Assembly: GCF_009931435.1 (NCBI RefSeq) | Contig: NZ_CP043414.1 | Origin: Escherichia coli | GTDB taxonomy: Bacteria > Pseudomonadota > Gammaproteobacteria > Enterobacterales > Enterobacteriaceae | DNA length: 64,000 nt | Direction: 5' to 3' (one strand) | Part shown: positions 1 to 64,000 of the stretch, piece by piece | How positions within the stretch are numbered: position 1 is the first letter of the stretch | Layout of the letters: each line of letters opens with the position of its first letter | Notes under the pieces: generated by a model | Databases searched by the model: none | What the model was told of the DNA's origin: nothing | What the model saw: only the letters and a program-made list of their open reading frames with translations | Program-made: the position numbers and the translations under genes

Positions 1-1
1 T

Positions 2-1171
2 TTGCGCCAGTTACCGCTGACCGATGAACAAAAGAAACGCATTCCGGAAGATGCCAGCACTTTGCACCGATTGCTGGGTGCGCAGCCGGGTAGCCAGCGT
101 TTACGTCATCATGCCGGTAACCCGCTGCATCTTGATGTGCTGGTGGTAGATGAAGCGTCAATGATCGATCTGCCTATGATGTCGAGACTGATCGACGCCT
201 TGCCCGATCATGCGCGAGTGATCTTTCTCGGCGATCGTGATCAACTGGCCTCGGTTGAGGCTGGGGCTGTGCTGGGCGATATCTGCGCTTATGCCAACGC
301 GGGCTTTACCGCCGAGCGTGCCGGGCAGTTGAGCCGCCTGACGGGAACTCACGTTCCGTCAGGAACTGGCACAGAAGCGGCATCTTTGCGCGACAGTCTC
401 TGCCTGCTGCAAAAAAGCTATCGTTTCGGCAGCGATTCTGGCATTGGTCAGTTAGCTGCGGCGATCAACCGTGGTGATAAAACGGCAGTGAAAACCGTTT
501 TTCAGCAGGATTTTACTGATATCGAAAAACGGCTTTTACAGAGCGGCGAAGACTATATTGCGATGCTTGAGGAGGCTCTTGCGGGTTACGGGCGTTATCT
601 GGATCTGCTGCAAGCGCGTGCCGAGCCGGATTTAATCATTCAGGCGTTCAATGAATACCAGCTTTTGTGCGCCCTGCGGGAAGGGCCGTTTGGCGTGGCT
701 GGATTGAATGAGCGAATTGAGCAGTTTATGCAACAGAAGCGCAAAATTCATCGTCATCCGCACTCACGCTGGTACGAAGGCCGGCCGGTAATGATTGCCC
801 GCAATGACAGCGCGCTTGGGTTGTTTAATGGTGATATCGGCATTGCGCTGGATCGTGGGCAGGGGACGCGCGTCTGGTTTGCGATGCCGGATGGCAATAT
901 TAAGTCTGTGCAACCGAGCCGCCTGCCAGAACACGAAACCACGTGGGCGATGACGGTACATAAATCGCAGGGATCGGAGTTTGACCATGCTGCGTTGATT
1001 TTACCGAGCCAACGCACGCCAGTTGTAACGCGAGAGCTGGTTTACACTGCGGTGACCCGCGCGCGTCGCCGTCTGTCGTTGTATGCCGATGAGCGCATAT
1101 TAAGTGCGGCAATCGCCACTCGTACTGAGCGGCGCAGTGGTCTGGCGGCGTTGTTTAGTTCGCGGGAATAA
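2..1171 (+). CDS. recD: RecD, exodeoxyribonuclease V alpha subunit (C-terminal 389 aa; 5' end lies left of window)
   Basis: ORF open from window edge; helicase motifs ([16 protein letters not shown]); position next to argA as in E. coli. Confidence 0.9.
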
Positions 1172-1175
1172 ACGT

Positions 1176-1441
<266 letters not shown>

Positions 1442-2754
1442 ACGCTGGTAGTTGTACAACTGCTTTTTGCTCTCGGGCAGTAAATCAATATCCACCGGGG
1501 TAAATCCACGTTCCTGGAACCAGTGAATACTGCGCGTGGTCAGTACAAACAATTTGCTTAATCCGCTTTGCTTCGCCTGAGCGGCAATGCGCTCCAGCAA
1601 AACCTCGCCCCTTGATGAGCTGCGGTAATCCGGGTGAACGGCCACACAGGCCATTTCCCCAATCTTCTCTTCCGGGAACGGATAGAGTGCTGCGCAGGCA
1701 ATAGTCGTGTTATCGCGCTGAATAATAGTGAATTTGTCGATTTCCATCTCCAGTTGCTCGCGAGAACGGCGTACCAGAATACCTTGCTGCTCCAGTGGGC
1801 GAATCAACTCCAGAATGCCGCCAATATCGTTGATGGTTGCGCGACGAATTTGCTCGGCGCTTTCCATCACAATCTGCGTACCGATACCGTCACGTGAGAA
1901 CAACTCTTGCAACAGCGCGCCATCTTCCTGGTAACTAATTAAATGACAGCGACGTACGCCGCTGCGGCAGGCTTTCACCGCACCACGCAAAAAGCGCACC
2001 GTACCGGAGTTGTAATCGCCTTTCTCTTCCTGAGCTTCTACCCGCGCTTGTGCTTCGTTAGGGAAAAGCTCGGAGACAATATCGCCGTCGTCATTAGTGA
2101 CGCCCTGTGAAGAGCAAAAACCAATCATCTTTTCAGCTTTCAGTTTGATGGCCAGTTGAGTGGCGATCTCTTCCGAGGTCAGATTAAAGCTCTCGCCAGT
2201 GACTGAAACCGCGACCGGCCCCAGCAGCACTATCGCACCGCTGTCCAGTTGACGATGAATCGCATCTTCGTCAATCCGCCGGATACGCCCGCTATGGCAG
2301 TAATCCACACCGTCATCCACGCCCAGCGGCTGGGCAATAATAAAATTGCCACTGACGACGTTGATATGCGCGCCCTGCAGCGGCGTGTTATTGAGACTCA
2401 TCGACAGGCGAGCAGTAATGTCCAGTTGCAATGTTCCCGCAGCCTGCTTCACCAGTTCTAGTGTTTTGGCGTCGGTCACGCGTATATTTTTGTGATATAG
2501 CGGTTCGTGGTGATGCGCTGCCAGATTCGCATCGATCTGCGGGCGCGCTCCATAGACCACGACCAGACGGATGCCGAGGCTGTGCAGCAACCCGATATCA
2601 TTAACGATACTGGAGAAATTCTCATGCTCAATGGCTTCACCGCCGAGCATGATGACAAACGTTTTTCCCCGGTGGGTATTGATATAAGGAACCGAATGGC
2701 GGAATCCCTCGACCAACTCGGTTTTACGTTCCTTCATCACGGCACACCTCTTTG

Positions 2755-2792
2755 CATGATTATTCGTAATTATTGTATTTTTATTCTGTTTT
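2755..2792. promoter_or_regulatory. Putative ArgR operator (ARG boxes) in argA promoter
   Basis: AT-rich TGTATTTTTATTCTGT-type motif immediately upstream of argA start; from memory of ARG box consensus. Confidence 0.35.
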
Positions 2793-2970
2793 TTCACTGG
2801 GTGCAAGTGCAAATTTTACGCATGAGCAACTTTTTTATCAGTAATGCCGTGAATATAAAAAGAATGTTTACCGTTTATTAGATGACAGATTATGCGTCTT
2901 TCGCTAAAGTTTCCGGTCAAATTAGTCGTTTATTTGTTACACAGCTTAGATTTTTTTGCTCGGGAGATGC

Positions 2971-4224
2971 ATGTCGGGATCCAACACAGCAATCAGCCGT
3001 CGTCGTTTACTGCAAGGCGCGGGTGCCATGTGGCTATTGAGCGTAAGTCAGGTCAGTCTGGCTGCGGTCAGCCAGGTCGTGGCGGTGCGCGTCTGGCCTG
3101 CGTCCAGCTACACCCGTGTGACGGTAGAATCTAATCGTCAGCTGAAATATAAGCAGTTCGCGTTGAGTAACCCTGAACGCGTGGTGGTGGATATCGAAGA
3201 TGTAAACCTGAACTCAGTGCTCAAGGGGATGGCGGCACAAATTCGTGCTGATGACCCGTTCATCAAGTCGGCGCGCGTCGGGCAGTTTGACCCGCAAACC
3301 GTGCGGATGGTTTTTGAGTTAAAGCAAAACGTAAAACCGCAGCTGTTTGCCCTTGCTCCGGTCGCCGGGTTTAAAGAGCGTCTGGTGATGGATCTCTATC
3401 CTGCCAATGCTCAGGACATGCAGGACCCGCTGCTGGCGCTGCTGGAGGATTACAATAAAGGCGATCTCGAAAAGCAGGTGCCGCCTGCGCAGAGTGGCCC
3501 GCAGCCAGGCAAAGCAGGGCGCGATCGTCCGATTGTCATTATGCTTGACCCTGGCCATGGCGGCGAAGACTCCGGTGCGGTGGGGAAATACAAAACGCGT
3601 GAAAAAGACGTGGTATTGCAAATTGCCCGCCGTTTGCGCTCTCTGATTGAGAAAGAGGGCAATATGAAAGTTTACATGACCCGTAATGAAGACATCTTCA
3701 TTCCGTTGCAAGTGCGCGTAGCAAAAGCACAGAAACAGCGTGCTGACTTGTTTGTCTCTATTCATGCCGATGCCTTTACCAGTCGCCAGCCGAGCGGTTC
3801 ATCTGTGTTTGCGCTCTCTACCAAAGGTGCAACCAGTACCGCGGCAAAATATCTGGCGCAAACTCAGAACGCCTCGGACTTGATTGGTGGCGTGAGTAAG
3901 AGCGGCGACCGTTATGTCGACCATACTATGTTCGATATGGTGCAGTCGCTGACCATTGCCGACAGTCTGAAGTTTGGTAAAGCTGTGTTGAATAAGCTCG
4001 GTAAAATCAACAAGCTGCATAAAAATCAGGTTGAACAAGCCGGGTTTGCCGTGCTGAAAGCGCCTGATATACCCTCCATTTTGGTCGAAACGGCGTTTAT
4101 CAGTAACGTTGAGGAAGAACGTAAACTGAAAACGGCAACCTTCCAGCAGGAAGTTGCGGAATCAATCCTCGCAGGAATAAAAGCGTATTTTGCCGATGGG
4201 GCGACGCTGGCGAGAAGGGGATAA
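2971..4224 (+). CDS. amiC: N-acetylmuramoyl-L-alanine amidase AmiC (Tat signal SRRRLLQG)
   Basis: Tat motif, amidase_3 domain, 417 aa from Met at 2971; synteny with argA. Confidence 0.9.
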
Positions 4225-4394
4225 TGTTTTTATTTATTCAATGAATTTATATTTCGTTGAATAGATAATATTTACCTGAATATTAGACGTTGGTTTTGTG
4301 ACTGATGTCGAATATTTGAATGTCGGCTTGAAAAATAAGCCGACCATCTCTTTAATTAAGCACAATTCCGTGTAATGTATATGCATTAGTTAAT

Positions 4395-4470
4395 CATCTT
4401 GTAACTGTTAAATCAGGCAAGGCAATGTTTGAAGTAATTATTACTTCTGACGTGCCTTGCCTTTTTTTTT
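4395..4470 (+). promoter_or_regulatory. RAT-like element overlapping a rho-independent terminator (stem AGGCAAGGCA/TGCCTTGCCT 4415-4462, then T9) in leader of antiterminator-PTS operon
   Basis: Perfect 10-bp inverted repeat followed by 9 T; upstream GTAACTG..CAGGCAA resembles bgl RAT; sits directly 5' of a BglG-family gene. Confidence 0.5.
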
Positions 4471-4481
4471 GGAGCTATGGA

Positions 4482-5306
4482 ATGATCATCGAAAAAGTCA
4501 TGAACAATAATTGTGTACAGGCATCGATGAATGGACAGGAGGTTATCATTTCTGGGCCTGGCGTCGGTTACAACAAAAAATATGGAATGTCGGTCCCTGA
4601 GCATCCGGCTAACCGGATTTTTTATGTCAGAAATGAACAAAAAAATAAACTCTACAAATTGATTGAACATGTGGATATTGAGTATGTTTTTGTTGCCGAA
4701 AAAATAGTGCAATATGCAGAGAACAATCTCGAAAAAAATCTCAATCCATCGCTACTATTGATTCTTGCTGATCACATTTCGAATGCAATATCCCGAGTCG
4801 CTTCAGGCATACAAATTAATAATGTTTTCCTTGATGAAATCAAAGCGTTGTACAAAGCAGAGTATGCGATAAGTCGCGATGCATTAACTATCATTAATGA
4901 GCAATTTAGCGTTCAACTTCCTGATGATGAGATTGGTTTTATAGCATTGCATATTTTAAATAATTATGAAAATTCAGTTGATTATGAATCAGTACGGATT
5001 ATTGAGTTGTCGCAAATAATCACGGGGCTTATTGAAGTTGTTTATAACAGAAAGGTGGACAGAAGTTCATTTAATTATTCCAGGTTCATGATACACCTTA
5101 AATATTTTTCAAGTCGCGTATTATGCAATGAAAAAATAAAACAGAAAGATATTGGTGATCTCTATGAACAGTTTCTTGAGAAAGACATTCTGTTACAGCG
5201 CGCAATTCATGAAATTGAAAGGTATTTGTACGCCACTTTTAAATATGAATTGATTTTGGAAGAAAAACTATATCTCTCTATTCGCACCAAAGTATTAATG
5301 GACTAA
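4482..5306 (+). CDS. BglG/LicT-family transcription antiterminator (CAT RNA-binding domain + 2 PRDs)
   Basis: N-terminal MIIEKVMNNNCVQA.. CAT-like, PRD-like IALHI motif; start moved to ATG 4482 with GGAG RBS because ORF-track start 4425 lies inside the terminator loop. Confidence 0.75.
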   Translation: MIIEKVMNNNCVQASMNGQEVIISGPGVGYNKKYGMSVPEHPANRIFYVRNEQKNKLYKLIEHVDIEYVFVAEKIVQYAENNLEKNLNPSLLLILADHISNAISRVASGIQINNVFLDEIKALYKAEYAISRDALTIINEQFSVQLPDDEIGFIALHILNNYENSVDYESVRIIELSQIITGLIEVVYNRKVDRSSFNYSRFMIHLKYFSSRVLCNEKIKQKDIGDLYEQFLEKDILLQRAIHEIERYLYATFKYELILEEKLYLSIRTKVLMD

Positions 5307-5337
5307 TTATATATAACATTTATATGAGATAACCCGC

Positions 5338-6918
5338 ATGAAACAAAAGAAAGCCTGGAGTTTTTTTCAGAGCCTGGGAAAGGCATTTATGTATCCCATC
5401 GCTCTGCTAAGTGTATGTGGCATGATGTTAGGGCTAGGAAGTGGTTTAGCCAGCGATGATATGGCAAAATTAATTCCACTACTGGCTATTCCCGTAATTA
5501 AAACCATTCTTGATTTTATTGTTAGCCTTGGTTTGTTTGCCTTTGTCAATTTACCTGTATTGTTTGCGATAGCTATACCTCTGGGGTTATTAAAAGAGAA
5601 AGAGGATAAAGCCTATGGCGCTTTTTCTGGCTTAATTGGTTTCATGGCGATGCATCTGGGAACGAACTTTTATCTTAAACAACATGACTTATTGGTCGCT
5701 GCTGATCAAATGTCGACACATGGGCAAACCATTATTCTGGGAATCCAGTCCTACAATACCAGTGTGTTGGGTGGGATTATAGCAGGATTATTAGTCGCCA
5801 GTATGTATAAAAAGATCGTTAACTTACGTATTCCTGAATCATTAGGATTTTATAGTGGCCCACGCCTGGTGCCTATTATTACACTGATTGTGATGAGTGG
5901 ATTTGGTCTGATCATCCCTTTTATCTGGCCGCCATTTTTCAATCTTTTCATGCTCATTGGCCACTGGATTTCAACTTCCGGTCCTGTTGGCTATTTTTTC
6001 TATGCAGTCGCCGAACGCGTGACGATACCTTTTGGTTTAAATCACCTGGTGACGTCAGTTTTCCGCTTTACCCCCATCGGCGGATCGGCAGTGATCGGCG
6101 GCGAAGAGTATTATGGCACCCTGAACATGTTTATGGCGTACGTCAAAGAGAATGCGGTCATTCCGCTGGATTTGGCGGGGAAAATGGAACAGGGCAAACT
6201 GATGATTCAGTATGGTCTGGCTGGTGCCGCGCTGGCGATGTATCGCACTGCTCATGCTCAAAACAGAAAAGCTATCAAAGCATTGCTTATTTCCGGGGTG
6301 CTTACAGTCATTATTGGCGGCGTCAGCGAACCGATTGAGTTTCTGTTCTTATTTGTCAGTCCACTGCTGTTTGTCTTCCATGCCTTTATGAATGGATTCG
6401 CCAACATGGTCTTGCCATATATGGGCGTGAAGATGGGATTTACTGGCGATCTGATTCAATTTATTAGCTTTGGCGTATTGCGTGGCACAAGAACAGGTTG
6501 GCCAATAGCGGTGTGTGTCGAAGTGGCCTATTTCTTTATTTATTACTTTGTGTTCCGTTGGACTATTCTCAAATTTAACCTGATGACGGTAGGCCGTGAA
6601 GAGTCCAGTCCTGTCACGCTGAACGCTCATGAGGATACGGCTATAGCGGATATCCCAACGCTTGATAAATCAGAGCTGCAAGCAGCGGAGCAGATGGTTA
6701 AGGCACTTGGTGGTAAAGAGAATATTAAATCCCTGGATAATTGCGTAACTCGTTTACGTTTAACAATCGCAGATATGGGATTGATTGACGAGGCAGCAAT
6801 AAAAAGAGCTGGCGGAATTGCGGTTGTTAAACTTGATCAAAATACCCTACAAGTCATTATCGGTACTAAAGTCATCGCCTTGCGTCGGGATATGGATAAC
6901 TACATGGGGATATGCTGA
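5338..6918 (+). CDS. PTS EIICB component, glucose/maltose (MalX/PtsG) family; no EIIA domain
   Basis: Multi-TM EIIC region plus C-terminal EIIB with NCVTRLRL phosphorylation-site motif. Confidence 0.85.
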   Translation: MKQKKAWSFFQSLGKAFMYPIALLSVCGMMLGLGSGLASDDMAKLIPLLAIPVIKTILDFIVSLGLFAFVNLPVLFAIAIPLGLLKEKEDKAYGAFSGLIGFMAMHLGTNFYLKQHDLLVAADQMSTHGQTIILGIQSYNTSVLGGIIAGLLVASMYKKIVNLRIPESLGFYSGPRLVPIITLIVMSGFGLIIPFIWPPFFNLFMLIGHWISTSGPVGYFFYAVAERVTIPFGLNHLVTSVFRFTPIGGSAVIGGEEYYGTLNMFMAYVKENAVIPLDLAGKMEQGKLMIQYGLAGAALAMYRTAHAQNRKAIKALLISGVLTVIIGGVSEPIEFLFLFVSPLLFVFHAFMNGFANMVLPYMGVKMGFTGDLIQFISFGVLRGTRTGWPIAVCVEVAYFFIYYFVFRWTILKFNLMTVGREESSPVTLNAHEDTAIADIPTLDKSELQAAEQMVKALGGKENIKSLDNCVTRLRLTIADMGLIDEAAIKRAGGIAVVKLDQNTLQVIIGTKVIALRRDMDNYMGIC

Positions 6919-8093
6919 TGGATGTTTTTAATACTCCTATTTCCCGCAAAGGAACATATTGTACCCAATGGGACTTTTGCGAGGACAGATTTGGTGTAAA
7001 AGATGTATTACCATTCTCTATTTCAGATATGGATCTTCCGATACCGGAAGCTATCATCAGGGCATTAAAAAAACGTCTGGAACACCCGATTTTAGGGTAC
7101 AGCCGTTGGCAGCATGATGACTATCTGAATGCGATAGTCAATTGGTATCATCAACAATATAAAACTGAAATCAAACCAGAATGGATCACCTATAGCCCAA
7201 GCGTGATGTACTCCATTGCTAAAGCAATAGAGTTATTGACATCGCATGGTGATAATATTCTCGTTTTTACACCTGTCTATAATGCATTTTTTGATATAAT
7301 TAAACATAGCGAGAGAAATATTCTGACAGCCTCTTTGATTATAAAAAATGAGGGGGGCTACGCTATCAATTGGCAAGATTTTGATCTTAAGATTCAAAGC
7401 GCAAAGATGGTGTTATTATGTAATCCTCATAACCCGACAGGAACCGTCTGGTCGGAAGAAGATCTGCATAAAATCGCTGCAAGCTGTGCAAGACATAATG
7501 TCTGGTTATGTTCAGATGAAATTCACAGTGATTTTGTTTTTAATCGTAGCTTTACATCTGCGCTTAAAATAAAAAAAGAAAAAGTAGTGGTGTTTAATTC
7601 GATATCGAAGACATTTAATGTTCCTGCGCTAACAGGATCGTATATGATTTCAACTGACGATAATTTTAATCATGAGTTCAGAACGATATCAAGATATCGC
7701 GATTTTGTAAACTCCCCATCCGTACTGAATATAATTGCAACTATTATTGCCTATAACGAATGTGAGGGATGGTTAACGTCATTAAAGGCACATATTGCCT
7801 CTAACATTCAATTCACCCAGCAGTATCTGAACGAAAATACTCCAGAATTGATCGTAAGGCCTGCTGATGGTTGCTATTTTTCGTGGATAGATTGCTCTGC
7901 TATTGGTTATCCCTTTGATGAATTCTACAGTCGATTAATTCATGAAGGCAAAGTGGGCATTATGGCGGGGAATGTCTATGGAACGGAGGGGGAGGGCTAC
8001 CTTCGTCTGAACCTGGCCTGCGGTCGAGAAAAATTATATATGGGGCTTACGCGTCTTGCGAGTGTAATTAAAAATATTAATCAAGGAAAATAA
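6912..8093 (+). CDS. PLP-dependent C-S lyase / aminotransferase, MalY/PatB-like
   Basis: GTYCTQWDF..PFSISDMD..GYSRW and SISKTFN (PLP-Lys) motifs similar to E. coli MalY from memory; alternative start ATG 6918 overlaps PTS stop (TGATG). Confidence 0.8.
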   Translation: MLMDVFNTPISRKGTYCTQWDFCEDRFGVKDVLPFSISDMDLPIPEAIIRALKKRLEHPILGYSRWQHDDYLNAIVNWYHQQYKTEIKPEWITYSPSVMYSIAKAIELLTSHGDNILVFTPVYNAFFDIIKHSERNILTASLIIKNEGGYAINWQDFDLKIQSAKMVLLCNPHNPTGTVWSEEDLHKIAASCARHNVWLCSDEIHSDFVFNRSFTSALKIKKEKVVVFNSISKTFNVPALTGSYMISTDDNFNHEFRTISRYRDFVNSPSVLNIIATIIAYNECEGWLTSLKAHIASNIQFTQQYLNENTPELIVRPADGCYFSWIDCSAIGYPFDEFYSRLIHEGKVGIMAGNVYGTEGEGYLRLNLACGREKLYMGLTRLASVIKNINQGK

Positions 8094-8095
8094 AA

Positions 8096-8692
8096 ATGAA
8101 CAGCACGGATCTTATCCATCTCATTAAACATTTTATGCGTAACGAACATAAAGCAGTTGAAGAAGTTATTGATTCCCCCCTTTCGGAGGTCGCAAATTTA
8201 ATTAAAGTATTACAGTCTTGTCAGGGGAAAGTTGTTTTTATTGGTGTCGGTAAGTCCGGTATTATTGCCCGAAAACTCGCCGCAACATTTGCCAGCACTG
8301 GAACTCCCTCGTTTTTTGTTCACGGTACTGAAGCCGTACACGGCGATCTTGGGATGGTGGCGAAAGATGATGTTGTTATTCTTATTTCAAACAGTGGTGA
8401 GACGACAGAAATCCTGGCAACACTACCTAGTCTGAAAAAAATGGGTAATTATTTGATCTCCTTTACCCGCAGTCATCGCTCATCGCTTGCGATAAGTTGT
8501 GATTTATCCGTTGAAATTCCCGTAAAAAGTGAGGCGGATAATTTAGGTTTAGCGCCGTCATGCTCATCAACAGTCGTTCTGGTTGTTGGTGATGCGGTGG
8601 CGCTTGCGCTCTCCGAATTGAAAAAGTTTACTCGTGCTGATTTCGGCTTATATCATCCAGGAGGTGCGCTCGGTATTAAAGCAAACTCATAA
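8096..8692 (+). CDS. SIS-domain sugar-phosphate isomerase, KdsD/GutQ-like arabinose-5-phosphate isomerase lacking CBS domains
   Basis: GVGKSGIIARKLAATFASTGTPSFFVHGTEAVHGDLGM..HPGGALG closely resembles KdsD SIS domain; protein ends right after SIS domain (198 aa). Confidence 0.8.
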   Translation: MNSTDLIHLIKHFMRNEHKAVEEVIDSPLSEVANLIKVLQSCQGKVVFIGVGKSGIIARKLAATFASTGTPSFFVHGTEAVHGDLGMVAKDDVVILISNSGETTEILATLPSLKKMGNYLISFTRSHRSSLAISCDLSVEIPVKSEADNLGLAPSCSSTVVLVVGDAVALALSELKKFTRADFGLYHPGGALGIKANS

Positions 8693-8753
8693 TTTTAGAA
8701 TATAAAACAGTAACCGGTCACGCCATCTTTTGGGGTGGCGTTCATTGATGTGA

Positions 8754-9710
8754 GTGTCAGCTATGAAAAACGTTCTGGTCACCGTTCCCAGCTTTTCAGC
8801 GCGTTGTGTTTCTGCCAGCAAGCTGCTAAGAGAAAATCATTTTAACCTTATTATCAAGAATAATGTGGAGCATCTGGTTAAATCAGAATCCACAGTATTA
8901 CGAGAATCTATTTGCGCAGTCATTGCCGGAAAAGATTGTTATCAAGCGGATACGTTATCGCGACTACCAGGAGTGAAAATAATATCGAGATTCGGGACAG
9001 GGATTGATAATATTGATCTTCATACGGCTCGACAATCAGGTATTGTGGTCAATAATGCTGTTGGGATTAATTCAAATGCAGTCGCGGAATTTATCATTGG
9101 TCTTATTTTTGCGAGCATGAGAAATATCCCCGGTAGCTATCATGCGATGCAAAATGGTTATTGGGGCGAGTCGCATGGCTGCGAGTTACAAGGTAAACGT
9201 ATTGGCCTGCTTGGCTACGGCAATATTGGCAAAACACTGGCGAAAAGGTTATCTGGTTTTGATGTTGAGCTTTTAGCTTTTGACAAACAACCCGATTTCC
9301 AGGCCGCAGGCAAAGATGGAGTTCAGTTCGTATCAATTGAAGATATCTTTATGCAGTCTCATGTCATCATCGTTCTTTTGCCATTTTCTCCGGAGCTGGA
9401 GAACTTCATTAGTCATAAATATTTGTCGATGATGCGCAATGGTGCTCTTATCATCAACGCCGCAAGGGGAAAGTTGCTGGATGAGGGTGCTTTACTTCAG
9501 GTAATTGAAGAACGAAATGTTTTTGCAGCGCTGGATGTGTTTAGCTCTGAACCGCTAGCGCAATTTAGCCCATTGCTACATGCCAGGAATATCATTACAA
9601 CGCCGCATATTGCGGCCGCCACCGTTGAGTCATACCAGCAAACCGGGATATACGTTGCCAGGTCGATAATAGATTTCTTTGCAGGAAGGGAGATAAAAAA
9701 CGTGCTGTGA
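8754..9710 (+). CDS. D-isomer-specific 2-hydroxyacid dehydrogenase family protein (NAD-binding)
   Basis: GLLGYGNIGKTLAKRL Rossmann motif and overall family layout. Confidence 0.8.
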   Translation: MSAMKNVLVTVPSFSARCVSASKLLRENHFNLIIKNNVEHLVKSESTVLRESICAVIAGKDCYQADTLSRLPGVKIISRFGTGIDNIDLHTARQSGIVVNNAVGINSNAVAEFIIGLIFASMRNIPGSYHAMQNGYWGESHGCELQGKRIGLLGYGNIGKTLAKRLSGFDVELLAFDKQPDFQAAGKDGVQFVSIEDIFMQSHVIIVLLPFSPELENFISHKYLSMMRNGALIINAARGKLLDEGALLQVIEERNVFAALDVFSSEPLAQFSPLLHARNIITTPHIAAATVESYQQTGIYVARSIIDFFAGREIKNVL

Positions 9711-9736
9711 GTTCAGCTAAGGAAGATTTCAGGTAC

Positions 9737-9771
9737 AAAAAAACCGCAATTTGTGAAACACATTGCGGTTT
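9737..9771 (-). terminator. Rho-independent terminator of tRNA-fMet operon (possibly bidirectional)
   Basis: AACCGCAAT/ATTGCGGTT stem, followed by T-run on minus strand, directly 3' of last tRNA. Confidence 0.5.
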
Positions 9772-9788
9772 ATCAGCATCATAAGTGT

Positions 9789-9865
<77 letters not shown>

Positions 9866-9898
9866 TCACCGTACTGCTTTACTTCATCAAATTTTGAT

Positions 9899-9975
<77 letters not shown>

Positions 9976-10008
9976 TCACCGTACTGCTTTACTTCATCAA
10001 ATTTTAAT

Positions 10009-10085
<77 letters not shown>

Positions 10086-10293
10086 TCCGTGGATGCGCAC
10101 TATACTCCGCTCGCGTTTTCATGCAACCTTTTTTTTACCCAGATCACGGATTTGGTATGATTTTGAGCAAAAACAAATCACTAAAGCCTGTTTTTTGTGC
10201 AAAATTTGCGTCAGGGAGAGGCTGCTCATTTCATTAAACGCAGCGGTTTGTTATCTTCATTGCGCCTTATTTTTTAAACTGAAGAAGAGAACA

Positions 10294-11391
10294 ATGAAAG
10301 GACGTTGGGTAAAGTACCTTCTTATGGGCACGGTTGTGGCAATGCTTGCCGCCTGCTCTTCCAAACCAACCGATCGCGGACAGCAATATAAAGACGGGAA
10401 ATTTACCCAGCCTTTCTCTCTGGTAAACCAGCCAGATGCCGTTGGCGCGCCAATTAACGCCGGTGATTTTGCCGAGCAAATTAACCATATCCGTACTTCG
10501 TCACCGCGTCTGTATGGCAACCAGAGTAATGTTTATAATGCGGTGCAGGAGTGGCTACGCGCAGGCGGTGATACCCGCAATATGCGTCAGTTCGGCATTG
10601 ACGCCTGGCAGATGGAAGGTGCCGACAACTATGGCAACGTGCAGTTTACGGGCTATTACACGCCTGTCATTCAGGCGCGCCATACCCGTCAGGGCGAGTT
10701 CCAGTATCCTATTTACCGTATGCCGCCAAAACGTGGTCGTCTGCCGTCTCGTGCGGAGATCTACGCGGGAGCATTGAGCGATAAATACATCCTCGCTTAC
10801 AGCAACTCTCTGATGGATAACTTCATTATGGATGTGCAGGGTAGCGGGTATATCGATTTTGGTGATGGCAGTCCGCTTAACTTCTTCAGCTATGCCGGAA
10901 AGAATGGTCATGCCTATCGCAGTATTGGTAAGGTGCTGATTGACCGTGGCGAAGTGAAAAAAGAAGATATGTCGATGCAGGCGATTCGTCACTGGGGTGA
11001 AACACACAGTGAAGCCGAGGTTCGCGAGCTGCTGGAACAGAACCCGTCTTTCGTCTTCTTTAAACCGCAATCTTTTGCTCCGGTGAAAGGGGCAAGTGCG
11101 GTGCCGCTGGTTGGTCGCGCTTCAGTTGCGTCCGATCGTTCCATTATCCCGCCTGGTACAACCTTACTGGCAGAAGTGCCGCTGCTGGATAATAACGGCA
11201 AATTTAACGGTCAGTACGAACTGCGGCTGATGGTGGCGCTGGATGTCGGTGGTGCAATCAAAGGCCAACACTTCGATATTTATCAAGGTATCGGGCCGGA
11301 AGCCGGACACCGCGCAGGTTGGTACAACCACTATGGACGTGTTTGGGTGCTGAAAACCGCCCCGGGCGCAGGTAACGTCTTTAGCGGCTGA
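10294..11391 (+). CDS. mltA: Membrane-bound lytic murein transglycosylase A (lipoprotein)
   Basis: MKGRWVKYLLMGTVVAMLAACSS lipobox; 365 aa; ORF-track N-terminal extension overlaps tRNA genes and is rejected. Confidence 0.9.
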   Translation: MKGRWVKYLLMGTVVAMLAACSSKPTDRGQQYKDGKFTQPFSLVNQPDAVGAPINAGDFAEQINHIRTSSPRLYGNQSNVYNAVQEWLRAGGDTRNMRQFGIDAWQMEGADNYGNVQFTGYYTPVIQARHTRQGEFQYPIYRMPPKRGRLPSRAEIYAGALSDKYILAYSNSLMDNFIMDVQGSGYIDFGDGSPLNFFSYAGKNGHAYRSIGKVLIDRGEVKKEDMSMQAIRHWGETHSEAEVRELLEQNPSFVFFKPQSFAPVKGASAVPLVGRASVASDRSIIPPGTTLLAEVPLLDNNGKFNGQYELRLMVALDVGGAIKGQHFDIYQGIGPEAGHRAGWYNHYGRVWVLKTAPGAGNVFSG

Positions 11392-11467
11392 TGTGTTATT
11401 CTGTATACCGTTTTGACGGATACGACAGGGTGAGGGATAACCTCGCCCTTTTTAATTCTGAGGTGCT

Positions 11468-12274
11468 ATGTCTGTGGTAATTAGTGATGCATGGCGTCAG
11501 CGTTTTGGTGGCACTGCGCGTCTGTATGGTGAAAAAGCGTTGCAACTGTTTGCTGATGCGCATATTTGTGTGGTCGGTATCGGTGGCGTTGGTTCCTGGG
11601 CGGCGGAAGCGCTGGCGCGCACGGGTATTGGCGCAATCACACTTATCGATATGGATGATGTGTGCGTCACTAATACCAATCGGCAAATTCACGCGCTGCG
11701 AGATAACGTCGGGCTGGCCAAAGCGGAAGTCATGGCCGAACGTATTCGCCAGATTAACCCGGAGTGCCGTGTAACGGTGGTGGATGACTTCGTGACGCCG
11801 GATAACGTAGCGCAATATATGAGTGCCGGTTATTCGTACGTGATTGATGCCATTGATAGTGTGCGACCCAAAGCGGCGCTGATTGCTTATTGTCGGCGCA
11901 ACAAAATCCCTCTGGTCACGACTGGTGGTGCTGGTGGGCAGATTGATCCGACGCAGATTCAGGTTACCGATCTGGCGAAAACGATTCAGGACCCGCTGGC
12001 GGCGAAGTTGCGCGAGCGCCTGAAAAGCGATTTTGGCGTAGTGAAAAACAGCAAAGGTAAGCTCGGCGTGGATTGCGTGTTCTCTACCGAAGCGCTGGTG
12101 TACCCGCAGTCAGACGGTACGGTGTGCGCGATGAAAGCCACGGCAGAAGGGCCGAAGCGGATGGATTGTGCATCTGGATTTGGTGCGGCGACGATGGTGA
12201 CCGCCACCTTTGGTTTTGTTGCGGTTTCTCATGCGTTGAAGAAGATGATGGCGAAAGCGGCGCGTCAGGGGTAA
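11468..12274 (+). CDS. tcdA: tRNA threonylcarbamoyladenosine dehydratase (ThiF/MoeB-like)
   Basis: VVGIGGVGSWAAEALARTGIG Rossmann motif; 268 aa; synteny with csdAE. Confidence 0.85.
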   Translation: MSVVISDAWRQRFGGTARLYGEKALQLFADAHICVVGIGGVGSWAAEALARTGIGAITLIDMDDVCVTNTNRQIHALRDNVGLAKAEVMAERIRQINPECRVTVVDDFVTPDNVAQYMSAGYSYVIDAIDSVRPKAALIAYCRRNKIPLVTTGGAGGQIDPTQIQVTDLAKTIQDPLAAKLRERLKSDFGVVKNSKGKLGVDCVFSTEALVYPQSDGTVCAMKATAEGPKRMDCASGFGAATMVTATFGFVAVSHALKKMMAKAARQG

Positions 12275-12280
12275 ACAATC

Positions 12281-12316
12281 AGGTCGGATGCGACGCGAAC
12301 GTCTTATCCGACCTGG
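12281..12316. repeat. REP-like palindrome between convergent tcdA and csdE
   Basis: AGGTCGGAT...ATCCGACCT inverted repeat. Confidence 0.4.
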
Positions 12317-12324
12317 TTTTGTGC

Positions 12325-12768
12325 TTAACCCTGCTTTGCCGCCGCGATAATCGCCTCGCTTAACGCATTCAACCCCTGACTGCGAGAGGCGCTAAGTTGC
12401 GCACGCAATCCCAGCTCATCAAACAATGCCAGCGGCGACTGTGCTTGCAATTCGGCGGCGGTTTTCCCCTCAACGGCAGTCAACAACACCGCCAGCAGGC
12501 CGCGCACAATGCGTCCTTCGCTGTCGCCAAAGAAATGCATCGTGCCGTTTTCAGCCACGGTATATCCCAGCCAGACGCGGTTTTCGCATCCGGCGATCTC
12601 TTTAGCCTGCGCTTTTAACTCGTCTGGCAAAGCTGGAAGCTGTTTCCCCAACATAATTAGCTGACGATATTTGTCTTCCCATTGAGTCAACGGCGCGAAA
12701 GTTTCGTGTAACGTCTTTACGGTAACGGTTGTGCCGAACGGATGTCCGGCGTATTGCGGGTTCGTCAT
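12325..12768 (-). CDS. csdE: Sulfur acceptor protein CsdE (SufE-like)
   Basis: 147 aa SufE-family ORF immediately downstream of csdA. Confidence 0.85.
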
Positions 12769-13973
12769 TAATCCACCAATAATTCCAGCGCACGGTCAAC
12801 GGCATTCACCAGCGCATCTACATCACTCTTTGTATTATATGGCGCAAAAGAGGCGCGCAGTGTGCCGGTTACGCCTAATTCTGCCAGTAGCGGCTGAGCG
12901 CAATGCTGCCCGGCCCGCAGGGCAATGCCGTACTCTGCCAACAGCGTCACCATATCGCTGTGATGAACGCCAGCAAAATCAAAGGCCAGCAGGCTGGAAT
13001 CCTGGCAGCGGAATGAACGAAAGCCTGGACGTTTCGCCAGCGCTTCTTCTGCCAGCGTTGCTAAGCTACGGCTCCAGCTTTCGGCCTGGTTGATATCATA
13101 ATCTGCCAGCCATTCCAGCGCCGCGCTTAATCCTATGACACCAGCGACATTTGGCGTTCCAGCTTCCAGTTTCCACGGCGCAGATTGAGTCGTGAAGCCG
13201 TCAAAACTCACTTCGTGAACCATTTTGCCGCCGCCCAGCCAGGGCGACATCGCTTCCAGCAGTTCTGATTTGCCATACAGCACGCCGATACCTGTCGGGC
13301 CATACAGTTTGTGACCTGAAAAAGCATAGAAATCAATATCCAGTTGCTGAACATCCGCGGGGAAATGCACCGCCCCCTGAGCACCATCAACCATCACCAC
13401 CATCCCGGCTGAATGAGCAAAGGTAATCGCTCGCGCCAGATCCGGGCAACCGCCAGTAACGTTCGACATCTGACCCAACGCCAGAATCCGACTATGGGGA
13501 GTAATCAGTTCAGGCAACAAATCGATATCTGGCAACCGCTGCGCATTAAGCGGCAATTTCAGCACTTTGGCTCCGGTTTGTTGGGCGACCATCAGCCAGG
13601 GGACGAGGTTGGCGTGATGCTCTGCCACACTGACAATAATTTCATCGCCCGGTTGCAGACGCGGACGCGCATAGCATTGCGCCACCATGTTGATGGATTC
13701 AGTGGTGCCACGCGTCCAGACGATAGTTTTGTCATCTGGTGCATTCAGTAATTGCGCCACTTTTTCCCGTGCAGCTTCGTAACGCGCGGTCAGGCGTTGG
13801 GCCTCGGCAAACTGGCTACGATGGACGTTTCCGGCGCTCAGGCTGTAAAACTGTCGGGTTGCTTCAACCACGGCTTCAGGTTTAAGCGCGGTCGCGGCAC
13901 TGTCGAGATAGACGCCCGCATCCTGTAGCGCGGGAAACTGGGCGCGAAATTGCGCGGGATTAAAAACGTTCAT
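12768..13973 (-). CDS. csdA: Cysteine desulfurase / sulfinate desulfinase CsdA
   Basis: Class V aminotransferase; 401 aa from [16 protein letters not shown]; PLP-Lys motif SGHK. Confidence 0.9.
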
Positions 13974-14161
13974 GGTACTCCTCGGCTTGATGCACCGATC
14001 GTGACGCAAAATTCACTTTGATACAAGGAGAGTGCTAACCATCAGAATTATCTGGATATCCTGGCGAAGCCGCGTAAGTAACATATGCTAAATAGTGTTA
14101 GGCGTTAATTTTAGCCTGTTAATCAATACTATTAAGATTTATTAATCGCTTTAAGGAGAAG

Positions 14162-14392
14162 ATGATGAAAAAGACTGCCGCAATTATTTCTGCCTGTATG
14201 CTGACTTTTGCCCTGAGCGCCTGTTCCGGTTCGAACTATGTGATGCACACCAATGACGGACGTACCATCGTCTCTGACGGCAAACCACAGACTGATAACG
14301 ATACCGGTATGATTTCGTATAAAGACGCTAATGGCAACAAACAGCAGATCAACCGTACCGACGTGAAAGAGATGGTCGAACTGGATCAGTAA
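14162..14392 (+). CDS. ygdI: DUF903 family small lipoprotein YgdI
   Basis: Signal peptide + lipobox LSAC; 75-76 aa. Confidence 0.8.
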
Positions 14393-14408
14393 TTCGCGAT
14401 CGCAAGGT

Positions 14409-14614
14409 AAAAAAAAGCACCGCAATTAGGCGGTGCTACATTAATCACTATGGACAGACAGGGTAAATGTACAGGAAGTGAAAAAAGGTAGCTTTGCTAC
14501 CATGGTCTGAATCGCAGACCAATTGCAAACACAACAACACAACATCACAACCGTAAGCCAAAAGTTCACCAGAACACGCATTCCGATAAAACTTTTCGTT
14601 CCGGCTCAGGAAGT
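14409..14614 (-). ncRNA. gcvB: GcvB small regulatory RNA
   Basis: Reverse complement matches GcvB from memory (ACTTCCTGAGCCGGAACGAAAAGTTTTATCGG ... GT-rich region ... GCGGTGCTTTTTTTT terminator); divergent from gcvA. Confidence 0.85.
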
Positions 14615-14742
14615 GCCGCCACTATAGGTATTTGCTGGTAGAAGCTCAACGGACAATTTATAATGGCTCAGATTAAAAAAACTAATAGGTTACACAGAGT
14701 GATCTAATTGTTAAATTCATTTAACATCAAAGTTTAAAAGCC

Positions 14743-15660
14743 ATGTCTAAACGATTACCACCGCTAAATGCCTTACGAGTTTTTGATGCCGCAGCACGCC
14801 ATTTAAGTTTCACTCGCGCAGCAGAAGAGCTTTTTGTGACTCAGGCCGCAGTAAGTCATCAAATCAAGTCTCTTGAGGATTTTCTGGGGCTAAAACTGTT
14901 CCGCCGCCGTAATCGTTCACTCCTGCTGACCGAGGAAGGGCAAAGCTATTTCCTCGATATCAAAGAGATATTTTCGCAATTAACCGAAGCGACACGTAAA
15001 CTCCAGGCCCGTAGCGCCAAGGGGGCGTTGACGGTCAGTTTACTCCCCAGTTTCGCCATTCATTGGTTGGTTCCACGACTTTCCAGCTTTAATTCAGCTT
15101 ATCCGGGAATTGACGTTCGAATCCAGGCGGTTGATCGTCAGGAAGATAAGCTGGCGGATGATGTTGATGTGGCGATATTTTATGGTCGGGGCAACTGGCC
15201 GGGGCTACGGGTGGAAAAACTGTACGCCGAATATTTATTGCCGGTGTGTTCGCCGCTACTGCTGACTGGCGAAAAACCCTTGAAGACCCCGGAAGATCTG
15301 GCTAAACATACGTTATTACATGATGCGTCTCGCCGTGACTGGCAGACATATACTCGCCAATTGGGGTTAAATCATATCAACGTTCAGCAAGGACCAATAT
15401 TTAGTCATAGCGCCATGGTGCTGCAAGCGGCTATCCACGGGCAGGGAGTGGCGCTGGCAAATAACGTGATGGCGCAATCTGAAATCGAGGCCGGACGTCT
15501 TGTTTGCCCGTTTAATGATGTTCTGGTCAGTAAAAATGCTTTTTATCTGGTTTGTCATGACAGTCAGGCAGAACTGGGTAAAATAGCCGCCTTTCGTCAA
15601 TGGATCCTGGCGAAAGCCGCTGCTGAACAAGAAAAATTCCGCTTTCGTTATGAACAATAA
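14743..15660 (+). CDS. gcvA: LysR-family glycine cleavage system regulator GcvA
   Basis: MSKRLPPLNALRVFDAAARHLSFTRAAEELFVTQAAVSHQIK; 305 aa. Confidence 0.9.
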   Translation: MSKRLPPLNALRVFDAAARHLSFTRAAEELFVTQAAVSHQIKSLEDFLGLKLFRRRNRSLLLTEEGQSYFLDIKEIFSQLTEATRKLQARSAKGALTVSLLPSFAIHWLVPRLSSFNSAYPGIDVRIQAVDRQEDKLADDVDVAIFYGRGNWPGLRVEKLYAEYLLPVCSPLLLTGEKPLKTPEDLAKHTLLHDASRRDWQTYTRQLGLNHINVQQGPIFSHSAMVLQAAIHGQGVALANNVMAQSEIEAGRLVCPFNDVLVSKNAFYLVCHDSQAELGKIAAFRQWILAKAAAEQEKFRFRYEQ

Positions 15661-15678
15661 TTTACGTAGGGTACGACC

Positions 15679-16074
15679 ATGACCAGCCGTTTTATGCTGA
15701 TTTTTGCCGCCATTAGCGGCTTCATTTTTGTGGCTCTGGGCGCTTTTGGCGCGCATGTGTTAAGTAAAACCATGGGTGCCGTTGAGATGGGCTGGATCCA
15801 GACCGGCCTCGAATACCAGGCGTTCCATACGCTGGCGATCTTAGGTCTGGCGGTGGCAATGCAGCGTCGCATCAGTATCTGGTTTTACTGGAGTAGCGTT
15901 TTCCTTGCGTTAGGCACGGTGCTGTTCAGCGGCAGCCTTTATTGCCTGGCGCTGTCCCATCTGCGTTTGTGGGCATTTGTCACACCGGTTGGCGGCGTGA
16001 GCTTCCTCGCGGGCTGGGCGTTAATGTTAGTTGGTGCTATCCGTTTAAAGCGCAAGGGCGTAAGTCATGAATAA
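15679..16074 (+). CDS. ygdD: DUF423 inner membrane protein YgdD
   Basis: 131 aa, 4 TM segments; synteny. Confidence 0.85.
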
Positions 16075-17167
16075 GGTTGTATTGCTGTGCCGTCCGGGCT
16101 TTGAAAAAGAGTGCGCCGCAGAAATTACCGATAAAGCCGGCCAGCGGGAAATTTTCGGTTTTGCCCGCGTGAAAGAGAATGCGGGTTATGTCATTTATGA
16201 ATGTTATCAACCTGATGATGGCGATAAGTTAATCCGTGAGCTGCCGTTCAGTTCATTAATTTTTGCCCGCCAGTGGTTTGTGGTCGGGGAACTCCTGCAG
16301 CATTTGCCGCCAGAAGATCGTATTACCCCCATTGTCGGCATGTTACAGGGCGTAGTAGAGAAGGGCGGTGAACTGCGTGTTGAAGTTGCCGATACCAACG
16401 AAAGCAAAGAGTTGCTGAAATTCTGCCGTAAATTCACCGTGCCGCTACGCGCTGCCTTGCGCGATGCCGGGGTGCTGGCGAACTATGAAACGCCGAAGCG
16501 TCCGGTTGTGCATGTATTCTTTATTGCACCAGGTTGCTGCTATACCGGTTACTCATACAGCAACAATAATTCGCCGTTCTATATGGGCATTCCGCGCCTG
16601 AAATTTCCGGCAGATGCGCCGAGTCGTTCCACGCTCAAACTGGAAGAGGCATTTCATGTGTTTATTCCGGCGGATGAGTGGGATGAACGTCTGGCGAACG
16701 GGATGTGGGCGGTGGATTTAGGCGCTTGCCCAGGCGGCTGGACCTACCAACTGGTGAAGCGCAACATGTGGGTTTATTCCGTCGACAACGGCCCGATGGC
16801 GCAAAGTCTGATGGATACCGGACAGGTGACGTGGCTGCGGGAAGACGGTTTCAAATTCCGTCCGACACGCAGCAATATCTCCTGGATGGTATGCGATATG
16901 GTTGAAAAACCGGCGAAAGTTGCGGCATTGATGGCGCAGTGGCTGGTTAATGGCTGGTGCCGTGAAACAATCTTCAACCTCAAACTGCCGATGAAAAAAC
17001 GCTACGAAGAAGTGTCACATAATCTGGCGTATATTCAGGCACAGCTTGATGAACATGGCATAAATGCTCAGATTCAGGCGCGACAGTTGTATCACGATCG
17101 TGAAGAAGTGACGGTGCACGTCCGCCGTATCTGGGCTGCGGTGGGTGGTCGTCGCGACGAGCGATAA
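16067..17167 (+). CDS. rlmM: 23S rRNA 2'-O-ribose C2498 methyltransferase RlmM
   Basis: 366 aa; overlaps ygdD stop; synteny. Confidence 0.85.
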
Positions 17168-17210
17168 CAGGCAAGGCCGGGGCGTCGTCTCCGGCCTGCT
17201 ACCCTTTCCG

Positions 17211-17942
17211 TCAGGCTGTTACCAAAGAAGCCGCAACCTGGCGCTCATCAGAAATAATGTGCGTGACCTCATCCAGATGCCCGATGCGGGCTTCCCCTGA
17301 ACGATTAAATTTACTTTTATCAATCAATAACAACGATTGCGCGGCACGTTTTAATAGCATCGATTTGTAATCAGCGTTGATGGCATTGGAGTCCCACAGT
17401 GCACCGCTGCTATCGATCCCTTCACAAGAAAAAATAAACAGATCGATTTCCAGCGATTTAAGTTGGGAAATCAGCGAGGGATTGACGTAACAGCCATATT
17501 TGCGCTCAAGTGTGCCGCCGGAACTGATCAGTTGAATGCGTTCACGTTTACCGAGTTCATGGCAAATCGGATGGCTATTGGTGAAGACCTGAATGTCGAT
17601 GTCAGGCAACTGGCGTGCCAGATACCAGCAAGTTGAACTGGCGTCTAAGGCTATCACCATCCCTTCTTCAATCCACGCGAGCGCTTCGCGCGCGATATCT
17701 GCTTTATGCGCATAATGGCTTTTCAGCCGGATGTGAAAGGGATCGCCACTGTCTTGATTTTGACGGTGGATATATTTAGCGCGCCCATGATTGCGCAGAA
17801 TTTTACCCTGCGTCTGTAATTCATTGAGATCGCGACGAATGGTTTCTTTACTGACCTTTAGCTGTTCAGAGAGAGCTTCCGTGGTCAGGCTGGTATGGTT
17901 CAGCAGCAGGTCGACTATCGCTTGCTGGCGTGCCGCTTTCAT
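17211..17942 (-). CDS. fucR: DeoR-family L-fucose operon activator FucR
   Basis: MKAARQQAIVDLLLNHTSLTTEALSEQLKVSKETIRRDL; 243 aa. Confidence 0.9.
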   Translation of the reverse strand: MKAARQQAIVDLLLNHTSLTTEALSEQLKVSKETIRRDLNELQTQGKILRNHGRAKYIHRQNQDSGDPFHIRLKSHYAHKADIAREALAWIEEGMVIALDASSTCWYLARQLPDIDIQVFTNSHPICHELGKRERIQLISSGGTLERKYGCYVNPSLISQLKSLEIDLFIFSCEGIDSSGALWDSNAINADYKSMLLKRAAQSLLLIDKSKFNRSGEARIGHLDEVTHIISDERQVAASLVTA

Positions 17943-17999
17943 ATTTTTCACCCCATCATTCGATAACCGCCCGCGTCATGCGGGCGTACCGGTATGAGA

Positions 18000-18422
18000 T
18001 TACGGTGTTACCCCTTTTTTTAAAAGAATATTCCCGTACTTCGCTCGTTCGCCTGTGATAACGATCGCAAAGGCTTTTTGCGCCCGCTCATAAAACGCAA
18101 AACGATTGATGCGGATGATGTCAGGACAGGGGGCTTGTAGTGAAAGCGCATTACGATAACGTCGTTCTACTTCAGGATCGAGAGTGTCACCTTCTACCGC
18201 CGCCATCATCACCAGCGGCGGTGCATAACTGTCCAGTTCAAATAACGGGATAATCGCCTGGAGTAAGTCGCTCACCAACAGGCCATCAGCACGGATCACC
18301 TGCGGTCCCATCGAATGGGCGGGAAAGTGAGCATCGGAAAAAATAATTTCATCTCCATGTCCCATCTCTGCCAGCACTTTCAATAGTTCGGGAGAAATTA
18401 ACGGCGAAATTGTTTTCAGCAT
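18000..18422 (-). CDS. fucU: L-fucose mutarotase FucU
   Basis: 140 aa RbsD/FucU family; synteny. Confidence 0.9.
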
Positions 18423-18423
18423 T

Positions 18424-19842
18424 TCACACTTCCTCTATAAATTCAGGTTCAGTTTGTGGGTAGAAATAACGGTACTGATAATGAATCTGCGCGCGAGCTT
18501 CTTCCGGGCTGTTAAATTCCCCTACGCCATACCAACCGAACAGCGCAGCTCCTGCGACGGTCGTTTCGGCGTCGTCGAGAACTTTTACCGGAATATCAAG
18601 CATATTGGCTTTAATCTGATTCCACAATGTGTTGCGACTTCCTCCACCTACTAACAATAATTCAGAGGCTTTAAAGTGCCCGATTTTTTCCAGCATCTGT
18701 AGATTGCGCTGTAATTGCGCGGTTAACCCTTCCAGCGCCGCGCGATAGAAATGTCCGCGCGTGGTATTGAGCGTCACTCCTTGCCAGCCAGCGTTCTGAC
18801 ACGACAATAAATCACACTGCATTTTCACGCCATCCGCGCCAGGCGCGATCAGACGAGCCTCTTCAATCAACATTTGCCAGGGCGTTTCAGTAGTCCAGAA
18901 CAGTTTTCTCACCCATTCCAGCACGCCGGATGCCAGCCATTGCATACCGGGGTTATACAATCCTGCCTGGCTATCCAGTTCGCAGGTGGAACCGGCGTAC
19001 TGACTTAGCAGTGAAGTATCAACCTGCGTACTGCGGACCATTAAAATTTCCCAGGTACCGGAAGAGAGCACGGGTTCATTTTGTTCGGCACCAGCACCAA
19101 AAAGGGCGAACTGGGTATCATGACCTGCAGAAATTACCGGTATGCCAACGGGTAAGCCGAGCATTGCTGCGGCGCTGTTCTGTAGCGTACCAATCTGTTC
19201 ACCCGCTTCCACCAGACGAGGGAAGAGTCGGCGTGGAATACCGGTGGCTTGTAAAATTTGCGGACTGAAATCGCGTTGCTGGATATCCAGCATCTGGCTG
19301 GTTCCGGCCATCGTGATATCAGTAGTGAATTCGCCGGTTAAACGGTGGTTAATCAGCGACGAAATAAAGAGCCAGGCGTGCGCGCGTTCCAGCAGTTGTG
19401 GATGATTTTCTTTCAACCACACCAATTTATATAACGTATTGAAACTAAAGGCTCCGACGCCAGAAATAGCCTGCAACTGCTGTGCGGAGATCAACCGTTC
19501 AATATTGTCCATTACCGCTGCTGTTCGCGGACATTTCCAGCTAATGATCGGATAGAGCAAATCGCCTTGCTTATCTACCAGAGCGCCATCCACACCAAAG
19601 GTGGTGACGGCGATACCGCGGATGTGGCATTCAGTCAGTTCACTATTGATTTGCCGACAGCAATCAGCAAAGCGTTGCAAAATGGCGTCTAAAGACCACT
19701 GGTGCCAGGTGTTGTTTTCCATCGCGATATCGCTGGCATTAGGCGTTGAGGCGCGGGCAACAATTTTTCCCTGCCGATTAACCGCGATGGCCCTGACATT
19801 GGTTGCGCCACAGTCGAGTACCAGGATAACTTCTTGTTTCAT
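18424..19842 (-). CDS. fucK: L-fuculokinase FucK (FGGY family)
   Basis: [22 protein letters not shown]-terminus; FGGY signature. Confidence 0.9.
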
Positions 19843-19950
19843 AATCGCTCCTGCAATATAGCCGGATAACATTGTTTATCCGGCTAACCACTCTTGCTTG
19901 TTCAGGCCCGGTAGCCGGAGCGACCGGGCATCACATCAGGGAGTAATGTA

Positions 19951-21726
19951 TTAACGCTTGTACAACGGACCGTAGTTCTGGCAAGCGCGGTAATCCAGGC
20001 CTTCAATATCCATGCCGTGCGCAGCCCAGGCAGAAGGACGATACACTTTGGTCTCTTCAACGTTGTGCATACATACCGGGATACGCAGCATGGAGGCGAG
20101 AGTGATAAAGTCTGCGCCAACGTGGCCGATGGTCAGAACCCCATGGTTAGCGCCCCAGTTCGCCATTACCGAGTACACATCCGTAAACGGCCCTTTACCG
20201 GTGAGGCGCGGTGCAAACCAGGTGGTTGGCCAGGTTGAGTTGGTGCGTTTGTTGAGGATGTCATGCACATCCTTCGGTAACTCAACGCTCCAGCCTTCCG
20301 CGATTTGCAGTACCGGTCCCAGGCCTTTGATGATGTTGACACGGGTCATGGTGAACGGGACACCGCCTTCAGTAAGGAAGCGGGAAGAGTAACCACCGCC
20401 ACGGAAATATTCGTGGATAGCCGGGCACCATTCGGTCGCGGCGAGGCAAGCGTCAGCCTCTTGCTGAGAGATTTCCCAGTGCGGCTTCATCGTCGGTTTA
20501 CCTTCGCTGTCGCGTTGTTTACAGGATCCGTCCAGCGCAGCAGAACCGGAGTTGATCAAGTGGATGATGCCGTGTTCTGCCAGTCCGTCCAGTTTATGCC
20601 CCGTTACTCGCTCAATTGCTTCTGGTGACCAGTAGGTACGCACATCGGCAAATACCTGAGCGGTACCGGTGAGCTGGTGGCCCATTAGCATTGCCACGCC
20701 GTTAAGACTGTCGTTTTCGGTCGCCACGACGAAGGGTTCACGCACGCCATTCCAGTCAAATGAACTGTTAAGGATCGCTTCGGCGGTGTCGCCATTGGGA
20801 TATTGATCGGTCCAGTGACGTTGTCCCTGGAAGCCCGCAGCGATGGCGTTGTAGCCAAGTGATTCTTCCACGCGACCAATATCGGCCAGTTTGCTGTTGC
20901 CTTGCATCATGTCGCGGATACACATCGCCATCAGTAAACTTTCGCGTAGAACTGCGCGGCTTTGCTCGGCATTGCGTTGATACTGTTTGTTATTTTCATC
21001 TTCGCCATAGCGGAAGTTTTTATCAGCCCAGGCCAGCGCCATTTCCAGTTCTGCTTCGTCGTAAATCTTCTGATCAATACGGCGACGCAGTTCGGTCATA
21101 TCCACCGCCTGGACTTTCATTCCCAGCCAGGATTCAAAGAAGTTGTGGTCAACGATGGAACCGGCGATCCCCATCGAAACGCCGCCCAGCGACAGATAGC
21201 TTTTACCTTTCATACTGGCGACTGCCAAACCGGCGCGGGCAAAGCGCAGCAGTTTTTCTTCAACGTCGGCAGGAATCGATGTGTCATCGGCATCCTGAAC
21301 GTCATGACCGTAAATGGAGAATGCCGGGATGCCTTTCTGGCTGTGAGCTGCCAGAGCCGCTGCCAGGTAAACAGCGCCGGGACGTTCAGTGCCGTTAAAG
21401 CCCCAAATGGCTTTCGGGCGGGTAGGGTCCATGTCAATGGTTTCACTGCCATAGCACCAGCAAGGCGTTACCGTAATGGTGAGGCCTACATTCTGGCTGC
21501 TGAATTTTTCTTCGCAAGCAGCAGCTTCAGCCATACCCGCGATACAGGTATCGGAAATGACACACTCGACGGCAGCTCCGCAGGCATGGCGCAGTTTCTC
21601 GGTCAGCAGTGCGGCCGTAGCTTTCGCCATATTCATTGTTTGTTCTTCAAGCGACTCACGAACACCCATGCGACGACCGTCAATAACCGGGCGGATACCA
21701 ATTTTCGGTAACGTATTAATTTTCAT
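19951..21726 (-). CDS. fucI: L-fucose isomerase FucI
   Basis: 591 aa; [19 protein letters not shown]-type N-terminus. Confidence 0.9.
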
Positions 21727-21808
21727 CAGGATTCCTCATCTCGCTTTATTGGCGCTCTGCTAAGGCGGAGAAAGGAAACCACCGAAGCAGTAGTATTGGT
21801 CATTATTT

Positions 21809-21824
21809 GCTAACTCGAGTTAGC
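21809..21824. promoter_or_regulatory. 16-bp perfect palindrome GCTAACTCGAGTTAGC (copy 1), candidate operator
   Basis: Exact self-complementary 16-mer with central CG, in fucI/ABC-operon divergent intergenic region. Confidence 0.35.
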
Positions 21825-21868
21825 TTAGGTTTGTAGGCTTTTTATGCACAACTTTTTTGTTGTTGAAA

Positions 21869-21884
21869 TGTGAGGGGCTTCACG
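21869..21884. promoter_or_regulatory. CRP-like site TGTGAGGGGCTTCACG
   Basis: 9/10 match to TGTGA-N6-TCACA half-sites. Confidence 0.3.
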
Positions 21885-22047
21885 AGAAGTGGTTAAAATA
21901 CGATCTCTGTCAAATTATTATTTAGCGGGATAAAAATAAATTTTACGTATAATCAAATGGTTATTAGATTTTAATGGTTATGCATCACAGTTTTAACTCA
22001 AATGATTTGGCTAATTTGTATACCTAAAATAGCTTTAAAAGGCGATC

Positions 22048-22063
22048 GCTAACTCGAGTTAGC
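22048..22063. promoter_or_regulatory. 16-bp perfect palindrome GCTAACTCGAGTTAGC (copy 2), candidate operator
   Basis: Identical to copy 1, 239 bp away, ~130 bp upstream of ABC ATPase start. Confidence 0.35.
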
Positions 22064-22195
22064 AAAATGCGAAGAATAGATTGATACGATGAATATTTAT
22101 TCAAAGGTTATTCGTATCACAGTGGAGATGGCTTTAGTAGCGACGTTTATGCCGTACTTCACATTTTCAGTTTCTGATTATTGAGGAAAGCTGCA

Positions 22196-23695
22196 ATGTC
22201 CGAAACATTTTTGCAAATGAAGCATATCACCAAACGCTTTCCTGGAGTGTTGGCGCTTAATGACGTGCAATTTACCCTACGCCGGGGCGAGGTTCATGCA
22301 TTATTAGGTGAAAATGGTGCAGGAAAATCTACATTAATGAAAATTTTGTCGGGGGTTTATCAACCTGATGAAGGCGAAATAATTTTTGAAGATAAATTAG
22401 TCTCATTTTCTGATCCGTTAAGTGCGCAAAACGTAGGTATTACTATTATTCACCAGGAATTTAATTTATTTCCCGAGCTTACAGTAGAAGAAAATATTTT
22501 TATCGGCAGGGAGTTTTGTAAAAAAAATCGCTGGCGTCTGGATGAGAAACAGCAACGCAAGGCGACGATTGAAATTTTGCAAAAATTAAATTTGGCGATC
22601 AAACCAGATACTCTGGTTGCCGACCTTACGGTAGCTCAACAACAGATGGTAGAAATTGCCAAGGCCATTTCGGTTAACGCCAGGATTCTCATTATGGATG
22701 AACCTACTGCGGCGTTAACAGAAACTGAAATTGAAAGCTTATTTCGCGTCACCCGGTTATTGAAAGAACAGGGGACCGGCATTGTGTATATATCCCACCG
22801 TCTGGAAGAGTTGGCGCTAATTGCCGACCGCGCGACTGTAATGCGTGATGGTCAGTACATCAGCACAGTAGATTATGAGTGCGTAAAAATCAGCGATCTG
22901 ATTGCCATGATGGTTGGTCGCGATTTAGGGAATATCTATCCCCGCCGCGAGGCCATACAGCAGCGGATGCCGGTTCTGGAGGTCAACGGACTGACGCGCA
23001 AAGGCGTACTGAACGATATTAATTTTACGCTTTATCGTGGCGAGATCCTCGGCTTTGCCGGACTGATGGGGGCAGGTCGTACTGAACTTGCGCGTGCGAT
23101 TTTTGGTGCGGACTCCATTGACAGCGGAACGCTAAAGTTAAATGGTAAGGAAACCGTTATTAAAGATATTTCGGATGCTATTCAGCAGGGAATTAGTTAC
23201 CTGACGGAAGACCGAAAAAAAGAAGGGTTGGCACTGAATTTATCTGTTGAACGAAATATTATGTTAGGAAATTACCCTGAGTATTCCGATCGTTTTGGGA
23301 ATGTCGATTCGCGTCGTTGCCAACAAACCAGTGAGGAACAGGTAAAAGCGTTAAGGATTAAAACGCCAAATCTTGAACAGGCTGCATTAAATCTAAGTGG
23401 AGGAAATCAGCAGAAAATTATAATTGCACGTTGGGTGTGTAAAGATACTGATATTTTAATCTTCGATGAACCCACTCGCGGCATTGATGTTGGCGCCAAA
23501 CTGGAAATCTATGAGTTAATGAATCGCCTGGTGGCAAAAGGGAAATCAATCATCATGATCTCCTCTGAATTGCCGGAGGTGTTAGGAATGTGCGACCGTA
23601 TTTTAGTGATGCGCAGTGGTCGAATTACTGGCGAACTTAGCGCAAATGAAGCGACACAAGAAAAAATCATGCAATACGCGACGTTAGAGGATTAA
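22196..23695 (+). CDS. Sugar ABC transporter ATP-binding protein, tandem ABC domains (RbsA/MglA-like)
   Basis: Two Walker A (GENGAGKST; GLMGAGRTE) and two signature motifs (LSGGNQQK); ATG 22196 with GAGGA RBS. Confidence 0.85.
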   Translation: MSETFLQMKHITKRFPGVLALNDVQFTLRRGEVHALLGENGAGKSTLMKILSGVYQPDEGEIIFEDKLVSFSDPLSAQNVGITIIHQEFNLFPELTVEENIFIGREFCKKNRWRLDEKQQRKATIEILQKLNLAIKPDTLVADLTVAQQQMVEIAKAISVNARILIMDEPTAALTETEIESLFRVTRLLKEQGTGIVYISHRLEELALIADRATVMRDGQYISTVDYECVKISDLIAMMVGRDLGNIYPRREAIQQRMPVLEVNGLTRKGVLNDINFTLYRGEILGFAGLMGAGRTELARAIFGADSIDSGTLKLNGKETVIKDISDAIQQGISYLTEDRKKEGLALNLSVERNIMLGNYPEYSDRFGNVDSRRCQQTSEEQVKALRIKTPNLEQAALNLSGGNQQKIIIARWVCKDTDILIFDEPTRGIDVGAKLEIYELMNRLVAKGKSIIMISSELPEVLGMCDRILVMRSGRITGELSANEATQEKIMQYATLED

Positions 23696-23698
23696 ATT

Positions 23699-24682
23699 AT
23701 GACTATCTCTGTAACCTCTCCAGACAGCAATAATAAGAAAATAAAGATAAATAAAGAACTTTTGATGCGCCTTGCGCCTCTTTTTAGCTTAATTATATTA
23801 GTGCTGTTTTTTAGTTTCAGCTCTCCCTTTTTCTTTAATACCGAAAATATCATGACGATTGCTCTGCAAACGTCGGTTATCGGCATTATGGCCATTGGGG
23901 TAACTTTCGTCATTATTACCGCGGGCATCGATCTTTCATTGGGTTCCGTGGTGGCTTTTTCTGGTGTCGCCGTGGGGATTTGCGCCACACTGGGCCTGCC
24001 GCTGCCAGTGTGTATTATTGCCGGTGTTTTAGCCGGTGGAATGTGCGGCTATGTGAATGGTTTGTTGGTCACTAAAATGACTATTCCACCGTTTATCGCT
24101 ACCTTGGGCCTGATGATGTCCGTCAGAGGTATCAATATGGTGATGACCGACGGGCGCGCCATCTATTTTGCCGATTACCCGATGTTCAAAACGCTCGCTC
24201 AGGGACGCTTGTTTGATGTGCTGCCTTATCCTGTTTTCTACCTGGTCATTGTGGCGCTTGTCGGCGCTTACATCCTGAAGAAAACGGTTATTGGTCGCTA
24301 TGTCTATGCCGTAGGCAGTAATGAAGTTGCTGCTCATCTTTCTGGTATTAAAGTTCAGCGCGTGAAAATTTTCGTCTATGCCTTCTGTGGTTTATTAACC
24401 GGGATTGCGGGTGTCATTCTCGCTTCTCGTCTCAACTCCGGACAACCGACGGTGGGTGTGGGTTATGAGCTGGAAGCTATTGCTGCGGTAGTGATCGGCG
24501 GAACCAGCTTAATGGGCGGTATTGGCACTATTGGCGGCACAATCATTGGCGCTTTCATTATGAGTGTACTGAAAAATGGCCTCAATTTAATGGGGGTCTC
24601 TCAGTTCTGGCAAATGGTCGCGATGGGCGTAGTTGTGGTCGCTGCCGTTTACCTCGATACATTACGCAAAAAGATTCGTTGA
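23699..24682 (+). CDS. Sugar ABC transporter permease (RbsC/AraH family)
   Basis: ~10 TM segments, family layout. Confidence 0.85.
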   Translation: MTISVTSPDSNNKKIKINKELLMRLAPLFSLIILVLFFSFSSPFFFNTENIMTIALQTSVIGIMAIGVTFVIITAGIDLSLGSVVAFSGVAVGICATLGLPLPVCIIAGVLAGGMCGYVNGLLVTKMTIPPFIATLGLMMSVRGINMVMTDGRAIYFADYPMFKTLAQGRLFDVLPYPVFYLVIVALVGAYILKKTVIGRYVYAVGSNEVAAHLSGIKVQRVKIFVYAFCGLLTGIAGVILASRLNSGQPTVGVGYELEAIAAVVIGGTSLMGGIGTIGGTIIGAFIMSVLKNGLNLMGVSQFWQMVAMGVVVVAAVYLDTLRKKIR

Positions 24683-24755
24683 CTTAGGCTCCCTGTTTTA
24701 TCGGGAAACAACTGCCCTGACGTTAAGGGTGATTCACTCAGAACGGAGTACAACA

Positions 24756-25706
24756 ATGAAAACCAGGCATTTTATCTATGCGTTATCTCTGCTGGCTTGC
24801 GTAAGTTCCAGCGCACTGGCGAAGGATTTAAATCTTCCGGTTGTTAGTAAAGGTTTCCAACATGAATTCTGGCAAACCGTAAAAATGGGGACTGAAGCTG
24901 CGGCTAAAGAGTTGGGGGATAAAACCAGCTATGTTGGCCCGGCTGATGAAACGCAAATAGCCGAGCAAATTCAGTTAGTCGAAAATGCGATGGCGCAGAA
25001 ACCGAATGGCTTGCTTCTGGCAGCCCTCGACGCGAATGCGCTCGCCCCACTGGTAGAAACGGCAAATTCACGCGGTATCAAAGTGGTGACCTTTGATTCA
25101 GGCATCAATTCAGACATTCCGGTGAGTTTTGTCGCCACCAATAACCGTAAAGCAGGTGCTCAGGCAGCTGATGCCTTAGCTGCGCAGGTAAATAATAAAG
25201 GGAAAGTTGGGATTATCGCGCACGTTGCAGGAACATCTTCCGCTATTGAACGCTCGGAAGGCTTCATGGAGCGTATGAAAGAAAAATATCCTGACATTAA
25301 AGTCTTACCCGTTCAGTACAGCGATGGTGACCCGCAAAAAGCGATGGATAAAACTATCGATATGATTCAGGCCAATCCCGATCTTGCTGGGATCTATGGC
25401 ACCAATGAAGGTTCAACGCTCGGGGTGGCGAATGCCATTGATAGCCAGAATCTGAAAGGTAAGGTGAAGGTCATTGGTTTTGATAGTACGGAAGCGATTA
25501 TTAACTTCCTGAAGAACGGGGTCATTCAGGGCTTTGTTGTTCAGGATGCATACCAGATTGGCTATCAAGGGATCAAAACGTTGAACGCGGCCCTTTCGGG
25601 GCAAGCCGTTGAAAAAGAGATCGATATTCCCGTGAAATTTGTTAATGCCGAGAATATTAACACGCCAGAAATCGACAAACTCCTGCACCCATTCGGTAAG
25701 AAATAA
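24756..25706 (+). CDS. Periplasmic sugar-binding protein (RbsB-like, type I PBP) with signal peptide
   Basis: MKTRHFIYALSLLACVSSSALA signal peptide; GGAG RBS; ORF-track upstream extension overlaps permease and is rejected. Confidence 0.85.
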   Translation: MKTRHFIYALSLLACVSSSALAKDLNLPVVSKGFQHEFWQTVKMGTEAAAKELGDKTSYVGPADETQIAEQIQLVENAMAQKPNGLLLAALDANALAPLVETANSRGIKVVTFDSGINSDIPVSFVATNNRKAGAQAADALAAQVNNKGKVGIIAHVAGTSSAIERSEGFMERMKEKYPDIKVLPVQYSDGDPQKAMDKTIDMIQANPDLAGIYGTNEGSTLGVANAIDSQNLKGKVKVIGFDSTEAIINFLKNGVIQGFVVQDAYQIGYQGIKTLNAALSGQAVEKEIDIPVKFVNAENINTPEIDKLLHPFGKK

Positions 25707-25759
25707 AAAAATTGGGGATGAATTCTCATCCCCGTTATCTCCAGCGTCAGGGAGGCTTT

Positions 25760-27340
25760 ATGCACAACGGTTATTTTCTCGGTGTCGATGTCGGATCGGC
25801 CAGTGTCAGGGCAGGCGTTTACAGTGCCAGTGGCCACAGGCTGGCATTCGCTACTGCGCCCGTCTCCCAGTTTCGCCCTGGCGGCGAGCGTGTCGAACAG
25901 TCTTCGGCAGAGATCTGGCAACAAGTTTGTAAAACGGTGAAAGAGGCGACAGCTTTGGCAGGCATCCCCATTTCCGCAATTCGCTCACTGGGTTTTGACG
26001 CTACCTGCTCGCTGGTTGTTCTTGATGAACAAGGCCAGGGTTTAGCGGTTTCGTCCGGTGGATCTGCGAATCACGACATTATTATGTGGATGGATCATCG
26101 TGCAACTGTCGAGACGGCGCAGATTAACGCAACGAAGGATCCCGTATTGCGCTACGTTGGCGGCGAAGTGAGCGTCGAGATGGAGTTACCAAAGTTACGT
26201 TGGTTGAAGACGCATCTACCGCAAACCTGGCAGGCCGCTCATCGCTTTTTCGATCTGGCGGATTTTCTGGTCTGGAAAGCAACAGGGCGAGACGTCGCGG
26301 GATTGTGCACGCTAACGTGTAAATGGAATTATCTGGCTCATGAACAACGCTTTAGCCATAGCTTACTGGAATCGGTAGACCTGACCGACATGCTCGAAAG
26401 AATTCCCGCCGAAATTCTTCCGCCTGGTGCTGCCGTGGGAACTTTAACTGCCACAGCTGCTGAAGAATTAGGATTAACGACCAATGTTATCGTGGCCAGT
26501 GGTTTGATTGATGCCCATGCCGGTGGCATGGCGCTGGCTGGCGCGCAGCCATCAGGAACGCTGGCATTGATAAGCGGAACGTCGAATTGCCACATGTTGT
26601 GCAGTGAAAAAGAAATATTCACCCCTGGCGTCTGGGGGCCATACTGGTCGGCCATGTTGCCAAATTACTGGCTAACTGAAGGCGGGCAAAGCGCCGCAGG
26701 GGCGCTGGTGGAGTGGACGCTTCAGGAGTCCGGGGCAAGCGCAAATCTTTTTAACAAGGCGCAGCAACGCGGGTGTCATCCGATTCAACTGATTAATGAA
26801 TGGGTAGCCGCCCTGGAAGCTAACGAGTCAGAACCCACACGAAATTTACATGTGCTTGCCGATCATCACGGCAACCGTTCGCCACGAGCGCGGCCCGATG
26901 CCAGAGGCAGTGTTTATGGCTTAACACTGGAGCGTGGTGAAAATCAGCTCGCGCGGCTTTATCTTGCGACTTTACAGGCAATAGCCTTTGGCACCAGACA
27001 TATTATTGAAACTCTGCGGGAAAATGGGCATACCATTACCCGATTAACATTATGTGGTGGTGCAACGCACAACCCTTTATGGCTACGCGAATATGCAGAC
27101 GTGACAGGTTGCGATATCCACCTGATGCAAGAAGAAGATGCCGTTACGTTGGGCGCAGCAATTAGCGGCGCTGTTGCCAGCGGAGCATGGGGGGATTTTA
27201 CATCTGCGTGTAAAGCAATGGTTGAAGCCGGAGAGGTTATTCAGGTAAATCCACAACGCCGTGAATTTTTAGAGCGTAAATACCGGGTTTACCTGACGCT
27301 TTGGGAGCAACAACAGGCGGTTAACCAACTGATGCAATAA
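25760..27340 (+). CDS. FGGY-family carbohydrate (pentulose-type) kinase
   Basis: GVDVGSASVRAGV N-terminal FGGY motif; ~526 aa; GGAGG RBS. Confidence 0.8.
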   Translation: MHNGYFLGVDVGSASVRAGVYSASGHRLAFATAPVSQFRPGGERVEQSSAEIWQQVCKTVKEATALAGIPISAIRSLGFDATCSLVVLDEQGQGLAVSSGGSANHDIIMWMDHRATVETAQINATKDPVLRYVGGEVSVEMELPKLRWLKTHLPQTWQAAHRFFDLADFLVWKATGRDVAGLCTLTCKWNYLAHEQRFSHSLLESVDLTDMLERIPAEILPPGAAVGTLTATAAEELGLTTNVIVASGLIDAHAGGMALAGAQPSGTLALISGTSNCHMLCSEKEIFTPGVWGPYWSAMLPNYWLTEGGQSAAGALVEWTLQESGASANLFNKAQQRGCHPIQLINEWVAALEANESEPTRNLHVLADHHGNRSPRARPDARGSVYGLTLERGENQLARLYLATLQAIAFGTRHIIETLRENGHTITRLTLCGGATHNPLWLREYADVTGCDIHLMQEEDAVTLGAAISGAVASGAWGDFTSACKAMVEAGEVIQVNPQRREFLERKYRVYLTLWEQQQAVNQLMQ

Positions 27341-27404
27341 GACAAAAGTTGAAAATACTTTTATGATTGTGATTTGACGTCTGGATGTTAACTGGGAAAT
27401 ACCT

Positions 27405-28403
27405 ATGGCTAAAACAGTAGAGCAGATAGCCAGCGACCTGAATTTATCGGTTACGACCGTGCGACTGGTGCTAAATGGAAAAGCGGAACAATATCGAATC
27501 AGCGTCAAAACCCAAACGCGTATCAATGAATATGTTGAACGCTATGGTTATATCATTAATCATTCCGCTCGCAGCCTTAAGCTTAACAAAACTGATACAT
27601 TAGGGTTGATTGTTCCCAACATATCCAACGTCTTTTTTGCTACGCTGGCAGAAAAACTCGAACAACGCTGTCGACGTTCCGGATATCAACTTACAATCAG
27701 TTGCACTTATGATGATGTTGACTATGAAAATAAATTGACGAAAGCATTTATCGCACGAAATGTAGATGGTCTTTTTATTGTTCCTTCGACGCTGGAAAAT
27801 CAGCAGCATCATTTACGCAAAATTCGTAAGCCAATGGTTTTACTCGATCGTGATTTTAAATATACCGATAACGCATTGGTAGAGAGTAATAATATTTCTG
27901 GCGGAGAAAAGCTGACGCAAAATATTCTTGAGGCCGGGCAGGCTCCAGTATGGTTTTTGCTGGGAGATGCCGGTTTGCCGAGTATCAGCGATCGTCTGAC
28001 AGGTTATTTGAATGCGTTGGCAAAAAAAGGGATTACCCATCGCGATTGGGTGCGGGAAGGTCCGGTAAATACTCCGGAAGGCGGCTATGTCATTATGGAA
28101 AAACTCATTGAAGAGCAGGGATGTCCGCAGGCATTTATCGCCTCGTCTTTACCTGTGCTTGAAGGCGCTGTCCGCGCGATTCGCGACCGTCTTGGCGCTG
28201 TACCGCCAGAAATCAATATTGGCACTTTCGATGAACATCCTATGCTGGGATTTCTCGCCAACAATGTCTGGTCAATGCAGCAGGATGAAAATGCCTGGGC
28301 AGAAAAAGCGTTCGAAATGATGTTAAGCGCGATCGAAGAAAGACCAGTAAAAAAAACAGTTAAAGTAGAAATGAAATTAATTAAGCGCATAAGAAAAAAA
28401 TAA
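27405..28403 (+). CDS. LacI-family transcriptional regulator
   Basis: N-terminal HTH (TVEQIASDLNLSVTTVRLVLNG) plus periplasmic-binding-like effector domain. Confidence 0.85.
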   Translation: MAKTVEQIASDLNLSVTTVRLVLNGKAEQYRISVKTQTRINEYVERYGYIINHSARSLKLNKTDTLGLIVPNISNVFFATLAEKLEQRCRRSGYQLTISCTYDDVDYENKLTKAFIARNVDGLFIVPSTLENQQHHLRKIRKPMVLLDRDFKYTDNALVESNNISGGEKLTQNILEAGQAPVWFLLGDAGLPSISDRLTGYLNALAKKGITHRDWVREGPVNTPEGGYVIMEKLIEEQGCPQAFIASSLPVLEGAVRAIRDRLGAVPPEINIGTFDEHPMLGFLANNVWSMQQDENAWAEKAFEMMLSAIEERPVKKTVKVEMKLIKRIRKK

Positions 28404-28535
28404 TAATCGCCAAAAGATATCAGGCTACTGAACAATGATATTCAGTGGCCTCCCCTTACTAAAAATAACCCCGTCTTCATTTGCGGTGCTGTTTTACGCA
28501 ACAAGGCGAGCTGAAACTGTATCTGGAGAATAGAA

Positions 28536-29183
28536 ATGGAAAGAACACGTTTATCCCGTGAAATAATTGAAACCTGTCTGGAAATGACGCGCCTTGGGTT
28601 AAATCAGGGGACAGCGGGGAATGTCAGCACACGTTTTGAAAACGGCATGTTGATTACTCCCAGCGGTATTCCTTATGAAAGAATGACGGAGAATATGATT
28701 GTCTATGTTGATGGCAACGGCAAATACGAAGAAGGTAAGATTCCTTCCAGCGAATGGCGTTTCCATATGGCGGCCTATCAAAGCAGACCGGATGCCAACG
28801 CGGTTGTTCACAATCATGCCGTTCATTGCACGGCAGTTTCCATTCTTAACCGACCGATCCCTGCTATTCACTACATGATTGCGGCGGCTGGCGGTAATTC
28901 TATTCCTTGCGCGCCTTATGCGACCTTTGGAACTCGGGAACTTTCTGAACATGTTGCGCTGGCTCTCAAAAATCGTAAGGCAACTTTGTTACAACATCAT
29001 GGGCTTATCGCTTGTGAGGTGAATCTGGAGAAAGCGTTATGGCTGGCGCATGAAGTTGAAGTGCTGGCGCAACTTTACCTGACGACCCTGGCGATTACGG
29101 ACCCGGTGCCAGTGCTGAGCGATGAAGAGATTGCCGTAGTGCTGGAGAAATTCAAAACCTACGGGTTACGGATTGAAGAGTAA
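28536..29183 (+). CDS. fucA: L-fuculose-1-phosphate aldolase
   Basis: Near-complete match to FucA from memory (..GTAGNVS..HNHAVHCTAVSILNR..); 215 aa. Confidence 0.9.
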   Translation: MERTRLSREIIETCLEMTRLGLNQGTAGNVSTRFENGMLITPSGIPYERMTENMIVYVDGNGKYEEGKIPSSEWRFHMAAYQSRPDANAVVHNHAVHCTAVSILNRPIPAIHYMIAAAGGNSIPCAPYATFGTRELSEHVALALKNRKATLLQHHGLIACEVNLEKALWLAHEVEVLAQLYLTTLAITDPVPVLSDEEIAVVLEKFKTYGLRIEE

Positions 29184-29207
29184 TTTCGTAAAGCAACAAG
29201 GAGAAGG

Positions 29208-30359
29208 ATGATGGCTAACAGAATGATTCTGAACGAAACGGCATGGTTTGGTCGGGGGGCTGTTGGAGCTTTAACCGATGAGGTGAAACGCCGTGGTTAT
29301 CAGAAGGCACTGATCGTCACCGATAAAACGCTGGTGCAATGCGGCGTGGTGGCGAAAGTGACCGATAAGATGGATGCTGCAGGGCTGGCATGGGCGATTT
29401 ACGATGGTGTAGTGCCCAACCCGACAATTACTGTCGTCAAAGAAGGGCTTGGTGTATTCCAGAGTAGCGGTGCGGATTACCTGATCGCTATTGGTGGTGG
29501 TTCTCCACAGGACACGTGTAAAGCGATTGGCATCATCAGCAACAACCCGGAATTCGCCGATGTGCGCAGTCTGGAAGGGCTTTCCCCGACCAATAAACCC
29601 AGTGTACCGATTCTGGCAATCCCCACCACAGCAGGCACTGCGGCAGAAGTGACCATTAACTATGTGATCACTGACGAAGAAAAACGACGCAAGTTCGTTT
29701 GTGTTGATCCGCATGATATCCCGCAGGTGGCATTTATTGACGCTGACATGATGGATGGTATGCCGCCTGCGCTGAAAGCCGCGACGGGTGTCGATGCGCT
29801 CACTCATGCTATTGAGGGGTATATTACCCGTGGCGCGTGGGCGCTAACCGATGCACTGCACATTAAAGCGATTGAAATCATTGCTGGGGCGCTGCGAGGA
29901 TCGGTTGCTGGTGATAAGGATGCCGGAGAAGAAATGGCGCTCGGGCAGTATGTTGCGGGTATGGGCTTCTCGAATGTTGGGTTAGGGTTGGTGCATGGTA
30001 TGGCGCATCCACTGGGCGCGTTTTATAACACGCCACACGGTGTTGCGAACGCCATCCTGTTACCGCATGTCATGCGCTATAACGCTGACTTTACCGGTGA
30101 GAAGTACCGCGATATCGCGCGCGTTATGGGCGTGAAAGTGGAAGGTATGAGCCTGGAAGAGGCGCGTAATGCCGCTGTTGAAGCGGTATTTGCTCTCAAC
30201 CGTGATGTCGGTATTCCGCCACATTTGCGTGATGTTGGTGTACGCAAGGAAGACATTCCGGCACTGGCGCAGGCGGCTCTGGACGATGTTTGTACCGGTG
30301 GCAACCCGCGTGAAGCAACGCTTGAGGATATTGTAGCGCTTTACCATACCGCCTGGTAA
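29208..30359 (+). CDS. fucO: L-1,2-propanediol oxidoreductase (lactaldehyde reductase)
   Basis: Fe-ADH family; MANRMILNETAWFGRGAVGAL N-terminus. Confidence 0.9.
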   Translation: MMANRMILNETAWFGRGAVGALTDEVKRRGYQKALIVTDKTLVQCGVVAKVTDKMDAAGLAWAIYDGVVPNPTITVVKEGLGVFQSSGADYLIAIGGGSPQDTCKAIGIISNNPEFADVRSLEGLSPTNKPSVPILAIPTTAGTAAEVTINYVITDEEKRRKFVCVDPHDIPQVAFIDADMMDGMPPALKAATGVDALTHAIEGYITRGAWALTDALHIKAIEIIAGALRGSVAGDKDAGEEMALGQYVAGMGFSNVGLGLVHGMAHPLGAFYNTPHGVANAILLPHVMRYNADFTGEKYRDIARVMGVKVEGMSLEEARNAAVEAVFALNRDVGIPPHLRDVGVRKEDIPALAQAALDDVCTGGNPREATLEDIVALYHTAW

Positions 30360-30413
30360 TTGCGCTGATGTGACGATGCCGGATGCGACGTTTGCGCCGT
30401 ATCCGGCACGCCG

Positions 30414-31280
<867 letters not shown>

Positions 31281-32648
31281 TTAATCGCAGGCAACGATCT
31301 TCATCGCCAGGCCACCACGAGAGGTTTCGCGGTACTTGGCATTCATATCTTTACCTGTTTCGTACATGGTTTCGATAACTTTATCGAGGCAGACACGTGG
31401 TTCGCTGGTACGGCGTAGCGCCATACGTGCAGCGTTCACCGCTTTTACTGCCGCAATGGCGTTACGCTCAATGCACGGTACCTGAACTTGTCCAGCAACC
31501 GGGTCACAAGTCAGACCGAGGTTGTGTTCCATGGCGATTTCCGCCGCGATGCACACCTGCGCCGGGCTTGCGCCTAACAGTTCTGCCAGACCAGCTGCCG
31601 CCATAGAGCACGCCACGCCAACTTCACCCTGGCAACCCACTTCAGCACCAGAAATCGAGGCGTTCATTTTATAAAGAGAGCCAATGGCGCTGGCAACCAG
31701 CAGGTAACGAGCCAGTGAGTTAGCGTTCACTTCGCGGATAAACTTGTCGTAGTACGCCAGCACTGCCGGGATAATCCCGCACGCACCGTTAGTCGGCGCA
31801 GTCACCACGCGACCGCCCGCAGCGTTCTCTTCGTTCACTGCCAGTGCGAACATGTTGATCCAATCAACAACCGCCATCGGGTCAGTGGTGGTTTTATCCT
31901 GGCTGACCAGCATCCGGCGCAGTGCCGCAGCGCGGCGTGGAACGCGCAGTTTGCCTGGCAACACGCCTTCGGTGGCAATACCGCGCTCAATACCGCCACG
32001 CATTACTTCCCAGACGTTCGCCAGGTGCTGTTCCAGTTCTTCTTTGCTGTGCAGCGCCAGCTCGTTTTTCATCATCAGACCAGAGAGTGACAGCCCGGTC
32101 TCCTGACAATGTTTTTGAAGATCGGCAGCGGAACTGTACGGATAAGGAACTTCAACCGGTGCGCTATCCTGCTGGCCAAAATGTTCTTCATCAACAATAA
32201 AGCCACCGCCGATAGAGTAGTAAGTCTGGCTGTAAACGACTTTATCGCCCGCCAGCGCGGTAATGCGCATGCCGTTTTCATGCAGAGAAAGGTTATCGGC
32301 ATGGAAGTTCATGCACTGATCAACCGGGAACTCCACTTCGTGCTGACCGTTTGCCAACATCAGGCGACCATGAGTATTCACATCCTGAATAAAACCAGGG
32401 ATGGAATCGATATCCACGGTATCCGGCAGGTTACCCGCCAGACCCATAATTATGGCGATATCTGTGTGGTGGCCTTTACCGGTCAGAGAGAGCGAGCCGT
32501 ACACGTCAACCACCACGCGGGTCACGTCTTTAAGCAGGTTACGGGCAATCAGATCGTCGGTAAATTGCTTACCCGCTTTCATTGGTCCAACGGTATGAGA
32601 ACTGGAAGGGCCAATGCCGATTTTGAAAATATCGAATACGCTAATCAT
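31281..32648 (-). CDS. sdaB: L-serine dehydratase 2
   Basis: 455 aa; MISVFDIFKIGIGPSSSHTVGPM N-terminus; downstream of sdaC. Confidence 0.9.
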   Translation of the reverse strand: MISVFDIFKIGIGPSSSHTVGPMKAGKQFTDDLIARNLLKDVTRVVVDVYGSLSLTGKGHHTDIAIIMGLAGNLPDTVDIDSIPGFIQDVNTHGRLMLANGQHEVEFPVDQCMNFHADNLSLHENGMRITALAGDKVVYSQTYYSIGGGFIVDEEHFGQQDSAPVEVPYPYSSAADLQKHCQETGLSLSGLMMKNELALHSKEELEQHLANVWEVMRGGIERGIATEGVLPGKLRVPRRAAALRRMLVSQDKTTTDPMAVVDWINMFALAVNEENAAGGRVVTAPTNGACGIIPAVLAYYDKFIREVNANSLARYLLVASAIGSLYKMNASISGAEVGCQGEVGVACSMAAAGLAELLGASPAQVCIAAEIAMEHNLGLTCDPVAGQVQVPCIERNAIAAVKAVNAARMALRRTSEPRVCLDKVIETMYETGKDMNAKYRETSRGGLAMKIVACD

Positions 32649-32705
32649 AGGAAATACATCGCGTTAAAACGGAGGAAGCGCCGCCCGAAAGCGGCGCGAA
32701 AGGAC

Positions 32706-33995
32706 TTAGCTGAACAGAGAGTAGAAGATTGCGGAGATTGCAATCAGACCCATCACGACAACGAATACGTTGCTGATGTGACCGCTGTATTTACGCATTG
32801 CCGGTACTTTCTGAATTGCGTACATCGGCATCAGGAACAGGATCATCGCGATGATTGGGCCGCCCAGGGTTTCAATCATACCCAGGATGCTCGGGTTCAG
32901 GGTGGCAACAATCCAGGTCGTTACCAGCATGAACAGCGCAGTGATACGGTTCAGCTTGTTGATTTCGATAGACTTACCTTTACCACGCAGAGATTTAATC
33001 ACCATACCGTTGAAGCCTTCACGTGCACCCAGGTAGTGGCCGAGGAAGGATTTGGTGATAGCGATAATCGCGATAATCGGAGCCATCCACGCGATAACCG
33101 GTGCGTTAAAGTGGTTAGCCAAGTAAGACAGAATCGAGATGTTCTGCTCTTTAGCCGCAGCCAGGTCTGCCGGAGTCAGGCTCAGTACGCAGCTGAATAC
33201 GAAGAACATTACGGTCAGCACCATCATGATGTGTGCGAATGCCAGGATCTTCGAGCATTTCTGTTCTGCCATATCGCCGTACTCTTCACGCTTCGCAACG
33301 GCGAAAGAAGAGATGATTGGAGAGTGGTTGAACGAGAACACCATGACCGGAATCGCCAGCCACAGGGTCATCCACAGACCGTTGCCGGTTGCCGATGCAG
33401 TGTCCAGAGACAGCGTTTCCAGTGCTGCGCCGTTCCACTGCGGGATCAGGTACAGAGCCAGCAGCATCAGTACACCAACAAACGGGAATACCAGAATACT
33501 CATCGCCTTCACGATCATCTGCTCACCGAAGCGAACAATGGTCATCATACCCACGATCAGGATCAGAGACAGAATCGCACGCGGCGGCGGCGTCATACCC
33601 AGCTGGTGAGACATGAAGCTTTCAACCGTGTTGGTGATTGCCACACTGTAAACCAGCAGGATCGGGTAGATAGCAAAGAAGTAGAGCAGGGTAATCAGTT
33701 TACCTGCACCAATACCAAAGTGTTCTTCTACAACCTCGGTGATGTCTTCGCCCGGGTTTTTACCAGACAGTACGAAGCGAGTCAGGCCGCGGTGAGCAAA
33801 AAACGTCATCGGGAACGCAAGGATAGCCATGATGATCAGCGGGATCATACCGCCAACACCGGCGTTGATTGGCAGGAACAGCACGCCCGCGCCGATTGCC
33901 GTGCCGTAAAGGCCCAGCATCCACATGGTGTCTGTCTTGCGCCATGCACTACGTGAGTCTTTCGACACAATCGTGCTGGTTTGAGTCGTTTCCAT
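32706..33995 (-). CDS. sdaC: Serine:H+ symporter SdaC
   Basis: 429 aa HAAAP-family transporter; [21 protein letters not shown]-terminus. Confidence 0.9.
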
Positions 33996-34551
33996 CAATT
34001 TCTCCTGGAGGAATGCAAATAATTCAGCTTTTAGCCAGTTCAGCCCGGGAAGGTGCCTGACCGTAAAAATGAAATCTGTCTATCGGCGATGGCTTAATCA
34101 TTTTCCGCCGTAATAATTTGAGGGCGGAAAGATACACACAAGTTATGTATCTATCAGTGATCTTGATCTCAAATACAATAATCTACTTGGAAGATAGATA
34201 ATCTCAACGCTTTACTCTGTAAATCAAAAGTAAAAGAGAATTTAAGGGCAATATTTGCCCATTAAACGACATCTGACCTCTTCCGGGGCGCGCAATATAT
34301 GTAGGTTGAGCTGAAAAAATCAATACTTTTAGTGAATAATGGGGATAATTTATTTTTCATAGCGATAAAATGTGGTTTGTGAAAACAGGGAAACGTTTGC
34401 GTTGCAATATAAATTGTATGACATATTAACTGTGATGATATTTATCGCGTGAGGATGGTAAGAAACATTTATATAACAAATGAAATGAATTGATGAGTAA
34501 GTAACCAAAAACGAGAAAACCCGGCAACAAACGTCACCGGGGAAGGGGAGA

Positions 34552-35916
34552 TTACGTGCAGATTTCGTAGCAAGGGATGTAGGCTGAGCCTGGCAACTTC
34601 ATACGATGCTGGGCAACAAAACCCTGTAGCAGGTCGTCCATACGACGCATAATCTCTTTATCGCCGTTGATTTTGTAAGGACCAAACTCTTCAATGGCGC
34701 GAATACCGACTTCTTTTACGTTACCCGCCACAATACCGGAGAACGCACGACGCAGATCAGCGGCCAAAACTTCTACTGGCTGATCCGGATACAGTTTCAG
34801 ATTAGCCATGTTCTCGTGAGACGGCTCAAACGGCATTTGCAGATCGGGCGCAATGCGCATTGACCAGTTAAAGCTGTAGGCATCGCCCGTATCGCGACGG
34901 TTTTCTTTCACCAGCGGCATCGATTTTTTCATCTGACGAGCGACTTCAGCGGCGTCATCAATGATGATGCGATAATGGCGTCGCGCGTTTTCTCCCAGCG
35001 TATGCACGACAAACTCGTCCAGTACGCGGAAGTAGTCTGCGCTCTCTTTCGGGCCGGTGAGGATCAATGGTAAAACCTGATCTTTGTTGGCCGGGTTCAT
35101 TAAAATTCCCAGCAAATACAGCAACTCTTCTGCCGTACCCACACCGCCAGGGAAGATAATGATACCGTGAGCGATACGGACAAACGCTTCCAGACGTTTT
35201 TCGATATCTGGCATGATGATCAATTCGTTGACCAGCGGGTTAGGCGGTTCAGCGGCGATAATCGACGGCTCTGTCATACCAATAAAACGACTGTCTTTGT
35301 AACGCTGCTGTGCGTGTCCGACCGCAGCACCTTTCATCGGCGCTTCCATCGCTCCCGGACCACAGCCGGTGCAGATATTCAGCTCACGCAGGCCCAGCTG
35401 ATTCCCGACGCGACGGGCATACAAATACTCGTTTTCGTTAATTGAGTGCCCGCCCCAGCAGACCACCATATTTGGCGCTTCACCGACATGCAGTGCGCGA
35501 GCGTTACGCAAGATGGAAAAGACCAGGTTAGTGATGTGGACGGAGTTGTCGAGATTCAGGTTGGGAAAACGAACGGTGTTATGGATTTGCCCGTAAACGA
35601 AGAGAATGTCACGCAGAACCGCGAACAAGTTGGCCTGCAAAGCGCGGATAATACGCCCATCGACAAAAGCTTCTTCCGGGGGATTAATCAGTTCCAGCTT
35701 TACGCCGCGTTCACGGCGCAGGACGTTAATATCGAAATTTTCAAAACGAGACAGCAATTCTTTGCTGTTATCGGTCAAACTACCGGAGTTCAGTACGGCA
35801 AGTGAACAGTTGCGAAACAGTTGATAGAGGTCGCTGCTGGCGGTGCGTTTAAGCATATCCACTTCCAGCTGCGACAACATATCCATGGAGCCAAGCGGGC
35901 TAATATGTGTAATCAA
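34552..35916 (-). CDS. ppnN: Nucleotide 5'-monophosphate nucleosidase PpnN (LOG family)
   Basis: 454 aa; synteny between sdaC and queF. Confidence 0.85.
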
Positions 35917-36027
35917 GAAAAACTCCTTATGGGACGAATATCGTCATTCCCTTTGATTACAATAGCCCTGCCTGATGACCTTTCACAACCTTCTGCGTGA
36001 ATCCAGCACGCAAAATTGAGAAAAAAT

Positions 36028-36876
36028 TTATTGCCGAACCAGTCTTGTGGTCGATGGGACAAAATCGCTATTACTGCGCCACGGGTTAATGTCCAGACCG
36101 CCACGACGGGTATAACGTGCGTAAACGCTCAATTTCTCTGGCTGGCAGAAGCGTAACAGGTCATTAAAGATGCGTTCCACGCACTGTTCGTGGAACTCGT
36201 TGTGATGACGGAATGAGACCAGGTAACGCAGCAGTTTTTCTCTGTCAATTTGGCGTCCACGATACTGAATTTGGATCGAACCCCAATCTGGTTGATGGGT
36301 GATCAGGCAGTTTGATTTCAGCAGGTGGCTGACGAGCGTCTCTTCTACTACTTTTTCACCACTGGTGGCATTCTCAAGATAGTCAGTAGTGAATTCATAG
36401 TTATCGATAGTGATATCCTGGTCATCAATGCAGGTGCCATTGAAATGACCTATCGGCTGGCCTTCCAGTTCATCAAGACGATATAACGCCACGCTAACCT
36501 TACCCTGAGCGCAAGTGCTTAAGTCGCGCTCCAGCGTCTGGCGCACCTCATCCCAGTTATTAAAACGCGTCTGGTTAAAACTGTTGAGATAAAGCTTAAA
36601 ACTCTTCGACTCAATCAGATTTACGCTGGTGTAATCAAGTTCAACATGACCGACAGCGACCTGCGGCAAACCTTTCGCATTCAGCCAGGAAAGTTCATAC
36701 AGCGTCCAGATATCCGTACCGTGAAAAGGCAGGTTATCCGCTTTCAGACCCAGCGGGTCGCGATTCAGGCTGCGTGGAACGCCTTGCAGTAGGCTAGCGT
36801 CATAGGTATCCCGGTAATCGGTTGATTTTCCAAGAGTCAGGCCCGCAAGTGCCTGATGGTTTGCATAAGAAGACAT
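36028..36876 (-). CDS. queF: NADPH-dependent 7-cyano-7-deazaguanine reductase
   Basis: 282 aa two-domain QueF; synteny with syd. Confidence 0.85.
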
Positions 36877-36943
36877 GTTTCACCGTCATAAACCAGATAA
36901 ACTAAACGACAAGTGTATCTGGTTTAAGTGAAGAGAGAAATTA

Positions 36944-37489
36944 GTGGACGATTTGACCGCACAAGCCCTGAAAGATTTTACTGCACGCTACTGCGATGCG
37001 TGGCATGAAGAGCATAAAAGCTGGCCGTTAAGTGAGGAACTGTACGGCGTTCCTTCACCGTGCATTATTTCAACCACCGAAGACGCTGTATACTGGCAAC
37101 CCCAGCCGTTTACCGGTGAACAAAATGTAAACGCGGTTGAACGTGCTTTTGATATTGTGATACAACCCACGGTTCATACTTTTTACACGACCCAGTTTGC
37201 CGGGGATATGCACGCGCAGTTTGGCGATATCAAACTGACATTGCTGCAAACCTGGAGTGAAGACGACTTCCGTCGGGTGCAGGAAAATCTGATTGGTCAT
37301 CTGGTGACTCAGAAAAGGCTAAAACTGCCGCCCACGCTATTTATCGCAACGCTGGAAGAAGAGTTAGAGGTCATCTCGGTGTGTAATCTCTCCGGTGAAG
37401 TGTGCAAAGAGACGCTGGGAACACGCAAACGGACGCATTTAGCCTCAAATCTTGCGGAATTCCTTAATCAACTTAAGCCTCTTCTGTAA
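36944..37489 (+). CDS. syd: SecY-interacting protein Syd
   Basis: 181 aa; synteny adjacent to csrB. Confidence 0.85.
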
Positions 37490-37508
37490 TCCAAATACCC
37501 CATCTTGT

Positions 37509-37526
37509 TGTGAGAGATCTCTTACA
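37509..37526. promoter_or_regulatory. UvrY-type binding palindrome TGTGAGAGATCTCTTACA upstream of csrB
   Basis: 16/18 self-complementary; ~190 bp upstream of csrB 5' end; matches known BarA/UvrY-dependent csrB activation site from memory. Confidence 0.5.
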
Positions 37527-37708
37527 GACTCTGTAGGAGATCGCCAGGAAATAAGCGAATACTTAAAAAGATAAGAATCGTTATTTTCATTTAAAATCAA
37601 TATATTGCTTGTTAATTCTTAACTTTCATATGAAATTTTCCTTAAGGCATTGTCTGTAAGCGCCTTGTAAGACTTCGCGAAAAAGACGATTCTATCTTCG
37701 TCGACAGG

Positions 37709-38067
37709 GAGTCAGACAACGAAGTGAACATCAGGATGATGACACTTCTGAAGGACACACCAGGAGGGTGTTTCAGGGAAAGGCTTCTGGATGAAGCGAA
37801 GAGGATGACGCAGGACGCGTTAAAGGACACCTCCAGGATGGAGAATGAGAACCGGTCAGGATGATTCGGTGGGTCAGGAAGGCCAAGGACACTTCAGGAT
37901 GAAGTATCATATCGGGGTGGTGTGAGCAGGAAGCAATAGTTCAGGATGAACGATTGGCCGCAAGGCCAGAGGAAAAGTTGTCAAGGATGAGCAGGGAGCA
38001 ACAAAAGTAGCTGGAATGCTGCGAAACGAACCGGGAGCACTGTGAATACAGTGCTCCCTTTTTTTAT
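37709..38067 (+). ncRNA. csrB: CsrB, CsrA-sequestering sRNA (~360 nt, many CAGGA(U/A)G repeats, terminal hairpin + U-run)
   Basis: Starts GAGTCAGACAACGAAGTGAACATCAGGATGATG; dense repeated AGGA/GGA motifs throughout; terminator GGGAGCACTGTGAATACAGTGCTCCC + T8. Confidence 0.9.
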
Positions 38068-38110
38068 TCCTGCTATCCTTCGCGGCAGTTTTTCTTATTG
38101 AGGTTGCTTT

Positions 38111-38440
38111 ATGACCACTCATGACCGCGTTCGTCTCCAGTTGCAGGCGCTTGAAGCGTTACTGCGTGAACATCAGCACTGGCGAAACGATGAACCCCAG
38201 CCGCATCAATTTAACAGTACCCAACCGTTCTTTATGGACACCATGGAACCACTGGAGTGGTTGCAGTGGGGGCTGATCCCGCGAATGCACGATTTGTTAG
38301 ATAATAACCAGCCATTACCGGGCGCTTTTGCTGTTGCACCCTATTATGAAATGGCGCTGGCGACGGACCATCCGCAACGCGCGCTTATTCTGGCTGAGCT
38401 GGAAAAACTGGATGCTCTTTTTGCGGATGATGCGAGCTGA
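38111..38440 (+). CDS. yqcC: DUF446 protein YqcC
   Basis: 109 aa; stop overlaps truC start (ATGA). Confidence 0.8.
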   Translation: MTTHDRVRLQLQALEALLREHQHWRNDEPQPHQFNSTQPFFMDTMEPLEWLQWGLIPRMHDLLDNNQPLPGAFAVAPYYEMALATDHPQRALILAELEKLDALFADDAS

Positions 38441-39222
38441 TGCTGGAAATAATCTACCAGGATGAATGGCTGGTTGCGGTAAATAAACCCTCCGGCTGGC
38501 TGGTTCACCGCAGCTGGCTGGATCGCGACGAGAAAGTAGTGGTCATGCAAACCGTGCGTGACCAGATTGGTCAGCATGTATTTACCGCGCATCGGCTGGA
38601 TCGACCGACGTCCGGCGTATTGCTGATGGGACTATCCAGCGAGGCCGGACGGCTGTTGGCACAACAGTTTGAACAGCACCAAATCCAGAAACGTTACCAT
38701 GCGATTGTGCGCGGCTGGCTGATGGAAGAGGCTGTGCTGGATTATCCGCTGGTGGAAGAACTGGACAAAATCGCTGATAAATTCGTCCGCGAAGATAAAG
38801 GTCCACAGCCAGCGGTGACACATTATCGCGGTCTGGCGACCGTAGAAATGCCTGTAGCGACCGGACGTTACCCGACTACGCGCTACGGTCTGGTGGAACT
38901 GGAGCCGAAAACAGGACGCAAGCATCAGCTCCGTCGCCATCTTGCCCACTTGCGCCATCCGATTATTGGCGACAGCAAACATGGTGATTTACGTCAAAAT
39001 CGTAGCGGTGCTGAACATTTTGGCCTTCAGCGGTTAATGCTGCATGCCAGTCAGTTGTCATTGACACATCCTTTTACTGGCGAGCCGTTGACTATTCACG
39101 CGGGCCTGGACGGCACCTGGATGCAGGCGTTATCACAATTTGGCTGGCGGGGTCTGCTTCCTGAAAATGAAAGGGTTGAGTTCAGTGCGCCATCGGGTCA
39201 GGATGGAGAGATAAGTTCCTAA
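38440..39222 (+). CDS. truC: tRNA pseudouridine65 synthase TruC
   Basis: RluA-family motifs ([12 protein letters not shown]); 260 aa. Confidence 0.9.
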
Positions 39223-39239
39223 TCCAGGGAGAAAACGGT

Positions 39240-39689
39240 ATGGCGGAAATTGGTATTTTTGTGGGCACAATGTACGGAAATTCGCTGTTAGTGGCGGAAG
39301 AAGCGGAAGCAATTCTGACCGCGCAGGGCCACAAAGCAACGGTATTTGAAGATCCTGAATTAAGCGACTGGCTGCCCTATCAGGATAAGTATGTTCTGGT
39401 GGTTACGTCCACGACCGGGCAGGGCGACCTTCCTGATAGCATTGTGCCGCTCTTTCAGGGAATTAAAGATACCCTGGGCTTCCAGCCGAATCTGCGTTAT
39501 GGCGTGATTGCGCTCGGCGACAGTAGTTATGTGAATTTCTGCAATGGCGGCAAACAGTTCGATGCCTTGTTGCAGGAACAGAGTGCGCAGCGGATAGGGG
39601 AAATGCTGCTGATTGACGCCAGTGATAACCCGGAACCGGAAACGGAATCAAATCCGTGGGTCGAACAGTGGGGCACGCTGTTGTCCTGA
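39240..39689 (+). CDS. yqcA: Flavodoxin-like protein YqcA
   Basis: 149 aa, flavodoxin fold ([11 protein letters not shown]). Confidence 0.85.
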
Positions 39690-39727
39690 AAAATTGCCGT
39701 TTTAAGCAAACTGAATCGAATCTTTTC

Positions 39728-39782
39728 AGGCAAATGCCAGTAAAAACTGCTTCATAGCGCGGATTTTTACTGGCGTTTGCCT
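39728..39782 (+). other. Long imperfect hairpin (19-bp arms AGGCAAATGCCAGTAAAAA / TTTTTACTGGCGTTTGCCT, 17-nt loop) downstream of yqcA
   Basis: Inverted repeat read directly; one G-U/mismatch; no clean U-run after it. Confidence 0.4.
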
Positions 39783-40108
39783 GGAGTCAAGCGATCCATT
39801 TCATACTCTTCTTTATTTCTTCGTTTTAATCCTTCCTTTCTTGTTCTTGTTTTCATTTCCGTGAAGTGGATTCCACCGTCCAGGGCTAATGCCAAAATCG
39901 GGCCTCATTGAACGCATTAATGTTGTGTTGTTGCACGGTGAGCCGCTATGGCGCGCTTTTTATACTGCTATTGCCAGATATAAACACGCGCCGTATTCGG
40001 CGAACGACCTATAAAAACGGCAAAAAACACCCTACGTCACCTCTGATTTCCTGGCGATGTCGCAGTCCAGAGTGAGCGTGGCTAACGCGAATTTTCAGGA
40101 GTGCAACA

Positions 40109-41461
40109 ATGAGTTCTTTAAGTCAGGCTGCGAGCAGTGTGGAAAAACGCACGAATGCTCGTTACTGGATAGTGGTGATGTTGTTTATCGTCACATCCTT
40201 CAACTACGGCGACCGCGCTACGCTCTCTATCGCCGGTTCGGAAATGGCCAAAGATATCGGCCTTGATCCTGTGGGAATGGGCTATGTGTTCTCTGCTTTC
40301 TCATGGGCTTATGTTATCGGGCAGATCCCTGGTGGCTGGTTGCTGGACCGTTTTGGTTCAAAACGCGTCTACTTCTGGTCGATCTTTATCTGGTCGATGT
40401 TTACCTTGCTGCAAGGCTTCGTCGATATCTTTAGTGGATTCGGCATTATCGTTGCCCTGTTTACGCTGCGCTTCCTGGTCGGGCTTGCTGAAGCGCCATC
40501 TTTCCCCGGTAACAGTCGCATTGTAGCGGCCTGGTTTCCGGCGCAGGAAAGGGGAACTGCAGTGTCTATTTTTAACTCCGCCCAATACTTCGCAACGGTG
40601 ATCTTCGCGCCGATTATGGGCTGGCTGACTCATGAAGTGGGTTGGTCACATGTCTTCTTCTTCATGGGCGGTCTGGGCATTGTCATCAGCTTTATCTGGT
40701 TGAAAGTCATCCATGAGCCAAATCAACATCCGGGCGTAAATCAGAAAGAGCTGGAGTACATCGCCGCGGGTGGTGCGCTGATCAATATGGATCAGCAAAA
40801 TACCAAAGTTAAAGTGTCGTTCAGCGTGAAGTGGGGGCAGATCAAACAGCTGCTCGGGTCACGGATGATGATCGGCGTTTATATCGGTCAGTACTGTATC
40901 AACGCCCTGACTTACTTCTTCATTACCTGGTTTCCGGTTTATCTGGTGCAGGCACGCGGGATGTCGATTCTGAAAGCGGGCTTTGTGGCTTCCGTACCGG
41001 CGGTTTGCGGTTTTATCGGCGGCGTGTTGGGGGGGATTATTTCAGACTGGCTGATGCGCCGCACAGGTTCGCTGAACATTGCGCGTAAAACACCGATCGT
41101 GATGGGCATGTTGCTATCAATGGTGATGGTGTTCTGTAACTACGTCAACGTTGAGTGGATGATCATCGGCTTTATGGCGCTGGCCTTCTTCGGTAAGGGC
41201 ATTGGGGCGCTGGGTTGGGCAGTAATGGCAGATACCGCGCCAAAAGAGATCAGCGGTCTTTCCGGTGGCCTGTTCAATATGTTTGGTAACATTTCCGGTA
41301 TCGTCACGCCAATCGCAATTGGTTATATCGTTGGCACGACTGGCTCCTTTAATGGGGCGCTGATTTATGTTGGTGTTCATGCCCTAATCGCGGTACTGAG
41401 CTACCTGGTGCTGGTGGGCGATATCAAGCGTATCGAGCTGAAACCTGTCGCGGGGCAATAA
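40109..41461 (+). CDS. gudP: MFS D-glucarate/galactarate transporter
   Basis: 450 aa MFS anion:cation symporter layout; first gene of gud operon. Confidence 0.9.
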
Positions 41462-41462
41462 G

Positions 41463-42803
41463 ATGACGACACAATCCAGTCCTGTTATTACTGATATGAA
41501 GGTTATTCCGGTCGCCGGGCACGACAGCATGTTGCTTAATATTGGTGGTGCACATAACGCATATTTCACCCGCAATATTGTGGTACTCACCGATAACGCC
41601 GGGCATACCGGTATTGGTGAAGCGCCCGGCGGAGAGGTGATTTATCAAACACTGGTCGATGCTATTCCGATGGTGCTGGGCCAGGAGATCGCACGACTGA
41701 ATAAAGTGGTTCAGCAGGTGCATAAAGGTAATCAGGCAGCCGATTTTGATACCTTCGGCAAAGGTGCCTGGACTTTTGAATTGCGCGTTAATGCCGTGGC
41801 GGCGCTGGAAGCTGCCTTGCTTGACCTGCTAGGTAAGGCGCTGAATGTTCCGGTCTGCGAACTGTTAGGGCCAGGCAAGCAACGCGATGCTATTACTGTC
41901 CTTGGTTATCTGTTTTATATCGGTGATCGGACCAAAACCGATCTTCCTTATCTGGAAAATACGCCGGGCAACCATGAGTGGTATCAATTGCGGCATCAGA
42001 AAGCGATGAACAGCGAAGCCGTTGTGCGTCTGGCGGAAGCTTCACAGGATCGCTATGGCTTTAAAGATTTCAAACTTAAGGGCGGAGTGTTACCTGGCGA
42101 GCAAGAAATCGACACTGTTCGTGCATTGAAGAAACGCTTCCCGGATGCGCGAATTACCGTTGATCCCAACGGTGCATGGCTGCTTGATGAAGCCATTTCT
42201 CTGTGCAAAGGGCTGAATGATGTTCTCACCTATGCCGAAGACCCGTGCGGCGCTGAGCAGGGTTTCTCCGGACGTGAAGTGATGGCGGAGTTTCGACGGG
42301 CGACCGGCTTGCCCGTCGCGACTAACATGATCGCCACCAACTGGCGCGAAATGGGCCATGCGGTGATGCTCAATGCGGTAGATATTCCACTTGCCGATCC
42401 GCATTTCTGGACGCTTTCCGGTGCAGTCCGCGTGGCGCAACTTTGCGACGACTGGGGGCTGACCTGGGGCTGCCATTCTAATAACCACTTTGATATCTCT
42501 CTGGCGATGTTTACCCATGTGGGCGCGGCGGCACCGGGTAATCCTACCGCTATCGATACCCACTGGATTTGGCAGGAGGGCGATTGTCGTCTGACCAAAA
42601 ATCCGCTGGAGATTAAAAACGGAAAAATTGCCGTTCCTGATGCGCCCGGTCTGGGCGTGGAACTGGACTGGGAACAGGTACAAAAGGCACATGAGGCCTA
42701 TAAACGTCTGCCTGGCGGTGCGCGTAACGACGCAGGCCCGATGCAATACCTGATCCCCGGCTGGACCTTTGACCGTAAACGTCCCGTTTTCGGCCGTCAT
42801 TGA
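41463..42803 (+). CDS. gudX: Glucarate dehydratase-related protein (enolase superfamily)
   Basis: 446 aa paralog of downstream GudD ([11 protein letters not shown].. shared motifs). Confidence 0.9.
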
Positions 42804-42823
42804 TTTTGAAAAAGGACATAGAT

Positions 42824-44164
42824 ATGAGTTTTCAATTTACGACGCCTGTTGTTACTGAAATGCAGGTCATCCCGGTGGCGGGCCATGACAGTATGCTGAT
42901 GAATCTGAGTGGTGCACACGCACCGTTCTTCACGCGTAATATTTTGATTATCAAAGATAATTCTGGTCACACTGGCGTAGGGGAAATTCCCGGCGGCGAG
43001 AAAATCCGTAAAACGCTGGAAGATGCAATTCCGCTGGTGGTGGGTAAAACGCTGGGTGAATACAAAAACGTTCTGACGCTGGTGCGTAATACATTTGCCG
43101 ATCGTGATGCCGGCGGGCGCGGTTTGCAGACATTTGATTTGCGGACCACTATTCATGTGGTTACTGGGATAGAAGCGGCAATGCTGGATCTGCTGGGGCA
43201 GCATCTGGGGGTTAACGTGGCATCGCTGCTGGGCGATGGTCAACAGCGTAGCGAAGTCGAAATGCTCGGTTATCTGTTCTTCGTCGGTAATCGCAAAGCC
43301 ACACCGCTGCCGTATCAAAGCCAGCCGGATGACTCATGCGACTGGTATCGCCTGCGTCACGAAGAAGCGATGACGCCGGATGCGGTGGTGCGCCTGGCGG
43401 AAGCGGCATATGAAAAATATGGCTTCAACGATTTCAAACTGAAGGGCGGTGTACTGGCCGGAGAAGAAGAAGCCGAATCTATTGTGGCACTGGCGCAACG
43501 CTTCCCGCAGGCGCGTATTACCCTCGATCCTAACGGTGCCTGGTCGCTGAACGAAGCGATTAAAATCGGTAAATACCTGAAAGGTTCGCTGGCTTATGCA
43601 GAAGATCCGTGTGGTGCGGAGCAAGGTTTCTCCGGGCGTGAAGTGATGGCAGAGTTCCGTCGCGCGACTGGCCTGCCGACCGCAACCAATATGATCGCCA
43701 CCGACTGGCGGCAGATGGGCCATACGCTCTCGTTACAATCCGTTGATATCCCGCTGGCGGATCCGCATTTCTGGACGATGCAAGGTTCGGTACGTGTGGC
43801 GCAAATGTGCCATGAATTTGGCCTGACCTGGGGGTCACACTCTAACAACCACTTCGATATTTCCCTGGCGATGTTTACCCATGTAGCCGCTGCTGCACCG
43901 GGTAAAATTACTGCTATTGATACGCACTGGATCTGGCAGGAAGGCAATCAGCGTCTGACCAAAGAACCGTTTGAGATCAAAGGCGGGCTGGTACAGGTGC
44001 CGCAAAAACCAGGATTGGGCGTAGAAATCGATATGGATCAGGTGATGAAAGCCCACGAGCTGTATCAGAAACACGGGCTTGGCGCGCGTGACGATGCAAT
44101 GGGAATGCAGTATCTGATTCCTGGCTGGACGTTCGATAACAAGCGTCCGTGCATGGTGCGTTAA
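42824..44164 (+). CDS. gudD: D-glucarate dehydratase
   Basis: [33 protein letters not shown]-terminus; start set to ATG 42824. Confidence 0.9.
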
Positions 44165-44285
44165 GACAGAAAACCAAAACCGGCTCTGTCAGGAGCCGGG
44201 TTGAGTCTGATGCCAAACGCAAAATTGCTTGTTGCGCTACGTATCAGGCCTACATTATTTTTTTAATTCATTGAATTTAATTGGT

Positions 44286-44327
44286 GTTTATGCCGGATAA
44301 GGCGTTAACGCCGCATCCGGCATAAAC
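44286..44327. repeat. REP element (GCCGGATAAGGCGTTAACGCCGCATCCGGC palindrome) between gudD and barA
   Basis: Canonical REP-type palindrome read in sequence. Confidence 0.5.
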
Positions 44328-44395
44328 ACAGGCACCTTGTCACCAGTCTGAAACCAGCGTTATAAAAAGCCGATTGCTACTCGACAAGACGTCCA

Positions 44396-64000: not shown

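Follow-up and report, generated by a model that had tools for sequence, protein, structure and literature searches.

In Escherichia coli K-12 (MG1655), the fucA and fucP genes are divergently oriented and 546 bp apart, a distance that is also given in the literature (PMC11011485). The promoter of the fucAO genes, PfucAO, is located within this region and its transcription start lies 63 nt upstream of fucA. It is activated by FucR and CRP, for which the sites OFucR2, OFucR3, OCrp2 and OCrp3 have been validated. Its -10 element, aATtAa, is non-consensus. The stretch from -270 to -1 is required for full activity, and a remnant of 123 bp is essentially inactive (PMC11011485). Four to five clustered FucR cores and several CRP-like sites are found in the K-12 intergenic region. 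The picture of K-12 given in an earlier sequence-only reading, namely a long divergent fucA/fucP region with a FucR/CRP-dependent promoter, is therefore correct.

A different organization of the fucose locus has been described as 'Variant 2', in which an ABC transporter takes the place of fucP; it was reported for 50 of 1058 genomes and 7.5% of isolates (Saif et al. 2023, PMC10221146). The kinase encoded in the fuc-dar cluster of E. coli B is the D-ribulokinase DarK (Elsinghorst and Mortlock 1994, as cited in PMC12307932), and both D-ribulokinase activity and growth on D-arabinose have been documented for strain B (PMC3446290; PMC12307932). The poor or absent growth of B strains on fucose has been attributed to the loss of fucP (PMC3446290, PMC10221146). 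In the publications on the variant that were consulted, such as PMC10221146, nothing is said about the LacI-family gene, its spacer to fucA, the operators or the transcription of fucAO, nor are fuc genes mentioned in the main text of a BL21(DE3) transcriptome paper. Thus, the locus variant is already known, its lacI-fucA junction is uncharacterized, and the mechanism that is implied for it here is that of ordinary operon read-through.

The locus studied here lies in a window of 64 kb, the term used below for the whole stretch of E. coli DNA that was analysed. It is the known fuc-dar (darK) cluster of E. coli B, or 'Variant 2' of the fucose operon: fucP is absent, and an ABC transporter and an FGGY pentulose kinase are encoded between fucI and fucA. 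The minus strand carries fucR (17211-17951), with a protein 99% identical to that of K-12, fucK, and fucI (19951-21726). On the plus strand, the genes for the ABC ATPase (22196-23695), the permease (23699-24682) and the substrate-binding protein (24756-25706) are followed by the kinase gene (25760-27340), which is called darK according to PMC12307932, citing Elsinghorst and Mortlock 1994. Then come the gene of a Cra/FruR-like LacI-family regulator (27405-28403), fucA (28536-29183), and fucO for lactaldehyde reductase (29211-30359), which starts 27 bp past fucA. The successive gaps from the ATPase gene through the permease, binding-protein and kinase genes to the regulator gene are 3, 73, 53 and 64 bp. 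In the window fucA is intact, and its protein scores above the FucA equivalog cut-off. The LacI-family reading frame terminates with a double TAA and stops at 28403, while the ATG of fucA at 28536 is the earliest start available in its frame. The spacer (28404-28535, plus strand) is therefore exactly 132 bp long, and the same gap is annotated by RefSeq in a genome that is 99.6% identical (L001: LacI-family gene 9406-10404, fucA 10537-11184). The short distance reported in the sequence-only reading is thereby confirmed.

Of 5426 complete E. coli genomes, 382-383 (about 7%) have the full variant arrangement, a frequency to be set beside the figures of Saif et al. for genomes and isolates. The spacer itself is found in 383 of them, with at least 99% identity in 378, and it is 100% identical in BL21-type strains, ATCC 11303 and ATCC 8739. 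A search of all 5426 genomes with the spacer (blastn, 11-base words) gave matches in variant genomes only, with a single match per genome. A repeated or mobile element, such as a REP or a MITE, was rejected on account of this single copy in every genome bearing the spacer.

The boundaries with K-12-type DNA are informative as to the origin of this junction. On the left side, fucI is 95-100% identical to K-12 per 100 bp up to its start codon, where homology breaks, and nine mismatches with K-12 occur in the final 29 bp before the break. On the right side, the alignment of the window with K-12 (blastn) restarts only 21 bp into fucA, and nothing is aligned ahead of codon 8. The gene is thus a mosaic: its first ~240 bp (28536 to ~28775, about 80 codons) display 70-83% DNA identity to K-12, and the remainder (28776-29183) is 96-100% identical. 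The right recombination junction accordingly lies within fucA, about 240 bp from its start. The 5' end of fucA, its ribosome-binding site and the spacer before it all came with the variant segment, which takes the place of fucP, of the control region of 546 bp and of the first third of fucA. With the junction at this position, the entire K-12 control region is lost. In some K-12-type genomes other breakpoints are seen in fucA, as for H30, whose alignment begins only at 28713, with 97% identity. The weak CRP-dependent internal promoter PfucO of K-12 (PMC11011485) falls in the K-12-like part of fucA (28776-29183); it is probably retained and would supply fucO with a basal route that is independent of the spacer.

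Compared with its counterpart in Escherichia whittamii, the module shows 88-93% DNA identity, and the flanking fucI, fucA 3' end and fucO differ from that species to the same extent (89-90% identity). This equal divergence of module and flanks indicates an old alternative form of the locus and no recent insertion. To speak of an inserted module, as the sequence-only reading did, is therefore imprecise, all the more so as the segment replaces existing DNA. The 132 bp would represent the native intercistronic spacer of an ABC-transporter form of the fucose locus.

The same reading had proposed that fucAO is either read through from upstream or run from a truncated promoter. That the 132 bp are a truncated remnant of the FucR/CRP-dependent fucAO promoter of K-12 has positional analogy as the one point in its favour. 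The spacer is matched in variant genomes only and similarity to K-12 begins within fucA, so that an alignment with the K-12 fucA upstream region, which had been suggested as a check, has nothing to align. The validated FucR core CGGtCA, searched as CGG[TG]CA or CGGTC, is absent from the spacer as well as from the fucI/ABC region (21727-22195), and no CRP-like site with up to two mismatches to TGTGA-N6-TCACA is present within 28250-28560. A true K-12 remnant of 123 bp is inactive anyway (PMC11011485). Since the junction lies inside fucA and the variant has its own 5' end and spacer, the 132 bp cannot be a truncated K-12 promoter; this option is refuted by the sequence comparison, its probability being practically negligible. 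FucR itself may be an orphan regulator in these strains, given that none of the non-coding DNA in the variant locus contains its core motif.

The other option, read-through, gains from a comparison across the Enterobacterales. In a scan of one genome per species, 58 loci were found to encode relatives of the LacI-family regulator. About 29 of these (from about 29 species and at least 10 genera) share the order fucI on the minus strand followed by the genes for ABC ATPase, permease, substrate-binding protein, in part darK, the LacI-family regulator, fucA and in part fucO. They belong to Escherichia, Citrobacter, Pluralibacter, Phytobacter, Lelliottia, Enterobacter, Huaxiibacter, Pseudenterobacter, Atlantibacter, Buttiauxella and Serratia. 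The co-directional adjacency of the regulator gene and fucA is thus kept across distant taxa. The spacer measures 26-28 bp in Lelliottia, Enterobacter, Huaxiibacter and Pseudenterobacter, and C. amalonaticus ku-bf3, C. sedlakii and two Buttiauxella species have 38-57 bp; a promoter would not fit into spacers of this size. The 132 bp of E. coli, an ambiguous length for an operon junction, are to be compared with 26-57 bp in seven other species and 187-284 bp in three; among all loci, most have 81-146 bp and a few 171-284 bp. It is this adjacency in at least 10 genera, with spacers as short as 26-28 bp, that favours read-through into fucAO. darK is absent from the otherwise identical loci of several genera (L008, L009, L017, L023, L025-L029 and L031). 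Because it is missing from so many loci, it is an add-on between the binding-protein gene and the regulator gene, the module core being an ABC-type fucose locus with fucA as a regular member.

A second argument for read-through is provided by the putative operators. The regulator encoded directly before fucA matches LacI-family models over its full length, with a LacI-type helix-turn-helix and a sugar-binding core. Its best NCBIfam matches are fruct_sucro_rep and Cra, both below cut-off. The score for Cra, 217 bits against the 385 required, is under the equivalog cut-off, so that the regulator is not Cra. Among solved structures Cra is the closest match, and PurR and CcpA are matched as well. 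The 64 kb window holds two copies of a perfect palindrome of 16 bp, GCTAACTCGAGTTAGC, where 0.14 would be expected. Both copies, the putative operators O1 (21809-21824) and O2 (22048-22063), are located in the divergent fucI/ABC region at a distance of 239 bp, and no other site with up to three mismatches is present in the window. The pair is kept in nearly all related loci bearing the ABC module, in all genera found, with a spacing of 238-240 bp, and the lacI-fucA spacers of the related loci never contain the operator, again with up to three mismatches allowed. Between O1 and O2 lies a CRP-like site with one mismatch, TGTGAGGGGCTTCACG (21869-21884), of which TGTGA-N6-TCACG is invariant across 15 aligned loci. 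A candidate -10 element of the ABC-operon promoter, TAAAAT (22025-22030, plus strand), is part of the block CTAAAATAGCTTT, which is conserved across genera directly upstream of O2; the operator follows 17 bp downstream of the conserved TAAAAT.

The central CG of GCTAACTCGAGTTAGC gives it the architecture typical of LacI-family operators, and its layout, GCT-N3-TCGA-N3-AGC, is the same as in Cra sites. The two palindromes are probably the operator pair of a Cra-like LacI-family regulator that controls the divergent fucI and ABC units, and we infer that this repressor and CRP act on both units from the fucI/ABC region. As the operators and the CRP-like site are conserved only in this region, read-through into fucAO is favoured. 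In Lelliottia, Huaxiibacter, Superficieibacter and Chimaeribacter, extra operator copies are located 3-4 kb past the regulator gene (L020 and L022 at 12555; L030 and L033 at ~11931; L035 and L058 at ~11900). This suggests that the regulon has additional members there or that the locus is laid out differently.

The spacer has several elements of its own. Its last part, the ribosome-binding block AACTGTATCTGGAGAATAGAA (28515-28535, plus strand), contains the Shine-Dalgarno sequence GGAG at 28525-28528, and the ribosome-binding region, (A)ACTGTAYCYGGAGAA, is the sole block that is common to all lacI-fucA spacers, including those of 26-28 bp. Near the other end, hairpin 1 (28422-28451, plus strand) consists of an 11 bp stem and an 8 nt loop, followed by CCCCUUAC. 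It has a folding energy of -16.3 kcal/mol (z -4.8; none of 200 shuffles folds as well) and thereby the GC-rich stem-loop of an intrinsic (Rho-independent) terminator. A U-tract is absent after this stem: the tail CCCCUUAC has two U in 8 nt, and the terminator scan did not call it. Without a U-tract, hairpin 1 is no canonical intrinsic terminator. An inverted repeat (CGTCTT...AAGGCG), inverted repeat 2, forms a weak hairpin at 28472-28508 on the plus strand. Its blocks CCCGTCTT and AAGACGAG are kept in Citrobacter and Escherichia, and its fold in E. coli is no better than that of shuffled sequences (z -0.6), so it was rejected as a stable structure. Both hairpins are conserved in sequence within Citrobacter and Escherichia; their covariation within these genera is not significant, with 80-103 of 500 shuffles reaching the observed values. 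At the same position as hairpin 1, hairpins with other stem sequences and similar C/U-rich tails are found in Pluralibacter, Phytobacter, strain RIT691 and Atlantibacter, that of Pluralibacter having a better U-tract and being scored as terminator-like. A known RNA family was also rejected, as Rfam gave no match at E ≤1 across 21500-29300. A leader peptide (a reading frame of 32 amino acids at 28435-28533) is not conserved in E. whittamii or Citrobacter. As a smaller possibility, the segment with hairpin 1 and inverted repeat 2 could be a cis-acting RNA element that tunes fucA apart from the upstream genes. The spacer between the binding-protein gene and darK (25707-25759) shows the same layout as the spacer before fucA, an A-run followed by a GC-rich hairpin (25714-25733), and this hairpin is scored as a minus-strand terminator only.

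It could be imagined that hairpin 1 terminates the upstream operon and that fucAO has a promoter of its own, either in the spacer past the hairpin or in the 3' end of the regulator gene. Hairpin 1 is indeed very stable, and the terminator-like score of the Pluralibacter hairpin at the same position points in this direction. In Serratia sp. DD3, the spacer of 284 bp contains a promoter-like site as well as a terminator-like hairpin of canonical form, from which it is seen that the lacI-fucA junction can evolve in this way and give rise to a separate transcription unit. Furthermore, about 85 nt from hairpin 1 to the ribosome-binding site are conserved in Citrobacter and Escherichia and absent from the genera with short spacers. 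This segment could hide an unconventional promoter, which counts against read-through, as do the strength of hairpin 1 and the length of 132 bp, which is long for an intra-operon junction. The plus strand of the spacer was scanned for consensus promoters and has no site of at least 9/12 and no TAnnnT hexamer, and CRP, FucR and LacI-type operator sites are lacking as well. The scan is insensitive to non-consensus types like K-12 PfucAO, and its negative outcome is weak evidence because PfucAO itself has a non-consensus -10; other fuc promoters may be of the same kind. A promoter-like site scoring 9/12 does exist inside the regulator gene at 28219-28246. In other taxa it varies freely at synonymous positions, the first base of the -10 being variable in most, and its conservation is no greater than coding requires. 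As an internal promoter it is not supported, although in E. coli it may still act as one. Against an own fucAO promoter also stand the tail of hairpin 1, with its two U in 8 nt, and the 26-57 bp spacers of other genera, which are too short to hold one. Taken together, we consider a separate fucAO promoter, the main rival of read-through, rather unlikely, if worth keeping in view.

Equivalent hairpins argue in the other direction. In spacers of 81-104 bp they end just 29-46 nt before the fucA ATG, so that fucA could there hardly be expressed except via read-through. Within the unit itself, no plus-strand terminators are predicted between the genes, and all gaps are short. We therefore prefer read-through, in which the genes for the ABC ATPase, permease, binding protein, DarK, the LacI-type regulator, FucA and FucO would form one co-directional unit of about 8 kb, with the last two in distal position. 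Transcription would start some 6.5 kb before fucA, in the divergent fucI/ABC region, where the CRP site and the two identical operators are located; the presumed ligand of the latter is the repressor encoded directly before fucA. RNA polymerase would pass through the spacer, hairpin 1 being at most a weak terminator or an RNA-stabilizing stem, and the conserved Shine-Dalgarno sequence in front of fucA would allow this gene to be translated independently. In this way fucAO would be induced by derepression jointly with the transporter, and FucR would be left without a site. fucA is most likely situated at the end of a long sugar-transporter operon, without a promoter of its own. That fucAO is read through from the upstream, repressor-controlled ABC-operon promoter, past hairpin 1, appears reasonably probable. 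Of the two options named in the sequence-only reading, it is the one that the conserved adjacency and the position of the operators support best, the truncated promoter having fallen with the lack of any similarity to K-12.

A further possibility is that fucA is poorly expressed or dispensable in these strains. D-arabinose would then be used via FucI and DarK, bypassing FucA, fucO would be transcribed from the weak PfucO, and the spacer would have no role. The laboratory B strains provide a reason to consider it, as they carry IS1A within fucA, in contrast to the window. This insertion is tolerated by 41 complete genomes, all of the laboratory B lineage (BL21, REL606, C41/C43 and others); in NEBExpress it is found at L062:3037-4461, and the corresponding position in the window is ~28976, within fucA. 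REL606 grows on D-arabinose and not on L-fucose (PMC3446290), and PfucO sits in the K-12-like 3' part of fucA, which is also compatible with a dispensable fucA. On the other hand, the IS1 junction is present in just 41 of the 383 variant genomes, fucA in the window is intact, and the ribosome-binding block before it is conserved across genera. Moreover, all clinical isolates of Saif et al., including three that were fucP-negative and ABC-positive, fermented fucose (PMC10221146). A roleless spacer before a dispensable fucA is in our view distinctly improbable. The disruption of fucA by IS1 is an alternative cause of the fucose defect of B strains that is not mentioned in PMC3446290 or PMC10221146. 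That laboratory B strains grow poorly on fucose may be due to fucA::IS1 and not to the loss of fucP, which would correct a likely misattribution.

To return to read-through, it has a consequence that goes beyond this junction. We tentatively propose, as quite conceivable but short of likely, that E. coli harbours, as segregating alleles, two non-homologous circuits controlling the same fucose enzymes: a positive one with the DeoR-type activator FucR and CRP, which is the common form, and a negative one with a Cra-like LacI-family repressor. In the variant, present in about 7% of genomes, the repressor would act via a pair of operators at a fixed distance of 238-240 bp, possibly through a loop. 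The fucAO genes would be distal genes of a transporter operon, and FucR would have no target. If this is true, about 7% of E. coli, ATCC 8739 and the B lineage among them, would lack the K-12 type of fucAO response to FucR and fuculose-1-phosphate, and fucAO would instead follow a different repressor and the promoter of the ABC transporter. This would bear on metabolic models of B and Crooks strains, on propanediol and fucose engineering that is based on K-12 regulation of fucAO, and on the reading of fucose phenotypes of variant strains.

In certain aspects, the variant locus is reminiscent of other described systems. Cra/FruR-type repressors, whose palindromic operators span 16 bp around a central CG, are the best family and structure matches of its regulator. 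Intercistronic stem-loops occur in polycistronic sugar operons, an example being the REP hairpins between malE and malF. Hairpin 1 is likewise a stable structure between two co-directional cistrons that lacks a U-tract, but it is single-copy and neither a REP nor another repeated element. The Rbl D-ribulose locus of Citrobacter rodentium also combines an ABC transporter with a dedicated FGGY D-ribulokinase, in another genomic context and without linkage to fuc, and the fuc-linked DarK has been assigned to a clade separate from the Rbl kinase (PMC12307932). Compared with PfucAO of K-12, the spacer of the variant occupies the same position relative to fucA and precedes the same two enzymes. Yet it has no similarity to that promoter, sites for FucR and CRP are lacking, and it falls short of half the length that K-12-type control needs. 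Unlike in K-12, the control of fucAO in the variant is probably negative, by a repressor, and exerted 6.5 kb upstream.

Follow-up and report, generated by a model that had tools for sequence, protein, structure and literature searches.

The spacer between syd and yqcC in this stretch of Escherichia coli DNA raises a question of identity and a question of variation: whether it holds an intact csrB gene, the template of the small RNA that sequesters CsrA, together with the regulatory sites upstream of it, and what is to be made of a single-base departure from the K-12 sequence in one of the GGA repeats of that RNA. We examined the locus within the window, by which we mean the whole stretch of 64,000 nucleotides that was analysed, and compared it with K-12, with other complete E. 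coli genomes and with published experiments on K-12 csrB.

Identity and boundaries of the csrB RNA

An Rfam scan of the whole window returned a plus-strand match to RF00018 (CsrB/RsmB) at 37709-38068, scoring 379.8 bits where the gathering score is 71 (E = 1.9e-110). The match spans model positions 1-356 of 356, that is, the full length of the model. The start of the RNA was placed by promoter geometry. Since the UvrY inverted repeat has been published as centered at -183/-182 (PMC4682653), the first transcribed base corresponds to 37700, the G of GTCGACAGGG. With this start, the interval 37700-38068 measures 369 nt, in agreement with the published length of the RNA, and A327 and A331, the positions at which RNase E is reported to cut, become A38026 and A38030, both of which are indeed A (PMC5027483).

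Alignment to K-12 showed identity at 364 of the 369 positions of the RNA (98.6%), from which binding and sequestration of several CsrA dimers may be inferred, and at 613 of the 622 positions of the entire syd-yqcC spacer (98.6%); identity of the spacer with the closest genome was 99.8%. Of 5426 complete E. coli genomes, 5425 contain the 622-bp spacer, with a median of one and a maximum of two places in each, and all of these places except one were chromosomal. In E. coli MARGA_3 (NZ_CM170101.1), csrB matched in two separate places with a break near the equivalent of window position 37790, which suggests an insertion within csrB in that genome. RefSeq/PGAP records carry no csrB annotation, and in all listed genomes yqcC is the only gene annotated under the match. 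That the interval codes for a protein was discounted, since no open reading frame of at least 80 aa lies between 37489 and 38111 and the RNA model accounts for the whole interval.

An earlier note on this DNA had called the interval 37509-38067 a csrB gene preceded by a UvrY-type palindrome and had proposed an Rfam scan for CsrB as a check. The full-length RF00018 match, the K-12 alignment and the published UvrY site all agree with that call. The 3' end it gave lies within one base of the Rfam end; its start, however, is the start of the palindrome, the RNA itself beginning at 37700. We conclude that the interval comprises the csrB gene of an E. coli chromosome and the whole of the control region upstream of it (probability about 0.97), a reading that no observation contradicts. 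It is an already known locus, in its usual place and intact. Coordinates of the locus, its neighbors and the positions that differ from K-12 are collected in Table 1.

Table 1. Features of the csrB locus and its neighborhood, and single-nucleotide differences (SNPs) from K-12, in window positions
Feature	Position	Strand	Remarks
syd	36944..37489	+	SecY-interacting protein; upstream neighbor; from the ORF and K-12 synteny
SNP	37506		window T, K-12 G; 3 bp 5' of the UvrY site
UvrY~P binding site	37509..37526		18-nt inverted repeat TGTGAGAGATCTCTTACA; identical to the K-12 footprinted site
Partial extra half-site	37532..37540	+	TGTAGGAGA; 5 bp 3' of the inverted repeat
Candidate IHF site	37595..37607	+	AATCAATATATTG; exact match to WATCAANNNNTTR; about -105 to -93
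SNP	37601		window T, K-12 A; unspecified NNNN of the IHF consensus
SNP	37604		window A, K-12 G; unspecified NNNN of the IHF consensus
SNP	37608		window C, K-12 A; one base 3' of the IHF consensus
Candidate weak core promoter	37665..37693	+	placed only by spacing to +1 = 37700
csrB	37700..38068	+	369-nt non-coding RNA with 22 GGA; would sequester CsrA, by analogy with K-12
SNP	37751		window A, K-12 C; directly 5' of GGA 3
SNP	37766	+	window G, K-12 T; loop of the GGA 4 hairpin; CAGGAGGG vs CAGGATGG
SNP	37886		window A, K-12 G; directly 5' of GGA 14; CCAAGGAC vs CCAGGGAC
SNP	37910		window T, K-12 C; U-G in place of a predicted C-G pair
RNase E "necessary cleavage site"	38024..38032	+	AAACGAACC; putative, mapped from PMC5027483 onto +1 = 37700
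Intrinsic terminator	38033..38068	+	terminator scan; paired in the Rfam alignment
SNP	38039		window A, K-12 G; terminator stem, G-U becomes A-U
yqcC	38111..38440	+	downstream neighbor; annotated within the matching region of 5,400 E. coli genomes
barA	44396..47152	-	tripartite sensor kinase phosphorylating UvrY; 918-aa ORF, K-12 synteny

The upstream control region

The inverted repeat TGTGAGAGATCTCTTACA, whose arms agree at 8 of 9 positions, is centered 182/183 bp before 37700 (-183/-182); its first base lies 191 bp upstream of the start of the csrB RNA, and the stop codon of syd lies 19 bp before the site. No second match turned up in the 64-kb window when up to three mismatches were tolerated, 0.07 matches being expected by chance, and the repeat is invariant in the alignment of the window, K-12 and strain 2017-02-2CC. 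Zere et al. (2015; PMC4682653) established this 18-mer as the K-12 UvrY~P site by ChIP-exo and DNase I footprinting, and reported both the occupancy of the site by UvrY~P in vivo and the need for it in csrB transcription in K-12, making use of a barA deletion. The same study gives the partial repeat TGTAGGAGA at the 5-bp spacing seen here. The 18-mer of the csrB UvrY site in E. coli and Salmonella is identical to that of the window, so that there is no difference for csrB; the UvrY sites of csrC, in contrast, are less symmetric (TGTGAGACATTGCCGATA; PMC4682653) and absent from the window.

A putative IHF site needed for full csrB expression has been located in K-12 between two UvrY crosslinking regions, at -222 to -142 and at -56 to +25 (PMC4682653). 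The IHF consensus WATCAANNNNTTR matches ten times in the window where three matches are expected, so that a match alone is weak evidence; it is from its position relative to the crosslinking regions that we infer the match at 37595-37607 to be the published putative site.

A simple promoter scan found no sigma-70-like promoter in 37400-38200. Spacing to the RNA start points to a candidate -35 element TTGTAA (37665-37670) and a candidate -10 element GATTCT (37688-37693) separated by a 17-bp spacer, which together agree with the consensus at 7 of 12 positions and fall below the threshold of the scan. A weak core promoter of this kind fits an activator-dependent promoter with strict dependence on UvrY. 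Note also an inverted repeat, GACGA-N8-TCGTC, at 37685-37702, which runs across the candidate -10 element and the csrB +1 and was flagged by the scan as a minus-strand terminator-like site.

GGA motifs, predicted fold and the 3' end of the RNA

The interval 37700-38068 holds 22 GGA, 15 AGGA, 9 CAGGANG and 7 CAGGA[T/A]G motifs. Shuffles that preserve dinucleotides gave 0.23 +/- 0.48 CAGGA[T/A]G motifs with a maximum of 2, and the numerous CAGGA(U/A)G motifs claimed for the gene by the earlier note were thereby borne out. Elsewhere on both strands of the window, AGGA occurs at most 4 times per 369-nt stretch (plus-strand mean 1.06). All 22 GGA triplets occupy identical positions in the csrB sequences of the window and of K-12. 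In the minimum free energy fold, 11 GGA lie in hairpin loops and 8 others have all three bases unpaired; the only fully paired ones are GGA 11 (37840) and GGA 22 (38034), the latter in the terminator stem. The +263-369 fragment studied in K-12 holds five GGA, one of them inside the terminator, and its last CsrA sites were numbered 20 and 21 (PMC5027483); the list of GGA triplets in the window agrees with that study both in the count for the fragment and in the numbering of the last CsrA sites.

The terminator consists of an 11-bp stem (38033-38058; GGGAGCACTGT/ACAGTGCTCCC) with a 4-nt loop, followed by TTTTTTTATT. The AAACGAACC segment lies just 5' of it, is unpaired in the predicted fold and is identical to K-12. 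In an E. coli csrB orthologue, a segment of this kind is expected to separate the last CsrA site from the terminator, as this one does.

Differences from K-12

Over the syd-yqcC spacer the window differs from K-12 by nine SNPs, four of them upstream and five in the csrB RNA (Table 1). All nine leave the GGA triplets, the predicted stems and the specified bases of the protein-binding consensus sequences in place, and the RNA retains each of its predicted local hairpins. The K-12 gene shares with that of the window the position between syd and yqcC, the length, the positions of the 22 GGA triplets, the terminator and the RNase E site, and also the UvrY inverted repeat with its half-site and the IHF consensus. 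The spacer of strain 2017-02-2CC (NZ_AP027764.1) matches at 621 of 622 positions, including the G at 37766 and all of the promoter SNPs; at 37910 it carries C, whereas the window carries T, which turns a predicted C-G stem pair into U-G. Divergence from K-12 is 1.4% in the csrB RNA and about 3.4% in the flanking 18 kb, a difference in the direction expected from purifying selection on what would be a functional RNA. For the five SNPs in the RNA, the likeliest reading is that they mark a lineage and are neutral.

A rare variant in the loop of GGA 4

The difference at 37766 lies in the hairpin of GGA 4, ACACC-AGGAG-GGUGU, where the U of the K-12 loop AGGAU is replaced by G. The hairpin is predicted to be kept, with free energies of -6.1 kcal/mol in the window and -6.5 kcal/mol in K-12. 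The frequency of the substitution was determined with a query of 59 nt around 37766, free of other K-12 differences, which matched 5246 complete E. coli genomes. The G-bearing 59-mer was exact in 17 of these (~0.3%), and nearly all of the others were one base off. The 17 genomes come from humans, dog, cattle, goat and food in several countries and were sequenced independently. Among the 18 genomes that best match the 20 kb surrounding the locus in the window, 17 are these carriers. Because the carriers are the nearest relatives of the window at this locus, G at 37766 marks a lineage and not a strain.

That a base at odds with the great majority of E. coli genomes should be a sequencing or assembly error in the window is a natural suspicion, to which we give next to no credence: the identical 59-mer recurs in 17 genomes sequenced independently of one another, and these are at the same time the closest to the window over 20 kb. 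The CAGGAGGG repeat is a real polymorphism of a small lineage. The earlier note had read the repeat as a possible strain-specific substitution; the difference from the CAGGATGG of K-12 is real, but its being shared by 17 genomes removes the specificity to one strain. The best identity of any complete E. coli genome in RefSeq over the 20 kb examined (30000-50000) is at most 99.1%, with K-12 at about 96.6%, which places the source strain in a lineage that has been sampled only sparsely.

A scan of species representatives for the allele at 37766 in outgroups, with the 26-mer CACCAGGANGGTGTTTCAGGGAAAGG, matched only sequence derived from E. coli and carrying T, namely the GTDB representative of E. 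coli and a 797-base contig filed under Phyllobacterium. Other species differ within the 26-mer, so that the scan gave no outgroup allele by which to polarize the T/G difference. The contig (NZ_PVBT01000018.1, filed as Phyllobacterium myrsinacearum) consists of an E. coli csrB fragment and an adapter-like end, ...AGAACTTCCGATCT, and the csrB fragment in it is almost certainly an assembly contamination.

A polymorphism may still have consequences for the RNA. The alternative to neutrality is that the csrB allele of this lineage, through the changes at 37766, 37751 and 37886, alters the number of CsrA dimers bound or the tightness of their binding, and in this way shifts the set-point of the Csr system. 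The G is rare and common to a coherent group of relatives, it lies inside a hairpin loop of the CsrA-binding type, and of the five SNPs in the RNA three fall on bases that adjoin a GGA. The SELEX consensus for CsrA, RUACARGGAUGU, has a U exactly at the position of 37766, directly after the GGA; in that consensus, however, only ACA, GGA and the final GU are invariant or nearly so (PMC7652899). The CsrB repeats of K-12 themselves have U, A or C at the base after GGA, and the Rfam consensus is in lower case at the position of 37766, which denotes a variable position. GGA 4 and its stem are intact, and with 22 redundant sites a modest change at a single one should matter little. The lower divergence of the RNA relative to its flanks likewise fits purifying selection together with neutral drift. 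An altered set-point is, in our assessment, very unlikely, and a measurable change in CsrA sequestration due to the rare allele (in the loop of GGA 4 and beside GGA 3 and GGA 14) is about as unlikely. For the U-to-G change at 37766 taken singly, a functional effect is unlikely because the base sits in the loop, directly after a GGA that is itself intact, where the CsrA consensus is weakly conserved. We favor the reading in which the five differences in the RNA mark a lineage and are otherwise neutral.

Gene neighborhood and the proximity of barA

csrB lies between syd and yqcC, with all three genes on the same strand, and the order syd-csrB-yqcC-truC-yqcA-gudPXD-barA is that of K-12 and is found in 2017-02-2CC as well. 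The BarA protein encoded in the window is full length and identical to K-12 BarA at 916 of 918 aa, with no gaps. The gene is convergent with csrB and its 3' end lies 6.3 kb past the csrB terminator, as the earlier note had said in placing barA 6 kb downstream. The same note had also put csrB 3 kb from barA-proximal genes, a distance that fits no boundary in the window; gudP starts 2.0 kb downstream of csrB. Neither uvrY nor csrA is encoded in the 64-kb window, and the presence of both in the genome is assumed.

The two genes act in one signaling pathway and their arrangement is kept among the E. coli genomes examined, which might speak for a functional reason behind a distance of 6 kb, either co-regulation in cis or transfer together as a module. 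Such a reason seems to us highly improbable, given that six genes intervene (yqcC, truC, yqcA and gudPXD), none of them known in the Csr pathway, that barA is on the strand opposite to csrB, and that neither UvrY, which binds the csrB promoter, nor csrC, its second target, is encoded in the window. The order of genes is no more than that of K-12. The nearness of csrB and barA is ordinary synteny and gives no evidence of a functional link in cis; nothing seen points beyond inherited gene order.

Several other features of the window were recorded. A full-length match to RF00022 (199 bits) identifies the GcvB small RNA at 14409-14614 on the minus strand, adjoining gcvA as in K-12, and three tandem tRNA genes at 9792-10085 (minus strand) align to the three tandem tRNA-Met genes of K-12. 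Between amiC and this tRNA-Met cluster lies a segment of about 5.5 kb (4222-9788) that is not in K-12 and that encodes a BglG-type antiterminator (PRD and CAT_RBD domains), a PTS EIIC/EIIB permease, a class I/II aminotransferase, a SIS-domain protein and a 2-hydroxyacid dehydrogenase. About 6.8 kb at 21738-28557 stand in place of K-12 fucP and the fucP-fucA spacer and encode an ABC ATPase, a permease, a periplasmic sugar-binding protein, a FGGY-family kinase and a LacI-type regulator; between fucI and fucA, its place in K-12, there is no fucose permease gene. At 55627-59213 (minus strand), a LemA-family gene is followed by three paralogous genes with TPM domains, where K-12 has only ygcG. No transposase domains were found among the open reading frames of these three segments absent from K-12, the genes of which are metabolic or have to do with transport. 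They lend no support to a Shigella origin of the window, a reading prompted by the limit of 99.1% on identity to complete E. coli genomes over 20 kb. Finally, two very short CRISPR arrays of about 2.5 repeat units each (60458-60608 and 60763-60915; 61-nt period, repeat GAGTTCCCCGCGCCAGCGGGGATAAACCG) sit where the K-12 record annotates CRISPR after queE.

A proposed pathway for the locus

The steps that follow are published for K-12 and are transferred to the window on the strength of near-identity. They concern the binding of UvrY~P and the dependence of csrB on IHF and BarA (PMC4682653), the site preference of CsrA and its bridging of sites (PMC7652899), and the decay of CsrB, including RNase E cleavages at A327 and A331 (PMC5027483). 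BarA would phosphorylate UvrY, itself encoded outside the window, and UvrY~P would bind the inverted repeat 183 bp upstream of the csrB start. IHF, probably at its candidate site, would bend the DNA so that UvrY~P reaches the weak promoter, and transcription would begin at 37700. The resulting CsrB would be a string of short hairpins, with GGA in loops and in single-stranded spacers. Each CsrA dimer would bridge two GGA sites, so that one CsrB molecule could tie up several dimers and titrate CsrA away from its mRNA targets. The transcript would end at the intrinsic terminator, and decay would begin with RNase E cutting the unpaired AAACGAACC segment before it. CsrA bound at GGA 20 and 21 would block this cleavage, and CsrD with unphosphorylated EIIA-Glc would relieve the block. 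The sequence elements on which this pathway draws are all present and intact in the window.

Significance

The exact coordinates of the csrB RNA and of its UvrY, IHF and RNase E sites are useful for annotating the window. The single new fact is how often the CAGGAGGG variant of repeat 4 occurs in the population, where it is a rare lineage marker. Were the improbable effect on CsrA sequestration true, the allele would offer a natural example of how the Csr set-point is tuned through single repeat units of a sponge RNA.

Follow-up and report, generated by a model that had tools for sequence, protein, structure and literature searches.

A long stem-loop downstream of yqcA in Escherichia coli as the probable 3'-terminal structure of a Rho-terminated mRNA

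The long inverted repeat between yqcA and gudP in Escherichia coli is probably the 3'-terminal stem-loop of the yqcC-truC-yqcA mRNA, with Rho terminating transcription downstream of it and exonucleases trimming the transcript back to the stem. The repeat lies at positions 39728-39782 of the window, by which we mean the whole 64-kb stretch of E. coli DNA that was analysed; all coordinates refer to the window unless numbering of K-12 MG1655 is given. Our reading draws on a stable and conserved RNA structure, on a transcript 3' end mapped at its foot and on a published Rho-sensitive block between yqcA and gudP.

Upstream of gudP (40109-41461) the + strand carries yqcC, truC and yqcA at 38111-39689. 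The last of these genes is yqcA (39240-39689), which encodes a flavodoxin; the boundaries of yqcA and gudP are those of the list of open reading frames and of the RefSeq annotation, for yqcA that of an identical strain and of MG1655. The gene for the small RNA CsrB is found upstream of yqcC at 37709-38068 (Rfam RF00018, 379.8 bits), and CsrB was the only Rfam match at E<=1 near the locus, both in E. coli and in the Salmonella, Citrobacter, Phytobacter and Raoultella loci. The hairpin starts 38 nt 3' of the yqcA stop codon, as against 53 nt in MG1655, because a 15-nt indel directly follows the stop codon; the same segment (39690-39712) also differs from MG1655 by several substitutions.

The hairpin reads AGGCAAATGCCAGTAAAAA / CTGCTTCATAGCGCGGA / TTTTTACTGGCGTTTGCCT. 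Its arms of 19 bp, recovered by an inverted-repeat search at 39728-39746 and 39764-39782, and the 17 nt that separate them (39747-39763) agree exactly with the preliminary description, which had placed them between yqcA and gudP. Watson-Crick pairs occupy 18 of the 19 arm positions; the remaining one, T39735/G39775, is a G-U wobble when the + strand is read as RNA and is mismatched (A/C) on the - strand. RNA folding extends the structure to 39724-39786, with 23 bp in the outer stem, one bulged A and, at the apex, a mini-stem of 4 bp, at -40.1 kcal/mol (range to -40.3). What had been called a 17-nt loop contains in the fold a CUGC/GCGG mini-stem (39747-39750 paired with 39759-39762) closing an 8-nt loop, together with the bulged A. 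A calculation of folding energy had been proposed as a check and bears out the stability of the structure, with -34 to -40 kcal/mol and z = -8: the 55-nt RNA of the + strand folds at -34.2 kcal/mol (z = -8.0, none of 200 shuffles being as good) and that of the - strand at -27.6 kcal/mol. The hairpin was also described as unusually long, and it is indeed the longest inverted repeat with a gap of up to 40 nt in the 64-kb window; its arm sequence occurs at these two places only, with 0.02 occurrences expected by chance. The next-longest inverted repeats of the window are REP-like palindromes at 44284-44329 and 12277-12318, with the arms GCCGGATAAGGCGTT/AACGCCGCATCCGGC and GTCGGATGCGACG/CGTCTTATCCGAC. 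On the minus strand, an open reading frame of 42 aa with a TTG start, rich in K, R and E, runs through 39767-39895 and has its stop codon inside the 3' arm of the hairpin; some of the E. coli genomes in RefSeq annotate it as a hypothetical protein (WP_001296328.1). It is probably not a gene, as the segment that contains it varies between genera.

Does the hairpin have the makings of an intrinsic terminator? As criteria we took a short G+C-rich stem of about 5-14 bp with a loop of 3-8 nt, and at least 5 U among the 8 nt directly 3' of the stem. The stem found here measures 19-23 bp, has an A/U-rich centre and carries a 17-nt apical region, and the count of U falls short after the full stem and after the core stem alike. 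The sequence 3' of the hairpin, GGAGTCAAGCG, is devoid of a U-run. Past the full stem the tail reads GGAGUCAA or UCAAGCGA, with tail scores of -1.6 to -2.3; past the core (39736-39774), which on its own comprises 11 bp and the mini-stem, it reads GUUUGCCU, with 4 U in 8 and a score of -2.79. The threshold for such scores in TransTermHP is about -2.5. A consensus terminator scan called no + strand site in 39200-40300 and left the hairpin uncalled. The original observation that the hairpin is not followed by a U-run and is not a canonical intrinsic terminator is thus corroborated by a negative scan and a weak tail score.

Published maps of transcript ends contain a 3' terminus close to the base of the stem. 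The TRS study (Nat Commun 2023, PMC10687069) places a terminus of yqcA at 2922415-2922428 on the minus strand of MG1655, with dominant positions 2922417, 2922418 and 2922420, and classifies it as 'Distant primary' for yqcA with a 3' UTR of 118 nt. Mapped onto the window from Supplementary Data 2-4 of that study (PMC10687069), the steady-state termini fall at 39781-39794 on the + strand, with peaks at 39789, 39791 and 39792. The signal at the terminus is 0.57-0.89, a high value denoting little local readthrough, and the terminus appears in at least three table entries, including RNAtag-seq and Term-seq of the same RNA (PMC10687069). The peaks lie 3-6 nt past the extended stem and 7-10 nt past the 19-bp arms, that is, a stable stem-loop without a U-tract stands directly upstream of the steady-state 3' end, in maps of a kind that cannot separate termination from processing. 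No terminus falls inside the stem (2922427-2922481) among the TRS entries listed (PMC10687069). In the comparison of 3' UTR and CDS expression made in the same study (PMC10687069) yqcA is no outlier, which makes a small RNA derived from its 3' UTR unlikely. The curated Term-seq lists of Adams et al. 2021 (PMC7815308) contain no 3' end of yqcA or gudP.

A dependence on Rho is suggested by a second dataset. Adams et al. 2021 (eLife, PMC7815308) list a bicyclomycin-sensitive Rho termination region at 2922118 (-) of MG1655, which corresponds to 40091 on the + strand of the window at a resolution of about +/-800 nt (Supplementary file 2). The 3'-end counts upstream and downstream of it are 114/23 in the untreated sample and 112/90 with bicyclomycin (Rho score 3.98, p = 9e-8; PMC7815308), and they were obtained in 800-nt windows, in which readthrough from yqcA is not separable from events in the gudP leader. 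The region could instead reflect premature termination of transcripts started at the gudP promoter; the data place a Rho-sensitive block to readthrough somewhere in the yqcA-gudP intergenic region. Directly downstream of the stem, a composition scan finds a C-rich, G-poor and T-rich stretch at 39785-39862 (+ strand), a candidate rut region. The 78-nt segment beginning at 39785 has a C/G ratio of 2.5, in the top 0.5% of all 78-nt segments of both strands of the 64 kb, so the C-rich, G-poor downstream RNA typical of Rho-dependent terminators is found here. The bias of C over G in this downstream segment is kept in 27 of 31 genera, with a median C/G of 2.2 over the 31 related intergenic regions. 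A literature search returned no paper pairing yqcA with gudP, nor gudP with Rho-dependent termination.

What could be the mechanism that forms this 3' end? The untranslated RNA past yqcA would fold into the 23-bp stem with its 4-bp apical mini-stem, and most polymerases would continue past it because the stem has no usable U-tract. Rho would then load on the C-rich, G-poor RNA just downstream and stop transcription before or around the start of gudP, and 3'-to-5' exonucleases would remove the tail as far as the base of the stem. The outcome would be a defined and protected 3' end a few nucleotides past the stem, with the inducible gud operon shielded from upstream transcription. Such an arrangement has been described by Dar and Sorek 2018 (NAR, PMC6061677), who found Rho-dependent E. 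coli transcripts that end precisely and directly after stable stem-loops lacking a U-tract, with rut sites just downstream of the stem-loops and with tails trimmed back to the stem by PNPase and RNase II; their stem-loops have stem lengths, loop lengths and folding energies like those of intrinsic-terminator hairpins (PMC6061677). The anatomy of the yqcA site matches this description point by point: the stem-loop stands directly upstream of a precise 3' end, it has no U-tract, C exceeds G directly downstream of it, and a bicyclomycin-sensitive block is present in the same intergenic region. The stem is, however, much longer here, with 23 + 4 bp and -40 kcal/mol. For yqcA we infer Rho dependence at the mapped end and trimming, together with the loading of Rho on this particular C-rich stretch and the stabilisation of the mRNA by the stem.

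The stem probably protects the 3' end of the yqcA transcript. The idea of protective 3' stem-loops on Rho-dependent transcripts reportedly began as a hypothesis of Peters and colleagues in 2012. A Rho-dependent pause was among the first suggestions for the hairpin. Of those suggestions the link to Rho alone is supported, given the bicyclomycin-sensitive region, the stretch with more C than G and the 3' end at the foot of the stem; the notion of a pause is better replaced by that of a structure defining or protecting the 3' end of a Rho-terminated transcript.

The hairpin is a single-copy, chromosomal, core feature of E. coli. A sensitive blastn search recovered the 81 nt around it in 5425 of 5426 complete E. 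coli genomes, once per genome and, in 4318 of the genomes carrying it, at an identity of at least 99%. The hairpin of K-12 MG1655 is identical to that of the window, in an intergenic region that bears no annotated feature between yqcA and gudP, and BL21 has a C>T change in the loop. The hairpin was absent from the phages searched, and the 'plasmid' matches were all chromosome-sized records of 4.8-4.9 Mb. Conservation and transcript ends at the site, the joint absence of which had been named as the observation that would speak against a role for the hairpin, are therefore both on record, in 5425 of 5426 genomes and in the TRS termini. In strain EC6563 gudPXD has been lost and the hairpin is kept beside yqcA; the sequence of this strain matches the window to about 39829 and is then joined to the side of the gudD terminator and barA. 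In strain 2014C-4135 the sequence is rearranged directly after GTCAAG.

Single copy in E. coli and absence from phages also rule out a repeat family or mobile element. With REP/BIME elements the hairpin shares its nature as an intergenic palindrome at the 3' end of a gene, and a REP-like hairpin takes the equivalent place in Enterobacter and the C. freundii group; it differs from them in occurring once per genome, in lacking a REP consensus and in having an A/U-rich mid-stem. It does not belong to this class, as each of the 5425 E. coli genomes has it at exactly one place and the window contains no second copy.

Where does such a stem come from? A scan for YqcA with one genome per species yielded 80 loci; throughout Enterobacteriaceae, gudP is as a rule the gene that comes after yqcA. 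The intergenic region shows two tiers of conservation. Every genus keeps the gudP-proximal part, from about 39851 onwards. The hairpin-bearing part is shared by Escherichia, Salmonella, Citrobacter koseri/amalonaticus/sedlakii, Superficieibacter, Silvania, Kosakonia, Phytobacter and Raoultella and is missing in Enterobacter, the C. freundii group and Lelliottia; many of those without it have a REP-like GCCGGGTAAGGCG...CCCGGC hairpin after yqcA instead.

What is conserved across genera is a core hairpin, GCCAGTAAAAA...TTTTTACTGGC at 39736-39774 on the + strand (-19.2 kcal/mol), delimited by alignment, pair counts, RNAalifold and energies; its helix GCC.GTAAAA / TTTTAC.GGC is preserved in the aligned homologues. 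This core is homologous to terminator-like hairpins of Citrobacter and Salmonella, which are followed by GTTTTCAT or TTTTCATA and fit a simple terminator pattern on the + strand at -12 to -22 kcal/mol. The tails of these relatives, GUUUUCAU/UUUUCAUA, score -3.2 to -4.3, as against -2.79 in E. coli. In Escherichia the tail at this position (39775-39782, + strand) is GTTTGCCT in every lineage but one, which has ATTTGTCT; from the alignment and the tail scores, GTTTGCCT appears to be a degenerate remnant of an ancestral U-tract, which elsewhere reads GTTTTCAT. Two substitutions separate the U-tract GUUUUCAU from the Escherichia form GUUUGCCU, and GTTTGCCT pairs with a pre-existing upstream AGGCAAA (39728-39734). 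The substitutions in the U-tract therefore made the stem longer by 7 bp and at the same time removed the U-tract. As judged from the alignment, the 7 outermost pairs of the 19-bp arms are a derived extension, specific to Escherichia, into which the U-tract has been absorbed. The best reading of the comparison is that the hairpin descends from an intrinsic-terminator-like hairpin and that the site has shifted towards Rho dependence.

The apical region is freely rewritten and is the fastest-evolving part of the hairpin among Escherichia lineages, two of which have the loop wholly replaced between identical arms. The distance from arm to arm is not constant either, with a change of 10 nt in Salmonella and 1 nt in others.

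A second hairpin, (G)CCCTCCCCCTACnGGGAGGG(C), directly follows the yqcA stop codon in most non-Escherichia genera and has been lost in Escherichia. Because most other genera have this second hairpin after the stop codon, the ancestral role of the hairpin studied here as 'the' yqcA terminator is uncertain. The second hairpin was recorded in 15 loci within the first ~35 nt after the stop codon; in Salmonella and Citrobacter it has the form CCCTCCCCC...GGGAGGG, and a T-run comes after it in Salmonella. The conserved blocks GCCAGTAAGCAA and AACGACC, which lie 3' of it, are also missing in Escherichia. Across genera the compact stems after yqcA are of HP1, REP-like or HP2 type and, on a qualitative assessment, mostly lack U-tracts. 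That every genus has an unusually strong hairpin after yqcA is not borne out by folding energy, a metric that does not discriminate in this case, with a median of -22.2 kcal/mol in coding controls as against -19.2 kcal/mol.

The descent from a terminator-like hairpin would make the site a natural example of the proposal of Dar and Sorek that an intrinsic-type terminator can turn into a Rho-dependent, stem-only 3' end through a few substitutions in the U-tract. In the present case the substitutions also lengthen the stem, and in Escherichia they coincide with the loss of the second hairpin after yqcA. The hairpin also fills a gap in annotation, since it allows the 3' boundary of the yqcC-truC-yqcA transcript to be marked. 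It is otherwise an ordinary feature, unannotated and of a well-known kind, and opens no new question.

The pattern of substitutions suggests that the structure is one of RNA and belongs to the yqcA transcript. Cells of the alignment that pair as G-U on the + strand only number 75, as against 39 A-C cells that would pair on the - strand only. The Escherichia substitutions in the stem all leave a wobble on the + strand: a C>T change in the 3' arm of E. whittamii and its relatives, a C>T change in the 5' arm of strain IAL7250, and the U-G pair of the reference itself. This asymmetry, together with the 3' end mapped on the + strand, is the basis for placing the structure in RNA. Covariation is weak. 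Pairs with double changes number 8, as against 9.2 in shuffles, and 11 of 500 shuffles attained the covariation score; RNAalifold gives a covariation term of 0.04, with double changes in 2 of 12 core pairs among sequences that are close to one another. One position, formed by alignment columns 49-81, is compensatory, with A:U in 7, C:G in 8 and U:A in 3 sequences. The full stem of 19-23 bp is paired in only 69% of cells across genera because its outer 7 bp are specific to Escherichia.

Could the hairpin still terminate transcription by itself? A non-canonical intrinsic terminator, in which the stable hairpin would release polymerase a few nucleotides past the stem and Rho would serve as a back-up, seems unlikely to us, and several observations nonetheless speak for it. 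The hairpin comes after the final gene of an operon, its apical stem is flanked by an A-tract (UAAAAA) and by a U-run (UUUUUA), and the homologues in sister genera, those of Citrobacter and Salmonella, fit the pattern of a hairpin followed by a U-tract such as GUUUUCAU. The core hairpin at -19.2 kcal/mol, with the 4 U in 8 of GUUUGCCU and its score of -2.79, is another argument on this side. The mapped ends, at 7-10 nt past the 19-bp arms, lie at a distance typical of intrinsic release, and TRS signals of 0.86-0.89 indicate little local readthrough. However, the RNA at the mapped end reads ...CCUGGAGUCAAG and offers no U-rich hybrid, and the leftover UUU sits within the extended stem. The U-runs of E. 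coli are likewise inside the stem, the tail past the stem being GGAGUCAAG, and the apical stem that precedes the internal U-run has only 4 bp (-3.9 kcal/mol), unlike the stems of intrinsic terminators. The consensus scan passed the site over, and the block in the intergenic region is sensitive to bicyclomycin.

A processing or retroregulatory site for RNase III or another endonuclease is very improbable. It would require that the stem of more than 22 bp present in readthrough RNA is cleaved and so controls the decay of the yqcA operon mRNA, in the manner of lambda sib. The length of the stem is what recommends this reading. RNase III accommodates a duplex of about 22 bp (Altuvia et al. 2018), a length that the 23 contiguous predicted pairs with their 4-bp extension reach. 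The extended stem, moreover, can form only after polymerase has transcribed the counterpart of the old U-tract. The lambda sib/tI retroregulator is an RNase III site created by terminator readthrough. At the yqcA site, too, transcription past a terminator-like core permits a longer duplex, predicted to be of a size suited to RNase III; unlike in sib, the stable 3' end of yqcA falls after an intact stem. We give little credence to a conditional element of the sib type, created by the lengthening of the stem to more than 22 bp in Escherichia, in which transcripts that stop early would keep a protective hairpin and readthrough would complete a duplex that RNase III can cut. If it were true, the stability of the yqcC-truC-yqcA mRNA would respond to readthrough by feedback or, in the reverse form, the element would gate the upstream transcription that reaches gudPXD. 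The suggestion of an RNase III or RNase E processing site made in the preliminary description found no support, as the published termini lie just outside the stem and none lies inside it among the entries listed; nor did the literature contain a paper linking yqcA to RNase III.

Very improbable as well is a function at the level of DNA, either as a palindromic operator or other protein-binding site far upstream of gudPXD or as a promoter or terminator of the minus strand. In its favour, conservation of the arms is mainly conservation of sequence rather than covariation, and the flanking blocks are conserved, too. Two of these lie downstream of the hairpin, GTCAAGCGAnnnnnTTTCA(C/T)AnTC at 39786-39808 and TTTTCATTTCCGTGAAGT at 39850-39867 (loci L004-L083), and their GTCAAGCGA-to-TTTTCATTTCC spacing is 75-76 nt in each of the 31 genera compared; the intervening sequence is variable and remains richer in C than in G. 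This fixed spacing suggests either that the DNA upstream of gudP has a set architecture or that the leader is constrained. In most genera the block at 39786-39808 contains a CRP-like GCGA-N6-TCACA. Words resembling GGCAAATGCC occur again at 39884 and 39967. On the minus strand, a promoter-like TTGACT-16-AAAAAT (39790-39763) overlaps the 3' arm and the GTCAAGCGA block, and in Phytobacter the T-run is found on the minus strand only. The promoter-like element would start an RNA antisense to the 3' end of yqcA.

On the other side, promoter-like matches are no commoner than in shuffled sequence, the spacing of the arms varies (by the 10 nt and 1 nt given above), and the wobble asymmetry favours RNA of the + strand. 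The inferred start of gudP lies about 215 bp downstream of the hairpin's centre. The hairpin remains with yqcA where gudPXD has been deleted, and Enterobacter and the C. freundii group are without the hairpin yet keep the gudP promoter region. The motif common to the promoters of gudP and the co-regulated garP is found elsewhere, at about 39935-39966. An operator for CdaR or another regulator was rejected, as the arm motifs are absent from the garP-garD control region except for one 8-mer. The early suggestion of a protein-binding element of the gud operon found no support, with the shared motif some 170-200 bp downstream of the hairpin and with wobble pairs that favour + strand RNA. As to the motif itself, the regions upstream of gudP and garP share TTGCAC(A/G)(A/G)TGA...CGCGCT..TTATACT, at 39935-39966 of the window and at 7000-7045 of the MG1655 garP-garD locus (L084). 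It probably combines a -10 element (TATACT, 39961-39966) with a site for the common activator CdaR.
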